This document shows, piece by piece, positions 1-64,000 of a DNA stretch of 64,000 nucleotides. The DNA comes from an uncultured Methylophaga sp. (lineage in GTDB: Bacteria > Pseudomonadota > Gammaproteobacteria > Nitrosococcales > Methylophagaceae), in NCBI GenBank assembly GCA_913055695.1, contig CAJXKF010000001.1, forward strand, positions 16,354 to 80,353. The letters are read 5' to 3'. Within the stretch, counting starts at the first letter, position 1, and each line of letters begins with the position of its first letter. Below the pieces are notes generated by a model that was not told where the DNA came from, ran no database searches, and saw only the letters and a program-made list of their open reading frames with translations. A program made the position numbers and the translations under genes.

Positions 1-1594
1 TCTCGTCGAGGGTGGTGAGTCCTCGCAAAACCTTTTCGCAGCCATCTTCCCACATAAACTTCAGCGCTTTTCCGGCATTGGACTCCAAGGTTTCCTCATC
101 AGCACCTTTGGCAACTAATCTAGCCAGCCTCTCGTTGAACCAGAGAGTTTCAAATAAACCAAGCCGTCCTCTGAACCCCTGCCCCTGACATACGGCACAC
201 CCAACAGCTTCAAAAATTTCAACTTCATCTTCAACACTGAGTAATACTTTTTCATCTTCTGTTGCTGGCCGGCTTTTGGCACAATGCCGGCATAAACGTC
301 TGACCAGGCGCTGTGCAATTACCGCAGTCATTGTGGACCCGATTAAAAATGGCTCACAACCAATATCCACCAGACGCGTGACCGCACTCACGGCATTGTT
401 GGTATGGAGCGTGGAAAACACGAGGTGACCGGTCATGGCTGCCTTAACTGCGACATCCGCTGTTTCTGAGTCACGGATCTCGCCCACCATCAAGACATCA
501 GGGTCATGCCGTAGCAGGGACCGTAATGCGTCTGCAAAACTGATCTTAGGACCGGTTTGAATCTGGGAAACACCTTCAATCACATATTCAATTGGGTTTT
601 CCACCGTCATGATATTGATATCTGGGTGATTGATTTCCTGTAACGCTGCACAAAGCGTTGTAGATTTACCACTCCCGGTCGGGCCGGTGAGAAGAATCAT
701 GCCATAGGGCTTTCTAATGGCTTGCTTGAATTCAACGAGATCACGCTCTAGAAACCCAATATCAGCCAATGTCAGGCTGTTACTCTCGCTCCCCAGCAAT
801 CTCATTGTAATTCGCTCACCAAGCCTGGTAGGAGCTGTCGCCACACGGATATTAAATTCCATATCGACTGGCGCAGATAACTGGTAGGAAAAACCACCAT
901 CCTGGGGCATACGCTGTTCAGAAATGTCCAGACCTGATAAGACTTTTACCCTGGATATTAATCCAGCAGCAACAGATTGGTCGGCATCCAGCGGGTAATC
1001 AGTCAATTTGCCATCCACCCTGAAACGGACCCGCAGCCCCTCCTCTTCGGTCATAAAATGCACATCCGAGGCACGACTCAAATAAGCATCTTTAAGAATT
1101 TGGTCGAGTAGGCTAACCAAATCGGTCTCAGCAGTACTAATTTCACTGGCTTGTGCCACCGCCGTGTTCGCAAGTACTTTTTTTACGGCCAGGCGGATTC
1201 TTTCAGGCTCGCTCATGGATACAGGCAGGGTGTGACCAATGAGTCTCTGTGCAGAATCTATAGAAACCCGATCAGTCGGATCACTGATAACAAGCATATC
1301 CTGGCCATCCAGCGTCATCACAAGCATGTGTTTTCGGTTGATCAAACTGGATGGTAGCTTTTTTGTGAGGACTGAGTTCAGTTCTGCTCGAGTGAGGTCA
1401 ATAAAGGCAACGCCCTGATCTTCTGCCAAAGCTCGGTGCATTGCCGATACAGGTAAGCGATAATGTGCCAGTAACTTTGACAGTAGTGGCACACGTTCTC
1501 TTCTGGCCACCAGACGCAGTTGTTCCACGGCCGATTCTTCAATCAGCCCTGTTTCAATACCCGCCCTAATGAGTTGTTCATCTCTGACAGCCAT
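1..1594 (-). CDS. GspE/PilB-family type IV filament assembly ATPase; the 3' end runs off the left edge of the window (531 codons visible)
   Basis: Absent from the ORF track because its stop lies outside the window. Hand translation from ATG 1594..1592 gives MAVRDEQLIRAGIETGLIEESAVEQL... It has Walker A LLTGPTGSGKSTT (about 661-700), HDPDVLMVGEIRD, and a CRHC...GCAVC tetracysteine cluster (about 190-300). AAGGTG lies just upstream of the ATG. Confidence 0.85.
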   Translation of the reverse strand, partial: MAVRDEQLIRAGIETGLIEESAVEQLRLVARRERVPLLSKLLAHYRLPVSAMHRALAEDQGVAFIDLTRAELNSVLTKKLPSSLINRKHMLVMTLDGQDMLVISDPTDRVSIDSAQRLIGHTLPVSMSEPERIRLAVKKVLANTAVAQASEISTAETDLVSLLDQILKDAYLSRASDVHFMTEEEGLRVRFRVDGKLTDYPLDADQSVAAGLISRVKVLSGLDISEQRMPQDGGFSYQLSAPVDMEFNIRVATAPTRLGERITMRLLGSESNSLTLADIGFLERDLVEFKQAIRKPYGMILLTGPTGSGKSTTLCAALQEINHPDINIMTVENPIEYVIEGVSQIQTGPKISFADALRSLLRHDPDVLMVGEIRDSETADVAVKAAMTGHLVFSTLHTNNAVSAVTRLVDIGCEPFLIGSTMTAVIAQRLVRRLCRHCAKSRPATEDEKVLLSVEDEVEIFEAVGCAVCQGQGFRGRLGLFETLWFNERLARLVAKGADEETLESNAGKALKFMWEDGCEKVLRGLTTLDE

Positions 1595-1603
1595 AATTCA
1601 CCT

Positions 1604-2257
1604 TTACAATGCTAAAATCATCTCAGTTTTGAGCATTTGTGCGCTGCCTCTGAAAGGTGAAATTTCAAGTTTATCGATGTTCAGTCTTATAACAGTGACC
1701 TGATAGGGAAGCTCATCGAGTCCATGAATAAAGCGGCGTAAAGCCAGATAACTGCCATCGACTTCAAGTCGCTGCAATGGTCGTTCAAACATCGACCCAG
1801 GTGACATTCTTGTTACCCAGCCGGCTGTGACTGGTGGAATAATCTCTTTTCCACCCTCAGTCTGTTTCTTATTCTCGATTGGCTGGGGACGCAAAGACTC
1901 ATTCACCCTGATTCTGATGCCACTATCCCGGGCTAACTCAGAGATCCTGACCTTCAGTTCCTGTGAGTCTAAAGGTGCCAGCTGTTGTTCAAGTTGCACT
2001 GCGCTGTCACGTATGACATCCAGCGCTTTTTGCTGATCCTCAAGCTCACGCTTGATTTCTTCAATTCCTTCCTGAGGCTCATTGGGGATTTCCATCTTGG
2101 ATAAGCGGACAATGGTGGCTTGTTTCTGCCGCTCAAGGCTATGAATTTGCTCAAGTCGAGGCTCAAATCTGAAAAAGCCGTAAGCTGCAATTATGATTAC
2201 TACTAAGATAATCCCTGCAAGCAGGCGCTCACGGTTATTCAACTGTTTCAATTTCAT
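1604..2257 (-). CDS. GspM/PilO-like bitopic inner-membrane assembly protein (217 aa)
   Basis: Short cytoplasmic N-terminus, one TM (LLAGIILVVIIIAAYGFF), then a coiled-coil and a roughly 100-aa periplasmic domain. ATGA start/stop overlap with the upstream gene, and a 9-nt gap to the ATPase gene. The call rests on architecture and position only. Confidence 0.55.
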   Translation of the reverse strand: MKLKQLNNRERLLAGIILVVIIIAAYGFFRFEPRLEQIHSLERQKQATIVRLSKMEIPNEPQEGIEEIKRELEDQQKALDVIRDSAVQLEQQLAPLDSQELKVRISELARDSGIRIRVNESLRPQPIENKKQTEGGKEIIPPVTAGWVTRMSPGSMFERPLQRLEVDGSYLALRRFIHGLDELPYQVTVIRLNIDKLEISPFRGSAQMLKTEMILAL

Positions 2258-4005
2258 GCTTGCTTACCCTCAGCTTCTGATTGGGATATCACACGCACTA
2301 AACTCATCGAAACGGAATAACCACCGAGGTTCATCGGCCCTGCTTTTTCTATTACCTGAATATCTCTGACTTCCATATCCCATGCAGCCACAGACAGCTT
2401 CATGTTCTGCACGAACTCCTGTGCGGCACTCTCGGTCAGCGCCCAGGCATCGATATTGAAATTGTCCGTTTCCACCACACCAGCTTTGTTGAGAGGGGCT
2501 GCTGCCGGTTGCACAGTCGCTCTGCGTCCCATTTCATCAACGCGGTTAACGATAATCTGTTCGTTGATATTGTTTTGTAAGACACCCAGAATGGCCTGCA
2601 CTAGGAGCGCTCTTTCCGGTAACTCCTGACCAAAAAAGGTCAGCCTCGCTTCCATTCTGCGCTGATTCTCTTTCTGTGTTTGCAGTTCTGCTTTCTTCGA
2701 CTCTATTGCTTCGCGTTGTTTTTTGATTCGTTCGACCGCTTGATCCAGTACTGCAGCACGCTCGTCAATTTCAGCTTTCTGACTGCTGATGGCAGCATGC
2801 TGGACTGCGATGGTCACTTCTGAAACAAGGATTAGAACCAGCACCGCCGCCATCATTGCCGCAGCTTGGGTTTCTATCCGATGCCAGGTTGGTGGCAATG
2901 GCCCCCCCGGTCTGACTAAACTAATTTTTTTAGCGCCCTTAAGGCCGAAGAAGAGCCTTCCAGCTGCGTACATACCCGGTGACAAGCCATCTCGCTCATC
3001 AAACATGACCAGATCCGGTTCAGTTGCCAGTGCTGAACTCAGACTGCTGCGCAAGTTTGGGATGCTATCCGGCGGTGCCGCCAGGGCAACACCCGGGTGC
3101 TGTGTATTCTCGGCATGATACACTTCAAGACAGGCATCCAGCATAGACGCACTGCGGTTCACATAGTGCTGAACCGATACAATTCGGTCACGCTTGAGAT
3201 GTGACGAAGTCGTAATAAATTCAGACGTTTCCAGTACCACCAAATGTTTTTCAGCGTGGTCAATCAGCGCCACACTATTGCCAGTCAGTGGCATCAGACC
3301 AGCGAGTTGCAACTTGTAGTCTTGACACAGTTCCTGCCACTTATCCATGACTGACTGATGTGTCGCCGTTGCCAGCCAATTCCAGACCCCGGGCGCATCG
3401 TCGACTTCACCTTGGGCAGACCAGCCACATTGAACTTCATCATCTTCACCCCGTAGCCAGTCCTGAACGACAAACAACGATTGCGACTGCTCACGTGTCA
3501 CATAACCCAACTCCAGTGCTATCTCACCGAATCGCTTGCCTCGCTCCCCCTTACCAGCCTCTTGCTTCTGCGCTTTCTGAGCTTGGTTGATTTCCTGCAC
3601 CTGCTCAGCAGACAGCATGCCGTGAGATTCCATCAGCTGCCCGAGTGTCCATTGCAACTGATGCTGCATCAACAGCGGCTCGACTTCCCAGCGAATGAGC
3701 TCATGCATCTGGTTTATGGGCTTCGGTTTCTTGGGTGACACTGGTAACTCAACCATCGCACTCATCACTGAGGGTGTCAGCACGATCACATGTTTACCGT
3801 TCCAACCCTGAGTTTTAAGGCTACTCAGGATTTCAGTGAAAGCCACAGCCGGGTCAATTTTCTGTGACTCAGCGGTGGCCAGCACCTGTAGTCTTTTACC
3901 TTTCCGATCAAAAACCGCTGCCTGCATGGATAAACCGGTCCACTCACACACCATGACTTTGTTTGGCTTAAGCGTGGTTAATACGTTTGTTAAATTATCC
4001 AGCAT
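2254..4005 (-). CDS. GspL-like / PilM-PilN fusion-like assembly protein (about 583 aa)
   Basis: The track ORF 2254..4020 starts at TTG; the first ATG is at 4005 (MLDNLTNVL...). It has an N-terminal cytoplasmic part of about 380 aa, a single TM (AAAMMAAVLVLILVSEVTIAV), a long coiled-coil (QKAEIDERAAVLDQAVERIKKQREAIESKKAELQTQKENQRRMEARL) and a C-terminal periplasmic domain. Confidence 0.55.
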   Translation of the reverse strand: MLDNLTNVLTTLKPNKVMVCEWTGLSMQAAVFDRKGKRLQVLATAESQKIDPAVAFTEILSSLKTQGWNGKHVIVLTPSVMSAMVELPVSPKKPKPINQMHELIRWEVEPLLMQHQLQWTLGQLMESHGMLSAEQVQEINQAQKAQKQEAGKGERGKRFGEIALELGYVTREQSQSLFVVQDWLRGEDDEVQCGWSAQGEVDDAPGVWNWLATATHQSVMDKWQELCQDYKLQLAGLMPLTGNSVALIDHAEKHLVVLETSEFITTSSHLKRDRIVSVQHYVNRSASMLDACLEVYHAENTQHPGVALAAPPDSIPNLRSSLSSALATEPDLVMFDERDGLSPGMYAAGRLFFGLKGAKKISLVRPGGPLPPTWHRIETQAAAMMAAVLVLILVSEVTIAVQHAAISSQKAEIDERAAVLDQAVERIKKQREAIESKKAELQTQKENQRRMEARLTFFGQELPERALLVQAILGVLQNNINEQIIVNRVDEMGRRATVQPAAAPLNKAGVVETDNFNIDAWALTESAAQEFVQNMKLSVAAWDMEVRDIQVIEKAGPMNLGGYSVSMSLVRVISQSEAEGKQA

Positions 4006-4140
4006 GGTTGAAAGTTCCAAAACTCCGGCTTGTTGTTACGTTTGGGCTAAAATCAAGCAGACTTAAACTTGCCCAAAATAGTCTGCAGCCACTACGCAGG
4101 GTGACTTTTAAGCTGGTTGCAGGCTGCATAATTAACATCA

Positions 4141-5187
4141 TTATTTGATGTTCCATCTAAAAGGACCAAGGGTATATCTGGGAAGCACATTGATGCTGTA
4201 TGGGGTAGCTGAAGGGTCATCAGTCATAGTGCCGCATAAACCAGTATCTGAAGTTATGTGACCCTCACAATTTATTCTTAGTTGATATTGGCCGGCCGGT
4301 ATGGCCTTATCAAAATCAGCATCAACTTCCAGAAAATCACCTGGCTGAATCTGAACCGGTGAAGCAGCCTCGCTCAACTTAAAATCTTTGGACTCGAGCA
4401 GATCACTTTTTGTGAGTTGTACAGACCATTCAAGATCATCAATGCCGGAAAGGACATTATTGCCAACATTAAAAAAACGTATTTTCAACGGTTGCAACAA
4501 CTGCCAGTCATCGGCAACTACCAATGCCGGGATATCACCCATGGGGTCGAAGTCTGGAATATTATCCGAGATGTTAATGGTGTCAGGCTCAGGACCCTGG
4601 CTTTGCAACCTCAGGGTGTTAGCATTAACCGCACTTTGCGGCGCACTGAGCAATACTTCACTCTTGCCGATACTGAGCGTCAGGTTCCAACCAAAATTAG
4701 CACCCGTAGCATCGCCATTACCATAACCATCTCTGAATCTTTTCACACCATCACTGTCGTGGTTAGTCTGAATATAGGGACCACGCCAACCGCTCCCGAT
4801 ACTGGTATCAGAGTCAATTGCCCATTTGCTGAGAAAAAATTCAGGCTCACTCGGGTCACAGGGAGAGCGATAGTCTCCGGAACCAATCGCAGTCTCCTCT
4901 CCCAGCGTTAAAAGCTCCTCTATACAGAGCGGTAGTCTGCCAACATCCGTTGCAAAACCATTGATAATGGGCCGATCATTTAAGGTTTGATTACTGTCAC
5001 CCACCACAGCCTGACGGATTAGTGCAATCCGCCGCTGTGTTTCCTCATATTGAGCCTGGCTTTCGACGTTATCGGTGAAAAGCAGACCGGCTGATGCCAG
5101 TAGTCCAATCAGAAATAAAACCAGAACAAGTTCCAGCAGGGTGAAACCAGCTTGATAACGTTGATTGAAAAGACGCATAGTCATCAT
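4141..5187 (-). CDS. Oversized GspG-like prepilin/pseudopilin (about 348 aa)
   Basis: Class III signal ...NQRYQAG|FTLLELVLVLFLIGLL with Glu+5. GspG-type signature SGWRGPYIQT ... FRDGYGNG. The track ORF starts at GTG 5208; the first ATG after the upstream stop (5193-5195) is at 5187, so the start is uncertain by up to 10 codons. Confidence 0.75.
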   Translation of the reverse strand: MMTMRLFNQRYQAGFTLLELVLVLFLIGLLASAGLLFTDNVESQAQYEETQRRIALIRQAVVGDSNQTLNDRPIINGFATDVGRLPLCIEELLTLGEETAIGSGDYRSPCDPSEPEFFLSKWAIDSDTSIGSGWRGPYIQTNHDSDGVKRFRDGYGNGDATGANFGWNLTLSIGKSEVLLSAPQSAVNANTLRLQSQGPEPDTINISDNIPDFDPMGDIPALVVADDWQLLQPLKIRFFNVGNNVLSGIDDLEWSVQLTKSDLLESKDFKLSEAASPVQIQPGDFLEVDADFDKAIPAGQYQLRINCEGHITSDTGLCGTMTDDPSATPYSINVLPRYTLGPFRWNIK

Positions 5188-5192
5188 TTCAA

Positions 5193-6053
5193 TCAACGCA
5201 ACAGGCACTGAACAAGGTCATCGCCCAGCGCTATGCAGGGATCGCCGCCAGGTAATGTGTAATTGCTGGTTGCACTTTCGAATACACCATTGGGCCCGCT
5301 GCTTGCTATCCGTGCAATATCACCAGCAAGTGGGTAGTCTGCTGCTACGGTAATATCCTCGGCTGGTAAACAGTTGTATACATCACCGGACATGTCGTAA
5401 CCACCCGATCCATCATCAGCACAGCGGTAACGCTGGCTGTAGGCCAGTTCGGGATCGAGCAGCTTATAAGGGTTACCCCAACCGTCTGTTAATGCTTCCT
5501 GGCTGATGTAGGGTCCGTTCCAGCCACTCTGGGTATCCTGACTCCAGAGTAAATCACTGTTAGCCGCCTCCAGGGCAAAGGGAAATTGATGCAGCATCGA
5601 CAGTGCATTATCAGACTGAATAACGTCCCGCCCCAGTGTATTTGTCAGACTATCACTGCACCATTGTGCATAGGTAAGAAGGGAGTTTGGTTCAGATGGA
5701 TTGGTTGGATTGTCACTGGCAAATTCCATCCGCTCCATATCCGAAGCAAAGTCAGCCAGTGATATAAAGGGGGTAAAGCGTCTGTTTTCCGGTGAGCTGA
5801 CATAGACCAGACAGGGTAATTCCCGGTTATCGCGGCGGAACTGCAAAAGCGCCTTTTGCAATTCAACCATTTCGATACGGGTGATGTTGTCGCGGGCTTG
5901 GTCTTCATTTCCATCAAAAGCGGCTATGGCTGCCACCGCCAGCACCGCCAGCAGGCTGATCACCAGTAAAAGCTCGATCAGTGTAAAACCATTTTGTTGT
6001 GACTGGCTTTGCTGAGTTTTGAATTGATGTCGGACAAACAATAAAAACCGCAT
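5193..6053 (-). CDS. Oversized GspG-like prepilin/pseudopilin (286 aa)
   Basis: ATG start. 22-aa basic leader MRFLLFVRHQFKTQQSQSQQNG|FTLIELLLVISLLAVL. GspG-type signature SGWNGPYISQ ... DGWGNPYKLL ... IASSGPNG, interrupted by long insertions. Six Cys. Confidence 0.75.
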   Translation of the reverse strand: MRFLLFVRHQFKTQQSQSQQNGFTLIELLLVISLLAVLAVAAIAAFDGNEDQARDNITRIEMVELQKALLQFRRDNRELPCLVYVSSPENRRFTPFISLADFASDMERMEFASDNPTNPSEPNSLLTYAQWCSDSLTNTLGRDVIQSDNALSMLHQFPFALEAANSDLLWSQDTQSGWNGPYISQEALTDGWGNPYKLLDPELAYSQRYRCADDGSGGYDMSGDVYNCLPAEDITVAADYPLAGDIARIASSGPNGVFESATSNYTLPGGDPCIALGDDLVQCLLR

Positions 6054-6184
6054 TTACTTGTTCCCGATAAGTAACTATCAACTGATTTCCAGATTTCCCT
6101 GTCCGGAAGCGCTCTAACTTCAAGCCAAACTGGCTGTGATAAGAGCCGGCTTATCACAACAAGCTTAACTGTGAGAGACAGAAT

Positions 6185-6207
6185 GAGGGCGGACTTTGCC
6201 CGCCCTC
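6185..6207 (-). terminator. GC-rich hairpin just downstream of the putative major pilin gene (possible attenuator or partial terminator)
   Basis: Arms GAGGGCGG (6185-6192) and CCGCCCTC (6200-6207) pair perfectly around a 7-nt loop, 27 nt after the stop at 6234. No strong U-tract follows on the minus strand. Confidence 0.4.
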
Positions 6208-6233
6208 TATCATGTCACTTAACTAAACCTTGT

Positions 6234-7361
6234 TTAGTCTTGTGTGGCTGCAGCTACGTTGGCATCGAGGGTGTTACCTTCGGTGTCAATGAAACCAAGC
6301 AGGCGTGGACGTGGCAGGAAGTTTGATGCGACAAGATTTTGAACCGTATCACCATCTGCTGCCGCACCTTTTTCACCTGATGCCAAAAGGAAAAGGCCAA
6401 CGTATCGACCATAGTTTTCTGCCGGATTAACTTCAGCACTGCTGTAGGTTGGTGCCTGGATAACGCCCGCTGCAGAATTAACCGTGGATTGCGCTGCATC
6501 ACCACCAAAGCCTAATGCTAGAACAAGGTTACAGCGCTCGGTGCTGAGGGCATCGTTAATTGAATTGATGACCAGAGGGTCAGCGCCACCAACGCCACCG
6601 GCCCAAGTATTGGAAATATCTTGACCTCCAACAGTGCAGCTCATCGGCTGGCCGGCGTTTCCGTTTGCAGCACCACTCAGATCTTCATCATCTTCAAGAG
6701 CTACTGAACCCAGAATAGAGATGTACTGAGGTACACCGTTTGCCAGGTCACCAGCACCAAAGTCACCATATTCCGTTTCTACCGCACCATTACCAGATGC
6801 ATCTGGCGGGTTTGTGCCCTCGTTGTGCAGACGGTTGGGCTCGACCACACCGTTTGAACCGATGCCATTACCAAAGACATGTTGGAGTTCGTCCATACCA
6901 AAATTGTCTTCGAAATAGTCTTCTAAGTCGAAGCCAAGGTTGGTACTCAAAGCTGCTGCGATATCAAAACTACCCAAGATGGTTTGTAAATCCTCATTAA
7001 TGGGAGTGGTGCCAGTGCTCATCAGTGGAGCATTTGCATTCACAGGGTCAGCGAGGTTGTCCCACTGGTTGGGGTAGGCTTGTGACACTGCACGATAAGC
7101 ACGTACACCCTGATCCAGTACAGCGACGGTATTAGCCGCTTTGGAGGCCTGTGCTTTCTCACCAGCACCATCAAAAGCCACCAGCGCACCTGTCGCCAGA
7201 ATAGCAAGCAAAGTAATAACGACCAGCAGTTCCAGCAGGGTGAAACCTTTTTCTTTTGACTGAAGTTTCTTGCCTTTGGCACGCAGCTTCTCGTCTTTGA
7301 TGATTGACAGGTCCGCATGACGGAACTTGGCAATCGCTGATTTCATTTGTCTAATGTTCAT
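6234..7361 (-). CDS. Large prepilin (375 aa) with a 39-aa leader peptide; candidate major filament subunit
   Basis: ATG at 7361 with GAGAGAG upstream. Leader MNIRQMKSAIAKFRHADLSIIKDEKLRAKGKKLQSKEKG|FTLLELLVVITLLAILATGALVAF (Gly-1, Phe+1, Glu+5). The mature part is acidic and rich in Gly/Ala/Asn/Asp, with only two Cys (PMSC...TERC). It is followed by a hairpin and a 180-nt gap. Confidence 0.75.
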   Translation of the reverse strand: MNIRQMKSAIAKFRHADLSIIKDEKLRAKGKKLQSKEKGFTLLELLVVITLLAILATGALVAFDGAGEKAQASKAANTVAVLDQGVRAYRAVSQAYPNQWDNLADPVNANAPLMSTGTTPINEDLQTILGSFDIAAALSTNLGFDLEDYFEDNFGMDELQHVFGNGIGSNGVVEPNRLHNEGTNPPDASGNGAVETEYGDFGAGDLANGVPQYISILGSVALEDDEDLSGAANGNAGQPMSCTVGGQDISNTWAGGVGGADPLVINSINDALSTERCNLVLALGFGGDAAQSTVNSAAGVIQAPTYSSAEVNPAENYGRYVGLFLLASGEKGAAADGDTVQNLVASNFLPRPRLLGFIDTEGNTLDANVAAATQD

Positions 7362-7521
7362 TATGATCTCTCTCGATTTAATGCCTCAGCTGCCCCCAGC
7401 AGCCTTTTGGTCATTGGGGTTTTGTCGTTAGCTTGCAGATGTGCCCCCTGCACACTCTGTGATTTTTATTCCCTGGCGTGGTGAGGCGTTCCCACTCGGC
7501 ATTGCCCAAATATGAATAAAA

Positions 7522-7782
7522 TTATTTCAAACCCGGCTTATTTACCGCTGCCATTTCTGGCGCATCTACCACAAAACGGTATTGTTTACCGCAGTGCAGA
7601 ATGACCTCCTTCTGCCGTCTTTTGAGGATTTTCACCTCAACCCGGATATCACCAAAGCCATCATGTGCAAGCACATCATCGACGAGCTCCAGCAGTTTTG
7701 CTTTGACTGGTTGGCAAGAAGTCTCGATGGTGTTGTCTGCATTCATATTGTGAGTTGTTCCGGTTAATCTCGGTGAAGTCAT
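7522..7782 (-). CDS. Small hypothetical protein (86 aa, or 74 aa from the internal MNADN start) upstream of the pilin genes
   Basis: ORF only. No convincing SD at either ATG. The core HDGFGDIRVEVKILKRRQKEVILHCGKQYRFVV loosely recalls small YezD/DUF2292-type proteins; that comparison is from memory and unverified. Confidence 0.4.
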   Translation of the reverse strand: MTSPRLTGTTHNMNADNTIETSCQPVKAKLLELVDDVLAHDGFGDIRVEVKILKRRQKEVILHCGKQYRFVVDAPEMAAVNKPGLK

Positions 7783-7806
7783 ACTAGACCAGACCTGAAA
7801 ACTTTC

Positions 7807-7824
7807 CCTATAGGAAGAATTCCT
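7807..7824. promoter_or_regulatory. 18-bp motif CCTATAGGAAGAATTCCT containing a GGAA-N3-TTCC dyad; left copy of an inverted pair
   Basis: Lies 25-42 nt upstream of the 7782 start, in an AT-rich 250-bp intergenic region. It matches the reverse complement of 9954..9971 at 17 of 18 positions. Confidence 0.45.
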
Positions 7825-8034
7825 AAAATTAAGTTTGAGTTAATGTAAATTCTAGAAAAAAACAAATTATTTATATTTATCAGCAGTTTATGAAGTTAAA
7901 GTTTTCACCCTCCTCTGTGTTGACATCCGCTTAATCATTAATTTTGGTTATTTTTTGAATCAGTTCCTTGTCATGTGGCCGTTTTTTTGAAAATGCCGGT
8001 GGCAGCATTATCAGGGCGCTGCTGACCTAATCAA

Positions 8035-9795
8035 TCAGCGGTAGTCTTCAATTCCCAGATAATCATCCTGATATTTCTGGAGTTGAATAATGAGAGGGAA
8101 ATAGCGCTTATCACGCTCTGTAATCAAAGAGCGCGTCATGCTTTTCCAGTAACTGTCCATATGCTCTGGGTAATGGCGTATGGCTTTAGCCAGCTGCTCT
8201 GAAGCGGCTTCTGTCTGTCCCGACTTCAATAGCAGATCGACCTGCGAGAAAACTTCGGTCTCGCCCGGCAGGTAACGCATTAATTGCGTATTCATAGCAA
8301 GCTTGTCTTTAACGACCTCTTCGCTATTGGGTAAAGCTCGAATAATAATCACGTCGAAGTAAGGAGCAAAAAGCGATTGATCGCGGCGTTGAGCAAGTTC
8401 ATAGAGAAGACTGACTGCCTCTTGACCTTTAATATCTCCTCGGCGGCCATCCGTATACCAGCCCTCGAGTTCATGATATTGCCTGATGGTGCTCGTTATC
8501 GTGGCTGTGGAAAAAATGAGTACTGCTGCGGCGATAAGAGGGCCTGTTTTGAGGTTGGCAGTGATTGCCCGCTGCTCTCCCATGCCTGCCAGTAGCGCTG
8601 CAATACCCAAAAAGTAAGCGTACCAAAGCGGATATTCCAACAGGCTGTGAATGCCCAAAACAGCCAGCGAGGCTAAAATCCACCAGCGTTCCGGTGATAA
8701 GGCTGTTTTTCTCTGAGCGAATAACCACAACGCGACAATGATTATGAATACCGCACTACCAATAACTCCGGTCTCAGCCATAAGCTGAAACACGATATTG
8801 TGTGCGTTGTCAGCATAACCACTCAATCCGGGATAAGCTTCAGTTAATTGAAAGTTCTGCCAGCCAAATTGTCCCCAGCCAGCCCCCAATAAAGGATTCT
8901 CAGTGAATATTTGCCAGGCCTGCTGTAGTAACAACAGTCTTGTCGATTCTCTATCCGCAGTTTCAACCAATCTTTGAATCGGTGAGTGGATATTGTCCCC
9001 CATTAGCATTGGCAAGAACCAATTCAGAAGCAGATAAAAGGGAATAAGGATCAGTAACCAGTAACCTTTTCTTAATCTCAACTCACCTCGAGCCGCGATC
9101 AACCAGCCTGCAAATGCAATCAATAGCACATAGAGGGTTGCCATCCGCTGCCCCGTCAAAACAAGGGCCACGATGAACAGTAATGATGCCGTAATCCAAC
9201 TTGCTGTGTTGATTCTCTCACTGAGCAGAAGATAGCTTGCTGAAACCAGTGCAAGCGCAAAATAAGTGGCAGCATGATTTACTTGAGCAATGTTCGCAGC
9301 GAAGCCACCCTTAATATGGGGCAGGATGAATTCAAAGTCTGTCCAACCCAGAATTTGAACAACCACAATCGAGAAGGAGATATACCCCCCAAGAAGCATC
9401 GCGGAAGCCAGGAAAGGAGCAAGCTTCGAATGAGGTAGATTTGCCCCTACAACAGCCATCATTGAGGCCCAGCATAAGACAAGCACAGTCATAAAATGTT
9501 GCTGCCAGTATGTGTGCATATCAAGAGAGAACTGCACGCCTAACAACACTGCTAAGCACAGTGGCAACAGGGCTACTAAAGGCAATTTGATATGCTGCCC
9601 ATGTTGTTTTGTCAGGAAAACAATCACCGCCAGGCTACCCAATGCAGTCGCTGCAATTTGAGGATAGAAACTGGTTAGCGGTGTTTTGTGATGCCAGACC
9701 AGAAAGGGCACTAGGGACATTAGCGCCAGGAATCCTATAGCGAGACGCTCAACATTAGCTGAAAAAGAAAATGTAACGACCTTTTGAGTCTTCAC
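8035..9795 (-). CDS. O-antigen ligase (Wzy_C) / PglL-type O-oligosaccharyltransferase-like polytopic membrane protein with a soluble TPR-like C-terminal region (586 aa)
   Basis: More than 10 predicted TM segments. Wzy_C-type loop motif YADNAHNIVFQLMAETGVIGS. The soluble C-terminal region of about 150 aa matches the size and layout of pilin-glycosylation ligases. It lies directly upstream of the pilin operon. Confidence 0.7.
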   Translation of the reverse strand: MKTQKVVTFSFSANVERLAIGFLALMSLVPFLVWHHKTPLTSFYPQIAATALGSLAVIVFLTKQHGQHIKLPLVALLPLCLAVLLGVQFSLDMHTYWQQHFMTVLVLCWASMMAVVGANLPHSKLAPFLASAMLLGGYISFSIVVVQILGWTDFEFILPHIKGGFAANIAQVNHAATYFALALVSASYLLLSERINTASWITASLLFIVALVLTGQRMATLYVLLIAFAGWLIAARGELRLRKGYWLLILIPFYLLLNWFLPMLMGDNIHSPIQRLVETADRESTRLLLLQQAWQIFTENPLLGAGWGQFGWQNFQLTEAYPGLSGYADNAHNIVFQLMAETGVIGSAVFIIIVALWLFAQRKTALSPERWWILASLAVLGIHSLLEYPLWYAYFLGIAALLAGMGEQRAITANLKTGPLIAAAVLIFSTATITSTIRQYHELEGWYTDGRRGDIKGQEAVSLLYELAQRRDQSLFAPYFDVIIIRALPNSEEVVKDKLAMNTQLMRYLPGETEVFSQVDLLLKSGQTEAASEQLAKAIRHYPEHMDSYWKSMTRSLITERDKRYFPLIIQLQKYQDDYLGIEDYR

Positions 9796-9953
9796 TATTC
9801 ATCCTAGAGTGTTCAAAAAAGACTCGTGATAGTAGGTCAGATAGCCATGATCAGCACTAGGAAAAAATCCTGTTTTGCTGTTTATTCAATTTCAAAGTTC
9901 AGAAGATGAATGCAATACGGTCACCTATGCGCTATTGGCATGAACCGGATTTC

Positions 9954-9971
9954 AGGAATTATTCCTATAGG
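9954..9971. promoter_or_regulatory. 18-bp motif AGGAATTATTCCTATAGG; right, inverted copy of the 7807..7824 motif
   Basis: Its reverse complement CCTATAGGAATAATTCCT differs from 7807..7824 at one base. It lies about 160 nt upstream of the 9795 start and overlaps a candidate plus-strand -10 element. Confidence 0.45.
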
Positions 9972-10107
9972 CCTTGAGGAGTTGGGGGGAAATAATGTCA
10001 GTGAGGTTACTTTAAATCTCGCATTACTCGTCTGTCATGATGACAGCCCCTTAGAGTTCGGCTTTTGACTCTCACTGTGGGTGGATTTCCACCCACAGTT
10101 ATTTTTT
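9969..10107 (+). ncRNA. Candidate small RNA of about 140 nt (hypothetical), convergent with the end of the suf operon
   Basis: Sigma70-like TTGGCA (9935-9940), a 16-nt spacer and AATTAT (9957-9962). Internal hairpin CTGTC-ATGAT-GACAG (10032-10046). A canonical plus-strand intrinsic terminator closes it. No credible plus-strand ORF is present. Boundaries are inferred, not observed. Confidence 0.3.
10075..10107 (+). terminator. Intrinsic terminator whose U-tract is on the plus strand
   Basis: Perfect 10-bp stem CTGTGGGTGG / CCACCCACAG (10075-10084 and 10089-10098) with a 4-nt loop, followed by TTATTTTTT. On the minus strand the hairpin is preceded by A-rich sequence and followed by non-U sequence. 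Confidence 0.6.
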
Positions 10108-10437
10108 CTAGAACATGCCCAGTTGTAATTGCGCAGCTTCGCTCATCATGTCCTTGGTCCATTGCGGTTCCCAGACCAGTTCGACATGGGCTTTTTTAAC
10201 ACCGGGGACTGACATCACACGTGATTCGACATCGCCCGGGAAAGACTGGGCGACCGGACAGCCCGGAGCAGTCAGCGTCATATCAATATGGACGTTGCCT
10301 GAGGTGCTGATTTCGATGTTGTAGATAAGCCCGAGTTCATAGATGTTAACCGGGATTTCCGGATCGTAGATGGTTTTAAGCACCTCAATCACATCTTCTT
10401 TGAGCTGTTCCGGGCTGACTTGATATTGATCATTCAT
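10108..10437 (-). CDS. DUF59/MIP18-family Fe-S assembly protein (SufT-like)
   Basis: 109 aa with IYDPEIPVNIYELGLIY and TLTAPGCP motifs. Last gene of the suf operon. Confidence 0.85.
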   Translation of the reverse strand: MNDQYQVSPEQLKEDVIEVLKTIYDPEIPVNIYELGLIYNIEISTSGNVHIDMTLTAPGCPVAQSFPGDVESRVMSVPGVKKAHVELVWEPQWTKDMMSEAAQLQLGMF

Positions 10438-10450
10438 AAATCTGCCCTGC

Positions 10451-10897
10451 TTACTCTGTGGTTATCGAAACGTCATGATCGCTATCCATCGCGGCATGCA
10501 CGGTGTGCCAGGATAAAGTGGCGCATTTCACACGAGCTGGAAACTCCTTCACGCCGGCCAGCACTTCCAGTTTGCCGGACAGTTCACCACCACCCGCTTC
10601 ACCGGTGAGGGCTTTATGCACATTGTCATAGAGCTTTTCGGCTTCTTCCATGGTTTTGCCTTTCAAAATCTCAGTCATCAGTGAGGCTGAAGCCACTGAA
10701 ATCGCACAGCCACTGCCCTGGAAACTGACATCTTCAATCACGCCATCTTTGAGTTTGGCGTAGACCACCAGCGCGTCGCCACACAGCGGATTATTACCAT
10801 GTGCCATATGGTTGGCATCGGTGATCTCACGGAAATTACGCGGATTCTTTTTGTGATCCATGATCACTTGTTGATAGAGATCTCTTAAATCACTCAT
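10451..10897 (-). CDS. sufU: SufU-type (NifU/IscU-like) sulfur-transfer and scaffold protein
   Basis: Strong resemblance to Bacillus SufU as I recall it: LYQQVIMDHKKNPRNF, NPLCGD, GSGCAIS, FPARVKCATLSW. Confidence 0.9.
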   Translation of the reverse strand: MSDLRDLYQQVIMDHKKNPRNFREITDANHMAHGNNPLCGDALVVYAKLKDGVIEDVSFQGSGCAISVASASLMTEILKGKTMEEAEKLYDNVHKALTGEAGGGELSGKLEVLAGVKEFPARVKCATLSWHTVHAAMDSDHDVSITTE

Positions 10898-12156
10898 CAG
10901 GCAAACAACTCCTGTGTGGTTTTGATGGCATTAACCAGCGCATCAATTTCCTGCTCGGTGTTATAGAACGCGAAGGAAGCCCGCGCCGTCGCCGCGATGC
11001 CATAGAACTCCATCACCGGTTGAGCACAGTGATGGCCGGCACGAATCGCGACACCCTGCTGGTCGAAAATGGTACCGACATCGTGCGGATGCACATCTTC
11101 AATCATGAAAGACAGCACGCTGGCTTTGTTTTTGGCGGTACCGATAATACGAACACCATCAATGGCTTCCAGTTTCGCTGTGGCGACTTCCAGCAGGTGA
11201 TGTTCATAGGCTGCCAGCTTATCGATGCCGATAGCCTGCATATAATCAATCGCTGCGCCCAGTCCGACGGCACCGGCAATGTGCGGTGTGCCTGCTTCAA
11301 ATTTGTATGGCAGCGTGTTGTATTCGGTATGACTAAAGCTGACCGACAGGATCATATCGCCCCCGCCCTGCCATGGCGGCATCGCTTCCAGCAATGCCTG
11401 TTTGCCATAGAGCGCGCCGATACCGGTGGGTGCAAACATTTTGTGACCGGAGAAGACATAAAAGTCACAGTCCAGATCCTGCACATCGACAGCAAGATGC
11501 GGCACTGCTTGAGCGCCGTCTACCAGCACCGGAATCGATTTGGCTTTGGCCAGTCCGATCATTTCCTTAATCGGATTGACAGTACCCAGTGCATTCGACA
11601 CATGACCAATCGCCAGGATTTTGGTGCGTTCGTTCAGCAGGCTGTCGAAGTCACTCAAATCCAGTTCACCGGCTTCGGTCATAGGAATGACTTTCAGCTT
11701 GGCTCCAGTCTGTTCACAGACCATCTGCCACGGCACGATATTGGCGTGATGCTCGATATGACTGATTAGAATCTCATCACCCGGTTTAATCTGCGGGCGC
11801 ACAAAACTCTGTGCCACCAGGTTAATAGCTTCGGTGGCACCGCGGACAAAGACGATTTCCTTGTCCGATTTGGCATTCAGAAAACCACGGACTTTATCGC
11901 GGGCGCCTTCGTAAGCATCGGTCGCGCGCTGACTCAGACGATGCACACCGCGGTGCACATTGGCATTATCCAGGCGATAATAAGCATCAACCGCTTCAAT
12001 CACCTGAACCGGTTTCTGGCTGCTGGCTGCATTATCGAGATAAACCAGCGGATTGCCGTTCACTTCCTGATTCAGAATCGGAAAGTCACGTCTGACCGCT
12101 TCAACATCAAAGTCGGTTTCAGGAAACGGCACAGCTTGTAATTCGGTTTGTGTCAT
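10897..12156 (-). CDS. sufS: Cysteine desulfurase SufS (class II)
   Basis: 419 aa. PLP-lysine context FSGHKMFAPTGIG and active-site RAGHHCAQP. Overlaps the sufU start. Confidence 0.95.
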   Translation of the reverse strand: MTQTELQAVPFPETDFDVEAVRRDFPILNQEVNGNPLVYLDNAASSQKPVQVIEAVDAYYRLDNANVHRGVHRLSQRATDAYEGARDKVRGFLNAKSDKEIVFVRGATEAINLVAQSFVRPQIKPGDEILISHIEHHANIVPWQMVCEQTGAKLKVIPMTEAGELDLSDFDSLLNERTKILAIGHVSNALGTVNPIKEMIGLAKAKSIPVLVDGAQAVPHLAVDVQDLDCDFYVFSGHKMFAPTGIGALYGKQALLEAMPPWQGGGDMILSVSFSHTEYNTLPYKFEAGTPHIAGAVGLGAAIDYMQAIGIDKLAAYEHHLLEVATAKLEAIDGVRIIGTAKNKASVLSFMIEDVHPHDVGTIFDQQGVAIRAGHHCAQPVMEFYGIAATARASFAFYNTEQEIDALVNAIKTTQELFA

Positions 12157-12160
12157 GCAA

Positions 12161-13462
12161 TCACGCCCCTTTCGGTAACCGTTTTTCTATGACATTAGAC
12201 AAGGCCTGACGCATAGGTGCTGACTTGATCCGTTGCAATACATCGACGGCAAAAGCATAGGTCAGCAGGCTGCGGGCAGCTGTTTCATCAAGGCCACGGG
12301 CACGCAGGAAAAACAGGTGCTGTTCGTCGATCTGACCGACGGTACTGCCGTGAGCACATTTGACGTCATCGGCATAGATTTCCAGTTCCGGTTTGGTATC
12401 GATTTCACAGCTGCGCGACAGCAACAGGTTTTTGTTGCTCTGGCTGGAATCGGTTTTCTGCGCGTCTTTGTGCACATTCACTTTGCCGTTAAACACGGCA
12501 TGGCTGTTGCCATCGAGTACGCCTTTATAAACTTCATCACTGGTGGTGTTGGGCACGGCATGGTCGATACGGGTGTGGTTATCGACATGCTGGTCACCGG
12601 TCACCAGATAAAGACCATCCATCGTGACGTGCGCTTCCTCGCCCAGCAATTGACTGTGAATATCATTACGCGCCAGCTTGCCGCCCAGTGAAATATTATT
12701 GGTATGCCAGTGACTGCCGGCGGCCTGTTTCGAGGCCAGGGTGGCGATATGGTAATGCGCCAGCGATTCATGCTGCAGTTTGAAGTGATTCAGCGTAGCT
12801 TTTTCAGCCAGCTTCACTTCGGTTACCACATCGGTGAAGCCTTCGGTGTCTGCCAGGCTGACATAGTGTTCCAGTAAAGTGACTTCAGCGTCGGCTTCAA
12901 GCTGAATCAGGTTACGCAAGTGACTGGCCAGCTTTTGATTTTCAGCCGTGCTGATAACGAGTAACTCAACCGGCTTGTTGATGGTCTTGCCGGCTTGCAC
13001 CTGAAGAACCATACCTTCGTGCATCAACATGGTGTTGATGGCATTCAGACCAGGCTTTTCGACATCGATCTGCTCACCCAGCATGGTCTGAGCACCTTCA
13101 AGCCCATCTACCAGCGGTTTGATGGATAAACCTTCTTCCAGGCCTTCAAGCTCGGACAGTTCCGCACTGAAGCGGCCATCAACAATAACAAAGCGATAGG
13201 CATCTTCCAGCGCGGCGACGTGCGAAAGCTCAGTCTTATCCAGACTGACTGCTTTGGCATCGTGACTGAAACCTTGCTGGCTTAAAGCCCACAGAGAAGT
13301 GTATTTCCAGTCTTCGACTTTTTTCGCCGGCAGTCCGTGGCGTTCAAACTGCGCACGGGCTTTGTCGCGCAGTTGCTGCAACCAGCCGAGTTCTGAGCCC
13401 GGCAGGGTTTTAGCAGAAGCCACTTCGCCAAATGGCGTTGTGATTTCAGTTAACTGTTTCAT
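12161..13462 (-). CDS. sufD: Fe-S cluster assembly protein SufD
   Basis: 433 aa. Positioned between sufC and sufS. C-terminal beta-helix region typical of the SufB/SufD family. Confidence 0.9.
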
Positions 13463-14220
13463 GCGGTTTGACCTTCCGGTGCATCGTGAACCCAGCTGTA
13501 ACCGGATTTTTCCAGTTCCTTAGCCAGTTCCTTGTCGCCGGATTTAACGATTTTGCCTTCGGACAATACGTGGACGAAGTCCGGCACGATATGGTCCAGC
13601 AGACGCTGATAGTGCGTGATCATTACGATTGAACGGTCTTCAGCACGCAGCGCGTTGACGCCTTCCGCGACCACGCGCAGTGCGTCGATATCCAAACCTG
13701 AGTCAGTTTCGTCGAGAATCGCCAGTGCCGGTTCCAATACCGCCATCTGCAGAATCTCGTTACGTTTTTTCTCACCGCCCGAGAAGCCTTCATTCACATT
13801 GCGGTGCAGGAACTGCTCATCCATCTTGACCAGCTTCATGCGGTCACGGACCAGGTTCAAAAAGTCGATCGCATCGACTTCATCCAGCCCCTGATATTTA
13901 CGCACCGCATTCAGGGCGGCTTTCAACAGATAAATATTGCTGACACCGGGGATTTCCACCGGATACTGGAAAGCCAGAAAGACACCACGCTGGGCACGCT
14001 CTTCCGGTTCCAGGTCCAGCAGGTTTTCACCTTTGTAGATAACCTCGCCCTGGGTCACTTCATAGCCTTCACGGCCGGCAAGCACATTGGATAATGTACT
14101 TTTGCCTGCACCGTTCGGGCCCATGATGGCGTGGACTTCGCCAGGGTTCACTGTCATATTGATGCCGCGGAGGATTTCTTTACCTTCAACGCTGGCATGC
14201 AGGTTTTTGATTTCTAACAT
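13459..14220 (-). CDS. sufC: Fe-S cluster assembly ATPase SufC
   Basis: 253 aa. Walker [13 protein letters not shown] signature FSGGEKKR, Walker [13 protein letters not shown]. Confidence 0.97.
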
Positions 14221-14265
14221 GTTGACTCTCTATATTTCTGAAAATCTGAATGGGCTCTCGTTCGC

Positions 14266-15714
14266 TTAACCGACAGAACCTTCTAATGACAAACCGAGCA
14301 GGTTCTGCGCTTCGACGGCGAATTCCATCGGCAGCTCACGAATCACCTGTTTGCAGAAACCGTTCACAATCATCGATACCGCATCTTCGGCATCCAGACC
14401 GCGTTGCTTACAATAGAACAGCTGGTCTTCACTGATTTTTGAAGTCGAAGCCTCGTGCTCCACTTTCGCTGTCGGGTTTTTCACCTCGATATACGGGAAT
14501 GTGTGGGCACCGCACTTATCGCCCATCAGCAATGAGTCACACTCGGTGTAGTTACGAGCATTTTCCGCATTAGGCCCGACACGGACCAGACCGCGATAGG
14601 CATTTTGTGAACGGCCGGCAGAGATACCTTTGGAGATGATGGTCGAGCTGGTGTTTTTGCCCAAGTGAATCATCTTGGTGCCGGTATCGGCCTGCTGCAT
14701 ATTATTGGTGACGGCTACTGAATAGAATTCGCCGATGGAGTTATCCCCCTGTAACACCACACTCGGGTACTTCCAGGTGATGGCTGAACCGGTTTCCACC
14801 TGGGTCCAGGATACTTTGGATGACTCACCGCGACAGGCAGCACGTTTAGTTACAAAGTTATAGATGCCGCCTTTACCGTTTTCATCACCGGGATACCAGT
14901 TTTGTACGGTCGAGTATTTAATCTGGGCGCGATCCATTGCCACCAGCTCCACTACCGCGGCGTGCAGCTGATTTTCATCACGCATCGGGGCGGTACAACC
15001 TTCCAGGTAACTGACGTAGGAATCATCATCAGCAACAATCAATGTGCGTTCAAACTGACCGGTATTGGCCGCGTTGATACGGAAATAAGTCGACAGCTCC
15101 ATTGGGCAACGCACGCCTTTGGGAATGTAGACAAAAGAACCGTCACTGAAGACCGCCGAGTTCAGGGCAGCGTAAAAGTTATCTTTGTAGGGCACCACGC
15201 TGCCCAGGTATTTTTCAATCAGTTCCGGATGTTCTTTCACAGCCTGGGAGATAGGCATGAAGATGATGCCCTCTTCTGCCAGCTTGTCCTGGAAAGTACT
15301 GGCCACAGACACACTGTCGAATACAGCATCGACGGCAACACCGGCGAGACGGGCACGTTCATCCAACGGCACACCCAGTTTTTCATAGGTACGCAGCAAT
15401 TCCGGATCGACCTCATCCAGACTTTTCGGACCGTCGTCTTTTTTCTTCGGTGCCGAGTAATAGCTGATTTGTTGATAGTCGATCTCAGGATAATGCACAT
15501 GCGCCCATTCAGGCGTATCCATCGTCAGCCAGTGGCGATAGGCTTTCAATCGCCATTCCAGCATAAACTCCGGCTCCCCCTTGATACGGGAGATTTCACG
15601 GACGACATCTTCACTCAGACCGGGCGGCAGGCTCTCTGCCTCGATGTCGGTAACAAAACCGGCCTTGTATTCTTTCTGAGTAATCGACTCAAGTTGTTGA
15701 CTTTGATCAGTCAT
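14266..15714 (-). CDS. sufB: Fe-S cluster assembly scaffold SufB
   Basis: The track ORF extends to 15726; the likely start is ATG 15714 ([10 protein letters not shown]...), which overlaps the regulator's stop. Highly conserved SufB-like sequence throughout. Confidence 0.95.
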
Positions 15715-16198
15715 GAAACTCACCATCCTGTATTGTTGCGTTACTCATCCCGGCTGCTGATGAGTAGAATCTAATTGGGCTCAATCCCGGGGTGTTCTGC
15801 GGTGCCAGCATGTCGGCCAACTTGACCTCGTCCAGGGCGTGAAACACCGCATTGTTAATGCGTGTCCAGTTGGTCTGGACGGCACAGTGTGTTTCCTGCT
15901 CACAATGGCTTTCGCTGCTGACACATTCAGTCAGTGCAATCGGGCCTTCAATGGCCGTAATAATTTCAGCGACCGAAATCTGCTCCGCCGCGCGGCTCAG
16001 ACTGTAACCACCGGCGACACCCCGTTCTGATTGAAGCAGTCCACCGTGCGATAATGATTTCAGTACCTTCCTGACAGTCGGCAGTGGCACCTTTACCGCA
16101 TCGGCAATAGCGTGAGCGCTGTGTTGCTCTCTGGCGTTCGTTGCCAGGAAGCTCATCAGCACAATGCCGTAATCTGTCAGTTTTCCCATACGCAGCAT
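15707..16198 (-). CDS. Rrf2-family SUF system regulator (Cys-containing, IscR/SufR-like)
   Basis: 163 aa with a wHTH N-terminus ([14 protein letters not shown]...). Cys cluster [23 protein letters not shown] 7 nt upstream of ATG 16198. First gene of the suf operon. Confidence 0.85.
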
Positions 16199-16209
16199 AG
16201 CTGAACCTC

Positions 16210-16238
16210 CTAATTGGTACTATTATAGTATCAATTAG
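16210..16238. promoter_or_regulatory. 29-bp imperfect palindrome abutting the SD of the suf regulator gene; candidate Rrf2 operator
   Basis: CTAATTGGTACT-ATTAT-AGTATCAATTAG, with 13 of 14 arm positions complementary. The core ACTATTATAGT resembles the GACTRWWWYAGTC core of IscR type-1 sites. Confidence 0.5.
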
Positions 16239-16386
16239 CATAATAACCAAGTGATTTGCTCAGATATTGTCGCTGGCCGAGTGAAAATTCCGTTGATTTC
16301 GCGTATGGTGATGAACTTTAAAACGTGCAATTGTACTAAATTCGGCAACGCCTATTGAGTTAAATTCCAACCAGAGAGCCTGATAA

Positions 16387-17067
16387 ATGAAATTAAAAGC
16401 ACTGATTTTTTTACCCTTGTTATTTGGAGCAAACGTAATGGCTGATGACAACGCCGCAACCCTGGACTCAGATAAACAGAAACTGAGCTACATTTTTGGT
16501 ATTCAAGTTGGACAAAACATGCTGCAGGAAGGCGTTGAGCTTGACCTGGATGCCTTTAAAGCCGGTGTTGCCGATATGATGGCTGGTAAACAGCCACAAC
16601 TGGATCAGGCAACTGCCGAGAAAGTGATTCAGGAATTCCAGGCACAAAAAGCGCAAGAGCTGGCGAAAGTCATGAATGAAAAGCAGGCTGAAGCCAAAGC
16701 TTACATGGCAGAAAATGCCAAGAAAGAAGGTGTCGTTACCACAGAAAGCGGTCTGCAGTATGAAATCATCAAAGAAGGTGATGGCGCGACCCCGACTGAA
16801 AACGACAAAGTCATTGCCCATTACAAAGGCACCCTGCTTGACGGTACCGTGTTTGACAGCTCTTATGAGCGTGGCGAACCTGCAACCTTCCCGGTTAATG
16901 GCGTGATTCAGGGCTGGCAGGAAGCATTGCAAATGATGAAAGAAGGTGGCAAATGGCGGATTGTTGTTCCAGCCAACCTCGCTTACGGTCCACGTGGCGC
17001 CGGTCAGTTGATTGGTCCCAACGAAACCCTGATTTTCGATATCGAACTCATCGCTATCACTAAGTAA
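16387..17067 (+). CDS. fkpA: Periplasmic FKBP-type peptidyl-prolyl cis-trans isomerase (FkpA-like)
   Basis: Signal peptide MKLKALIFLPLLFGANVMA, an FKBP_N helical domain, and a C-terminal FKBP domain (GTVFDSSYERGEPATFPVNGVIQGW...LIFDIELI). Confidence 0.85.
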   Translation: MKLKALIFLPLLFGANVMADDNAATLDSDKQKLSYIFGIQVGQNMLQEGVELDLDAFKAGVADMMAGKQPQLDQATAEKVIQEFQAQKAQELAKVMNEKQAEAKAYMAENAKKEGVVTTESGLQYEIIKEGDGATPTENDKVIAHYKGTLLDGTVFDSSYERGEPATFPVNGVIQGWQEALQMMKEGGKWRIVVPANLAYGPRGAGQLIGPNETLIFDIELIAITK

Positions 17068-17085
17068 TCAGACCTTCTGATGATG

Positions 17086-17113
17086 AAAAAGCCGCCCTCG
17101 GGCGGCTTTTTTT
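17086..17113. terminator. Bidirectional intrinsic terminator between fkpA (+) and ampD (-)
   Basis: AAAAAGCCGCC-CTCG-GGCGGCTTTTTTT. The stem is flanked by an A-run and a T-run. Confidence 0.8.
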
Positions 17114-17116
17114 ATA

Positions 17117-17665
17117 TCAGTCCAGTAACTGTCTCAGGTAATCCCATTCAAAAAACGGCCCCGGATCGGTTTTGCGTCCCGGCGCGATATGCTCATGACC
17201 GGTAATTCGCTCGTAATTCAATTGCGGGTAAGCCTCAAATAAAGCTTTAATCACTTGTGCCAGTTGATGATACTGCACGTCTTCAAACGGCTTGTGATCA
17301 CAGCCCTCCAGTTCAATCCCTAGCGTGAAGTCATTACAGCGTTCCCTACCCTGCCAACTTGAAGCACCGGCATGCCAGGCCCGTTTATGAAACGGAACAA
17401 ACTGAACCAGTTCCCCATCACGCCTTATCAATAAATGTGAGGAGACTTTCAGGCCTTCCAGTTGCTCAAAATAAGGATGCTGAGAGGTATCCAGCCGGTT
17501 CAGGAATAAGTCATCTATGTAATGTCCTCCAAACTCATCGGGCGGCAGGCTGATGTTATGGATGACAATACCGGATATATCATCCGGTTCCGGACGCTCA
17601 TCATGATTGGGTGACAAAATGAACACAGCGTCACTACAACGCCCCTCAGCTAAATCGATGTTCAA
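17117..17665 (-). CDS. ampD: 1,6-anhydro-N-acetylmuramyl-L-alanine amidase AmpD
   Basis: 182 aa with RAWHAGASSWQGRERCNDFTLGIELEG. Classical divergent ampD/nadC arrangement. Confidence 0.9.
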   Translation of the reverse strand: MNIDLAEGRCSDAVFILSPNHDERPEPDDISGIVIHNISLPPDEFGGHYIDDLFLNRLDTSQHPYFEQLEGLKVSSHLLIRRDGELVQFVPFHKRAWHAGASSWQGRERCNDFTLGIELEGCDHKPFEDVQYHQLAQVIKALFEAYPQLNYERITGHEHIAPGRKTDPGPFFEWDYLRQLLD

Positions 17666-17742
17666 AAGTGCACTACCTCAATATCGTGGATTATTCAGTC
17701 TTCACGCGTTACCCTATTAGGTTTTCGACAACGAGCCCGTCA

Positions 17743-18585
17743 ATGAGCATTGAAAACCCGTTACCGCCAGCGTTTATCGACTCCCAGGTCAAGCTTGCCC
17801 TGCTCGAAGATATCGGTCAACAGGATTTGACTGCCAATCTTATTCCAGCGCAAGCCCAGTCCGAGGCGCAGCTTATTACCCGCCAGCAGGCTGTTTTGTG
17901 TGGCCGTGACTGGTTTGAAACAGTATTCAAGCGTCTGGATGACAAAATTCAAATTGAATGGCTTGCAGCTGATGGTGATGTGCTTGACGCAGAGAGTGTC
18001 ATCTGCCGGATAACGGGCCCGGCCAGAGCCATCCTTAGCGGTGAACGCACCGCGATGAACTTCCTGCAGACCTTATCTGGAACAGCCACACTGGCCAAGC
18101 GCTATGCCGACGCCGTTGCCGGACTGCCGGTCACAGTGCTGGATACCCGCAAAACCTTGCCGGGCTGGCGTATTGCACAGAAGTATGCGGTTCGCTGCGG
18201 GGGTTGCACCAATCATCGCTTTGGCCTGTATGACGGCATCCTTATCAAGGAAAACCACATCAATGCCGCGGGCTCGATTGCTGCAGCGGTCTCGCAAGCA
18301 CAATCGCTGAATGCCGGCGTGCCCATCGAAGTGGAAGTAGAAAACCTGGATGAACTCAATCAGGCACTGGAAGCCGGTGCAGACATTGTGCTGCTTGATA
18401 ACTTTGATTTTGAAACATTGAAACAGGCCGTCGCTGTCACTCAGAAAAGAGCGTTACTGGAAGCTTCCGGTGGTATCAGTCTTACCAACATCCGTGAGAT
18501 TGCTGAGACCGGTGTGGATAGAATTTCGGTAGGCGCATTAACCAAGGATATACAGGCTGTAGATTTATCACTGCGCTTTCAATAA
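17743..18585 (+). CDS. nadC: Nicotinate-nucleotide pyrophosphorylase (carboxylating) NadC
   Basis: The track ORF starts at GTG 17668; the likely start is ATG 17743 (MSIENPLPPAF...). Conserved TRKT, IKENH and the C-terminal GALT-type motifs. Confidence 0.9.
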   Translation: MSIENPLPPAFIDSQVKLALLEDIGQQDLTANLIPAQAQSEAQLITRQQAVLCGRDWFETVFKRLDDKIQIEWLAADGDVLDAESVICRITGPARAILSGERTAMNFLQTLSGTATLAKRYADAVAGLPVTVLDTRKTLPGWRIAQKYAVRCGGCTNHRFGLYDGILIKENHINAAGSIAAAVSQAQSLNAGVPIEVEVENLDELNQALEAGADIVLLDNFDFETLKQAVAVTQKRALLEASGGISLTNIREIAETGVDRISVGALTKDIQAVDLSLRFQ

Positions 18586-18620
18586 AAAAACCGCAGCCGA
18601 ACAATGTCGAACCGCGGTTG
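18584..18620 (-). terminator. Hairpin with a U-tract on the minus strand, downstream of the PepSY gene; also follows nadC
   Basis: Stem AACCGC (18589-18594) / GCGGTT (18614-18619). On the minus strand it is followed by TTTTTTTATT. The loop is long (19 nt), so this is a weaker call. Confidence 0.45.
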
Positions 18621-18638
18621 AGAGTAAAACGTAAACAA

Positions 18639-19139
18639 TTATTCGAGACCGACCTGCCACAACTCCTTGTTGGTCTCGACCACCTTGCCGGTGGCAGCAT
18701 CGATTTCTATTTTTATTTCACTGCCTTCAATGGTGTCAATGTCGAATTCGTATGAAGACTCACCACTGGATTCGATCTCGTATTCAACCTCAACGATCTC
18801 GCCAGGATAGCGCTTCAGCGCAATAGCCCGTGCTTCTTCTTCGTTAAACTTGACGTTTCTTTTGAATAAGGGGTGGTTTGGCTGCTCCACCTCTCTTTCC
18901 AGTTCGATTAGTTCACCAGAAGATTTGAGACACTCAAGGTCCCAGTCATTACCATCCAGTCCCCTGATATCAAACTCATAAACCTCACGGTCATTTTCGA
19001 GTTTCAGCTCGACTTTGACCACCTGGCCATCACGGGCATTCAGGGCAACTTTGAGGCAGTCTTCAAACTGCTGATTGTTCTCTGCAGCAAAGCTGCTGAC
19101 TGGCCAAAATAGCATGGCCGACAACAAAATTTTTAACAT
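18639..19139 (-). CDS. Periplasmic tandem PepSY-domain protein
   Basis: Signal peptide MLKILLSAMLFWPVSSFA, then two PepSY-like repeats (VVKVELKLENDREVYEFDI and IVEVEYEIESSGESSYEFDI). Confidence 0.7.
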   Translation of the reverse strand: MLKILLSAMLFWPVSSFAAENNQQFEDCLKVALNARDGQVVKVELKLENDREVYEFDIRGLDGNDWDLECLKSSGELIELEREVEQPNHPLFKRNVKFNEEEARAIALKRYPGEIVEVEYEIESSGESSYEFDIDTIEGSEIKIEIDAATGKVVETNKELWQVGLE

Positions 19140-19150
19140 GCTTCATCCTG

Positions 19151-19178
19151 AAATAAATGGGCTGCCCGGAGGCAGCCC
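19151..19178 (-). terminator. Intrinsic terminator downstream of the TonB-dependent receptor gene
   Basis: GGGCTGCC-CGGA-GGCAGCCC (19159-19178). On the minus strand it is followed by ATTTATTT. Confidence 0.65.
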
Positions 19179-19197
19179 AATGTCAAAGCCAGCAAAC

Positions 19198-21495
19198 TTA
19201 CATTGTCAGCTTGAAGCCAATCCAACCGGCTCTGGGTGAGCTGGCACCAACAAAGCGTGGATTTTCCAGATCCAGGCCGGGTGCTTCATCAGGTTCCCCA
19301 TAAAGACCGAAAGTGTTGTACTCACTGTCAAACAAATTGTCGACCTTAGCAAAGAACTGCAGATTGTCGGTGACCTTGTAACGACCGTGCAGGTTTACCA
19401 CCTTGTAATGAGCAATCTTCTTATCGACATTGGCTTCATCACCGCGGAAGTACTGGCTTGAGTGATACGAAGCGGTAAAGCCTAAAGACAGCTTCTGTGT
19501 GAAAGCATAGTCAGCGCCAATCTTGATATTGTGCTCAGGGATACCGGGTAGTCTGTCACCTTTATCAACGTTGAAGGTCACGACATCATCGTCAACTTCA
19601 CGGGCATAGGAGAATTCATCTTCAAATGCCGCACGAACGTATGCGTAGTTGGCAAACCAGCTGAGTTTGTCAACAGTGCCATCCGCGCCCAGTTCCAGCC
19701 CTGCCCGTGAGGTTTCATCGATATTATCGAAGATACCGACGTTCAGACGGGGATCATCCACATCGTCTTCAACTGCCGGGAAGAAGAACAAGTCATCTTT
19801 GAGCTGGGTGTAGAACACACCGGCATTCCAGTTCACGTTACCATTGCTACCACGGAAACCGGCTTCAATGGTTCTGGCAACAATATCATCCAACGGAGGA
19901 TCCGCCAGGAATGAATTAGGTAATGCACAGGGATTGTCTTCATCAGCACAAGTCAATTCCGACGGTGTCGGTGCACGATTAGACTCACTGTAGTTGGCGT
20001 AACCGGTCAAGTTTTCCTTGAATTCATAGGTCGCACCCAATGATGGATTAAAACGGTTGAAGATATTACTCCCACCACCCTCGGCGAGATCCTGCTCCCC
20101 ACCCTGGCTGGTACCAGAAATATCAATATCAATACGGTTATAACGGCCTGCTAATGTTACAGCCAGACGGTCCGTCAAAGAGTGCGTATTGCTGAAATAA
20201 AGGCTGAAGGTATCAGTTTCTATATCACCATCAACAACAGTGTCATCAATGATAAAACCTGTACCGTCAGTACCTCGGGTTGAGGTAAAGCGGGCGATTT
20301 CTGATTGCGAGCTGTAATCGACATCTGATTTGTCATAGCTTGCACCGATAATCAGCTGGTTTTCACGACCGAACAGATCATCGAGGAATGTGGTTTGCAA
20401 ACCGAAACCATAGCTGTCCTGTTCTGTTTCACTGGTATTGTTGAGCGCAATAAAGTCTTCACTGCCATCAAAGCCCAGAGGCGCAAACGGCGTTATCACT
20501 TCACCATCATCGTCAACAATATTGGCGCCATCGATTTCCAGTTCAGAGCCATCACCATTAAAGGTGCTGCGATCGCTACGACGGTAATAGGTATTGGCTG
20601 ACAGCATGGTAGTGTCGTCCAACCAATGTGTGCCGTTCAGCGTAAACATACGCAGTTCATTCTGGGTGTTATCCGGATGGGTGAAGACGGCTTCACGATC
20701 CTGTGCCACCAGTTCGACTGGAGAAGCACCGTTACCATTCAGGTCACTGTCAACGGCAGTAATACCAAAGTCGAGCGTACTGTCTTCATTAGCGTAGCTC
20801 AGCTTAGAGAAAAACTGCTCAACACGTGAAGGTGAAAAATCACGCCAGCCATCTTCCTTAGTAATGGAGCCGGTGACGTAATAAGCGAAATTGCCATCGC
20901 TGCCACCACTCTCGATAGTGCCTGAATCACGACCAAATGATCCGGTGTATGCTTCCAGGCTGTGTCCAGCATGGGTGAAACCATTTTTGGTTTGGATTGA
21001 GAGTGCACCACCCAGTGTGTTCAAACCGAACACGGGATTAGAACCTGGAATCAGATTCATTCTAGCAATGGCGGATTCAGGAATCAATTCGAAGTTGATG
21101 GCATCACCAAACGGCTCATTGATACGGATACCGTCCATGTACACAGAGAGGCCCTGTGAATTACCCACCAGCGGTGATGCAGTAAAGCCACGGAATTTCA
21201 AATCCGGCTGAAACGGGTTGTTCTGGGCGGCATTGAGGCTGACACTGTTCAGCGTTTTGTTCATAAACTCGGACAAATCCATTGCCTGAACCCGCTCAAT
21301 ATCTTCGTCATTGGCCGACTGGATATTGGCCGGAATATCGTCTTCCGGTAAGCCGACCCCCTGGATGGGTGTGGTACCGACGACTTCAATATCGCCCAAC
21401 TGTACCTGATCCTCTTCTGCAGCGAGGACCGGGGCTGACACCAGCACGGAGGCCAGCATCAGGCTTAATGCTTTCTTTTTATGCGGAACTTGCAT
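19198..21495 (-). CDS. TonB-dependent outer-membrane receptor (765 aa), substrate unknown
   Basis: Signal peptide. Plug region (LGDIEVVGTTP...GLSVYMDGIRINEPFG). A long beta-barrel with the Gly/Asp/Asn/Tyr-rich strand pattern. Confidence 0.85.
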   Translation of the reverse strand: MQVPHKKKALSLMLASVLVSAPVLAAEEDQVQLGDIEVVGTTPIQGVGLPEDDIPANIQSANDEDIERVQAMDLSEFMNKTLNSVSLNAAQNNPFQPDLKFRGFTASPLVGNSQGLSVYMDGIRINEPFGDAINFELIPESAIARMNLIPGSNPVFGLNTLGGALSIQTKNGFTHAGHSLEAYTGSFGRDSGTIESGGSDGNFAYYVTGSITKEDGWRDFSPSRVEQFFSKLSYANEDSTLDFGITAVDSDLNGNGASPVELVAQDREAVFTHPDNTQNELRMFTLNGTHWLDDTTMLSANTYYRRSDRSTFNGDGSELEIDGANIVDDDGEVITPFAPLGFDGSEDFIALNNTSETEQDSYGFGLQTTFLDDLFGRENQLIIGASYDKSDVDYSSQSEIARFTSTRGTDGTGFIIDDTVVDGDIETDTFSLYFSNTHSLTDRLAVTLAGRYNRIDIDISGTSQGGEQDLAEGGGSNIFNRFNPSLGATYEFKENLTGYANYSESNRAPTPSELTCADEDNPCALPNSFLADPPLDDIVARTIEAGFRGSNGNVNWNAGVFYTQLKDDLFFFPAVEDDVDDPRLNVGIFDNIDETSRAGLELGADGTVDKLSWFANYAYVRAAFEDEFSYAREVDDDVVTFNVDKGDRLPGIPEHNIKIGADYAFTQKLSLGFTASYHSSQYFRGDEANVDKKIAHYKVVNLHGRYKVTDNLQFFAKVDNLFDSEYNTFGLYGEPDEAPGLDLENPRFVGASSPRAGWIGFKLTM

Positions 21496-21516
21496 TAGTC
21501 ATTACTCTCCCGAAGT

Positions 21517-21558
21517 CTTTCATTATTATGGTTATAGTCAAACCGGGAATAATGAAAG
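21517..21558. promoter_or_regulatory. Perfect 11-bp inverted repeat in the TonB-receptor leader; AT-rich arms with partial Fur-box resemblance
   Basis: CTTTCATTATT (21517-21527) and AATAATGAAAG (21548-21558) are separated by 20 nt and lie 22-63 nt upstream of ATG 21495. The neighbouring ATAACCATAATAATGAAAG matches about 12 of 18 positions of the Fur consensus as I recall it. Confidence 0.35.
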
Positions 21559-21667
21559 CATGGACAATGCCAAGTTGGAAAGTCCTTTTATGACAGTCAG
21601 TTACAATCTGGTAGCTGAGCACAAACTGGCTGCTCTGGTTAATATAAACCAACCAGAGTGGTTGATA

Positions 21668-23056
21668 TCAACCACTTCTGAACCAGGCTAATGTATTGTG
21701 GAGTCGAGTGACCTCACCGATAATCACCAGAGTCGGAGCCACCGGCTGCTCTCGCTCGGCGAGCGCCGGCAGTTCCTCAATCGTGCTTATCCAGACCTTC
21801 TGATTCTCTGTGGTGCCCTGCTGAACCAGTGCAGCCGGCTTGTCAGCAGCCATACCATGTGCCTGCAATTGACGGCTCAGTTCAGACAGACCCGCCAGTC
21901 CCATATACACCACCACGGTCTGCCGAGGCTGCACCAGACTTTCCCAGTTCAGATCGAGCTCACCCTGTTTTAGCTGTCCGGTGACAAATACACAGCTTTG
22001 CGCATAATCGCGATGCGTCAGTGGAATGCCGGCATAACTGGCGCAACCGGAGGCCGCAGTGATACCCGGTACCACCTGGAACGGAATCTTTTCATCTGCC
22101 AGCGTTTCGATCTCTTCACCACCGCGTCCGAAAATAAAGGGATCGCCGCCCTTGAGTCTCAACACCCGTTTACCCTGTTTGGCATGCTGCAATAATAAAT
22201 CGTTGATTTCTTCCTGCCGAACCGCATGCCAGGCCCGTTGTTTCCCGACATAAATCAGCTCGGCTTCCTTGCGCACCAATGCCAGAATTTCTTTACTGAC
22301 CAGCCGGTCATAAAAAACCACATCCGCCTGCTGCATCAGCCGCAAGGCTTTGAAGGTCAATAAATCCGGATCACCGGGGCCAGCGCCAACCAGGTAGACT
22401 TCTCCCCTGCCCAGATCCTTGTTATCAGGATCCTGCAGTTTCTCCAGCAGTGTTTTTTCTGCCAGTTCTTCACGCCCCGCCATGATGTGGTCTGCAACCG
22501 GTCCCTCCAGCACCGACTCCCAGAAACGACGACGCTGGGAAACGTTATCAAATTTCTGTTTGACCTTATCCCGGTAACGACCGACCAGATCTCCCAGTTT
22601 GCTATAGGAAGGCGGAATCAGAGTTTCCAGACGAGCCCGAAGGTTGCGCGCCAGCACTGGCGAATCGCCACCACTGGACACCGCCACCACGATAGGTGAA
22701 CGATCCAGTATTGAGGCCAGAATGAAGTCACAGTGATCCGGGCTATCGGCCACATTCACCAGGATATTTCTGGCTTTGGCGGCTTCATAGACTGCAGCAT
22801 TAACGGATTCATCATTGGTGGCGGCAATCACCAGCCTTTCCTGACTCAGTTGTGAAGCGTCAAATTCAGCTTCCAGCCAGTGCACCTGTTGTTTATCGAC
22901 CAGCTTTTTCGTGGTGGCCGACAAGTCCGGTGCGACGATAGTCACAGCAGCCTGGGCTTTGACAAGCAGGCCGGCTTTTCGGGCGGCAATATCACCACCA
23001 CCGACAACCAGACATGACTGCTGTTTCAAATCTAAAAATATCGGTAAAAATTCCAT
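21668..23056 (-). CDS. cysG: Siroheme synthase CysG (precorrin-2 dehydrogenase/ferrochelatase + uroporphyrinogen-III methyltransferase)
   Basis: 462 aa. N-terminal Rossmann motif VVGGGDIAARK, and a C-terminal methylase with VGAGPGDPDLLT. Confidence 0.93.
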   Translation of the reverse strand: MEFLPIFLDLKQQSCLVVGGGDIAARKAGLLVKAQAAVTIVAPDLSATTKKLVDKQQVHWLEAEFDASQLSQERLVIAATNDESVNAAVYEAAKARNILVNVADSPDHCDFILASILDRSPIVVAVSSGGDSPVLARNLRARLETLIPPSYSKLGDLVGRYRDKVKQKFDNVSQRRRFWESVLEGPVADHIMAGREELAEKTLLEKLQDPDNKDLGRGEVYLVGAGPGDPDLLTFKALRLMQQADVVFYDRLVSKEILALVRKEAELIYVGKQRAWHAVRQEEINDLLLQHAKQGKRVLRLKGGDPFIFGRGGEEIETLADEKIPFQVVPGITAASGCASYAGIPLTHRDYAQSCVFVTGQLKQGELDLNWESLVQPRQTVVVYMGLAGLSELSRQLQAHGMAADKPAALVQQGTTENQKVWISTIEELPALAEREQPVAPTLVIIGEVTRLHNTLAWFRSG

Positions 23057-23841
23057 TATTGTTCTTTCAATGGTAAAGAGAGGCCCTGCAGAACATAGCC
23101 GTTATCAAGGTTTTGAACTACGGCGACGAGGCTCATGTCGTGCAACTTCCATGTCGGCTCCACTGGCAAGGTGGTTTCAATCTGTGTTGCACTGCCATCA
23201 CTGTTGAGTTTAAACGGCCCCAGCCAGCGCCGGACCAAATTCTGATGATTAAACACGGCGCCGATATTATCACCGCCATGGATCTCGCTGATAATATTGT
23301 CTTCGGTCAGGGCCAGATATAGCTGACTGTTTGTCTGATTGTCATCGCCCATCACAGTCACCGAGGTATCGATAGCAAGTGTCTCATCGGTCTTTTTGAC
23401 CATCAGGCTGATATCCGCTTCTGAATCAAAGCTGTTGATAAACTCAATGACATCCGTGCCATGCTGGCGCCAGTTATGCACGACTTCACCACCGATAAAT
23501 ATTTCCGGCGTGAACACCGTTTGATAGAGATTGAGGCGTGCCATTTGCTGTTGACGCTGGGTATAACGTGGTTTGGCAAAGCGATCGACCCAGCCTTTTT
23601 TGTCATCCAGATAATCGACATGAAAGCCAAGCACTATCAGTTCACCTTCAGTGATGCCCTGCTCCGGTAACTGGTCTACCCAGCGTTCTGCAGCCGGACA
23701 GAGACCACAGCCCTCGGAAACAAACAGCTCCATTACCGCCACTTGTTTATCGACACTTTTCGCCTGCCATTGCTGGGCAGCCAGGTCGGAACTCAACACA
23801 AAGCTGATGATTAGCAATATGCCTGTTTTCATTTGCAGCAT
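23056..23841 (-). CDS. DUF1223-family secreted thioredoxin-fold protein
   Basis: Signal peptide, then the DUF1223-type ELFVSEGCGLCPAAERW motif. TAATG stop/start overlap with cysG. Confidence 0.7.
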   Translation of the reverse strand: MLQMKTGILLIISFVLSSDLAAQQWQAKSVDKQVAVMELFVSEGCGLCPAAERWVDQLPEQGITEGELIVLGFHVDYLDDKKGWVDRFAKPRYTQRQQQMARLNLYQTVFTPEIFIGGEVVHNWRQHGTDVIEFINSFDSEADISLMVKKTDETLAIDTSVTVMGDDNQTNSQLYLALTEDNIISEIHGGDNIGAVFNHQNLVRRWLGPFKLNSDGSATQIETTLPVEPTWKLHDMSLVAVVQNLDNGYVLQGLSLPLKEQ

Positions 23842-23862
23842 GATATTGCCCTCAACATAGGC

Positions 23863-24936
23863 CTATGGTTGAGAAACTTGCAGTTCCGGCGAGTTCCGCT
23901 GACTGACATCCGTCACCACGGCAAGCTCCCGCAGCACCGCCGTTGCATAAGAGCCCGCCGGCAGGAAAAAAGACAGCGACAAGTTACCGGCATTAAATTG
24001 CCAGCTCATGTTCTGTGGCAAGACCCGTAGCGGTCGTCTTTCCTGCTTGAGCCCAGCCTGTTCCAGCCCCTGTTGCCATTTTTGCCATTCAGCCAGTGCA
24101 ACGTTTTCCAAAGCCAGGCTGTCGGCTTGATTTGCCGCCCTGCCGCGGCCCCACATGGGACCTGTAATATCGATATCAAAAGTTTTAAGCCGTTCAGCGA
24201 TTTTTTCATCGATCTCTTCAGCCAGGAAAATGCTACCGGTACCGGCCAGTTGCATGACATCGCCGGACACACCGGTCTGCCAGTTATGTTGACTGATTCG
24301 GTATGACAGCACCTGATTGAATAACCAGGAACGCGCGGCAGATAAAATCATGCTTTTCTGCTGGCGCTTTTTCGGCTTTCTGCCGGTTTCAAACCATTGT
24401 TGAGCACGCTCGAGGTTAGCAAAGCGGTGACCAAAGCGCTGTTCGGCGAAATAGTTGGGAACACCTTGCGTCTTGATCCGTTGCAGATTGCGTTCCCAGA
24501 CAGCGCTGTCGCCCTCAATACCGGTTAAAACCAGCGAGAACTGGTTGCCTGATAAAACACCCCGTTTAAGTTTTTTGTTGTGTCTTGTGAGGGTTTTGAT
24601 TTGACAGTCATCGGCTGAAAACTGCGACCAGTCTGGTTCTTCGTGCCCTTCTGTCTTGACGGTAAACCACTGACTGGTCACGGCATGTCGATCTTTCAAA
24701 CCGGCATAGCCGACAGCCACATCCTCGACACCGGCAAAAGCCGCCAGTTGCTTTGCAAGCCAATCCGTATTACTGCCGGTTTTCTCTATCAGCAGCATCG
24801 CATGGCCACCCTCGCCACTGGGTTCGAAAGGCAACTGTTCATCGACCCGGAAGTGCGCGTCTTGTAGTCGAATATCGGCGCGACAGGCAGCAGCCTCTGG
24901 ATTAGCGCGTTGCAACTGGCTGAAATCAAATGTCAT
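23863..24936 (-). CDS. truD: tRNA pseudouridine(13) synthase TruD
   Basis: 357 aa with the GLKDRHAVTSQWF catalytic-Asp motif. Position after ispF matches E. coli. Confidence 0.92.
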   Translation of the reverse strand: MTFDFSQLQRANPEAAACRADIRLQDAHFRVDEQLPFEPSGEGGHAMLLIEKTGSNTDWLAKQLAAFAGVEDVAVGYAGLKDRHAVTSQWFTVKTEGHEEPDWSQFSADDCQIKTLTRHNKKLKRGVLSGNQFSLVLTGIEGDSAVWERNLQRIKTQGVPNYFAEQRFGHRFANLERAQQWFETGRKPKKRQQKSMILSAARSWLFNQVLSYRISQHNWQTGVSGDVMQLAGTGSIFLAEEIDEKIAERLKTFDIDITGPMWGRGRAANQADSLALENVALAEWQKWQQGLEQAGLKQERRPLRVLPQNMSWQFNAGNLSLSFFLPAGSYATAVLRELAVVTDVSQRNSPELQVSQP

Positions 24937-25409
24937 CAGGCTTTCCTCAACAGCGCAACGGCATGGGCTGCAATGCCTTCCTTGCGGCCGATATAGCCAA
25001 GCTTTTCTGTGGTCGTCGCCTTAATATTGAGTTCCTCTTCGTCGATAGCCATATCAGTGGCGAGCAGGCTTTTCATGTCGGGAATGAACGGTGCCAGCTT
25101 GGGTACTTGTGCAATCACGGTGGCATCGATGTTATTGACCACCCAGCCGCGTTCGAATAAGTCAGCCATGACCCGCCGCAGCAAAACGCGGCTGTCGATG
25201 TTTTTAAAGGTTTGATCGGTATCCGGGAAGTGATGGCCGATGTCCCATAATCCGGCCGCACCCAGTAAGGCGTCACATATGGCATGGATCAGCACATCAC
25301 CATCAGAATGGGCTTCCAGACCATGGCTGTGAGGGATAGTCACACCGCCGATGATTAATGGCCGGTTTACGGCGAAGCGGTGTACATCATAGCCATGACC
25401 GATGCGCAT
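24936..25409 (-). CDS. ispF: 2-C-methyl-D-erythritol 2,4-cyclodiphosphate synthase IspF
   Basis: 157 aa with [12 protein letters not shown] and [10 protein letters not shown]. Confidence 0.97.
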
Positions 25410-26119
25410 TATTGACCTCTGCTTTGTTGTTCCAGATACAGGCTGGCCAGAGCCAGATCCTGTGGTAAGGTGACCTTGATATTATCCTGATGCCCTTCCA
25501 CCATCATCGGGTGCAATCCCATCAGCTCTATGGCACTCGCTTCATCCGTTACAACATGCCCCTGTTCCGCTGCTGAGGACAAAGCCTGTTGCAGCAGTTT
25601 CAGACGAAACATCTGTGGCGTGCCCGCGCGCCATAAACCATGACGGTCGACGGTTTCAACAATGACGCCCTTGTCATCAACCCGTTTGACGGTGTCCGTG
25701 ACCGGAACCCCGAGAATGCCACCGACCCCATGTTCGCTCAATTGCAGTAGCATCCGGTCAATATCGCTGTGGCGAATACAGGGGCGGGCTGCATCATGAA
25801 CCAGTAACCACGGATTGTCATCCGTTTCCTCAGCAAGCGTTTCCAGTGCATTGGAAACTGAATCTGAGCGTGTCTCACCGCCTTTGGTCAACAGCAATTT
25901 GCAATCCAGGCTGAGCTTAAGCGCAGGCCACCAGGGGTCGTTATCCGCCAATGCGACGACAATGCCGGTGATGCGTGGGTGGGAAGCGAGCCGCTCCAGT
26001 GTGTGCTGAAGCAAAGCTTTGTTATTGAGTTGAAGATATTGCTTGGGAATATCGGCGCCCATGCGGCTGCCGATGCCGGCTGCCGGCACCACAGCCCAGA
26101 CGGCTTCAGTTGTGCTCAT
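25409..26119 (-). CDS. ispD: 2-C-methyl-D-erythritol 4-phosphate cytidylyltransferase IspD
   Basis: 236 aa with [12 protein letters not shown]. Confidence 0.95.
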
Positions 26120-26396
26120 CTTGCTCTTCTATGACATGAAAGAAAGTCTCGCCTTCTCTTATCATGCCCAGCTCACTACGGGCACGTTCTTCCAGGGCAT
26201 CGAGACCACTTTTCAAATCCTGAACTTCTGCCGCCAGTACCTGGTTGCGTTCAGTCAGTTTTTCATTATCAAGACGCTGTTTTTCCACCTGATGGTGTAA
26301 ACGCAGCAAAGACGGTAACCCGTCATGACTCAGCCATAATCGGTATTGCAGCAATACCAGCAAAATGGCCAGAAAAATCATGACGGGCTTAGTCAT
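26106..26396 (-). CDS. ftsB: Cell division protein FtsB
   Basis: 96 aa with an N-terminal TM plus a leucine-zipper coiled-coil. Conserved position between eno and ispD. Confidence 0.9.
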   Translation of the reverse strand: MTKPVMIFLAILLVLLQYRLWLSHDGLPSLLRLHHQVEKQRLDNEKLTERNQVLAAEVQDLKSGLDALEERARSELGMIREGETFFHVIEEQDEHN

Positions 26397-26402
26397 CAGG
26401 CC

Positions 26403-27713
<1,311 letters not shown>

Positions 27714-27721
27714 TCAGACTA

Positions 27722-28566
27722 TCAGCGGTTCGCCAGCAGGGCGTCTTCAATATAGTCCTGTTGTTTAACTGTGCTGTCGATGGCCTGCAGTGTTTCCAGC
27801 AAAGCGGATAACTGATGCAAAGGCCATGAATTTGGACCATCACTTAAGGCTTTTTCCGGCTCAGGGTGGGTTTCCATAAACAGGCCGGCAATGCCGGTTG
27901 CAACAGCCGCACGGGCCAGTACCGGGACAAATTCACGCTGCCCGCCGGAAGCCCCGCCCTGTCCGCCCGGCTGCTGCACCGAGTGGGTGGCATCAAATAC
28001 CACCGGACAATCCATATTGCGCATAATCGGCAGACCGCGCATATCCGAAATCAGGGTGTTGTAACCGAATGAGGTGCCGCGTTCGCAGAGCATGATCTGC
28101 TCGTTACCGGTTGACTTGGCCTTGGCAGCGACATGCTGCATATCCCACGGGGCCAGGAACTGGCCTTTCTTGATATTGACCGGCAGGCCCTGACTGGCGA
28201 CATTGACGATGAAATTGGTCTGACGGCACAGGAAAGCCGGTGTCTGCAATACGTCGACGACACTGGCAACTTCGGCCAGCGGCGTGTCTTCATGCACATC
28301 GGTCAGTACCGGCAGATTGAATTCTTTTTTGACCTTTTCCAGGATGGCGAGGCCGGCTTCTACACCAGGGCCACGATAGCTCTTGGTTGAAGTACGATTG
28401 GCTTTGTCGAAAGAGGACTTGTAGATAAAATTGATACCAAGTTTATCGGTGATCTCCTTGAGCTGACCCGCGACATCCATGGTCATCTGCTCACTCTCAA
28501 TCACACAGGTGCCGGCGATCAGAAACAGCGGCTGCCGGTTGCCGGCTTCAAATCCACATAATTGCA

Positions 28567-28567
<1 letters not shown>
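27722..28567 (-). CDS. kdsA: 3-deoxy-8-phosphooctulonate synthase KdsA
   Basis: 281 aa with [23 protein letters not shown] and VFDATHSVQ. Confidence 0.96.
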
Positions 28568-30216
<1,649 letters not shown>

Positions 30217-30288
30217 TCAATAAAAATGACGCGGCCAGAATGGCTGCGCTCAAAATAGGGTATAAATTATCAGAATTGCCTTGTGCGC

Positions 30289-31632
30289 TCAATCAAAAAC
30301 TGGTTTCGAAGATGCCTGTTCCAGTACCGGCAGCCATCCCTTCTCGCCGATGTCCGCGGCGTAATGTTCAGCATAGCCATAACCGACAACGGCTACCAGT
30401 TCATGATCAACAAACAGCAGCGGGATCTGCTGACGCTGCCAGGGCGGCACATCCCATTCCTGAAACAGTTGTTTGAGTGACTTGTGCTGCGCATGACCCT
30501 GCAGACGGATCCGCTCGCCGCCCTCGCGGAATTTGAGCATGAGCGGGCCGTTCAGCACATGCTGTTTGAGCCCTTTCCCGGATTCCAGCTGCCATTTCAG
30601 CAGGCGGCCATCCGGCAAGCTGACCTCATCACTGCCTGTTATCCTGATCTCACCCAAATCCAGGGCTTCATCACGATCCGGTTCAAGATAGATGACATCA
30701 CGGTAACGTCTGACCATCGCCCCCGGCCAGTGTACTTCGGGGTTCCTGTCCTCGGCTGCCGGAATCACTTCATCAACAATTCGCTGCAGAATAGCCGCTG
30801 ACGGTAAAGGCAAATTATTTTGTTCCAGTGCATAACGCAGCAGATTCCGCTGTCTGGCCTGAGGTAACTGACTCAGCGCTGGGATAGAAAGGCGATTTTT
30901 TTGTTGCGGGCAGACATGGCGGGCATCGAGACTGCCGAGTTCACGCATCAGTTCAACTGCTTCACGGCAGTGTTCCGCACTACGACTCAATGTTTTTGAC
31001 ACAGCCGGCCAGCGTTCAATCAAACGCGGCCAGATTTCATGGCGCAGATAATTACGGTTAATACTGAGATCGGTATTGCTGGGATCATCAATCCATTGCA
31101 GATGATGCAACTCGGCATATTCCAGCAGATCCGCCTTGGACAGATTCAACAATGGCCTCACGATGGTGAGACCGTCAATAGTGGCTTCCGGCCACATCGC
31201 AGATAAACCGGCCGGGCCGGCGCCGCGGAGTAACTGCAGCATCAGGGTTTCTGCCTGGTCATCCTGATGCTGGGCGGTAAGCAGCACTTCATCCGGGCTC
31301 AGATCATAAGCAAAGGCATGATAGCGGGCCTCGCGGGCAGCCGCTTCCAGACCTAATTCATCGATATTCTCAACGCTGACCTGGATGGATTCAAATTCAA
31401 TGTCCAGTTCCTGCGCGACTTTTCTGCAGTGCTCTGCCCAACTGGCAGATTCAGCATGCAGCCCGTGATCAATATGCAGGGCTCTGATAGCGGGTAATTG
31501 TGGGTGCCGGGTTGTGGCCAGCAGGTGCAGCAAGACGTGAGAATCAACACCACCGCTGAAAGCAACGCAAACAGCGCGACCTTCCACCAGTTTAATCAGG
31601 TCAACGATGCATTGTTGGGGGTTGAAAGACAC
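30289..31632 (-). CDS. tilS: tRNA(Ile)-lysidine synthetase TilS
   Basis: 447 aa with PP-loop AFSGGVDS. Adjacent to accA, as in many gammaproteobacteria. Confidence 0.93.
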   Translation of the reverse strand: MSFNPQQCIVDLIKLVEGRAVCVAFSGGVDSHVLLHLLATTRHPQLPAIRALHIDHGLHAESASWAEHCRKVAQELDIEFESIQVSVENIDELGLEAAAREARYHAFAYDLSPDEVLLTAQHQDDQAETLMLQLLRGAGPAGLSAMWPEATIDGLTIVRPLLNLSKADLLEYAELHHLQWIDDPSNTDLSINRNYLRHEIWPRLIERWPAVSKTLSRSAEHCREAVELMRELGSLDARHVCPQQKNRLSIPALSQLPQARQRNLLRYALEQNNLPLPSAAILQRIVDEVIPAAEDRNPEVHWPGAMVRRYRDVIYLEPDRDEALDLGEIRITGSDEVSLPDGRLLKWQLESGKGLKQHVLNGPLMLKFREGGERIRLQGHAQHKSLKQLFQEWDVPPWQRQQIPLLFVDHELVAVVGYGYAEHYAADIGEKGWLPVLEQASSKPVFD

Positions 31633-31639
31633 CCCGGAC

Positions 31640-32596
31640 TCACCCCTCGAATTCGCCGTAACTCAGGATCCGTTGCTGACGGCGTTTGATCAGATTGTCA
31701 TGAGAAACCGCTTCCAGTTCCTTGATCTTGGCTTCAATGGATTTCCTGACCCGTGCTGCCATTTCTTCAACATTGCGATGAGCGCCACCCAGTGGTTCAG
31801 GCACCACTTCATCAATCAGTTTCAGTTCTTTCAGACGATCGGATGTGACGCCGAGGGTTGCTGCGGCATCGGCGGCTTTTTCAGCACTTTTCCAGAGAAT
31901 AGAAGCGCAGCCTTCCGGCGAGATAACAGAATAGATGCTGTATTGCAGCATCATCAGATGATCAGCGACACCGACTGCCAAAGCACCGCCGGAACCACCT
32001 TCACCAATGACAGTGGAAATGATCGGTGTTTTCAGTTTGGCCATTTCATAGAGGTTACGTGCAATCGCTTCACTCTGCCCCCGCTCTTCGGCACCGATGC
32101 CGGGGTAAGCGCCAGGTGTGTCAATAAAGGTAATGACAGGCAGGCCGAAACGCTCTGCCATTTTCATAATACGCAGCGCTTTACGGTAGCCTTCGGGGCG
32201 TGGCATACCGAAGTTGCGGGCTACTTTTTCCTTGGTGTCACGACCTTTCTGGTGACCAATCACAGCCACCGGACGGCCATTGAGACGACCGATACCGGTG
32301 ACCAGGGCCGCATCATCAGCATAAGTTCTGTCGCCATGCAGTTCTTCAAAATCGCTGATGATATGTTTGATGTAATCCAGCGTGTAGGGTCGCTGCGGAT
32401 GACGAGCCATCTGGGTGACCTGCCAGGGTGTCAGCGAGGCGAAAATCGACTTGGTCAGGGACTCGCTTTTTTCCTTTAACTTCTGAATTTCTTCAGTGAT
32501 GTTGAGATCACTGTCGTTACTCATGTAGCGCAACTCATCGATTTTCGCTTCCAGTTCGGCGATGGGTTGTTCGTAGTCAAGGAAATTTAACTGCAT
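31640..32596 (-). CDS. accA: Acetyl-CoA carboxylase carboxyltransferase alpha subunit AccA
   Basis: 318 aa with [23 protein letters not shown] and [20 protein letters not shown]. Confidence 0.97.
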
Positions 32597-32652
32597 CAGG
32601 TTACCCTTACATCCAAAATTGTCGAATTATACACAGAGGCGACGGACAAAAC

Positions 32653-33771
32653 TTAGTTGAGGATCAATTCATCGTCTTCATCATTGTCCATTGCGCCCTC
32701 GCCGAGACGGATAGCGAGGCTGAGGTCATTACGTGAGTCGGCATTCTGCAATGCTTCTTCCAGCGTGATTTTACCGCTCTTGTAGAGTTTAATCAGAGCC
32801 TGGTCGAAAGTCACCGTGCCGGGGTCGGTAGACTCTTTCATCGCATCCTTGATGCTACCGACTTCACCTTTATTGATAAGCTCAGAAATATAGGGTGTAT
32901 TGAGCATGATCTCCACCGCCGGCACCCGCGCACTGCCATCTACGGTCGGCAACAGGCGCTGCGATACAATCGCGCGCAGGTTCAGCGACATATCCATAAA
33001 CAACTGGCGATGCAGCGCTTCCGGGAAGAAGTTGATGATCCGGTCCAGCGCCTGGTTGGCGTTATTGGAGTGCAGCGTAGCGAGGCACAGATGACCGGTT
33101 TCAGCATAATTGATGGCATGCTTCATGGTATCCATATCCCGGATCTCACCAATCAGGATGACATCCGGTGCTTCCCGCAGCGCATTTTTCAGCGCATTCT
33201 CATAGTTGAGCGTATCAATACCGACTTCACGTTGCTGCACAATCGAACGTTCATGAGCATGAACAAATTCCAGCGGATCCTCAATCGTCAGAATATGCGA
33301 GCTGGAGTTGCGGTTACGATGACCAATCATCGATGCCAGCGTGGTTGATTTACCGGAGCCGGTAGCACCTACCACCAGGATTAGCCCGCGTTTTTCCATC
33401 ACGATATCGCCCAATACCTGTGGCAGATTCATCTCTTCAAAACGTGGAATCTTGGTTTTGATATAGCGGATAACAATGGAACACTCGCCGCGCTGACGGA
33501 AGATATTGACACGGAAACGGCCGACGCCCTTGAGCGGAACCGCAAAGTTCATTTCCAGTGTTTTTTCAAACTCGGCGGCCTGCTCCTCGTTCATCAGTGA
33601 ATAAGCCATTTCACGGACATCACCCGGTGCCAGCTTCTGGGTTCCAACAGGCCGAATCACACCCTGAATTTTGATGTGTGGTTCGGTGCCGGTACAAAAA
33701 AACATATCCGATGCTTCTTTGTCCGCCATCAACCTGAAATAAGGATTCATATCCACGTGGCTTATCCTCAA
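32653..33771 (-). CDS. PilT/PilU-family hexameric (retraction-type) ATPase
   Basis: Walker A GATGSGKST, then ILTIEDPLEF, PDVILIGEIRD and ATLHSNNA. No tetracysteine motif. The N-terminus MNPYFRLMADKEASDMFF resembles PilU. The track start is TTG 33771; GTG 33756 or ATG 33750 are the likely real starts. Confidence 0.85.
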   Translation of the reverse strand: MRISHVDMNPYFRLMADKEASDMFFCTGTEPHIKIQGVIRPVGTQKLAPGDVREMAYSLMNEEQAAEFEKTLEMNFAVPLKGVGRFRVNIFRQRGECSIVIRYIKTKIPRFEEMNLPQVLGDIVMEKRGLILVVGATGSGKSTTLASMIGHRNRNSSSHILTIEDPLEFVHAHERSIVQQREVGIDTLNYENALKNALREAPDVILIGEIRDMDTMKHAINYAETGHLCLATLHSNNANQALDRIINFFPEALHRQLFMDMSLNLRAIVSQRLLPTVDGSARVPAVEIMLNTPYISELINKGEVGSIKDAMKESTDPGTVTFDQALIKLYKSGKITLEEALQNADSRNDLSLAIRLGEGAMDNDEDDELILN

Positions 33772-33789
33772 AATTATCCAAACAATCTA

Positions 33790-35469
33790 TTAGTCCAATC
33801 GTACACGATAGACTTCGGCCAATGAAATCTCTCGCGAACGGGCCCGTGCCAGGGCATTTTCAGTTAGCGACACCATGCCTTCTCTAATCGCATGATCATG
33901 AATTTCGCCGGATGTTATATCAACATGGATTAATTTCCGCAGGCTATCACTCACTTCCAGCAATTCATAGACCGCCATCCTGCCGGCAACACCGGTGTGA
34001 TTACAGTGCTCACAACCACGGCTGCGATAGAAGGTTTCTTTGTCGCTGATATCCAGTGCGTGTCTAATCAGCGTATCGACTGGCTCTTCCTCGAGACAAT
34101 GCTGACAGTTGCGTTTGACCAGACGCTGGGCCAGCACCCCCAGCAGGCAGCCGGTTAAAAGATAAGGCTCAATACCCATTTCCAGCAGTCGGGTGACAGC
34201 ACCGGCGGCATCATTGGTGTGCAGTGTACTGAGCACAAGATGGCCCGTCAGTGCGCTTTCCACGGCAATTTTCCCGGTCTCCTCATCGCGGATTTCACCC
34301 ACCAGAATGACATCGGGATCATGGCGAAGGATATTTCTCAAGGCCCGGGCAAAGGTGTAACCGGTGGTGTGATTAATCTGAATCTGCTGAATGCCATCCA
34401 TATGGTATTCAACCGGATCCTCGACCGTGAGAATATTGACGTTCTGCTTCTGCACTTCAGCCAGAGCCGCATACAAAGTGGTGGATTTGCCGGAACCGGT
34501 AGGCCCTGTAACCAGAAAAATCCCGTTACTCTTGTTTAAAAGATCGAGAAAGATGTCCTCATCATGTTCTGAAAAGCCCAGCTCTGATACGGCTTTCAAG
34601 CCAACCTGGGCATTAAGCAGGCGGATGACCACACTCTCTCCCTCAACGGTGGGCATAATTGAAATCCGCAAGTCGACCGGGTTGCTTTTATGTTTGACGC
34701 AGCAACGACCATCCTGAGGCAGCCTTCTTTCGGCGATATTCATTCCGCCCAGAATTTTTATGCGGCTGACAACAGCAGGTAATAAAGTCTTGCTGAAAAA
34801 ACGGATATTGGTGAGCACACCGTCCATCCGATATATCAGCTCGACGTTCTTGTCACGGGGTTTGATATGAATATCTGAAGCCCGGCGTTCAATCGCATCG
34901 ACAATGATATTGGCGACCAGCCTCACAATCGGCTTTTCACTGCTGAGCCGCATCATTTCATCATGCAGATCAGCCGCCGCTTTATACGGCTGAGTCGTGC
35001 CATTCAGCGATTCCAGTGCCAGTTCATCATCACGGGCACCATAATATTTTCTGACTGCCCATTGGACTTCACTGCGGGTAGCGACCGCCACATCAATGTT
35101 GTAACCGGTAATGAAATTGAGGGTCTGGAACAGGTCCATGTCCATCGGGCTCGCCAAAGCCACCAGCAGATGCGTTTTATTGACCCTGAGGGGTATGACA
35201 TCATGCTTACGGGCGAACTCGGCCGGAATCAGGCTGAGAACTGTTTCATCAAAAGGGTAATCATGAAGGCGTATAAAAGGCAGACTCAAACGCTCGGCAA
35301 GCTTACGCTGGCTGTGCTCGTCAGCAGTGAGTTTGGCATCTGCTTTATCGGCAGCCGGCGCTTTAGGCGGCGGCTTTTTGGCTGCCTCCAGCGCGGCATC
35401 CAGCGCATCGGTCAAAGCGTCATCACCGACTGCGCTGCGCGCTGTTGAATTCTTATCACCCGCAGCCAT
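33790..35469 (-). CDS. GspE/PilB-family assembly ATPase (559 aa)
   Basis: Low-complexity Ala/Lys/Pro N-terminus, then one T2SSE_N-type domain (LSLPFIRLHDYPFDETVLSLIPAEFARKHDVIPL). Walker A GPTGSGKST, PDVILVGEIRD, and tetracysteine CQHC...CEHC. Confidence 0.88.
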   Translation of the reverse strand: MAAGDKNSTARSAVGDDALTDALDAALEAAKKPPPKAPAADKADAKLTADEHSQRKLAERLSLPFIRLHDYPFDETVLSLIPAEFARKHDVIPLRVNKTHLLVALASPMDMDLFQTLNFITGYNIDVAVATRSEVQWAVRKYYGARDDELALESLNGTTQPYKAAADLHDEMMRLSSEKPIVRLVANIIVDAIERRASDIHIKPRDKNVELIYRMDGVLTNIRFFSKTLLPAVVSRIKILGGMNIAERRLPQDGRCCVKHKSNPVDLRISIMPTVEGESVVIRLLNAQVGLKAVSELGFSEHDEDIFLDLLNKSNGIFLVTGPTGSGKSTTLYAALAEVQKQNVNILTVEDPVEYHMDGIQQIQINHTTGYTFARALRNILRHDPDVILVGEIRDEETGKIAVESALTGHLVLSTLHTNDAAGAVTRLLEMGIEPYLLTGCLLGVLAQRLVKRNCQHCLEEEPVDTLIRHALDISDKETFYRSRGCEHCNHTGVAGRMAVYELLEVSDSLRKLIHVDITSGEIHDHAIREGMVSLTENALARARSREISLAEVYRVRLD

Positions 35470-35478
35470 AGAGCCTCC

Positions 35479-38400
35479 TTATGCTGAGGACTTGTATCTC
35501 ATTGTAACAGCAACTTTTCCCGGCAAGGCAGCGATCTGATTCAATAAGGTATCACTCGGCGTCACCTGCCATTCTTCCCCCAGCATAAACAAAGCACTGG
35601 CCTGCTGATTCTGATACCTGAGCTCCAGCCCAAGACCGCCGCCTTTGAAGGGTGTCAATGTGGTTTTCAGTTGTTCCAGCCACGGATTGGCTTCATCCTC
35701 ATTGGCATAGTTTATCTGCAGAGCCTGACCGAAAGCTTCACGGGCGCCGGTGATATCGAACACTTTTTCGGCGGTGGCCGACAAGCCGCCGGTAAAATTG
35801 TCCTGACCGATCTTGCCCTGAATCACCACCAGCTTATCCGGCTGAATATAGCTCTGATATTGCTCATAGACATCACCGAACACCCGTACCTCAAGTCGAC
35901 CGCTCTGATCATCAAGCGTGATAAAGGCCATGCGGCTGCCGCTTTTTGATTTCATGGTGCGGATTGCCACGATCAGGCCGGCCGTCAGTACCGGTTTTTC
36001 ATTTCGCTGATATCCCTTGGATTCAGGGGCATCCAGTTCATTGATTTTTTTCGGGATAAATTCAGCCAGTTCGGCTTCATAACGATCAATCGGATGCCCA
36101 CTGAGATAGAGACCCAGCGTCTCTTTTTCAGCCAGGAGCAGATGCTCTTCTGCCCATTCTGCAGCCTGCTCCAGCGGCTCATCCTGTTCGGTATCACTCT
36201 CCGGGCTAAGGCCGAACAAATCGTTCTGGCCACTGTCCTGGTCGCGACGGTGCTGCTCGGCGATCTGCATCGCCTTGGTCAGGCTGGCATTAAGACTGGC
36301 ACGATGGCCACCGAGAGAATCCAGTGCCCCGGCTTTAACCAGCGACTCCATCACCCGGCGATTGATCTTGCGCATATCAACGCGGCGACAGAAATCATAC
36401 AAAGAACCGAATGCCTCACCCTGCTCCCGTTCGGCGACAATACCGGCCAGGGCTGATTCGCCCACACCTTTGATGGCGCCGAGGCCATAGCGGATAGTGC
36501 GCTCGTCCTCAACGGTGAATTTAATCTTGCTGTGATTGACATCGGGCGGCAGTACATTGAGCTTCATATCGCGGCATTCGTCGATAAGCCCGACCACTTT
36601 ATCGGTGTTATCCATATCCGCGGATAAGACGGCTGCCATAAAGGCGGCCGGATAATGCGCCTTGAGCCAGGCGGTCTGGTATGCGACCAGTGCATAGGCG
36701 GCCGAGTGTGATTTGTTAAAACCGTATTCGGCGAATTTTTCCATCAAATCGAAGATGGGGCCGGCTTCATTTTCCTCGATGCCCCGACCTGCGGCCCCTT
36801 CCAGGAATATCTGGCGTTGTTTGGCCATTTCCTCGGGCTTTTTCTTCCCCATCGCCCGGCGCAGCATATCCGCGCCGCCGAGGCTGTAACCGGCCAGGAT
36901 CTGGGCGATCTGCATGACCTGTTCCTGGTAGACGATAACGCCGTAAGTCGGTTTCAGTACCGGCTCCAGATCGGGGTGTGGATAATCGACCCTGGCACGA
37001 CCGTGCTTACGATTCACAAAGTCATCGACCATGCCCGATTGCAGTGGCCCCGGCCGGAACAGTGCCACCAGAGCAATAATATCTTCAAAGGTATCCGGTT
37101 GCAGGCGTTTGACCAGCTCTTTCATACCCCGCGATTCCAGCTGGAATACCGCGGTCGTTTCGCAGCGTTTGAGCAAATCGAAAGTCGGCTTGTCATCCAG
37201 CGGCAGATTGGTGATATCAATCTCATCCGCCTTGTCACCCAGCAGCGTACGGACGTTATTCATCGCCCAGTCGATGACTGTCAGCGTTTTCAGACCCAGA
37301 AAGTCGAATTTGACCAGACCGACGCTTTCCACATCATCCTTGTCGAACTGGGAAACCAGGCCGGCGCCGTTGTGCTCGCAATATAGCGGCGTATATTCAG
37401 TCAGCACTTTGGGTGCGATAACAACGCCACCGGCGTGCTTACCGACATTACGGGTCAGTCCTTCCAGTTGCAGGGCCAGATCAATCAGTGCTTTGACTTC
37501 TTCTTCGTTGTCGTAGCGTTCTTTCAGCTGAGGCTCTTGTTCCAGCGCCTTGGTCAGGGTCATTTTCAGCTCAAACGGCACCAGCTTGGCCAGCTGATCG
37601 ACAAAGCCATAGGGATGGCCCAGCACCCGACCGACATCACGTAATACCGCTTTTGCCGCCATCGTCCCGTAAGTAATGATCTGCGAGACATGATCACGGC
37701 CGTAATGCTCTGATACGTATTCGATCACGCGGTCGCGGCCGTCCATGCAGAAATCGACGTCAAAGTCAGGCAGCGATACCCGCTCAGGGTTCAGAAAGCG
37801 TTCGAACAGCAAGTCGTACTGAAGCGGGTCCAGATCGGTGATTTTGAGGGCATAGGCTACCAGTGAACCGGCACCAGAACCCCGCCCCGGCCCCACCGGT
37901 ACGCCGTTATTCTTGGCCCATTGAATGAAGTCGGCAACGATGAGAAAGTAGCCCGGAAAACCCATGCTGTTGATGACGTCGAGCTCGATCTGTAGTCGCT
38001 CTTCGTATCTGGCTTTGTTCGTCTCGCGTTCGGCTTCATCCGGGAACAACACCTGTAAGCGTTCAGCCAGCCCTTTGTAGGATTCTTCTGCAAAGAACGC
38101 CTCGATGGTCATGCCTTCCGGCACCGGGAAATCAGGCAGGTAGTGCTCGCCCAGCGTCAACTCCAGATTACAGCGCTTGGCGATTTCTACCGTGTTTTCA
38201 ATCGCTTCCGGAATATCGGCAAATACTTTGGCCATTTCCTCAGCGCTGCGCAGATACTGGTGCTCAGAATAAACGCGGGGGCGACGCGGATCATCGAGCT
38301 GTCGCCCGTCATGAATGCAAACCTTGGCTTCATGCGCCTCGAACTGCTCGGCTTTGAGAAAGCGCACATCATTGGTCGCCACCACCGGGATCTGTTTTTC

Positions 38401-38967
38401 TGCGGCAAGTGTCACGGCTTCGCGCACAAAACGCTCTTCATCCTCACGCCCGGTGCGGATAAGCTCCAGGTAGAAGCGGTTGGGGAAAAGCCCTTGCCAG
38501 AAAGCAAGCTGGTTTTGCACTTCATCCTGCTGATGATTGAGCAGCGCCCTGCCCAGAATGCCATCACGACCACCGGACAGGCAGATAAGACCATCCGTCT
38601 GACCTTCCAGCCAGTCGGCTTCCAGCATCGGCACACCAAGGTGCTGACCTTCCATATAGGCGCGCGACAACAGCCGTGACAGGTTATGGAAACCCGCCAG
38701 ATTCATACACAGCACAACAAAGCGGGTGCTGTGCTTGGCATCGTTGGGATCACGCAGACGCAGATCAGCCCCCAGAATCGGTTTCACCCCGGCCTGCATC
38801 GCCGCATTAAACAGTTTTACCGCGGCAAACAGATTGTGCTGGTCGGTAATGGCTACCGCCGGCATACCATAGTCGGCAACCTGTTTGACCAGCGGTTTGA
38901 CCCGGACCAGACCGTCGATCAGGGAGTAATCGGTATGAAGATGTAAGTGAACGAACTGTTCGGCCAT
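35479..38967 (-). CDS. dnaE: DNA polymerase III alpha subunit DnaE
   Basis: 1162 aa with PHP domain FVHLHLHTDYSLIDG and conserved sequence throughout. Confidence 0.98.
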   Translation of the reverse strand: MAEQFVHLHLHTDYSLIDGLVRVKPLVKQVADYGMPAVAITDQHNLFAAVKLFNAAMQAGVKPILGADLRLRDPNDAKHSTRFVVLCMNLAGFHNLSRLLSRAYMEGQHLGVPMLEADWLEGQTDGLICLSGGRDGILGRALLNHQQDEVQNQLAFWQGLFPNRFYLELIRTGREDEERFVREAVTLAAEKQIPVVATNDVRFLKAEQFEAHEAKVCIHDGRQLDDPRRPRVYSEHQYLRSAEEMAKVFADIPEAIENTVEIAKRCNLELTLGEHYLPDFPVPEGMTIEAFFAEESYKGLAERLQVLFPDEAERETNKARYEERLQIELDVINSMGFPGYFLIVADFIQWAKNNGVPVGPGRGSGAGSLVAYALKITDLDPLQYDLLFERFLNPERVSLPDFDVDFCMDGRDRVIEYVSEHYGRDHVSQIITYGTMAAKAVLRDVGRVLGHPYGFVDQLAKLVPFELKMTLTKALEQEPQLKERYDNEEEVKALIDLALQLEGLTRNVGKHAGGVVIAPKVLTEYTPLYCEHNGAGLVSQFDKDDVESVGLVKFDFLGLKTLTVIDWAMNNVRTLLGDKADEIDITNLPLDDKPTFDLLKRCETTAVFQLESRGMKELVKRLQPDTFEDIIALVALFRPGPLQSGMVDDFVNRKHGRARVDYPHPDLEPVLKPTYGVIVYQEQVMQIAQILAGYSLGGADMLRRAMGKKKPEEMAKQRQIFLEGAAGRGIEENEAGPIFDLMEKFAEYGFNKSHSAAYALVAYQTAWLKAHYPAAFMAAVLSADMDNTDKVVGLIDECRDMKLNVLPPDVNHSKIKFTVEDERTIRYGLGAIKGVGESALAGIVAEREQGEAFGSLYDFCRRVDMRKINRRVMESLVKAGALDSLGGHRASLNASLTKAMQIAEQHRRDQDSGQNDLFGLSPESDTEQDEPLEQAAEWAEEHLLLAEKETLGLYLSGHPIDRYEAELAEFIPKKINELDAPESKGYQRNEKPVLTAGLIVAIRTMKSKSGSRMAFITLDDQSGRLEVRVFGDVYEQYQSYIQPDKLVVIQGKIGQDNFTGGLSATAEKVFDITGAREAFGQALQINYANEDEANPWLEQLKTTLTPFKGGGLGLELRYQNQQASALFMLGEEWQVTPSDTLLNQIAALPGKVAVTMRYKSSA

Positions 38968-38997
38968 TAAAGCTAAAACCTGCCTGTAAAATAAAAT

Positions 38998-40749
38998 CTA
39001 ACGTGGAAACTCAACCGGACCCGGGATATCACTGCCCAAAGTCTGACTGACTATCGATTCCGCTTCTTGCTGCCCGCGTGCCAGCGCTTCTTCCTGGCTC
39101 ATGCCCGGTTTAAAGGGCTCTACGGCCGGATGCTCGATATCACCGCGCTTGAGATACAAAGTCTGGGTCGGGAAAGCAAACTCGACTTCCAACTGTCTCG
39201 CGAGACGCAGAATATCGAGCAAAAAGCGGTGACGCTCCCGCAGTTCGGTGCTCCAGTCCGGCGTTGCCCAGAAAACATATACCAGGATATTCAACGAGGC
39301 GGAGGCATACTCATTGAAATAAACCTGATAATAATCCTTACGCATGTAGGGATGCATCTGAATGATCTTGCGGATCCCTTCGCAGAAGGCTTCAATTTTT
39401 TCCGGCGCGGTATCATAAGTCACTGACAGTGACTGGGTCATGCGGCGAAAACGGCGCGCGCCCATATTGTCGATTTTGGTCGTGGTCAGAATCGAGTTAG
39501 GCATGGTGACCAGAGAATTGTAAAAGGTCCTGATGCGCGTGCTGCGGAAGCCGACCTGTTCCACCGTGCCTTCGATATCACCAATGACTACCCAGTCACC
39601 AATACTGAAAGGGCGATCCAGCAACACTGTCACCGAGCCGAAAAAATTGCCCAGCAGGTCTTTTGCTGCCAGGGCGAAAGCCAGACCACCGAGGCCCAGA
39701 CCGGCTAAAAGACTGGTGACATCAATATTCAGATTATCTGCGGCAAAAACGATACCGATAACCACAACAAATACTTTGAGACTCTTGCTGACCATCGGCA
39801 CCAGCAGGTCATCGAACTTGTTGTGGGTTTTCAGTGCCCGGCCGGTCCATAAAGCATCAAAAATATCGACAATCCGGAAAGCACTCCAGATACCGGACAG
39901 CGAGACCAGCAGTTTCACCGCCACCAGCAAAATCACCAGAGCGGTATCCGGCAGGCCCAGCATATTGAGCCCCGACCACCACATCAGTGCCATCGCCATC
40001 AGCCCCAGCGGACGCAATATATTGCTGTCCAGTGTCTCAAATGCCGGGTGCTGCTTCTGCCAGCGGCTGACATTGATTTTCAGTACCCAGGCCAGTACCT
40101 TGTCAGCGATTGAACCGACCACAATAATCAGAAACAGCCCTATCCATTGCCAGTACTCCAGCAGAAAGCCCTGTTTCATCACCGCCGGCATTTGCGCTCT
40201 TAATTGCACACTGGTGGGTAGTGAAACATTGCCCTCCCCGCCTTCGGCAAAGCTCAGTTCCTGGGTCAACACATCGAAAATTGCCGGGATTCTATCGACC
40301 GTTTTGCTTGTGAACAGCCAGTTATTCTGGTCGTTAATCCGCAGCACCACATTGCCTGCCTCTGTGCGCAGTAAGGTGTACTGTTCCAGCTTGGGATTGA
40401 GCGGGATTTCTTCCAGCTTGGGTATAGCGGCCAGCTGTATCACGCTGAATAACAGACGCGCAGTCTGCTGGCCGCGTTCATCCTGAATCAGCGGGCTGAC
40501 TTTGGATAAATCCAGTGTGGCAATGGCTTTATCAATAGCCTCATCGTCACCGGTAGCAACCCGGGTCATGGCATTGATGAACTGCTTCACTGTTGCCTGA
40601 GGGCTGGGAAGATGAGGTGCCGGTTTCGCCGTTTCAGTCTGGCTTGATTTGTTTTCTGACTGCTGACTGCTCACCGCAGCGCCTGGATATACGCCTGCCT
40701 GTGCCGTAAAGCTCAACAACAGCAGGAGCAGGATTGAACCTAGTTTCAT
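38998..40749 (-). CDS. MscS-family mechanosensitive channel with a large N-terminal periplasmic domain
   Basis: The likely start is ATG 40749 (MKLGSILLLLLLSFTAQA signal), which forms an ATGA overlap with the nagZ stop. The track ORF extends to 40815. MscS core PFSIGDWVVIGDIEGTVEQVGFRSTRIRT. Confidence 0.85.
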   Translation of the reverse strand: MKLGSILLLLLLSFTAQAGVYPGAAVSSQQSENKSSQTETAKPAPHLPSPQATVKQFINAMTRVATGDDEAIDKAIATLDLSKVSPLIQDERGQQTARLLFSVIQLAAIPKLEEIPLNPKLEQYTLLRTEAGNVVLRINDQNNWLFTSKTVDRIPAIFDVLTQELSFAEGGEGNVSLPTSVQLRAQMPAVMKQGFLLEYWQWIGLFLIIVVGSIADKVLAWVLKINVSRWQKQHPAFETLDSNILRPLGLMAMALMWWSGLNMLGLPDTALVILLVAVKLLVSLSGIWSAFRIVDIFDALWTGRALKTHNKFDDLLVPMVSKSLKVFVVVIGIVFAADNLNIDVTSLLAGLGLGGLAFALAAKDLLGNFFGSVTVLLDRPFSIGDWVVIGDIEGTVEQVGFRSTRIRTFYNSLVTMPNSILTTTKIDNMGARRFRRMTQSLSVTYDTAPEKIEAFCEGIRKIIQMHPYMRKDYYQVYFNEYASASLNILVYVFWATPDWSTELRERHRFLLDILRLARQLEVEFAFPTQTLYLKRGDIEHPAVEPFKPGMSQEEALARGQQEAESIVSQTLGSDIPGPVEFPR

Positions 40750-41795
40750 GCCAGATTGAGCTCCATTTCCGGATCCGGGGAATAACCGGCGATGGTTTCG
40801 ACTGCCTGTTTCCATTCCGGACTGGCCAGAAGCGCCTCACGCGGCATCGCATGACGTCCATGCAATCGAACCAGTCGGGCATGTCGCAGTGGATCCGGTT
40901 TAATTTTAAGGCCATCGATGACCGCTACCACACTGCCCGGATTATTGCAGACCAGCACCATATCACAACCAGCTTCCAGTGCCGCCTCAGCCCGCTCCAG
41001 CGGACCACCGACAATGGCTGCGCCTTCCATGCTGAGGTCATCACTCAGAATGGCCCCCTGAAAACCGAGGCGATCTCTGAGCACTTCCTGTAACCAGAAA
41101 CGGGAAAAGCCGGCCGGACGTTCATCACTCTGTTCATAAACGATGTGTGCCGGCATGATGCCTGCCAGTTCTTTCTGACACAGTTGCGCAAAAGGCAGAA
41201 TATCGGCCTGCAGCATGTCTTCAACATAACGGTCATCCACCGGCAATCCGAGATGAGAGTCGACCTCCACCGCACCATGACCGGGGAAATGTTTACCCAC
41301 CGCCGACATCCAGGCCCTGCGCATGCCATGAATATAGGCACGGGCAATATCAATAACCGCCCTGGGATCACGATGAAATGCACGATCTCCGATCACTTCA
41401 CTGACGCCGTAATCCAGATCCAGTACCGGGGCGAAGCTGAAGTCGACACCGACCGCGCGCAGTTCAGCGGCCATCAGCCAGCCGGTCTGTTCGGCCCGTT
41501 CCAGAGTGAGTTCGCGATGCTGATGAAATTCTTTACCGATAGACGCCACTGGCGGCAGACGGGTAAATCCCTGGCGAAAACGCTGTACCCGGCCGCCTTC
41601 ATGATCAACAGATATCAGAAGGTGTGGTTGTCGCAGGGCGTGAATCTCACTGCAAAGTGACTCTATCTGGCGGACATTTTCAAAATTGCGGCTGAACAGA
41701 ATCACACCGCCGACCAGCGGATGCTGCAGAATCTCTTTCTCTTCCTGACTCAGCGTAGTGCCGAGCAGATCGACCATCATCGGCCCTAGCGTCAT
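40746..41795 (-). CDS. nagZ: Beta-N-acetylhexosaminidase NagZ
   Basis: 349 aa, GH3 family, with ISVDHEGGRVQRF and KHFPGHG. Confidence 0.93.
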   Translation of the reverse strand: MTLGPMMVDLLGTTLSQEEKEILQHPLVGGVILFSRNFENVRQIESLCSEIHALRQPHLLISVDHEGGRVQRFRQGFTRLPPVASIGKEFHQHRELTLERAEQTGWLMAAELRAVGVDFSFAPVLDLDYGVSEVIGDRAFHRDPRAVIDIARAYIHGMRRAWMSAVGKHFPGHGAVEVDSHLGLPVDDRYVEDMLQADILPFAQLCQKELAGIMPAHIVYEQSDERPAGFSRFWLQEVLRDRLGFQGAILSDDLSMEGAAIVGGPLERAEAALEAGCDMVLVCNNPGSVVAVIDGLKIKPDPLRHARLVRLHGRHAMPREALLASPEWKQAVETIAGYSPDPEMELNLA

Positions 41796-41806
41796 ATTGT
41801 TAAACC

Positions 41807-42304
41807 CTATTCATGAATCAAGACTTTAAGACCCGGTTTAACCTGGTCGAATAAAGTCAGCAGATCCTGATTATGCATGCGGATACAGCCATGGGAGAGT
41901 GGCTGCCCCATCGGCGCCGAATCCGGACAACCGTGGATGTATATATAGCGACGCATTGTATCAACATTTCCCAGCCGGTTTCTGCCGATTTCCAGCCCAC
42001 TCAGCCATAAAATCCGGGTCAGAATCCAGTCCCGTTCAGGATAATCCTTTGCCATTTGGGCATGAAAGATTTCGCCGGTGGGACGACGACCGACAAAAAC
42101 GGTATTGAGTGGTTGTCCCTGACCTATTAATGCACGTATCTGATGCCAGCCCCGCGGTGTACAACCACTGCCGTTAGCCTCACCGGCACCATTCAAGGCG
42201 GTAGAAACGGCTGCAGTAAATACACAGTTCTGATCCTGCCACAGGCGGCATATTTGCTCAGCGAGGGAAATTTCCAGCCATTCAGAAGGCGAGACTTGAC
42301 ACAT
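41807..42304 (-). CDS. L,D-transpeptidase (YkuD domain) family protein
   Basis: 165 aa with the active-site motif HGCIRMHNQD. Confidence 0.8.
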   Translation of the reverse strand: MCQVSPSEWLEISLAEQICRLWQDQNCVFTAAVSTALNGAGEANGSGCTPRGWHQIRALIGQGQPLNTVFVGRRPTGEIFHAQMAKDYPERDWILTRILWLSGLEIGRNRLGNVDTMRRYIYIHGCPDSAPMGQPLSHGCIRMHNQDLLTLFDQVKPGLKVLIHE

Positions 42305-42371
42305 TAGCGTTCAGTTCTTCAATACGTTTTTATCCGGTCACGATAGCAAAGCCGGCTTTCGATTGCGACTC

Positions 42372-43391
42372 TCAAACAGTCTCCTTATTAAACGCCTGTC
42401 TTACGCCCCAACTGGTGTAAACACGGGCAACAGTCAATACCAGACAAGACAAAAAAGCCATGTATAAAAACAGGTCTGCCAGTGATTGACGGGGCAACCG
42501 CTCTTCCACGATTAAAGGCTGGTATTGCTGGCGATGTATCTCATCGATAGCTGCGGCAAACTCTTTCAGAGAGCCAGCTTCAAATGCCTGATAAGGCGTA
42601 TTCAATTGCTTGAAAAATGCATGTAATTTGCGTTCCGGCATATCCAGCCACAGTAGATTGTCATCCTCATGCTCGTCGAGCGTCATGCCCCTGACAGTAC
42701 GCAGATAAATCCAGTATAGATTGATTCGCATCTGGGCCAGACGTTGTTGTAATTGTGATTTTTCATCAGCATCCAGTATTTCACCGCCATCCGAAATCAG
42801 CAGTATATTGCGTGAACCGCGGTAGGTTTCGCCCTCAAACATGTCGGCGGCCTTGCTCAGGGCCTTAAAGATATCGGTTTTCGACAAGCCTTTGCCCAGC
42901 CCTCCGGCTTCAATCGTGGCCAGAATTGCCTCCCGGTTGTAGCTCAATGGCAGAATTTCAGTTGCCCGGGTACTGAACAGGATGTAACCAAAACGGTCAT
43001 CCGGCCGGCGTTTAACAAATTCCACCAGATAGTCCCGTGACACCGTCCGTTTACTGCGGGTGGAAAACGCTTCTATCGGTAAGGTATTGCGTGGTGGCCG
43101 GGCGAAGATATCATCCATGCTGCGACTGCGGTCGAGCAAAATCACGAATTCTGCACCCTGTCTGCTGCGCTCTACGATTCGTTCCGGGATGTACGGGTTG
43201 GCCAGCGCCACAAGCAGGCAGGCAATGACCATGGATGACAAGATTTTGAACAGCAGTGTCAGAAGTTGTGACACGCGGTCATGGGGTAACAGCGCCTGCC
43301 AGGCCACAGTCTTATCCGTGTTGTGACTGAGCCAGGGCAATAAGGCCAGGGGCAACAGCCACAATAGTACGGGGATATCCCAGCTCAGCAT
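42372..43391 (-). CDS. Membrane-anchored von Willebrand factor A protein (BatA/MxaC-like); paralog of 44934..45950
   Basis: 339 aa. N-terminal and C-terminal TMs. MIDAS motif LLDRSRSMDD. About half of aligned residues are identical to the 338-aa paralog by eye. Confidence 0.75.
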   Translation of the reverse strand: MLSWDIPVLLWLLPLALLPWLSHNTDKTVAWQALLPHDRVSQLLTLLFKILSSMVIACLLVALANPYIPERIVERSRQGAEFVILLDRSRSMDDIFARPPRNTLPIEAFSTRSKRTVSRDYLVEFVKRRPDDRFGYILFSTRATEILPLSYNREAILATIEAGGLGKGLSKTDIFKALSKAADMFEGETYRGSRNILLISDGGEILDADEKSQLQQRLAQMRINLYWIYLRTVRGMTLDEHEDDNLLWLDMPERKLHAFFKQLNTPYQAFEAGSLKEFAAAIDEIHRQQYQPLIVEERLPRQSLADLFLYMAFLSCLVLTVARVYTSWGVRQAFNKETV

Positions 43392-43469
43392 GATTCAAAT
43401 GCCTGCATGAGATCTCTGATGCGGTTCCTGTACTGCATAGCCAGCTCCCGCTTGGATGGCTGTTACCCG

Positions 43470-44405
43470 CTAATCGTCGGTTCGGATAAACCAGCCATAA
43501 GGTAAATAAACCAGCAGAATCAATATCAAAGCGATCCCGGCAAACCAGGCATAGAGATCATAATCAATGGTCTGTGGCCGAGTTTCTGAGACTTGCCGAA
43601 TCGTATCGACCAGCTTGCCCGGCTTGGTCGGTGACGAAACAAACTCAAAGCCCACCCTATCTGCCAGAGTCTGCAAGTGTGACTTTTTCTGCGAAGACAA
43701 ATGTTCAGTGCGTGCCTGTGGCACATTCATGGTAGTGTCAGCCTGTAGCGAGGCATAGACATCCTGATGCATCACATCATTGACACCCCAGACGCCTTCT
43801 ATTTCGCCCTGTTCGTTGGTTTTGGGAATCGGTAATAAATCTTCACCACCGACGCCGACCATCACACCATGGATTTCACCCGGTTTACCATCGAACTTGG
43901 GAAACAGGGATTCATGTAACGGCGGCGATTCGTGACCATCAGTGACAAACACGATGGTGGGTTCGGGTTCGATTTCCTTGGCCTGACGAATAGCGGTATA
44001 GACCGCTTTGGAAACTTCACTGGAACGGGCCCAGGCCATATGCGGATCGAACTTGTTCAGCATCTGCGTGAGGTCATGATAGCTGCTGCAGACTTCCACC
44101 GGATTCATCAGAATCAGGCTTCTGGCTTCACTGAAAATCGCGAGGCCGGCATGGGCGCCGCAGGGCATCTCCAGAAAAGTACGACGGGTGAATTCTTTGG
44201 CCCAGGCCAGACGGCTCACTGCTTCACCATTTACCTTTGCATCCTGCACATTCATGCTGTCGGTGATATCTATCACGAACAGCGCGTCCATGATTTTGAC
44301 ATCACGCTTGATATGCGGCATCCAAAGCGCCGCCATCACCAGCAACAGGGCCACCACCATGATAATGGCAGTGAGCATGATGCGTTTCTGATAGCTCAGC
44401 CTCAT
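43470..44405 (-). CDS. Membrane-anchored VWA protein (BatB/MxaL-like)
   Basis: 311 aa. N-terminal TM, MIDAS motif FVIDITDSMN, and a C-terminal TM (WFAGIALILILLVYL). Confidence 0.7.
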   Translation of the reverse strand: MRLSYQKRIMLTAIIMVVALLLVMAALWMPHIKRDVKIMDALFVIDITDSMNVQDAKVNGEAVSRLAWAKEFTRRTFLEMPCGAHAGLAIFSEARSLILMNPVEVCSSYHDLTQMLNKFDPHMAWARSSEVSKAVYTAIRQAKEIEPEPTIVFVTDGHESPPLHESLFPKFDGKPGEIHGVMVGVGGEDLLPIPKTNEQGEIEGVWGVNDVMHQDVYASLQADTTMNVPQARTEHLSSQKKSHLQTLADRVGFEFVSSPTKPGKLVDTIRQVSETRPQTIDYDLYAWFAGIALILILLVYLPYGWFIRTDD

Positions 44406-44941
44406 GGCAAATCAACCTTGAAGGCTTTACTCTCAATCGAGCGCTGGCTGCTGATCACATTTTTTTCAAAATCTTCATTATTGGCAGGATCTTCCGGTAC
44501 CACACGCAATGCAATTTCCAGATTGTAACGGGCACTCCACATCTGCGGATCCAGGGCCAGCGCACTGCGATAATCCTGTTTGGCCAGTTCCACCAGCGGA
44601 ATTTGTCTACCGTCAGAGCTGGTCAGCTCCAGCGCTTCACGAAGATTGATATTGCCGCGGTTGAAATAGGCGAGCGGTAATAATCCGGCATCAGCCTCTC
44701 CCAGCACCTGCGTGAAAGCTTCCAATGCTTCGTTATGCTTTTGCTGCCGCTCGAGCATATTGGCATAGGCGAAATGGGCCCGCGGATCATCGGGGACGGT
44801 TTCAAATGCTTCCGGTTCGCTGATATAGGCATTGACCTGCTGTGCCTGCCACAGGCGCAGCCCAGTGATGACAGCCAATATAGCACTGCCGATAATCAGT
44901 AACAGCAGCAGCCAGCGGGCTAAAAGCAAAAATTTATTCAT
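44402..44941 (-). CDS. TPR-repeat membrane-anchored protein (BatC/MxaK position)
   Basis: 179 aa. N-terminal TM, then TPR-like repeats (AYANMLERQQKHNEALEAFTQVL, AYFNRGNINLREA, YRSALALDPQMWSARYNLEIAL). Overlaps both neighbours. Confidence 0.65.
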   Translation of the reverse strand: MNKFLLLARWLLLLLIIGSAILAVITGLRLWQAQQVNAYISEPEAFETVPDDPRAHFAYANMLERQQKHNEALEAFTQVLGEADAGLLPLAYFNRGNINLREALELTSSDGRQIPLVELAKQDYRSALALDPQMWSARYNLEIALRVVPEDPANNEDFEKNVISSQRSIESKAFKVDLP

Positions 44942-45950
44942 GGGCTTTTTTCACTCCCCAGAAGGTATAGACATGAGATGCTGCCAGCAGGAGGGCTGCC
45001 AGCAATGCAAGCCATAACAGGGCATCGGTTTTAGGTTCATGCGGCAGCGTTTCCTCAACGATCAGCGTCTGATAGTGCTGCCGGTCGATTTCAGCCAGAG
45101 CCTCGGCAAAAGCTTCCAGTGAGCCGGCCTCAAAAGCGCGGTATGGCACACCGATGGACTTGAAAAAGTTATGCAGCTTACGTTCGGGAATATCGACCCA
45201 GAGCAGACTGTCCTCTTCCGACTCTTCCAAAGTCATTGCCTGGTTGGATTTGAGATAAATCCAGTAAATGCTGAGGTTCATCTCCTTATAAATCCGGCTG
45301 ATCTGCTCCTTGGCTTCATCAGACAACAACTGGCCTCCATCAGATACCAGCAATACGATGCGTGAGCCTCGATATGCCTGACCTTCAAACATCTCGGCAC
45401 TGCTGAGCAGCGCCTCCGCCATATTGGTATCGGACAAACCTTTACCCAATGCATTGGCATTAATCGTCGCCAGCACGACATCCTTGTCATAAGTCAGCGG
45501 CAGCAGATTGACCGATTTGGTACTGAAAAACACAAATCCGAAACGGTCATCGGGCCGGTTTTTGACAAACTCGGTGAGATAATCACGGGCGACATTACGT
45601 TTGGAGTTGTCTCCGCCGACACTGACTGCCGCTGCCTGATGCTTGACCGCAAACGGGTCGTCCATACTGCGACTGCGATCAAGCAGCAGCACAATCTCCG
45701 CCCCCTCGCCAATGCGTTCCACTTTCTGCTCCGGCAGGCTGGGGCCGGCTAGCGCCAGTACCAATGCGGTAATGACCAGTGTCGACAGAATTTTCAGACC
45801 GACGTTGAAAAAGCGGGATAAGGGATCCATCGGCACCAGATTGACCCAGGCCACGGTTTTATCAAGATTGTGGTTAAACCAGGGCAGCACTGCCAATGGC
45901 AGCAGCAGCAAAAAGCCGGGGTTAAACCATTCCAGACCCAACAGGTTCAT
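44934..45950 (-). CDS. Membrane-anchored VWA protein (BatA/MxaC-like)
   Basis: 338 aa. MIDAS motif LLLDRSRSMDD and TM segments at both ends. Confidence 0.75.
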   Translation of the reverse strand: MNLLGLEWFNPGFLLLLPLAVLPWFNHNLDKTVAWVNLVPMDPLSRFFNVGLKILSTLVITALVLALAGPSLPEQKVERIGEGAEIVLLLDRSRSMDDPFAVKHQAAAVSVGGDNSKRNVARDYLTEFVKNRPDDRFGFVFFSTKSVNLLPLTYDKDVVLATINANALGKGLSDTNMAEALLSSAEMFEGQAYRGSRIVLLVSDGGQLLSDEAKEQISRIYKEMNLSIYWIYLKSNQAMTLEESEEDSLLWVDIPERKLHNFFKSIGVPYRAFEAGSLEAFAEALAEIDRQHYQTLIVEETLPHEPKTDALLWLALLAALLLAASHVYTFWGVKKAHE

Positions 45951-46792
45951 GCCAGGCGCTCCCGCTCCCGGCAGGCTTTAGCCAGCTTCAGTACATCCTC
46001 AAACGTTTTCTGCTCGGCGGCTGCCGGGCTGAAATAATGTGCCGCTGAACTACGGTAAAACGCCTCAATATCAGTCTTCAGCGGTGTCAGCCAGGGAGAC
46101 TGCTGCCAGAGTTTGTCCAGTTCGCTGTTGATCACAACCCGGCCGGCACTGCGATTAAATGCATGATGCAGGCTTCGGCTTGCCGCATCGGCATCTTTAC
46201 GGCCCAGCAGGCGCATCTTGTTAAGTTCAAACATGGCCGATGCAAACGGCAGGCGATGACGGGGACGCAGACCAAAATGCCAGAACAACCAGATCACACT
46301 GCTCAGCAGTAATACCATCAGTGTGGTCCACAGTTGCCAGAGCAATGTGGTTTGCTCGGTGGGCACTAGACGCATATCACCACGCGGGATCACACTGGGC
46401 ATGCCCTCGCCTTCAGCGCCCTGTTCCATAAATGAGCCAATCTGCATCGGTGCTGACGGCACCGTGATGAACTTGCCGTCTTTTGTTCTTAACTCCAGTT
46501 CCGGAGTGGCGACTTCACGATTTTCAGCTGGCACATTAATCAGCTGGAAGTGCAAAGTGAGCACATTTCCCTGCTGCTGACTGTCATGCAGATACAGCCA
46601 GGGACCGTAGCGCTTTTCATCCTGAGGCAGAGAGTGTGAGTCGAGTTCGGTCACCGGCACGGGCAATTCCACAGTCGCTGTCAGCATGTCCCCCACCAGC
46701 AGCCCCCAACTCCGGTCCAGCTCAATCGAGGTATCTATTGCCTGCGCCTGCAGGGACAACAGAAACAGGATTAATACAAAGCATTTACGCAT
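45947..46792 (-). CDS. Secreted/membrane protein of unknown function in the MxaA position (periplasmic domain + TM + DUF4381-like tail)
   Basis: 281 aa. Signal peptide MRKCFVLILFLLSLQAQA, a central TM (LWQLWTTLMVLLLSSVIWLFW), and a helical cytoplasmic tail. The call rests on architecture and position only. Confidence 0.45.
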   Translation of the reverse strand: MRKCFVLILFLLSLQAQAIDTSIELDRSWGLLVGDMLTATVELPVPVTELDSHSLPQDEKRYGPWLYLHDSQQQGNVLTLHFQLINVPAENREVATPELELRTKDGKFITVPSAPMQIGSFMEQGAEGEGMPSVIPRGDMRLVPTEQTTLLWQLWTTLMVLLLSSVIWLFWHFGLRPRHRLPFASAMFELNKMRLLGRKDADAASRSLHHAFNRSAGRVVINSELDKLWQQSPWLTPLKTDIEAFYRSSAAHYFSPAAAEQKTFEDVLKLAKACRERERLA

Positions 46793-46802
46793 ATCAGCAT
46801 CC

Positions 46803-47690
46803 CTAAGCTCTTTTCATACCGTGAAAATATTCGGTCAACTGCTGCGGTGTAATATCACTATCTACAAACAAGGGTCTGATGCGGTAACGCATGAAACACT
46901 CGGTCAACCTTGAAAAATGATCATCCATCTGCTGCTGCCAGCGCTTTTTCATCCCGGGCCGCATCCACACGCTGTGACGCTGACCGGTCTCGGCATCGCG
47001 GGTTTCAGCCCAGCCTGCATGCGACGGAAAATGATCAACATCATCATGACGCCAGACAATCGGAATCACCGTGTAATGCGACAGCTTTCGCAGGCTGCGC
47101 TCAACCAGTTCCAGATCGAAACAGAAGTCAGAAGCGAGAAACACCATGGCCCGTTTGTTATTAACCAGATCTGCCGCGTGAAACAGGCCATCGGCACCGG
47201 GCGCTGAAGGTGCTGGCGCAGTCAGCAGTTTTTCTGCAGCAAAAGCCGGCATACTGCGCTGTGTGGTCGGCATGATGGTGAGATCCTGACGCCAGAGCGA
47301 ATCAAAAGCCGCCATGGCAAAGCGGTCTCCCAGACCGATAGCACTGTGCGCAATCATATGCGCCAGTCGCGCCAGTCTCTCGTGATTCACACTGGCCACC
47401 GACATCGATTTACTGACATCAGCCAGCAGCCATAAGGTGATCGAAGCTCTTTGCTGATAGCGTTTCACCAGCCAGCGCTGTTGCTGCTGGGTGATATCTG
47501 CTGCCTGACTGCGGATACTGGCGCGGATATCCAGACGTCGGGGATCGGGATAATCGAACAGATCGGCAAAACCGGCGAAGCGATCACCACTACCCAAGGC
47601 GGTGCCGCTATGGGCACCGGGCACATGACCGAACACCTTATCCGGGAAACGGTAAGTAAATTCCTGCGGCTGCAGGTCTCGTAAATCCAT
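46803..47690 (-). CDS. DUF58-family protein (MxaS-like)
   Basis: 295 aa with the DUF58-type degenerate VWA core LWLLADVSKSMSV. Immediately downstream of the MoxR ATPase gene. Confidence 0.8.
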   Translation of the reverse strand: MDLRDLQPQEFTYRFPDKVFGHVPGAHSGTALGSGDRFAGFADLFDYPDPRRLDIRASIRSQAADITQQQQRWLVKRYQQRASITLWLLADVSKSMSVASVNHERLARLAHMIAHSAIGLGDRFAMAAFDSLWRQDLTIMPTTQRSMPAFAAEKLLTAPAPSAPGADGLFHAADLVNNKRAMVFLASDFCFDLELVERSLRKLSHYTVIPIVWRHDDVDHFPSHAGWAETRDAETGQRHSVWMRPGMKKRWQQQMDDHFSRLTECFMRYRIRPLFVDSDITPQQLTEYFHGMKRA

Positions 47691-47695
47691 GACGA

Positions 47696-48715
47696 TTAAG
47701 GTGTAGCGATGTGATCGCGCAGCGCACTGACAAACTGCGGCATGATCTGTTCACGACGACCTTCATAGACCGGCGACAGGAACACACGATGCGTCATCGA
47801 GGGCAGCAGCACGGTATGAATATCATCCGGCAGCACATGATCACGCCCTTCCAGCCAGGCACTGACTTTGGCCGCACGCACCATCGCTGACATGCCACGC
47901 ACACTGGCACCGGCTACCACCAGGTCTTCTACGTAGATATCATCGAGCTGGATACCCATTTCCGCCGGTTTCCAGCTGGCGTCCCAGAGGCGCACCACGT
48001 AGTTTTCGATTTCCGGTGAGACAAAAATGGAACGCTGAATTTCACGATCCAGTTGATTCAGTTCGCGGTAGTCCAGCAACGGCTCACTGATACCGGAGAG
48101 TAACTGATCAACATCATGGAAAGCCGGATCGAAAATCAGCCGGCGGCGAATTTCGTCTTCCTCAGGACGACTGATATTGATTTCAAACAGGAAGCGGTCA
48201 CGCGCGGCTGCGCTCAATTCAAAGGTTTCTTCTTTTTCCACCGCATTGCGGTCAGCAAATACCACCATATGCGGGAAACGGTATTCCTTGCCGAAGGCTT
48301 CCACGCTGCGCTCGGCCATGGCCCGTAGCAGCAATGACTGGACCTGAGGCCTGGCGCGGTTGATTTCGTTGAAGAAGAACACCGCCGTTTCTTCACCGTG
48401 GCTAATCAGCGGACCGGGGTCAATCACCGGTTTGCCTTCTGCATTCACCCAGGCACTGTAAAGCAGGTCATTGGGCATCAGATCGACACTACCTTCAATA
48501 CGACCGAATGCACCGCCGAGTGCTTTGGAAAAAGCCCGCAGCAAGGTAGTTTTACCGACACCGACACCGCCTTCCAGTAGGACGTGACCGCGGGCATGCA
48601 GGGCAATCAGAATCAATCTGACTGCCTGGGTCTGACCGACAACAACGTCATTAACGCCTTTTTCCAGTGCCAGCGCATGATCACGCGCTGTTTGTAACAG
48701 CTGAGATTCAGCCAT
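47696..48715 (-). CDS. MoxR-family AAA+ ATPase (MxaR-like)
   Basis: 339 aa. Walker A LLEGGVGVGKTTL and Walker B FFNEINRA, with typical MoxR length. Confidence 0.92.
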   Translation of the reverse strand: MAESQLLQTARDHALALEKGVNDVVVGQTQAVRLILIALHARGHVLLEGGVGVGKTTLLRAFSKALGGAFGRIEGSVDLMPNDLLYSAWVNAEGKPVIDPGPLISHGEETAVFFFNEINRARPQVQSLLLRAMAERSVEAFGKEYRFPHMVVFADRNAVEKEETFELSAAARDRFLFEINISRPEEDEIRRRLIFDPAFHDVDQLLSGISEPLLDYRELNQLDREIQRSIFVSPEIENYVVRLWDASWKPAEMGIQLDDIYVEDLVVAGASVRGMSAMVRAAKVSAWLEGRDHVLPDDIHTVLLPSMTHRVFLSPVYEGRREQIMPQFVSALRDHIATP

Positions 48716-48760
48716 GTTCTCTCCCCTTAACTATTATTATGTTTTTTGTGCTGGACTACT

Positions 48761-49159
48761 TTACCAAGCAAATTGCAGAAAAGTGAATCCAATCCAGACA
48801 AAACCCACGGTGGTAATGGCAAAACTCACCGCCGAGAAAAGCTTCCAGATCATTTTGTCCCAGAATGCCATATCAAATGCGGCCACAATAAAGATGGTCG
48901 GATTGGTGAAGCCACCAATCGCTACCGCCGAGCAGGCCAGCACTGGCAGGTCGATACCAGCGCCTTTGGCAGCCCCGTAAAAGCCCAGACTGAATAGCGC
49001 CATCAGTGCATAATCCACATGCGCCCGGATCATGGTTTTGTAATCGATAATAAAGGCATCAACGCCGGGCAATGGAAACCATTTGGCAAAGGTCATCAGC
49101 CAGGCACTTAGAATCAGCGCCGTCATCATCGCCACGGCACCCATCAGTAAAATGTCCAT
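48761..49159 (-). CDS. Small polytopic membrane protein, unknown function (132 aa, about 4 TM)
   Basis: Hydrophobic ORF 46 nt upstream of the MoxR gene on the same strand. No recognisable motif. Confidence 0.5.
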   Translation of the reverse strand: MDILLMGAVAMMTALILSAWLMTFAKWFPLPGVDAFIIDYKTMIRAHVDYALMALFSLGFYGAAKGAGIDLPVLACSAVAIGGFTNPTIFIVAAFDMAFWDKMIWKLFSAVSFAITTVGFVWIGFTFLQFAW

Positions 49160-49342
49160 CTTTGTCTCTCGCTATGTTGTTTATTGTTATCTGAACCACC
49201 GCTATTAGAAACGGTAAGCGAGATCACCGCATCAGATATCTGCCCTCAAACTACGGGCAAATTTCCCGAGCTGAATGAATGGCTTTCAAGCAGCGCTGAG
49301 ACAGCCTAGACTTTAACTTCCTTTCAGCCCCGTGAAATACGC

Positions 49343-50716
49343 ATGAATTTAAAATTTCAGTTGCTGCTACGCATTCTGCTAATTGCCCTTGTCTGTCTGA
49401 TGGGTAGCGCCTGGTATGTGCTGTACCAGACTGATAAACAGGCGATTTTTGAAGCCAAGCAAACCGCCAGCCGGATTGAAAGACAAACCCGCCAGCAAAT
49501 GCTGCAGATGTTTCAGCGTTATGACTTCTCGCGCCCTTTCCCTGACGTGAACCAGTGGCGTGGCATCGGTGGCGTGCCCGGTTCCTGTACCCAGTTTCTG
49601 TCGCGCACTCAGAGTCGGGAGCGCAGTCTGTGTAACGATATGCCTGATCTGGAAACCACTTATCCGGGTTGGTTCGGCAATTTTTACAGTCAGTTTTTTA
49701 ATCCGGACTACGAGGTCAGAACCCCGGTTAATTTCAATGCCCTGCGCTACGGCACCGTACTGGTAACCTTGAATGTGCAGATGGAAACCACCCGCGCCTG
49801 GAATAATCTGCGCGCCGTGACCGGTGTGTTGACGGTCACTTTTGTCGCCCTTTGTGTATTGATGTTCTGGACCATTAACCGTATGCTGCGGCCGGCACAG
49901 CGCATTGTCAGTGGCCTCGAAACAATGCGCGAGGGCAACCTGGATTACCGCCTGCCCAGCTTTGAAATTGCTGAGTGGCGACGCACCAGTGAGGCTATCA
50001 ATGCTTTGGCCAGCAGTCAGCAACATACGCTGGCTGAAAACAAACGACTGGCTCTGAAACTGATGAATGCGCAGGAAGAAGAGCACCGCTATATTTCACG
50101 CGAGTTGCATGACGAGTTCGGCCAATGCCTCGCCGGTATCAATGCGGTCACCGCATCCATCGCCCAAACTGCCAGAAAAGACTGTCCTGCCGTGGTTGAG
50201 GAAGTACAGTCCATCAGTCATATTACCGCGCATATGATGACCGCATTGCGAAACCTGCTGACTCGTCTCAGACCCAGCGAGGTGGATGAACTTGGACTCA
50301 GTGCCAGCCTGAAACAACTGGTAAAAAGCTGGAACCAGCGCGGCGGTAACCAGACTCAGTACCAGTTGGATATCGATAACAGCCTGGATCAGTTGCCTGA
50401 TCCGCTACCAGTCAATATCTACCGGATCGTGCAGGAATGTCTCACCAATATTGCCAAGCACGCCAAAGCTGGTAAGGCGGAAATTAATCTCCGACGGATG
50501 ACTGATAATACGGTTCTTGTCACCATCAGTGACGATGGCATTGCCCAGGCGGAATCGTTTGAAAATACCATGGGAATGGGGCTGTTCGGTATTCATGAAC
50601 GGGTCACAGCTTTGGGCGGACATCTCAGCCTGCAGGCCCAGCGCTACGGTGGCTTGCTGGTCAGCGTATCCTTGCCTGTTCCTGAATCAACTCAAGAGTC
50701 TTTGCAATATGAGTAG
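49343..50716 (+). CDS. Sensor histidine kinase, HisKA_3 (NarX/LiaS) class, with a periplasmic sensor and a HAMP domain
   Basis: 457 aa. Two TMs, a HAMP domain, H-box ISRELHDEFGQCLAGI, and an HATPase_c region with G-box GMGLFGIHERV. Confidence 0.88.
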   Translation: MNLKFQLLLRILLIALVCLMGSAWYVLYQTDKQAIFEAKQTASRIERQTRQQMLQMFQRYDFSRPFPDVNQWRGIGGVPGSCTQFLSRTQSRERSLCNDMPDLETTYPGWFGNFYSQFFNPDYEVRTPVNFNALRYGTVLVTLNVQMETTRAWNNLRAVTGVLTVTFVALCVLMFWTINRMLRPAQRIVSGLETMREGNLDYRLPSFEIAEWRRTSEAINALASSQQHTLAENKRLALKLMNAQEEEHRYISRELHDEFGQCLAGINAVTASIAQTARKDCPAVVEEVQSISHITAHMMTALRNLLTRLRPSEVDELGLSASLKQLVKSWNQRGGNQTQYQLDIDNSLDQLPDPLPVNIYRIVQECLTNIAKHAKAGKAEINLRRMTDNTVLVTISDDGIAQAESFENTMGMGLFGIHERVTALGGHLSLQAQRYGGLLVSVSLPVPESTQESLQYE

Positions 50717-51383
50717 CACTGTCACCATTATGCTGGTCGATGACCATGCCATTGTCAGGGAAGGTTACCGTTCCCTGTTGCAGAAACAGGCCGAATTCGA
50801 GGTTATCTGTGAGGCTGGCGAAGGCAACGAAGCCTATAACCAGTACAAACAGCATCGACCTGATGTGGTCGTGATGGACATCTCATTACCGGGCCAGAGC
50901 GGACTTAAAGCCATTGAGCGGATCCGTCAGTATGATCCTACTGCGCGGGTACTTGTATTCAGCATGCATCAGAACCCCAGCTTTGCGTTGCAGGCAACAA
51001 GAGCCGGTGCGCTGGGTTACATCACCAAAAGCAGTGAACCGGAAGCCCTGATAAGAGCAATTCACCAGGTGGCTCTGAACAAACATACTCTGAGCGCAGA
51101 TATAGCACAGGCGCTGGCGATGGAAAAACTGGGGCAGGAACAGTCTGCGCTGGATGAGCTGACCGTGAGGGAATTTGAAATTTTGCGGTTACTGGTCGAC
51201 GCCAAGTCGAACCAGGACATTGCCGATATGCTCAATATCAGCCCTAAAACCGTGTCAAACTCGCATTACATCATCAAGAAAAAACTGGGCGTCAGTAGTG
51301 ATATCGAGCTGACCCGGCTGGCCATAAAAATGAACCTCGTCAACCTGTTGGATCTGGTTGACGAGGCACCGGTTTCAGAATGA
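50709..51383 (+). CDS. NarL/LuxR-family response regulator
   Basis: The likely start is ATG 50709 (MSSTVTIMLVDDHAIVREGY), overlapping the kinase stop by 8 nt. The track ORF's N-terminal extension from 50517 lies inside the kinase gene. C-terminal HTH LTVREFEILRLLVDAKSNQDIADMLNISPKTV. Confidence 0.9.
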   Translation: MSSTVTIMLVDDHAIVREGYRSLLQKQAEFEVICEAGEGNEAYNQYKQHRPDVVVMDISLPGQSGLKAIERIRQYDPTARVLVFSMHQNPSFALQATRAGALGYITKSSEPEALIRAIHQVALNKHTLSADIAQALAMEKLGQEQSALDELTVREFEILRLLVDAKSNQDIADMLNISPKTVSNSHYIIKKKLGVSSDIELTRLAIKMNLVNLLDLVDEAPVSE

Positions 51384-51396
51384 AATCCTGATGCTA

Positions 51397-52977
51397 TCAG
51401 GCAGCGTTGGTCTCTTTCTCATCATCAAAGTCACTTCGGATGATGTAATCGAATGACCCCAGCGCAGCCCGGGCACCATCCCCCATCGCCATGATGATTT
51501 GTTTGTACGGGATCGTTGTTACGTCGCCCGCTGCAAACACACCCGGCATTGAAGTCTGACCATGGTTATCGATTTCGATTTCACCGTATTTGCTCAAAGT
51601 AATCGTATCTTTCAACCAGTCGGTATTCGGGACCAGACCAATCTGGATAAATACCGCATTCAAGTCCAGCGTGTGTTTCTGTTCGGTGGCACGGTCGATA
51701 TAAATCAGGCCGTTCACCTTGCCGTCAGCACCTGTGATCTCGGTGGTTTGAGCACCGGTCACGATAGTGACGTTATCCAGTGAGAACAGTTTTTTCTGCA
51801 AGACCGCGTCAGCACGCAGTTCACCGTTGTACTCAATCAGCGTGACGTGACCAACGATACCGGCCAGATCAATAGCCGCCTCAACACCGGAGTTACCGCC
51901 ACCGATGACGGCGACCGGTTTGCCTTTAAACAAGGGGCCGTCACAGTGCGGACAATAAGCCACGCCATGACCGCGGTACTCTTCTTCACCCGGCACACCC
52001 AGTTGTTTCCAGCGGGCACCGGTGGCGAGGATCACGGTTTTACTGCTTAAAGTCGCGCCACTTTCCAGCTCGACTTCGATCATTTTGTCTTTTTTGCTCA
52101 ATTTTTTGGCGCGTTGCAGGTTCATCACGTCAACTTCGTATTCCTTGACGTGTTCTTCAAGTGCAGCGACCAGCTTGGGACCTTCGGTTTCCTTAACCGA
52201 GATAAAGTTTTCAATCGCCATGGTATCCATCACCTGACCACCAAAGCGCTCGGCCACAATACCGGTGCGAATACCTTTACGGGCAGCGTAGATGGACGCC
52301 GAAGCACCGGCAGGACCACCACCGACAATCAGTACATCAAAATCGTCTTTGGCACTGATTTTTTCGGCTTCACGCTTGACCGCGCCTTTATCCAGCTTGG
52401 CAATGATTTCCGGCAGACTCATCCGGCCCTGACCGAAGCTCTTGTCGTTCAGATACACCGTCGGTACCGCCATGATTTGACGCTCATCGACTTCGTCCTG
52501 GAACAGCGCACCATCAATCATGGTGTGGCTGATGTTCGGGTTATGAATGGCCATGACATTCAGCGCCTGGACCACTTCCGGACAGTTCTGGCACGACAGG
52601 GAAATGTAGGTTTCAAAGTGATATTCACCTTCCAGATTCTTGATCTGGTCGATGACTTCTTCACTCAGTTTGGTTGGATGCCCGCCGGTGTGCAGCAATG
52701 CCAGAACCAGTGAGGTGAACTCGTGCCCCATCGGAATACCGGCAAAACGGATTTTTTCGTCACCGTCCGGTTGTTTGATCTGGAACGAAGGCTTGCGGCT
52801 GTCGCTGTGAACATCTTCGACAAAATTGATTTGCGACGACATCTCTGCAATTTCCTGCAGCAACTCACGCATTTCATTGGCTTTGGCACTGTCATCCAGC
52901 GCCGCAACCAGCTCGATCGGACGTTTGATGTTCTCCAGATAGCCTTTTAATTGTGCAGCGATGTTTGCATCCAACAT
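51397..52977 (-). CDS. ahpF: Alkyl hydroperoxide reductase subunit F
   Basis: 526 aa. N-terminal redox centre SCQNCP, flavoprotein disulfide CPHCDG, and FAD/NAD Rossmann motifs. Confidence 0.95.
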
Positions 52978-53059
52978 GATAAATACCTGTAATCAATTAA
53001 CAATGTGAGGACTGTGTCCGGGCACAAGGCCCGGACGCAGTCTGGCAGGACGACGAAAT

Positions 53060-53626
53060 TTAGATTTTGCCGACCAGATCCAGTGATGGAGCCAGAGTTT
53101 CTTCACCTGGCTGCCATGAAGCCGGGCAAACTTCACCTTCGTGAGTGGCAACGTATTGTGCAGCCTGTACTTTACGTACCAGATCTTTTGCACTACGACC
53201 GATACCCAGATCGTTGATTTCAGCCGCTTTGATGACACCGTCCGGATCGATGATGAAGGTACCACGCAGTGCCACACCGTCTTCTTCGATCATGACGTCG
53301 AAGTTACGGCTGATGCGGCCGGTTGGATCGCCGATCATCGGGAATTTGATTTTCTTGATGGTTTCAGACGCATCGTGCCACGCTTTGTGGACGAAGTGTG
53401 TGTCAGTAGAAACTGAGTAGACTTCCACACCCATTTCTTTCAGTTGTTCGTAGTGGTCAGCCACATCACCCAGTTCGGTCGGGCAGACAAAGGTGAAGTC
53501 AGCTGGATAGAAAACAAATACAGCCCATTTACCTTTGACGTCGTCACTTGTGACATCCACGAACTCGCCGTTATGGAAAGCAGTCGCTTTAAAAGGTTTA
53601 ATTTCTGTATTGATCAGTGATGACAT
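53060..53626 (-). CDS. ahpC: Alkyl hydroperoxide reductase subunit C (2-Cys peroxiredoxin)
   Basis: 188 aa. Peroxidatic Cys context [10 protein letters not shown] and resolving Cys EVCPASW. Confidence 0.97.
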
Positions 53627-53810
53627 TATTAGCTCCTTTAATTGGGGTTATGTCGTAAATGACAGTTGGCATTGTAGTCGAGCCTGATAGATAGGTACAA
53701 CGACTTAATTCAATTAATATGATTGGTAAAAGCGATTAAACAGTCTGACAGACTGCGGTGCTGAGAAATAGTGCCTTTTCGTGGTCCAGGACCTTTGTGG
53801 AAGCTGAAAC

Positions 53811-53844
53811 AAAAAAGGCCCTTGAATTCCTTCAAGGGCCTTTT
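53811..53844 (-). terminator. Intrinsic terminator downstream of pqqA (bidirectional shape)
   Basis: Perfect 10-bp stem GGCCCTTGAA / TTCAAGGGCC (53817-53826 and 53831-53840) with loop TTCC. On the minus strand it is followed by TTTTTTG. Confidence 0.8.
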
Positions 53845-53861
53845 GATGAAATCACACTGTA

Positions 53862-53933
53862 TTAGCGATTGCAAATGTACATAGTGACTTCGAAGCCGAA
53901 ACGCATGTCTGAATATTCTGGTTTAGTCCACAT
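53862..53933 (-). CDS. pqqA: Pyrroloquinoline quinone precursor peptide PqqA (23 aa)
   Basis: Too short for the ORF track. Hand translation gives ATG TGG ACT AAA CCA GAA TAT TCA GAC ATG CGT TTC GGC TTC GAA GTC ACT ATG TAC ATT TGC AAT CGC TAA = [23 protein letters not shown]. This nearly matches Pseudomonas/Acinetobacter PqqA (MWTKPA.TDLRIGFEVTMY...) and includes the E-x3-Y cross-link residues. GAGGA SD 7 nt upstream, and its own terminator downstream. Confidence 0.9.
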
Positions 53934-54052
53934 GATACTGTCCTCGTATTTGATTTGTCGGGTTACCAGATAAACTGGTAACTGTGGAGCAGTTTATCTC
54001 TGTCCAGCAATCAGAACATCAGCGCTTTCCGCTATTGCGGTCAGGATTTTTC

Positions 54053-55363
54053 TTATTCCTCAGACGCCTGGCGCTGGACTATTTCATCCAGCATCCTGCC
54101 GATAGCAGTCGTCAGCCGGGTCAAATCAGCAGCATCAATGATATAGGGCGGCATGATATAAATCATGGTTCTGAAAGGCCGTATCCAGACACCCTGGTCG
54201 ACAATAAAGCCCGGTAGCCAGTCCATGCAGTCATCCAGCGGCCGATTCAGATCCACCACGCCAATAGCACCTTTGACCCTGACCTCATTCACTATCTCGT
54301 GCGACTGGTAGGGCATCAGCTCGGCTTTGAGCTGGGATTCGATGCGTGAGACATTCTCCTGCCAGTCCGATTCCAGCAGCAGATCAATACTTTCTGCAGC
54401 GACACGACAGGCCAAAGGATTCCCCATAAAGGTGGGTCCATGCATCAGCACACCACTGCCGTCGGCAGAAATACCCTCTGCGACTTTTCGATTACACAGC
54501 GTGGCTGCCAGAGTCATATAACCACCGGTCAACGCTTTCCCCAGACACAGAATATCCGGCACGATACCGGCCTGTTCATAGGCAAATAATGAGCCGGTGC
54601 GACCGAACCCCGTGGCGATTTCATCAAAAATCAGCAGCACGCCGAACTCATCACATAAAGCTCTGACCTGGCGCAGATATTCCGGGCAATACATGCGCAT
54701 ACCACCGGCCCCCTGCACCAGGGGCTCCAGAATAACCGCCGCCAGCTCATGATGATGTTCGCCTATCAAGCGTCTGAATTCGGCAATGTGACTGTCATCC
54801 CAGTCCTCGTCCCGCTGACAGGACGGTGCCGGTGCGAAGAGATGTTTGGGCAGCACCTGCTCAAACATCGAGTGCATGCCATTGACCGGATCACAGACCG
54901 ACATCGCGCCAAAGGTATCACCGTGATAGCCATTGCGAACCGACATCAGCCGTTGCTTGCCGGCCAGTCCCTGGGCAAACCAATGCTGAATCGCCATTTT
55001 TATCGCGACTTCCACCGACACCGAACCGGAATCAGCGAGAAACACATACTGCAGGCTGTCATCGGTAATGTCGATGAGTTTACGGGCCAGATTAACCGCC
55101 GGCTCATGGGTCAGACCACCAAACATGACATGTGACATCTTATCCAGCTGCGATTTCGCTGCCTGATTCAATCTTGGATGATTGTAACCATGAATGGCTG
55201 ACCACCATGAGGACATACCATCGATGATCTGCCGACCATCACTCAGGGTCAGCCTGACCCCTTCTGCAGACACAACCTCATGTAACAGCGGCGGATTGGC
55301 GACGCTGGTATAGGGATGCCAGATATGAGCGGCATCAAACTCAAGATTTGCTGTTTTTTCCAT
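54053..55363 (-). CDS. bioA: Adenosylmethionine-8-amino-7-oxononanoate aminotransferase BioA
   Basis: The likely start is ATG 55363 (MEKTANLEFDAAHIWHPYTS); the track ORF extends to 55399. Class III aminotransferase motifs LIFDEIATGFGRTG and the PLP-Lys context CLGKALTGG. Confidence 0.92.
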   Translation of the reverse strand: MEKTANLEFDAAHIWHPYTSVANPPLLHEVVSAEGVRLTLSDGRQIIDGMSSWWSAIHGYNHPRLNQAAKSQLDKMSHVMFGGLTHEPAVNLARKLIDITDDSLQYVFLADSGSVSVEVAIKMAIQHWFAQGLAGKQRLMSVRNGYHGDTFGAMSVCDPVNGMHSMFEQVLPKHLFAPAPSCQRDEDWDDSHIAEFRRLIGEHHHELAAVILEPLVQGAGGMRMYCPEYLRQVRALCDEFGVLLIFDEIATGFGRTGSLFAYEQAGIVPDILCLGKALTGGYMTLAATLCNRKVAEGISADGSGVLMHGPTFMGNPLACRVAAESIDLLLESDWQENVSRIESQLKAELMPYQSHEIVNEVRVKGAIGVVDLNRPLDDCMDWLPGFIVDQGVWIRPFRTMIYIMPPYIIDAADLTRLTTAIGRMLDEIVQRQASEE

Positions 55364-55470
55364 GCGCAGATCATAGCAGTAGTCTGAAGCCGGCCCCAAT
55401 TTTAGATAGTTGGCTTATCGCCTCAGCGTGCTATAAGCTAGAGTCAGGATAGCAATCTAAGGCATCTGTC

Positions 55471-56898
55471 ATGGGCCAGGAAATTGCGGGCGTCAGTTTC
55501 ACTGCGAAGGATTTCGAGCGTTTCAGTGAGCATCTTCGAAACGAAACCACACGATTGCAGCATTTGCTCAGTGATGCCCTGCAGTTGCACGAAACCCGCT
55601 ATGCCGGCATAGAACTTGAGGCCTGGCTGGTTGATAAAACCATGCGACCTGCTCCTATCAATGATGCTTTTCTCAAACTGCTCAATGATCCCCTGGCTAA
55701 TGCTGAGCTGGCCAAATTCAATATCGAATTCAACACTGAACCGGTTCCCCTGACCGGTGATGCCCTCAGCCAGTTGCACCGCCAACTGCAAAATGCCTGG
55801 TCCAATGCCAGCCAACAGGCACAGCGGTTGGAGAGCGAATTAATGATGACCGGTATCCTGCCCACCCTGGTGCAGGATGATCTGAATGTTTTCAATATGT
55901 CAGATATGAACCGCTACCGTGCGCTCAATGAGCAGATCCTGGCTGCCCGCGGCAAGCCGGTTAAGCTGGATATCAGTGGTGATGACCATCTTAAGCTCAC
56001 CCATCATGACGTGATGCTGGAATCGGCGGCGACCTCGCTGCAACTGCACACGCAGGTGCCGGTCAACGTCGCGCACCATTTCTACAATGCCTCGCTGATG
56101 GCTTCTGCAGCGATGGTGGCGATTAGTGCCAACTCCCCGTTCCTGTTCGGCCACAGCCTGTGGCAGGAAACCCGCATTCCCTTATTTGAACAGGCAATCG
56201 AAGCCGGCGGTTTTGACGGCGCAGCACACGGACCGGTGAAAAGAGTCAGTTTCGGCAGCGATTACGCACGACATTCAATATTCGAATGCTTTGAAGAGAA
56301 TCTTGAGCATTATCCTGTGCTTTTACCGGTGGATGTGGGTGCGGCCAGTGACAATCTTGAACACCTGCGGCTGCATAACGGCACCATCTGGCGCTGGAAC
56401 CGGCCACTGATTGGCTTTATCGGGGCCAAACCCCATATCCGCATTGAACACCGCACACCGGCAGCGGGTCCAACCATTACCGATATGCTCGCTAATACCG
56501 CGTTTTATTATGGACTCAGTCATGCCTTATGTGATCGTGTGATTGCTTATGGGATTGAGCTGGCATTCAGCGATGCGCGGGATAATTTCTACAAAGCCGC
56601 CCGCTATGGGCTCGACGCTACGGTAGTGGATTTTGCCGGATCACATCAGTCGCTACAGCATTATATTCTGGAAACCTGCCTGCCACTGGCCGAACAAGGG
56701 CTTGATAAGCTGGGCATCAGTGCCAGGGACCGGGATAAATATCTCAAAATCATTGCTGACCGAGTCGAACAGCATCAAACTGGCAGTGACTGGCAACGGG
56801 CTTTTATTGCTAAATATGGTAAGGACTTTAGCAGGATGAGCCGGTATTACCTGCATCATCAGCAAGAAGGCGAGGTGGTAAGCCAATGGCCGATTTGA
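55471..56898 (+). CDS. GCS2-family carboxylate-amine ligase (glutamate-cysteine ligase family 2-like), 475 aa
   Basis: YbdK/GCS2-type motifs: AGIELEAWLVD near the N-terminus, SLQLHTQVP, ISANSPFLFG and HIRIEHRTPAAGP. It is longer than typical YbdK (about 370 aa). The substrate is not inferable. Confidence 0.7.
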   Translation: MGQEIAGVSFTAKDFERFSEHLRNETTRLQHLLSDALQLHETRYAGIELEAWLVDKTMRPAPINDAFLKLLNDPLANAELAKFNIEFNTEPVPLTGDALSQLHRQLQNAWSNASQQAQRLESELMMTGILPTLVQDDLNVFNMSDMNRYRALNEQILAARGKPVKLDISGDDHLKLTHHDVMLESAATSLQLHTQVPVNVAHHFYNASLMASAAMVAISANSPFLFGHSLWQETRIPLFEQAIEAGGFDGAAHGPVKRVSFGSDYARHSIFECFEENLEHYPVLLPVDVGAASDNLEHLRLHNGTIWRWNRPLIGFIGAKPHIRIEHRTPAAGPTITDMLANTAFYYGLSHALCDRVIAYGIELAFSDARDNFYKAARYGLDATVVDFAGSHQSLQHYILETCLPLAEQGLDKLGISARDRDKYLKIIADRVEQHQTGSDWQRAFIAKYGKDFSRMSRYYLHHQQEGEVVSQWPI

Positions 56899-57911
56899 AA
56901 CAGGACCTGCTGCAACAACTGGATAGTATTCCCGACGGCCTGCTGGAGAGCAGTGCCCGCGATTTACACAAGGTGCTCCATGGTCCCAGCCTGTTGCATC
57001 TCAAGGGTAAGCAAAATAACACCCTGTTTCTGTCAGTCATGCTGCATGGCAACGAAACCACCGGCCTGCTCGCCGTGCAGCAGCTGTTGAAGAAATATCA
57101 GTCCCGCATGCTGCCACGTAACCTGTCTATATTTTTCGGTAATGTCGAAGCGGCGCGTGACGGCCTGCGCCGTCTTGATGATCAGGCAGACTTCAACCGA
57201 ATCTGGCCCGGCACCGAGTACTCAGTCTGCCCGGAAACGCTTATGGCCCAGGCTATTGTCGATACTATGGCGGATCGCAATCTGTTTGCCAGTGTCGACA
57301 TCCACAACAATACCGGTCTTAATCCGCATTATGCCTGCATCAACAAACTGGAGCCGGCTTATCAGCAACTGGCCACCCTGTTCGCACGCTTTGTGGTTTA
57401 TTTCACTCGCCCTAAAGGCGTGCAGTCGATGGCTTTTGCCCAGCTTTGTCCAGCTGTGACGCTGGAATGCGGGCGACCGGACCAGACTTACGGCGTCAAA
57501 CACGCCTTTGATTTTATCGACAGTTGCCTGAACCTGAGGGAGTTACCCGATCATCCGGTTCATCCCCAGGATATCGACCTGTTCCATACTGTGGCTCAGG
57601 TTAAAGTACGACCAGAAGTGGACTTTAGTTTTGATGACAGTGAAGTTGTTCTACAGTTGGACAGAGACCTGGAGAAAATGAATTTCTTTGAAGTGCCAGC
57701 CGGTACGGCGTTGGGGCGGGTCAATAGCAACGGTTTTCTGCCCGTTGAGGCACGCGATGAAAATGGCGAGGATGTGAGCAGCCGTTATTTTGAACTGCAT
57801 GACGACGAATTGATGTTTAAACGGCCGACCATGCCATCAATGATGACGCTCAATGAACGCGTCATCAAACAGGATTGTCTGTGTTATCTGATGGAGCGCT
57901 TGCAGGGCTGA
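56886..57911 (+). CDS. Succinylglutamate desuccinylase/aspartoacylase (AstE/AspA, M14-like) family zinc hydrolase
   Basis: 341 aa. Zn-binding motif MLHGNETTG, with a later DIHNNTG. Its start overlaps the ligase gene by 13 nt. Confidence 0.7.
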   Translation: MADLKQDLLQQLDSIPDGLLESSARDLHKVLHGPSLLHLKGKQNNTLFLSVMLHGNETTGLLAVQQLLKKYQSRMLPRNLSIFFGNVEAARDGLRRLDDQADFNRIWPGTEYSVCPETLMAQAIVDTMADRNLFASVDIHNNTGLNPHYACINKLEPAYQQLATLFARFVVYFTRPKGVQSMAFAQLCPAVTLECGRPDQTYGVKHAFDFIDSCLNLRELPDHPVHPQDIDLFHTVAQVKVRPEVDFSFDDSEVVLQLDRDLEKMNFFEVPAGTALGRVNSNGFLPVEARDENGEDVSSRYFELHDDELMFKRPTMPSMMTLNERVIKQDCLCYLMERLQG

Positions 57912-57926
57912 GCGCCCTGCTATCTG

Positions 57927-58253
57927 TTATTTAGTGACGCTGAAACTTTCGCCGCAACCACACTCGGAAGTGACATTGGGGTTAATGAATTTAAAGCTTT
58001 GATTCAGGCCTTCACGGACAAAATCCAGCTCCATGCCTTCCAGCATTGGCATAGCGTCTTCGTTGACTACGACTTTAACATCGCCCTGTTCGATGACTAC
58101 ATCATCGGTGGCAACGTCATCAGCATAATCCAGCGCATAGCTGTAACCGGAACAGCCGCTTTTGACGACCCCAATCCGCAGGCCGACGCCGCCATCGCGC
58201 TTGCTCATCATATCGCGGACTCTTTTAATGGCTGATTCAGTTAAGGTAATCAT
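57927..58253 (-). CDS. iscA: HesB/IscA-family A-type Fe-S carrier
   Basis: 108 aa with the C-terminal SECGCGESF motif. Follows the cysteine desulfurase gene after a 3-nt gap. Confidence 0.88.
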   Translation of the reverse strand: MITLTESAIKRVRDMMSKRDGGVGLRIGVVKSGCSGYSYALDYADDVATDDVVIEQGDVKVVVNEDAMPMLEGMELDFVREGLNQSFKFINPNVTSECGCGESFSVTK

Positions 58254-58256
58254 AAT

Positions 58257-59399
58257 TCACCTGTTTAATAAATGATTGAAGCGATTTGCTTCTTTTTCCA
58301 GCACTTTGGCCAGCTGTTCAATTTGTTCGACAGTATTTTCTGTCGAAACACTCACCCGGACTGCACCTAATGCAACCGGATCAGGCACACCCATGGCGGT
58401 CAGCACATGACTTGGTGTCTGCCGGCCGGTACCACAGGCTGAGCCACTTGAGACGGCAAAGCCCTGCTTGTCCAGCGCCATCAGCATGGTGTCTGAATCA
58501 AAGCCCTGCAGTGCAAAAAAGCAGGTATTTGGCAATCTTTCAGCTTCATCGGCAAAGATGGTGACGCCCGGGATTTGTTTCAAGTGGCTTTCCAGCAAGT
58601 CCCGTAACTGCCTGCAATGCTGCTGGTAATGTTCAAGTTGTGACTGCACATAATCTGCAGCGGCACCGAAACCGACAATCGCGGCCACATTTTCAGTGCC
58701 ACTGCGTTTATCTTCCTCCTGACCACCGCCAAGAATATAGCCGGGCCAGTCAAGTTCGGGCGATACGATTAAAGCGCCGATACCTTTGGGGCCGCCAAAC
58801 TTGTGTGCCGACAGCGTCAGCATATCCACTCCAGCAGCACTCATATCAACCGGCAGTTTACCGGCAGCCTGTACTGCATCGGTCAGCAGCGGTACAGACT
58901 TCTCATGACAGACGGCAGCCAGCGCCGGAATGTCCTGAATCACCCCGGTTTCGTTATTGGCCCACATCACTGACACCAGGCGGGTATCTTCATCAATCAG
59001 CTCGGCCAGAGTGGCAGGATCGACCTGACCATTTTCATCGACCGGAATCAGCTCCAGTTTAAAACCACGCCGTTGCAGGCGTCGGGCGGGTTCCAGCATG
59101 GCAGGATGCTCAATGGCACTGACTAGAATTTTACCGCTCTCGTATCGCTCTGCGACGCCGGCAATCGCCTGATTGTTGGCTTCAGTACCGCCACTGGTAA
59201 AAATAACCTGAGCGGGTTGGGCATTAACCAGTCTGGCAACCTGTTGACGGGCTTTATCGAGGGCGGCCTGCGCATAGCGGCCAAAGCGGTGACTACTGGA
59301 CGGGTTACCCCGCTGTTGCTGAAGGTACGGCAGCATCGCATCGAGCACGCCAGGAGCCAGCCCTGCTCCGGCATTATTGTCGAGATAGGTGAAAGACAT
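58257..59399 (-). CDS. iscS: Class I cysteine desulfurase (IscS/NifS-like), about 380 aa
   Basis: The likely start is ATG 59399 (MSFTYLDNNAGAG...). The track ORF's upstream extension to 59519 overlaps the iscR 3' end. PLP-Lys context SAHKFGGPKGIGAL and active-site SSGSACG. Confidence 0.88.
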   Translation of the reverse strand: MSFTYLDNNAGAGLAPGVLDAMLPYLQQQRGNPSSSHRFGRYAQAALDKARQQVARLVNAQPAQVIFTSGGTEANNQAIAGVAERYESGKILVSAIEHPAMLEPARRLQRRGFKLELIPVDENGQVDPATLAELIDEDTRLVSVMWANNETGVIQDIPALAAVCHEKSVPLLTDAVQAAGKLPVDMSAAGVDMLTLSAHKFGGPKGIGALIVSPELDWPGYILGGGQEEDKRSGTENVAAIVGFGAAADYVQSQLEHYQQHCRQLRDLLESHLKQIPGVTIFADEAERLPNTCFFALQGFDSDTMLMALDKQGFAVSSGSACGTGRQTPSHVLTAMGVPDPVALGAVRVSVSTENTVEQIEQLAKVLEKEANRFNHLLNR

Positions 59400-59412
59400 C
59401 GCTGAGACCTGC

Positions 59413-59859
59413 TTAGACGACGTCGAATTGAATGACTTTTTCGCCGCTACGCTTTTTTTCGTAATTACTGACAACCTGGGCCAGAGTAATGCCATCGAGG
59501 TAGACCCGAATCTGATCACTCAGGCTTTGCCAAAGTTCGTGGCTCAGGCACTGCTCTTCACCATGACAATTCTGACGGCCTTCACACTGCGTGGTATCGA
59601 CTTTCTCATCGACCGCGGAAATCACATCGAGCACGGTGATGTTGTCAGCAGCCCGACTGAGACGATAACCACCGCCTGGTCCACGTGAACTGCTGACCAG
59701 ACCCTGCTTACGCAGGCGCGCGAACAGTTGCTCAAGATAGGACAGAGAAATACCCTGGCGCTCGGAAATATCTGCCAGGGTAATCGCACCCACGCCATAG
59801 TTCAGGCTGAGGTCCAGCATGGCCGTGACTGCATAGCGCCCTTTGGTGGTCAAACGCAT
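59413..59859 (-). CDS. iscR: Rrf2-family Fe-S regulator IscR
   Basis: 148 aa with [17 protein letters not shown]. Cys ligand region [13 protein letters not shown]. Position between cysE and iscS matches Pseudomonas. Confidence 0.9.
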
Positions 59860-59896
59860 GTTTCAATCCAGAATAAAATCAACTTATTAAGTGTAC

Positions 59897-59921
59897 ATGC
59901 CTGACTATTTTAGTCAACTTT
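59897..59921. promoter_or_regulatory. IscR type-1-like binding site upstream of iscR
   Basis: ATGCCTGACTATTTTAGTCAACTTT matches 23 of 25 positions of the E. coli type-1 consensus as I recall it (ATASYYGACTRWWWYAGTCRRSTAT). It lies 38-62 nt upstream of ATG 59859 and overlaps the cysE stop codon. Confidence 0.6.
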
Positions 59922-60707
59922 TGTATCGTCATTTTCCCTTGAGATATCGCAGTTGTCTAACTCAGGCATATCAACATCTTCCGGCAGTTCACCGCCGAGG
60001 CGATGGATGGTTTCCCGCAGTGACTCCACACGCTTGTCCATTGCCTGAATATGTTCAATCAGACCATGAATTGCGGTTGCGACAGGATCCTGGCTTTTGC
60101 TGGAAGTGCCATAGGCGTCAAAACCGACCGACTGAGCCAGTTTCTGCTGCTGTTTCTCATCTTCTGTCATATCTGCCTTGGCTCTGACAACACGGCCCGG
60201 TACGCCTACTACCGTTTCTCCCGGTGACACATCTTTGACCACAACCGCATTGGAGCCGACACGGGCACCATCACACAAGCGGATAGGCCCCAGCACCTTG
60301 GCGCCGGCACCGACAACCACATCGTTACCCAGTGTCGGATGACGTTTACCTTCTTTCCAGGATGTCCCGCCCAGGGTCACACCATGATAAAGCGTGCAGT
60401 CATCTCCGATTTCAGCCGTTTCCCCAATCACCACACCCATGCCGTGGTCGATAAAAAAACGACGGCCGATTTTGGCTCCCGGATGAATTTCAATGCCGGT
60501 AACCCAACGACCTATGGTGGACATAAACTTGGCCAGCCATTTCCAGTTTTTGTTCCACAACCAGTGATTCACCCGATGCAGTTGCACTGCATGCACACCG
60601 GGATAGGTAGTAACGATCTCAAACACATTACGCGCTGCCGGGTCCCGTTCAAAAACGCAGTTAATGTCTTCCTTGATACGTTGCCAGCGGCTGATTTTTT
60701 CACTCAT
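59910..60707 (-). CDS. cysE: Serine O-acetyltransferase CysE (short type with a helical/acidic C-terminal extension of about 90 aa)
   Basis: 265 aa. Left-handed beta-helix hexapeptide repeats ([41 protein letters not shown]). trmJ-cysE-iscR synteny. Confidence 0.9.
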
Positions 60708-61437
60708 CTGTTTTCCTCGCTTTGGTCTCCGCTGCGCGTAAGATCCCGTGCATGATATGCAGTTCGTTACGATCCAGATCAGCGCGGTTGAACAAGCGCC
60801 GTATACGACGCATCAGATAACGCGGATTGTCCGGATCCAGAAAGCCGATAGTTGCCAGAGAACGCTCGAAGTGAGCATATAAATGAGACAAATCATCGGC
60901 AGTAATGGCTTCCCGCTCTTCCCCTATTCTGCCGAAATCAATCACAGGTTTAAAACTCATCCTCAGTTCGTAAGCCATAACCTGCACAGCGGCCGCCAGA
61001 TTCAGCGAGCTGTAATCGGGATTAGCCGGGATATTCACCAGATACTGACAGCGATCGAGTTCATCGTTGGACAGACCTGAATGTTCACGGCCGAACACGA
61101 TGGCAATCTGCGTATCATCATCAAATTTTTCCAGTTGCTCGACTGTCTGGCGCGGATTCATTACCGGCACATGCAGATGCCGCAGGCGTGCACTCAATGC
61201 AAAGGCATAGTGGCAACCGGATAAAGCCGATTCCAGGCTGTCATGCACTACGGCTTTATGCAGAACATCATCGGCACCGGAAGCCCGGGCAGTCGCTTCC
61301 GCGCTGGGGTAGATCTTGGGTGAGACCAGATGCAGATTGCTTATCCCCATGGTTTTCATCGCCCGCGCCGCGGCACCGATATTACCCGGATGCGTGGTGC
61401 CGACCAGCACAAAGCGAATATTGTCCAGTGAGGTCAT
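60700..61437 (-). CDS. trmJ: tRNA (cytidine/uridine-2'-O)-methyltransferase TrmJ
   Basis: 245 aa SpoU/TrmH-fold protein ([39 protein letters not shown]). Conserved position upstream of the isc locus. Confidence 0.9.
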
Positions 61438-62465
61438 GCTTTATTCCTTGTGATAAACATCGCATCGCCATAACTGAAGAAGCGGTAACGCTGCTCAATG
61501 GCATGCTGGTAAGCATTCAGAATATGCTCCCGGCCGGCGAAAGCGGACACCAGCATTAACAGTGTCGACTCAGACAGGTGAAAATTGGTCACCATGGCAT
61601 CGACAGTTCTGAATTCATAACCGGGATAAATAAAAATATCGGTTTCACCCTCAAACGCGGCTATTTCGCCGCTTTGTGAGGCACTTTCGAGCGCACGGAC
61701 ACTGGTGGTGCCTACAGCAATCACCCGCCCGCCTCGATCTCGGGCCGCTTTGACCTGCTTGCAGACCTGTTCGCTGACCTCAATGACTTCACTATGCATC
61801 TGATGAGAGCGAATGTCTTCGACCCGAACCGGCTGGAAGGTGCCGGCACCGACATGCAATGTCAGTGCGGCAGTTTCGATTCCGGCCTGCTCGATACGTT
61901 CCAGCATAGCCTGATCAAAGTGTAGCCCGGCCGTGGGTGCTGCGACAGCACCGGTATTCTGTGCATAAACCGTCTGGTAGCGCTCAAGATCGGCTCTGTC
62001 TACTTCACGCTCGATGTAAGGAGGTAATGGTAGCCGACCAATCGCTTCCAGGGTTTCGACAACTGATTGGGTCTCCAGAAAGCGGAGTTCGAACAGGGCA
62101 TCGTGTCGCCCCAGCACTTCAACTTCCAATTGGTCTTCCAGCACCAGTTTGCGGCCGGTAGCAGGTGACTTGCTGCTACGAACATGCGCCAGGACCCGTT
62201 CGTGATCAAGCACCCGCTCCACCAGCACTTCCACCCGGCCTCCGCTGTCTTTGTGACCCAAAAGACGTGCCGGCATCACCCGGGTGTTATTGAATACCAG
62301 TAAATCATCAGGCTCGAGTAAGCTCATCAAATCAGTGAATTGCAGATCCTGAAGCGAACCATCATTCCCGTTCAATGCCAGCAGACGGCTGGCACTGCGC
62401 TGTTCTGAAGGGTATTGGGCTATCAGTTCTTCTGGCAGGTCAAATCGAAAGTCGCTCGTTTTCAT
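61434..62465 (-). CDS. queA: S-adenosylmethionine:tRNA ribosyltransferase-isomerase QueA
   Basis: The likely start is ATG 62465 ([19 protein letters not shown]); the track ORF extends to 62507. Conserved [10 protein letters not shown] and VGTTSVR. Confidence 0.95.
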
Positions 62466-62584
62466 GGACGCGATCATAGCAGAATGCGTCGCTTTGCTTA
62501 GCAACAAATTATGCCGTTTGTGGCAGTGCCCGGCTTCTTATAGTCAGACTGCCAGCTATCGATTTCAGGTTGTTTGTAAGAAAA

Positions 62585-63451
62585 CTAAAGGGAAAGTCCC
62601 GCCAGCCGTTGTTGAATGACTTCTTCCTTATCCAGCAGTTGCGCAATCTGAATGTCATCCAGCCCCAGCAATTCCAATGCAGTGAGATCCATCAGCGTTT
62701 CTTTGTCGTCTTCCGCTGCAATATCAAGCATATAGGTGGCAAATCGAGAACCCGCATGCACTGCTGCAGCGATCTTGGCGGATTCGGTATTGGCATCTAA
62801 TTGTTCAAACGGCTTGATCGATTCCCTCACCTGTACTGGCATTCCCCAGCGATTCACGACCAGTTCAGTCACCTGCTGACTATACTTATTTTCGAGGCGA
62901 TAGACCGTTTCGGGTGTGAGTGTTCTCTCTTCCTGTCGCGCCAGCTCCAGCACGGTCTGGAGAACTGCAGGGCGACCAATGGAGTGCAGCAGACCAGCCA
63001 GAAATGCCGCATCGCTGTTGACGCCACCTTCATTGGCAATTTCTTTTGCCCACAGCGAGGTTGCCAAGGCATGTTGCCAGTTAAATTCAACGTGGTCTTC
63101 ATAGCCGGGGGTATTGAATAATTTGGCGCCGAGAACGGCAGCCAGTGCGATTTCACTGATAACTATCATGCCGAGTCGCGCAACGGCCTGTTGCAGTGAA
63201 ACCAGGTTGGCCAGAGGAGTATATGCGGCGGAGTTGGCAATACGCATGACATGACCGGCCAGCGACTGATCGCGCTCAATAAGCTCAGCCATCTGCGCAG
63301 CACTTGTCTCGGGTTCATGTGCCAGTGTCAATGCCTGACTTGTGACTTCCGGCAACATCGGGACTTCAACGAAGCCTTCAAAAATAGCCTGGTTCAGTGA
63401 TTGTTCGAGACTATCCTGGACAGTATTTGGGACACTTAACTCTTTTTCCAT
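62585..63451 (-). CDS. HDOD-domain signalling protein
   Basis: 288 aa with an HDOD-like helical pattern (LPEVTSQALTL...AELIERDQSLAGHVMRIANSAAY...AGLLHSIGRP). Confidence 0.75.
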   Translation of the reverse strand: MEKELSVPNTVQDSLEQSLNQAIFEGFVEVPMLPEVTSQALTLAHEPETSAAQMAELIERDQSLAGHVMRIANSAAYTPLANLVSLQQAVARLGMIVISEIALAAVLGAKLFNTPGYEDHVEFNWQHALATSLWAKEIANEGGVNSDAAFLAGLLHSIGRPAVLQTVLELARQEERTLTPETVYRLENKYSQQVTELVVNRWGMPVQVRESIKPFEQLDANTESAKIAAAVHAGSRFATYMLDIAAEDDKETLMDLTALELLGLDDIQIAQLLDKEEVIQQRLAGLSL

Positions 63452-63565
63452 GAAACAAACCTAACATAACCACTCTGGTAAGAACCGAGTTTGGCTTGTC
63501 AGCGACTTCCCGGTCAAGCGATATCATCACAAAAGGTGATTCAGATCTCAAACCCAAATTAAGAC

Positions 63566-63594
63566 TTCACTTAAAGAGCGCTAGTCGTTATAAT
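63566..63594 (+). promoter_or_regulatory. Sigma70 promoter for the tRNA-Leu gene
   Basis: TTCACT (63566-63571), a 17-nt spacer and TATAAT (63589-63594), followed by a GC-rich discriminator TTGCGGCC. The tRNA 5' end lies about 15 nt downstream of the -10 element. Confidence 0.65.
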
Positions 63595-63608
63595 TTGCGG
63601 CCTTGGTT

Positions 63609-63693
63609 GCCGGGGTGGCGGAATTGGTAGACGCGCCGGATTCAAAATCCGGTTTCTTCGGAAGTGTGGGTTCGATTCCCACCCTCGGTACCA
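63609..63693 (+). tRNA. tRNA-Leu (anticodon CAA), class II with a long variable arm, CCA encoded
   Basis: Hand-folded. Acceptor GCCGGGG/CCTCGGT with two G-U pairs. D-arm GCG-GAATTGGTAGA-CGC. Anticodon stem CCGGA/TCCGG with loop TTCAAAA. Variable hairpin TTC-TTCG-GAA. T-arm GTGGG-TTCGATT-CCCAC. 85 nt, very similar to E. coli leuX as I recall it. Confidence 0.93.
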
Positions 63694-63738
63694 ACTCAAC
63701 AATTTGTTTCAAAACAATATTTCCTTTAAGAAAATATT

Positions 63739-63760
63739 AAATTGGCACCAAATTGGCACC
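63739..63760 (+). repeat. Tandem direct repeat 2 x 11 bp (AAATTGGCACC) immediately downstream of the tRNA
   Basis: Exact duplication at 63739-63749 and 63750-63760. Read through, it gives TGGCACC-AAAT-TGGCA, which has sigma54-like GG/GC spacing. Confidence 0.6.
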
Positions 63761-63763
63761 ATT

Positions 63764-63890
63764 CGTGGGTTTTCCCACTCCTCACTTCTGGACCCAACAT
63801 CCAACCTTGACAAATACCCACTATTTATCATGGAGTTAGACTTGTCTAGACCTCTCAAACTTATCGTTTTCCTCCGTGGTTTTTCCCACT
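63764..63890 (+). repeat. Two copies of a 16-bp hairpin-forming motif CGTGG(G/T)TTTTCCCACT, 111 bp apart
   Basis: 63764-63779 is CGTGGGTTTTCCCACT and 63875-63890 is CGTGGTTTTTCCCACT. Each contains the inverted repeat GTGGG/CCCAC or a near match. They lie in AT-rich, apparently non-coding DNA. Confidence 0.55.
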
Positions 63891-64000
63891 TCTCTATACC
63901 TCCCACTACAAAGTTTCAGAAATATTTGAAAAGTCTGGCTCTCTGAGCATCATAGCGCCCGGTCGAATTAAGATTTATTCTGAGCGTCTCCAGGTTCCGA

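What the first reader, a model, noticed from the sequence alone, without database searches (positions are those of the whole stretch)
1..7782. Non-canonical type IV filament operon: three oversized prepilins followed by GspL-like, GspM-like and GspE-like genes
Six or seven co-directional, tightly packed minus-strand genes form one operon. Packing is shown by the ATGA overlap at 2254-2257, the 9-nt gap at 1595-1603, and a start within a few nt of the preceding stop at 5187-5195.

All three pilin-like ORFs carry the class III signal G|FTL(L/I)EL with Glu+5. They are 286-375 aa long, two to three times the size of a normal GspG or PilA.

Two of them (4141..5187 and 5193..6053) keep the GspG-type W(R/N)GPYI ... 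DG(W/Y)GN signature, split by long insertions. The third (6234..7361) lacks it.

The roughly 583-aa protein has GspL (PilM+PilN fusion) architecture and the 217-aa protein has GspM/PilO architecture.

The gene order pilins, then L, then M, then E does not match the gspC-M, pilMNOPQ/pilBCD or msh layouts as I know them. No secretin, platform protein or prepilin peptidase is in the window, and the operon runs off the left edge.

This is the best candidate in the window for an undescribed surface filament or secretion machine.
Basis: partly seen in the sequence, partly recalled or inferred. Interest (0 to 1): 0.75.

Follow-up and report, generated by a model that had tools for sequence, protein, structure and literature searches.

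The report
Unclassified type IV pilus gene cluster
A Methylophaga chromosome carries a complete, conserved but unnamed type IV pilus-like machine with unusually large, fast-evolving pilins, probably sugar-decorated; it looks like an undescribed subtype of a well-known family, not a new kind of machine.

Summary
Window 1-9795 (minus strand) holds a tightly packed type IV filament (T4F) operon in a Methylophaga genome. Just past the left edge the contig adds the platform protein, a 146-aa periplasmic protein, a secretin and a two-component regulator.

The 583-aa protein folds as PilM fused by one transmembrane helix and a coiled coil to a small periplasmic domain. It also carries a four-helix insert related to the c-di-GMP-binding part of MshE. 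It has no Pfam or NCBIfam name.

No core protein reaches the NCBIfam cut-off for T2SS, type IVa pilus or MSHA.

The gene order is kept in more than 25 loci, from Methylophaga, methanotrophs and Colwellia to a planctomycete. Some relatives carry a PilT-family gene and a prepilin peptidase inside the operon.

The pilin head regions and the adjacent oligosaccharyltransferase gene form a roughly 5.9-kb hypervariable cassette. The first pilin gene ends in a conserved hairpin, and its predicted head matches no solved structure.

The best reading is a surface pilus of an unclassified T4aP-like subtype, not a secretion pseudopilus. This is a new variant of a known kind. c-di-GMP binding by the insert is doubtful in this genome.

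The parts
1..1594 (-). Assembly ATPase of the PilB/GspE family (547 aa in full; the last 16 codons lie beyond the window edge). Its N-terminal domain is a degenerate MshEN domain.
   Evidence: Pfam T2SSE E = 5e-120, MshEN E = 1.5e-5. GspE model 470 bits against a cut-off of 630, PilB model 461 against 676. Equally distant from solved GspE and PilB structures. No c-di-GMP 24-mer in any of 15 orthologues.
1604..2257 (-). GspM/PilO-like bitopic inner-membrane protein (217 aa): N-terminal transmembrane helix, predicted coiled coil, C-terminal globular domain.
   Evidence: T2SSM E = 0.0035 and PilO E = 0.11 for this protein. Among 17 orthologues, 10 hit T2SSM (best 4e-5) and 5 hit PilO (best 7e-4), all below the curated cut-offs. 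The gene always follows the L-like gene.
2254..4005 (-). PilM-PilN-type fusion protein ('L-like', 583 aa): actin-like cytoplasmic domain, transmembrane helix at about aa 377-400, coiled coil to aa 479, small beta-alpha-beta periplasmic domain at aa 484-574.
   Evidence: No Pfam or NCBIfam family. AlphaFold2 mean pLDDT 80. Foldseek best hits are PilM 5EOU (E = 3e-12) and 2YCH; GspL cytoplasmic domains score E ~ 1e-6. The family has 528 representative clusters, nearly all 550-600 aa.
3463..3648 (-). Four-helix insert (aa 120-181) inside the PilM-like domain, related to the c-di-GMP-binding N-subdomain of MshE (MshEN_N). Motif II (RFGEIALELGYV...Q) is nearly intact; motif I (TLGQLMESHGML...Q) is degenerate; the spacer is 14 residues instead of 5.
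   Evidence: NF053729 hit in 17 of 17 orthologues (best 1.5e-7, below cut-off). 5HTL is the top PDB sequence hit (E = 0.044). hhalign probability 94.8% with both motifs in register. A tandem pair under the published relaxed motif occurs in only 3 of 137 representatives and 0 of 42 close relatives.
4141..5187 (-). Prepilin 3 (345-355 aa depending on start), with a GspG-type WRGPYI...DGYGN motif. It is the most size-variable pilin (about 310-535 aa in relatives). Proposed minor or tip pilin.
   Evidence: N_methyl E = 6e-6. Orthologues of 337-535 aa carry no other Pfam module. Head region is non-homologous at DNA level between Methylophaga strains.
5193..6053 (-). Prepilin 2 (286 aa), a GspG-like pilin with long insertions. 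Proposed minor pilin.
   Evidence: N_methyl E = 1.2e-7 and T2SSG E = 1.6e-8. GspG equivalog 45 bits against a cut-off of 88.85.
6185..6207 (-). GC-rich stem-loop 27 nt after the stop of prepilin 1. Proposed attenuating terminator.
   Evidence: 10-bp stem with 8 G-C pairs. A stable hairpin lies in the same gap in 17 of 20 loci at -20 kcal/mol or below, against 11.7% of random same-length segments.
6234..7361 (-). Prepilin 1 (375 aa; 38-aa conserved leader, mature about 337 aa). Proposed major pilin with a large head domain and a conserved Cys242-Cys277 pair.
   Evidence: N_methyl E = 4e-9. Family of 422 clusters, known only by generic names. Conserved leader, Cys pair and ALGFGGDAA / NPxxxYxRY motifs. 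AlphaFold2 pLDDT 87, pTM 0.79. No Foldseek match at E <= 0.001 (best 0.8) in PDB or BFVD apart from the N-terminal helix.
7522..7746 (-). Small conserved cytoplasmic protein 's74' (74 aa; core HDGFGDIRVEVKILKRRQKEVILHCGKQYRFVVD). Function unknown.
   Evidence: No Pfam, NCBIfam or PDB match. 59-73% identical to the window copy across gammaproteobacterial loci where the L-like protein is only 36-40% identical. 2,386 clusters, all 'hypothetical'. Absent from L030-L032.
7809..7824 (-). Palindromic 16-mer AGGAATTCTTCCTATA upstream of s74. Candidate operator for the linked LuxR-type response regulator.
   Evidence: Two exact copies in the window against 0.12 expected. Exact matches upstream of s74 in the 11 non-window loci that match the pattern, near variants in four more, and found only in loci that also carry the HisKA_3 kinase and LuxR regulator pair.
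8035..9795 (-). PglL/TfpO-type O-oligosaccharyltransferase candidate (586 aa), part of the hypervariable cassette.
   Evidence: Wzy_C E = 6e-18, Wzy_C_2 E = 5e-24, PglL_A 21.8 bits against a cut-off of 25. Full-length match to PDB 9RMK 'Oligosaccharyltransferase', E = 7e-27. Only 35-53% identical between strains whose suf genes are 76-98% identical. Also adjacent to pilin 1 in L031 and L032.
9954..9969 (+). Second, inverted copy of the palindromic 16-mer (AGGAATTATTCCTATA), upstream of the oligosaccharyltransferase gene.
   Evidence: Present in the Methylophaga loci that carry the Wzy_C gene.

Best explanation
The locus encodes a complete type IV filament machine of an unclassified, T4aP-like subtype that builds a surface pilus.

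Proposed working:
- A prepilin peptidase encoded elsewhere cuts the three prepilins at G|F.
- The PilB/GspE-family hexameric ATPase docks on the GspF/PilC platform and on the cytoplasmic PilM-like domain of the 583-aa fusion protein.
- That protein pairs in the periplasm with the 217-aa GspM/PilO-like protein. The pair connects through the 146-aa periplasmic protein, which is PilP-like only by weak evidence, to the secretin.
- The 375-aa protein is the abundant shaft subunit. Its gene comes first and ends in an attenuating hairpin.
- The two GspG-like large pilins prime or cap the fibre.
- The adjacent PglL-type enzyme O-glycosylates pilin.
- Expression is set by the linked sensor kinase (LapD/MoxY-type periplasmic domain) and its LuxR-type regulator, acting at a conserved palindrome upstream of s74 and of the glycosylation gene.

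Shown here: gene content, order and conservation; the PilM-like fold; the pilin signals; the hypervariable cassette; the conserved hairpin and palindrome.

Inferred: surface exposure, which pilin is major, glycosylation, regulator binding, and retraction by a PilT-family ATPase encoded elsewhere.
For: - Core T4F parts are present: pilins, ATPase, platform, secretin.
- The L-like protein has a PilM fold. The M-like protein gives sub-threshold T2SSM/PilO hits in 10 and 5 of 17 orthologues.
- The order s74 - three pilins - L - M - E - F - p146 - secretin is kept in 20 genome loci and in more distant loci L027-L033.
- Distant relatives carry a PilT/PilU-family ATPase that passes the TIGR01420 cut-off (411-432 bits against 319), and one also carries a prepilin peptidase, inside the operon. 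This points to retractile pili.
- The window itself has a PilT/PilU-family gene at 32653..33771 (448 bits).
- Between Methylophaga strains the machinery is 77-90% identical in protein, but the pilins are 39-50% and the oligosaccharyltransferase 35-39%. DNA homology survives only at pilin N-termini and s74 across 3968..9853. Pilin 1 is 61-70% identical in strains whose L-like protein is only 42-58% identical, so alleles are exchanged. This pattern is known for surface-exposed pilins, not pseudopilins.
- The oligosaccharyltransferase matches PDB 9RMK at E = 7e-27.
- A hairpin follows pilin 1 in 17 of 20 loci.
Against: - No filament, processing or glycan has been observed; everything rests on sequence.
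- Several traits are T2SS-like: the GspG-type motif and T2SSG hit in pilin 2, the fused L-type protein, T2SSM as the best hit for the M-like protein, an ATPase that scores marginally higher on GspE than on PilB, and no PilT gene inside this operon.
- There are only three pilins and all keep Glu5. The canonical four-member priming set (GspHIJK or FimU-PilVWX, including one Glu5-less member) is not recognisable.
- The PilP-like call for p146 rests on 3 of 11 hits at E >= 0.086.
- The choice of major pilin rests on gene position and the hairpin alone.
Confidence: 0.7

Rival explanations
1. A divergent type II secretion system. The three proteins would form a periplasmic pseudopilus that pushes folded substrates through the secretin, with the L- and M-like proteins acting as GspL and GspM.
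For: - T2SSG hit and W(N/R)GPYI...DG(W/Y)GN motifs in two pilins.
- PilM+PilN fusion as in GspL; T2SSM is the best family for the 217-aa protein.
- GspE and GspD give the top NCBIfam scores for the ATPase and secretin; for the platform PilC (312.9 bits) narrowly outscores GspF (310.7).
- NCBI names the pilins 'type II secretion system protein'.
- No PilT gene in this operon.
Against: - All Gsp equivalog cut-offs are missed by wide margins: GspD 151/351, GspE 470/630, GspF 311/424, GspG 45/89.
- There is no GspC, and no GspH/I/J/K equivalog hit.
- The L-like fold is nearer PilM (E = 3e-12) than GspL (about 1e-6).
- Pilin heads are hypervariable and are exchanged together with an oligosaccharyltransferase. 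This is not expected for a periplasmic pseudopilus.
- Relatives carry PilT-family ATPases in the operon.
- No candidate substrate gene is linked across the loci.
Confidence: 0.15
2. A member of the MSHA (mannose-sensitive haemagglutinin) pilus class: a single-locus adhesive pilus of marine Gammaproteobacteria controlled by c-di-GMP.
For: - Single locus with no prepilin peptidase, as reported for MSH loci (PMC6668835, read).
- MshEN Pfam domain in the ATPase.
- Marine gammaproteobacterial host.
- An MshEN-related module within the machine.
Against: - The MshL equivalog scores 92 bits against a cut-off of 250.
- No MshM-type ATPase or TPR protein appears in any locus, although mshM is mandatory in the published MSH model.
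- The ATPase lacks both c-di-GMP motifs.
- The gene order and the pilin families differ.
Confidence: 0.05
3. A DNA-uptake (competence) pilus, or another specialised function such as cell-cell aggregation, with the same machine but a role other than general adhesion.
For: T4aP-like systems with PilT often serve DNA uptake (general knowledge). Nothing in this data set points to it specifically.
Against: No comEA, comEC or dprA genes are linked in any locus. The large glycosylated, hypervariable pilins resemble adhesive or phage-exposed pili more than short competence pseudopili.
Confidence: 0.05

Closest known systems
Type IVa pilus machinery (PilA; PilB/PilT/PilC/PilD; PilMNOPQ) of Pseudomonas, Myxococcus and Thermus
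   Same: - Class III signal-peptide pilins with Glu5, a PilB-family ATPase, a PilC/GspF platform and a secretin.
- A PilM-fold cytoplasmic scaffold (best Foldseek hits 5EOU and 2YCH) and a PilO-like partner.
- PilT-family ATPases in related operons.
- A major pilin gene followed by a terminator.
   Different: - One locus instead of several.
- PilM and PilN are fused, and a helical insert lies within the N-terminal half of the PilM-like domain.
- The ATPase and platform genes sit between the PilO-like and PilP-like genes.
- The pilins are 286-375 aa, against about 150 aa.
- Only two accessory pilins, both retaining Glu5.
- All T4aP equivalog or subfamily cut-offs are missed: PilB 461/676, PilQ 116/284, PilC 313/700.
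Type II secretion system (GspC-M, GspD)
   Same: An L-type fusion of a PilM-like and a PilN-like domain, an M-like partner, a GspG-type motif in two pilins, and an ATPase as close to GspE as to PilB.
   Different: No GspC and no recognisable GspH/I/J/K. Hypervariable, probably glycosylated pilins. PilT-family genes in relatives. All Gsp cut-offs are missed.
MSHA pilus of Vibrio and Shewanella, and the MshEN c-di-GMP receptor domain of MshE (PDB 5HTL)
   Same: - Single locus without a peptidase.
- A four-helix module related to MshEN_N: hhalign probability 94.8%, NF053729 in 17 of 17 orthologues.
   Different: - The module sits in the PilM-like scaffold, not in the ATPase, and the ATPase's own motifs are gone.
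- Motif I is degenerate and the spacer is 14 residues, not 5.
- MshM and MshN are absent, and MshL does not match at equivalog level.
Pilin glycosylation islands: Pseudomonas aeruginosa group I pilA-tfpO and Neisseria/Acinetobacter PglL/TfpO systems
   Same: A Wzy_C-family oligosaccharyltransferase gene next to the major pilin gene. Pilin and enzyme vary together between strains as an exchangeable cassette.
   Different: The enzyme gene lies upstream of the pilin, separated from it by the small s74 gene. The acceptor site is unknown, and the pilin ends in ...ATQD rather than Ser. No glycan has been shown.

Membership tests
Type IV filament superfamily | Pilins with a class III signal peptide (G|F...E5) and a hydrophobic N-terminal helix | tested here: met
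   Three proteins have G|FTL(L/I)EL; N_methyl E = 6e-6 to 4e-9.
Type IV filament superfamily | PilB/GspE-family ATPase, GspF/PilC platform and (in diderms) a secretin in one system | tested here: met
   T2SSE E = 1e-120, T2SSF E = 4e-55, Secretin E = 3e-36 on the window and its own contig L001.
Type IV filament superfamily | Prepilin peptidase (PilD/GspO) | tested here: not met
   None in the locus or in the 64-kb window. It may be encoded elsewhere, as is reported for MSH loci. The relative L028 has one in the operon.
Type II secretion system | GspD, GspE, GspF and GspG at equivalog level | tested here: not met
   151/351, 470/630, 311/424 and 45/89 bits (score/cut-off).
Type II secretion system | GspC and the minor pseudopilins GspH, I, J and K | tested here: not met
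   No GspC-like gene is present. The GspH/I/J models match only the N-terminal helix and stay below cut-off, and there is no Glu5-less GspK-like pilin.
Type II secretion system | GspL and GspM | tested here: inconclusive
   The L-type architecture is supported by fold, but PilM scores better than GspL and there is no T2SSL Pfam hit. T2SSM hits are sub-threshold, in 10 of 17 orthologues.
Type IVa pilus | PilB, PilC and PilQ at equivalog or subfamily level | tested here: not met
   461/676, 313/700 and 116/284 bits.
Type IVa pilus | PilM-PilN-PilO-PilP alignment subcomplex | tested here: inconclusive
   The PilM fold is met (E = 3e-12), but it is fused to the PilN-like part. PilO hits (5 of 17, best 7e-4) and PilP hits (3 of 11, best 0.086) are sub-threshold.
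Type IVa pilus | PilT-family retraction ATPase | tested here: inconclusive
   Absent from this operon. A PilT/PilU-family gene lies at 32653..33771 (448 bits against 319), and relatives L028-L030 carry one inside the operon. No functional link has been shown.
MSHA pilus | MshL secretin at equivalog level and the mandatory mshM gene | tested here: not met
   MshL 92/250 bits. No MshM-like AAA gene in any locus. The mandatory gene list comes from PMC6668835.
MSHA pilus | MshE ATPase with two intact c-di-GMP 24-residue motifs | tested here: not met
   No motif, even a loose one, in 15 orthologous ATPases.
MshEN c-di-GMP receptor module | Two 24-residue motifs [RKPN]hGxxhhxx[GAS]hhxxxxhxxxhxx[QNKRYWST] joined by a short spacer to form a four-helix bundle (PMC5013675) | tested here: inconclusive
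   - Homology is supported: hhalign 94.8%, NF053729 in 17 of 17 orthologues at sub-threshold level, four predicted helices.
- In the window protein, motif I has three mismatches to the relaxed motif and motif II has one; the spacer is 14 residues.
- One or more motifs occur in 35 of 42 close relatives and 57 of 137 representatives, but a tandem pair occurs in only 3 of 137.
MshEN c-di-GMP receptor module | Binds c-di-GMP | not testable with these tools
   This needs ITC or DRaCALA on the purified cytoplasmic domain.
PglL/TfpO O-oligosaccharyltransferases | Wzy_C domain, similarity to a characterised oligosaccharyltransferase, and linkage to its pilin substrate | tested here: met
   Wzy_C E = 6e-18, Wzy_C_2 E = 5e-24; PDB 9RMK 'Oligosaccharyltransferase' E = 7e-27 over the full length; adjacent to pilin 1 and co-varying with it. 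PglL_A is sub-threshold (21.8/25). Enzyme activity was not tested.

The most novel reading that the evidence does not exclude
This would be a previously unrecognised type IV pilus subtype in which second-messenger control has moved from the motor to the scaffold.

- The PilM-PilN fusion protein would itself bind c-di-GMP through its embedded MshEN-type four-helix module and gate docking of an ATPase that has lost its own binding motifs.
- The fibre would be built from a roughly 35-kDa O-glycosylated major pilin whose head has a fold with no solved relative.
- The small s74 protein would be a dedicated, so far unknown, assembly or regulatory factor.
Probability: 0.25. Interest if true: 0.8.

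Novelty: new variant of a known kind. Interest (0 to 1): 0.6.

Why it matters
- Type IV filaments are sorted into a handful of classes, and hundreds of 'generic' systems remain unassigned (PMC6668835). This locus defines one such group concretely. It gives a fixed gene order, a marker protein with no family name (528 representative clusters), a large pilin family with an unmatched head fold, and an unnamed small protein family (2,386 clusters).
- The system is common in marine and freshwater methylotrophs and methanotrophs, including cultured strains such as Methylophaga thiooxydans DMS010 and Methylobacter marinus A45, so it can be tested.
- If the pilus mediates attachment or aggregation, it bears on how methane- and methanol-consuming communities assemble.
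- If the scaffold insert binds c-di-GMP in any member, it would be a new site of second-messenger control in these machines.

Tried and rejected
- **Rfam:** a scan of 1..10500 at E <= 1 found no RNA family, so there is no c-di-GMP riboswitch ahead of the pilin genes.
- **Plasmids:** tblastn of the L-like protein against 72,556 plasmids found nothing.
- **PDB profile searches:** profiles of s74, p146 and the M-like protein gave nothing meaningful.
- **Pfam:** s74 gave only a weak, implausible Imm64 hit. My recollection that it resembles DUF2292/YezD was not supported.
- **Third pilins:** the very large versions (up to 535 aa) carry no recognisable adhesin or enzyme module.
- **Leader and s74:** I tested whether the long 38-aa leader of pilin 1 goes together with s74 and rejected it. 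A Methylotuvimicrobium locus has s74 with a 15-aa leader.
- **Inverted 16-mers:** I considered an invertible, phase-variable segment between the two copies. I set it aside because no recombinase is linked, the core is itself palindromic, and single copies occur in loci without the enzyme gene.
- **Kinase and MxaY:** a possible link between the LapD/MoxY-type kinase and the methanotroph lanthanide-switch kinase MxaY could not be followed, because the paper (PMC5018670) could not be retrieved.
- **Literature:** searches for Methylophaga pili, PilM-PilN fusions, MshEN with PilM or GspL, new T4F types and DUF3438 found no description of this system.

Full report
**1. What is in the sequence**

The minus strand of window 1..9795 carries nine co-directional genes:
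- 8035..9795: a 586-aa Wzy_C-family protein.
- 7522..7746: a 74-aa protein, here called s74.
- 6234..7361, 5193..6053 and 4141..5187: prepilins of 375, 286 and about 348 aa.
- 2254..4005: a 583-aa protein.
- 1604..2257: a 217-aa protein.
- 1..1594: a PilB/GspE-family ATPase that runs off the edge.

The ATGA overlap is at 2257..2254. The 9-nt gap at 1595..1603 contains a ribosome-binding site. The third pilin starts within a few nucleotides of the stop of the second. All three pilins carry G|FTL(L/I)EL with Glu5 and hit the N-terminal methylation model. The GspG-type W(N/R)GPYI...DG(W/Y)GN motif is in two of them, and Pfam T2SSG is significant only for the 286-aa protein (E = 1.6e-8).

**2. The operon is complete beyond the window edge**

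The 217-aa protein occurs on 18 public contigs. One of them, L001, a 316-kb JGI metagenome contig, is 100% identical to the window over 12,257 nt. On that contig the ATPase (547 aa) is followed by:
- a GspF/PilC platform protein (404 aa, T2SSF E = 4e-55);
- a 146-aa secreted protein;
- a 744-aa secretin (E = 3e-36) with a C-terminal extension that matches DUF3438/TIGR03749;
- a sensor kinase with a LapD/MoxY periplasmic domain, HAMP and HisKA_3;
- a LuxR-type response regulator.

The missing platform and secretin are therefore an edge effect. Only a prepilin peptidase is truly absent from the locus. Homologues identify the organism as Methylophaga.

**3. The system fits no named class**

None of the core proteins reaches a curated NCBIfam cut-off.

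| Protein | Model | Score / cut-off (bits) |
|---|---|---|
| ATPase | GspE | 470 / 630 |
| ATPase | PilB | 461 / 676 |
| Platform | GspF | 311 / 424 |
| Platform | PilC | 313 / 700 |
| Secretin | GspD | 151 / 351 |
| Secretin | PilQ | 116 / 284 |
| Secretin | MshL | 92 / 250 |
| Pilin 2 | GspG | 45 / 89 |

Against solved structures the ATPase is equally distant from GspE (342 bits) and PilB/PilF (333 bits). There is no GspC, no recognisable GspH/I/J/K, and no MshM or MshN. I could not run the published MacSyFinder models. Denise et al. report 884 'generic' unassigned systems with their final models (PMC6668835), so unassigned systems as such are not rare.

**4. The 583-aa protein**

It has no Pfam or NCBIfam family, and sources call it 'hypothetical'. 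An AlphaFold2 model built from 19 homologues (pLDDT 80) shows four parts:
- an actin-like domain at aa 1 to about 360;
- one transmembrane helix at about aa 377-400;
- a long coiled coil to aa 479;
- a small beta-alpha-beta domain at aa 484-574.

Foldseek against the PDB gives P. aeruginosa PilM (5EOU, E = 3e-12) and T. thermophilus PilM (2YCH) first, then FtsA. GspL cytoplasmic domains (5TKW, 4PHT) score about 1e-6. The PilN/GspL-like nature of the periplasmic domain is inferred from topology only.

A profile search of 1.84 billion representative proteins finds 528 relatives (210 at E <= 1e-30), nearly all 550-600 aa. This is a distinct family of moderate size.

**5. An MshEN-related insert in the scaffold**

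Residues 120-181 form four helices in the model. Evidence that they relate to the c-di-GMP-binding part of MshE:
- All 17 orthologous inserts hit NCBIfam NF053729, the MshE-related c-di-GMP motif (best E = 1.5e-7, below the 38-bit cut-off).
- The MshE N-domain 5HTL is the top PDB sequence hit (E = 0.044).
- hhalign aligns both 24-residue motifs in register with V. cholerae MshE residues 7-61 at 94.8% probability, with a 13-residue longer spacer.
- None of 15 orthologous ATPases keeps even a loose motif.

The evidence against binding is also clear. By the relaxed motif published in PMC5013675, the window protein fails motif I at three positions (including T for R at position 1) and motif II at one. 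One or more motifs are present in 35 of 42 close relatives and 57 of 137 representatives, against 2 of 2,740 shuffles. A full tandem pair occurs in only 3 of 137 representatives. PMC11731258 reports that only two of the three PilF domains bind c-di-GMP; the domain with one conserved and one degenerate motif (GSPII-A) is not among the binders.

I conclude that the insert is homologous to MshEN_N. Binding of c-di-GMP is doubtful in Methylophaga (about 0.25) and more plausible in the few members with both motifs.

**6. The other small components**

- The 217-aa protein has an N-terminal transmembrane helix and a predicted coiled coil. Ten of 17 orthologues hit T2SSM (best 4e-5) and five hit PilO (best 7e-4), all sub-threshold.
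- The 146-aa protein has a signal peptide and a conserved C-terminal half. Three of 11 orthologues give weak PilP hits (best 0.086). Its position just before the secretin fits a PilP or GspC-HR role, but this is weakly supported.
- s74 has no match anywhere. Yet it is 59-73% identical to the window copy across gammaproteobacterial loci where the L-like protein is 36-40% identical. Its family has 2,386 clusters. It is absent from the Methylotenera locus, the planctomycete locus and L031.

**7. Conservation of the layout**

A scan of 185,579 species genomes found 20 loci: Methylophaga, Methylobacter marinus A45, Colwellia, an Alteromonadales isolate, and unclassified gammaproteobacterial MAGs. 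The complete loci have the order s74 - pilin (about 330-380 aa) - pilin (about 240-310) - pilin (about 310-535) - L - M - ATPase - platform - p146 - secretin; in Methylobacter marinus L019 the only secretin lies upstream. The kinase/regulator pair lies downstream or divergently upstream.

More distant family members keep the core order:
- L028: s68 - three pilins (with an extra 146-aa ORF between the second and third) - L - M - PilT-like - PilB-like - platform - prepilin peptidase.
- L029: L - M - PilT-like - ATPase - platform.
- L030: Gemmatales, Planctomycetota.
- L031: Wzy_C - pilins - L - M - E - F - 155 aa - secretin.
- L032: Methylotenera.
- L033: Methylotuvimicrobium.

The embedded PilT-like proteins pass the PilT/PilU subfamily cut-off (411-432 bits against 319).

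**8. Pilus or pseudopilus?**

Four lines favour a surface pilus.
- **Hypervariability.** Against Methylophaga sp. MES2, the suf genes are 98-99% identical and the machinery 77-90%. Pilins 1-3 are 40, 50 and 41% identical and the Wzy_C protein 35%. At DNA level, homology is continuous over 1..3967 and from 9854 onward. Between these it survives only at the pilin N-termini and s74. Pilin 1 and Wzy_C alleles closer to the window's (61-70% and 49-53%) occur in strains whose L-like protein is only 42-58% identical, so the cassette is exchanged.
- **A linked oligosaccharyltransferase.** The Wzy_C protein matches the solved 'Oligosaccharyltransferase' 9RMK over its full length (E = 7e-27). It recurs next to pilin 1 in L031 and L032.
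- **A conserved hairpin after pilin 1.** In the window it lies at 6207..6185. A hairpin of -20 kcal/mol or below is present in 17 of 20 loci, against 11.7% of random same-length segments. The sequences differ but the position is kept. This is the arrangement expected for an abundantly made major subunit.
- **PilT-family genes** in related operons (section 7).

Against this stand the T2SS-like traits listed under the rival explanations. I put the pilus reading at about 0.7.

**9. The major pilin candidate**

The 375-aa family has 422 clusters and is known only by generic names. It is found in Methylophaga, Methylotuvimicrobium, Methylomarinum, Methylotenera and Methylophilus; s74 relatives additionally name Methylomonas. 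The search is biased toward close relatives, so the methylotroph enrichment is an impression, not a test.

Most members keep a 38-aa conserved leader, a Cys242-Cys277 pair and several invariant motifs. The model is confident (pLDDT 87, pTM 0.79). Apart from the N-terminal helix, it has no Foldseek match at E <= 0.001 (best 0.8) in the PDB or in BFVD.

**10. Regulation**

A palindromic 16-mer, AGGAATTNTTCCTATA, lies 60-75 nt upstream of s74 (7809..7824). A second, inverted copy lies upstream of the oligosaccharyltransferase gene (9954..9969). Two exact copies compare with 0.12 expected by chance. The element sits upstream of s74 in the 11 non-window loci with exact matches, with near variants in four more, and only in loci that carry the HisKA_3 kinase and LuxR regulator pair. 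I propose that it is the regulator's operator. No riboswitch is present.

**11. Verdict**

The locus is a complete, conserved, unnamed T4aP-like system: a new variant of a known kind. Its distinctive features are:
- a single-locus order;
- a PilM-PilN fusion with an MshEN-related insert;
- large hypervariable pilins linked to an oligosaccharyltransferase;
- an unexplained, highly conserved small protein.

No experiment supports any of the functional steps.

Noticed in passing
window 32653..35469 (-): An orphan pair of type IV filament ATPases is wedged between accA (31640..32596) and dnaE (35479..38967). One is a 559-aa PilB/GspE-like protein with a strong MshEN domain (E = 1e-22) but no c-di-GMP 24-mer. 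The other is a 372-aa PilT/PilU-family protein (448 bits against a cut-off of 319). No pilin, platform or secretin gene lies next to them. The PilT-family gene could serve the pilus at 1..9795, since related operons carry such a gene internally.
   Followed up: partly
window 7522..7746 (-); also L007-L028 and L033: The 74-aa protein s74 (core HDGFGDIRVEVKILKRRQKEVILHCGKQYRFVVD) is conserved out of proportion to the L-like scaffold protein (59-73% vs 36-40% identity). It has 2,386 clusters in public data, all 'hypothetical', and matches no Pfam, NCBIfam or PDB entry. It always lies just upstream of the first pilin gene.
   Followed up: partly
window 7809..7824 (-) and 9954..9969 (+): Two inverted exact copies of the palindromic 16-mer AGGAATTNTTCCTATA flank the oligosaccharyltransferase gene. 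One copy is conserved upstream of s74 in all 11 non-window loci that match the pattern. The element is found only where the HisKA_3 kinase and LuxR regulator pair is linked.
   Followed up: partly
L001:13976-16210 (secretin, aa 599-735), just left of the window: The secretin carries a C-terminal extension of about 140 aa. It matches DUF3438 (E = 7e-13) and TIGR03749, a family of integrating-conjugative-element proteins (E = 5e-18). This is an unusual addition to a secretin, and I found no literature on it.
   Followed up: partly
window 6234..7361 (-), codons 1-39: The first prepilin has a 38-aa leader (MNIxQMK..FRxADxSxIKDEKLRAKAQKLQxKQKG|F) that is conserved across genera and predicted to be helical. 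Type IVa leaders are far shorter. Methylotenera and Methylotuvimicrobium versions have short leaders.
   Followed up: partly
L001:16217-18194, and the same pair in L007-L025: The linked sensor kinase has a LapD/MoxY-type periplasmic domain (E = 3e-6). This domain family is named after, among others, a methanol-oxidation regulator. The system also recurs in methylotrophs and methanotrophs: Methylophaga, Methylobacter, Methylomonas, Methylomarinum, Methylotuvimicrobium, Methylotenera and Methylophilus. Whether this reflects biology or search bias was not tested.
   Followed up: no
window 3968..9853: A cassette of about 5.9 kb (three pilin head regions plus the oligosaccharyltransferase gene) has no DNA homology to otherwise 75-90% identical Methylophaga relatives, except at pilin N-termini and s74. 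Closer alleles occur in more distant strains, which indicates exchange by recombination.
   Followed up: yes
window 10074..10099: A strong bidirectional terminator-like hairpin (11-bp stem, T-run) lies between the suf operon (sufS, iscU-like and FeS-assembly genes, 10108..12156) and the pilus region. It marks the upstream boundary of the unit.
   Followed up: no
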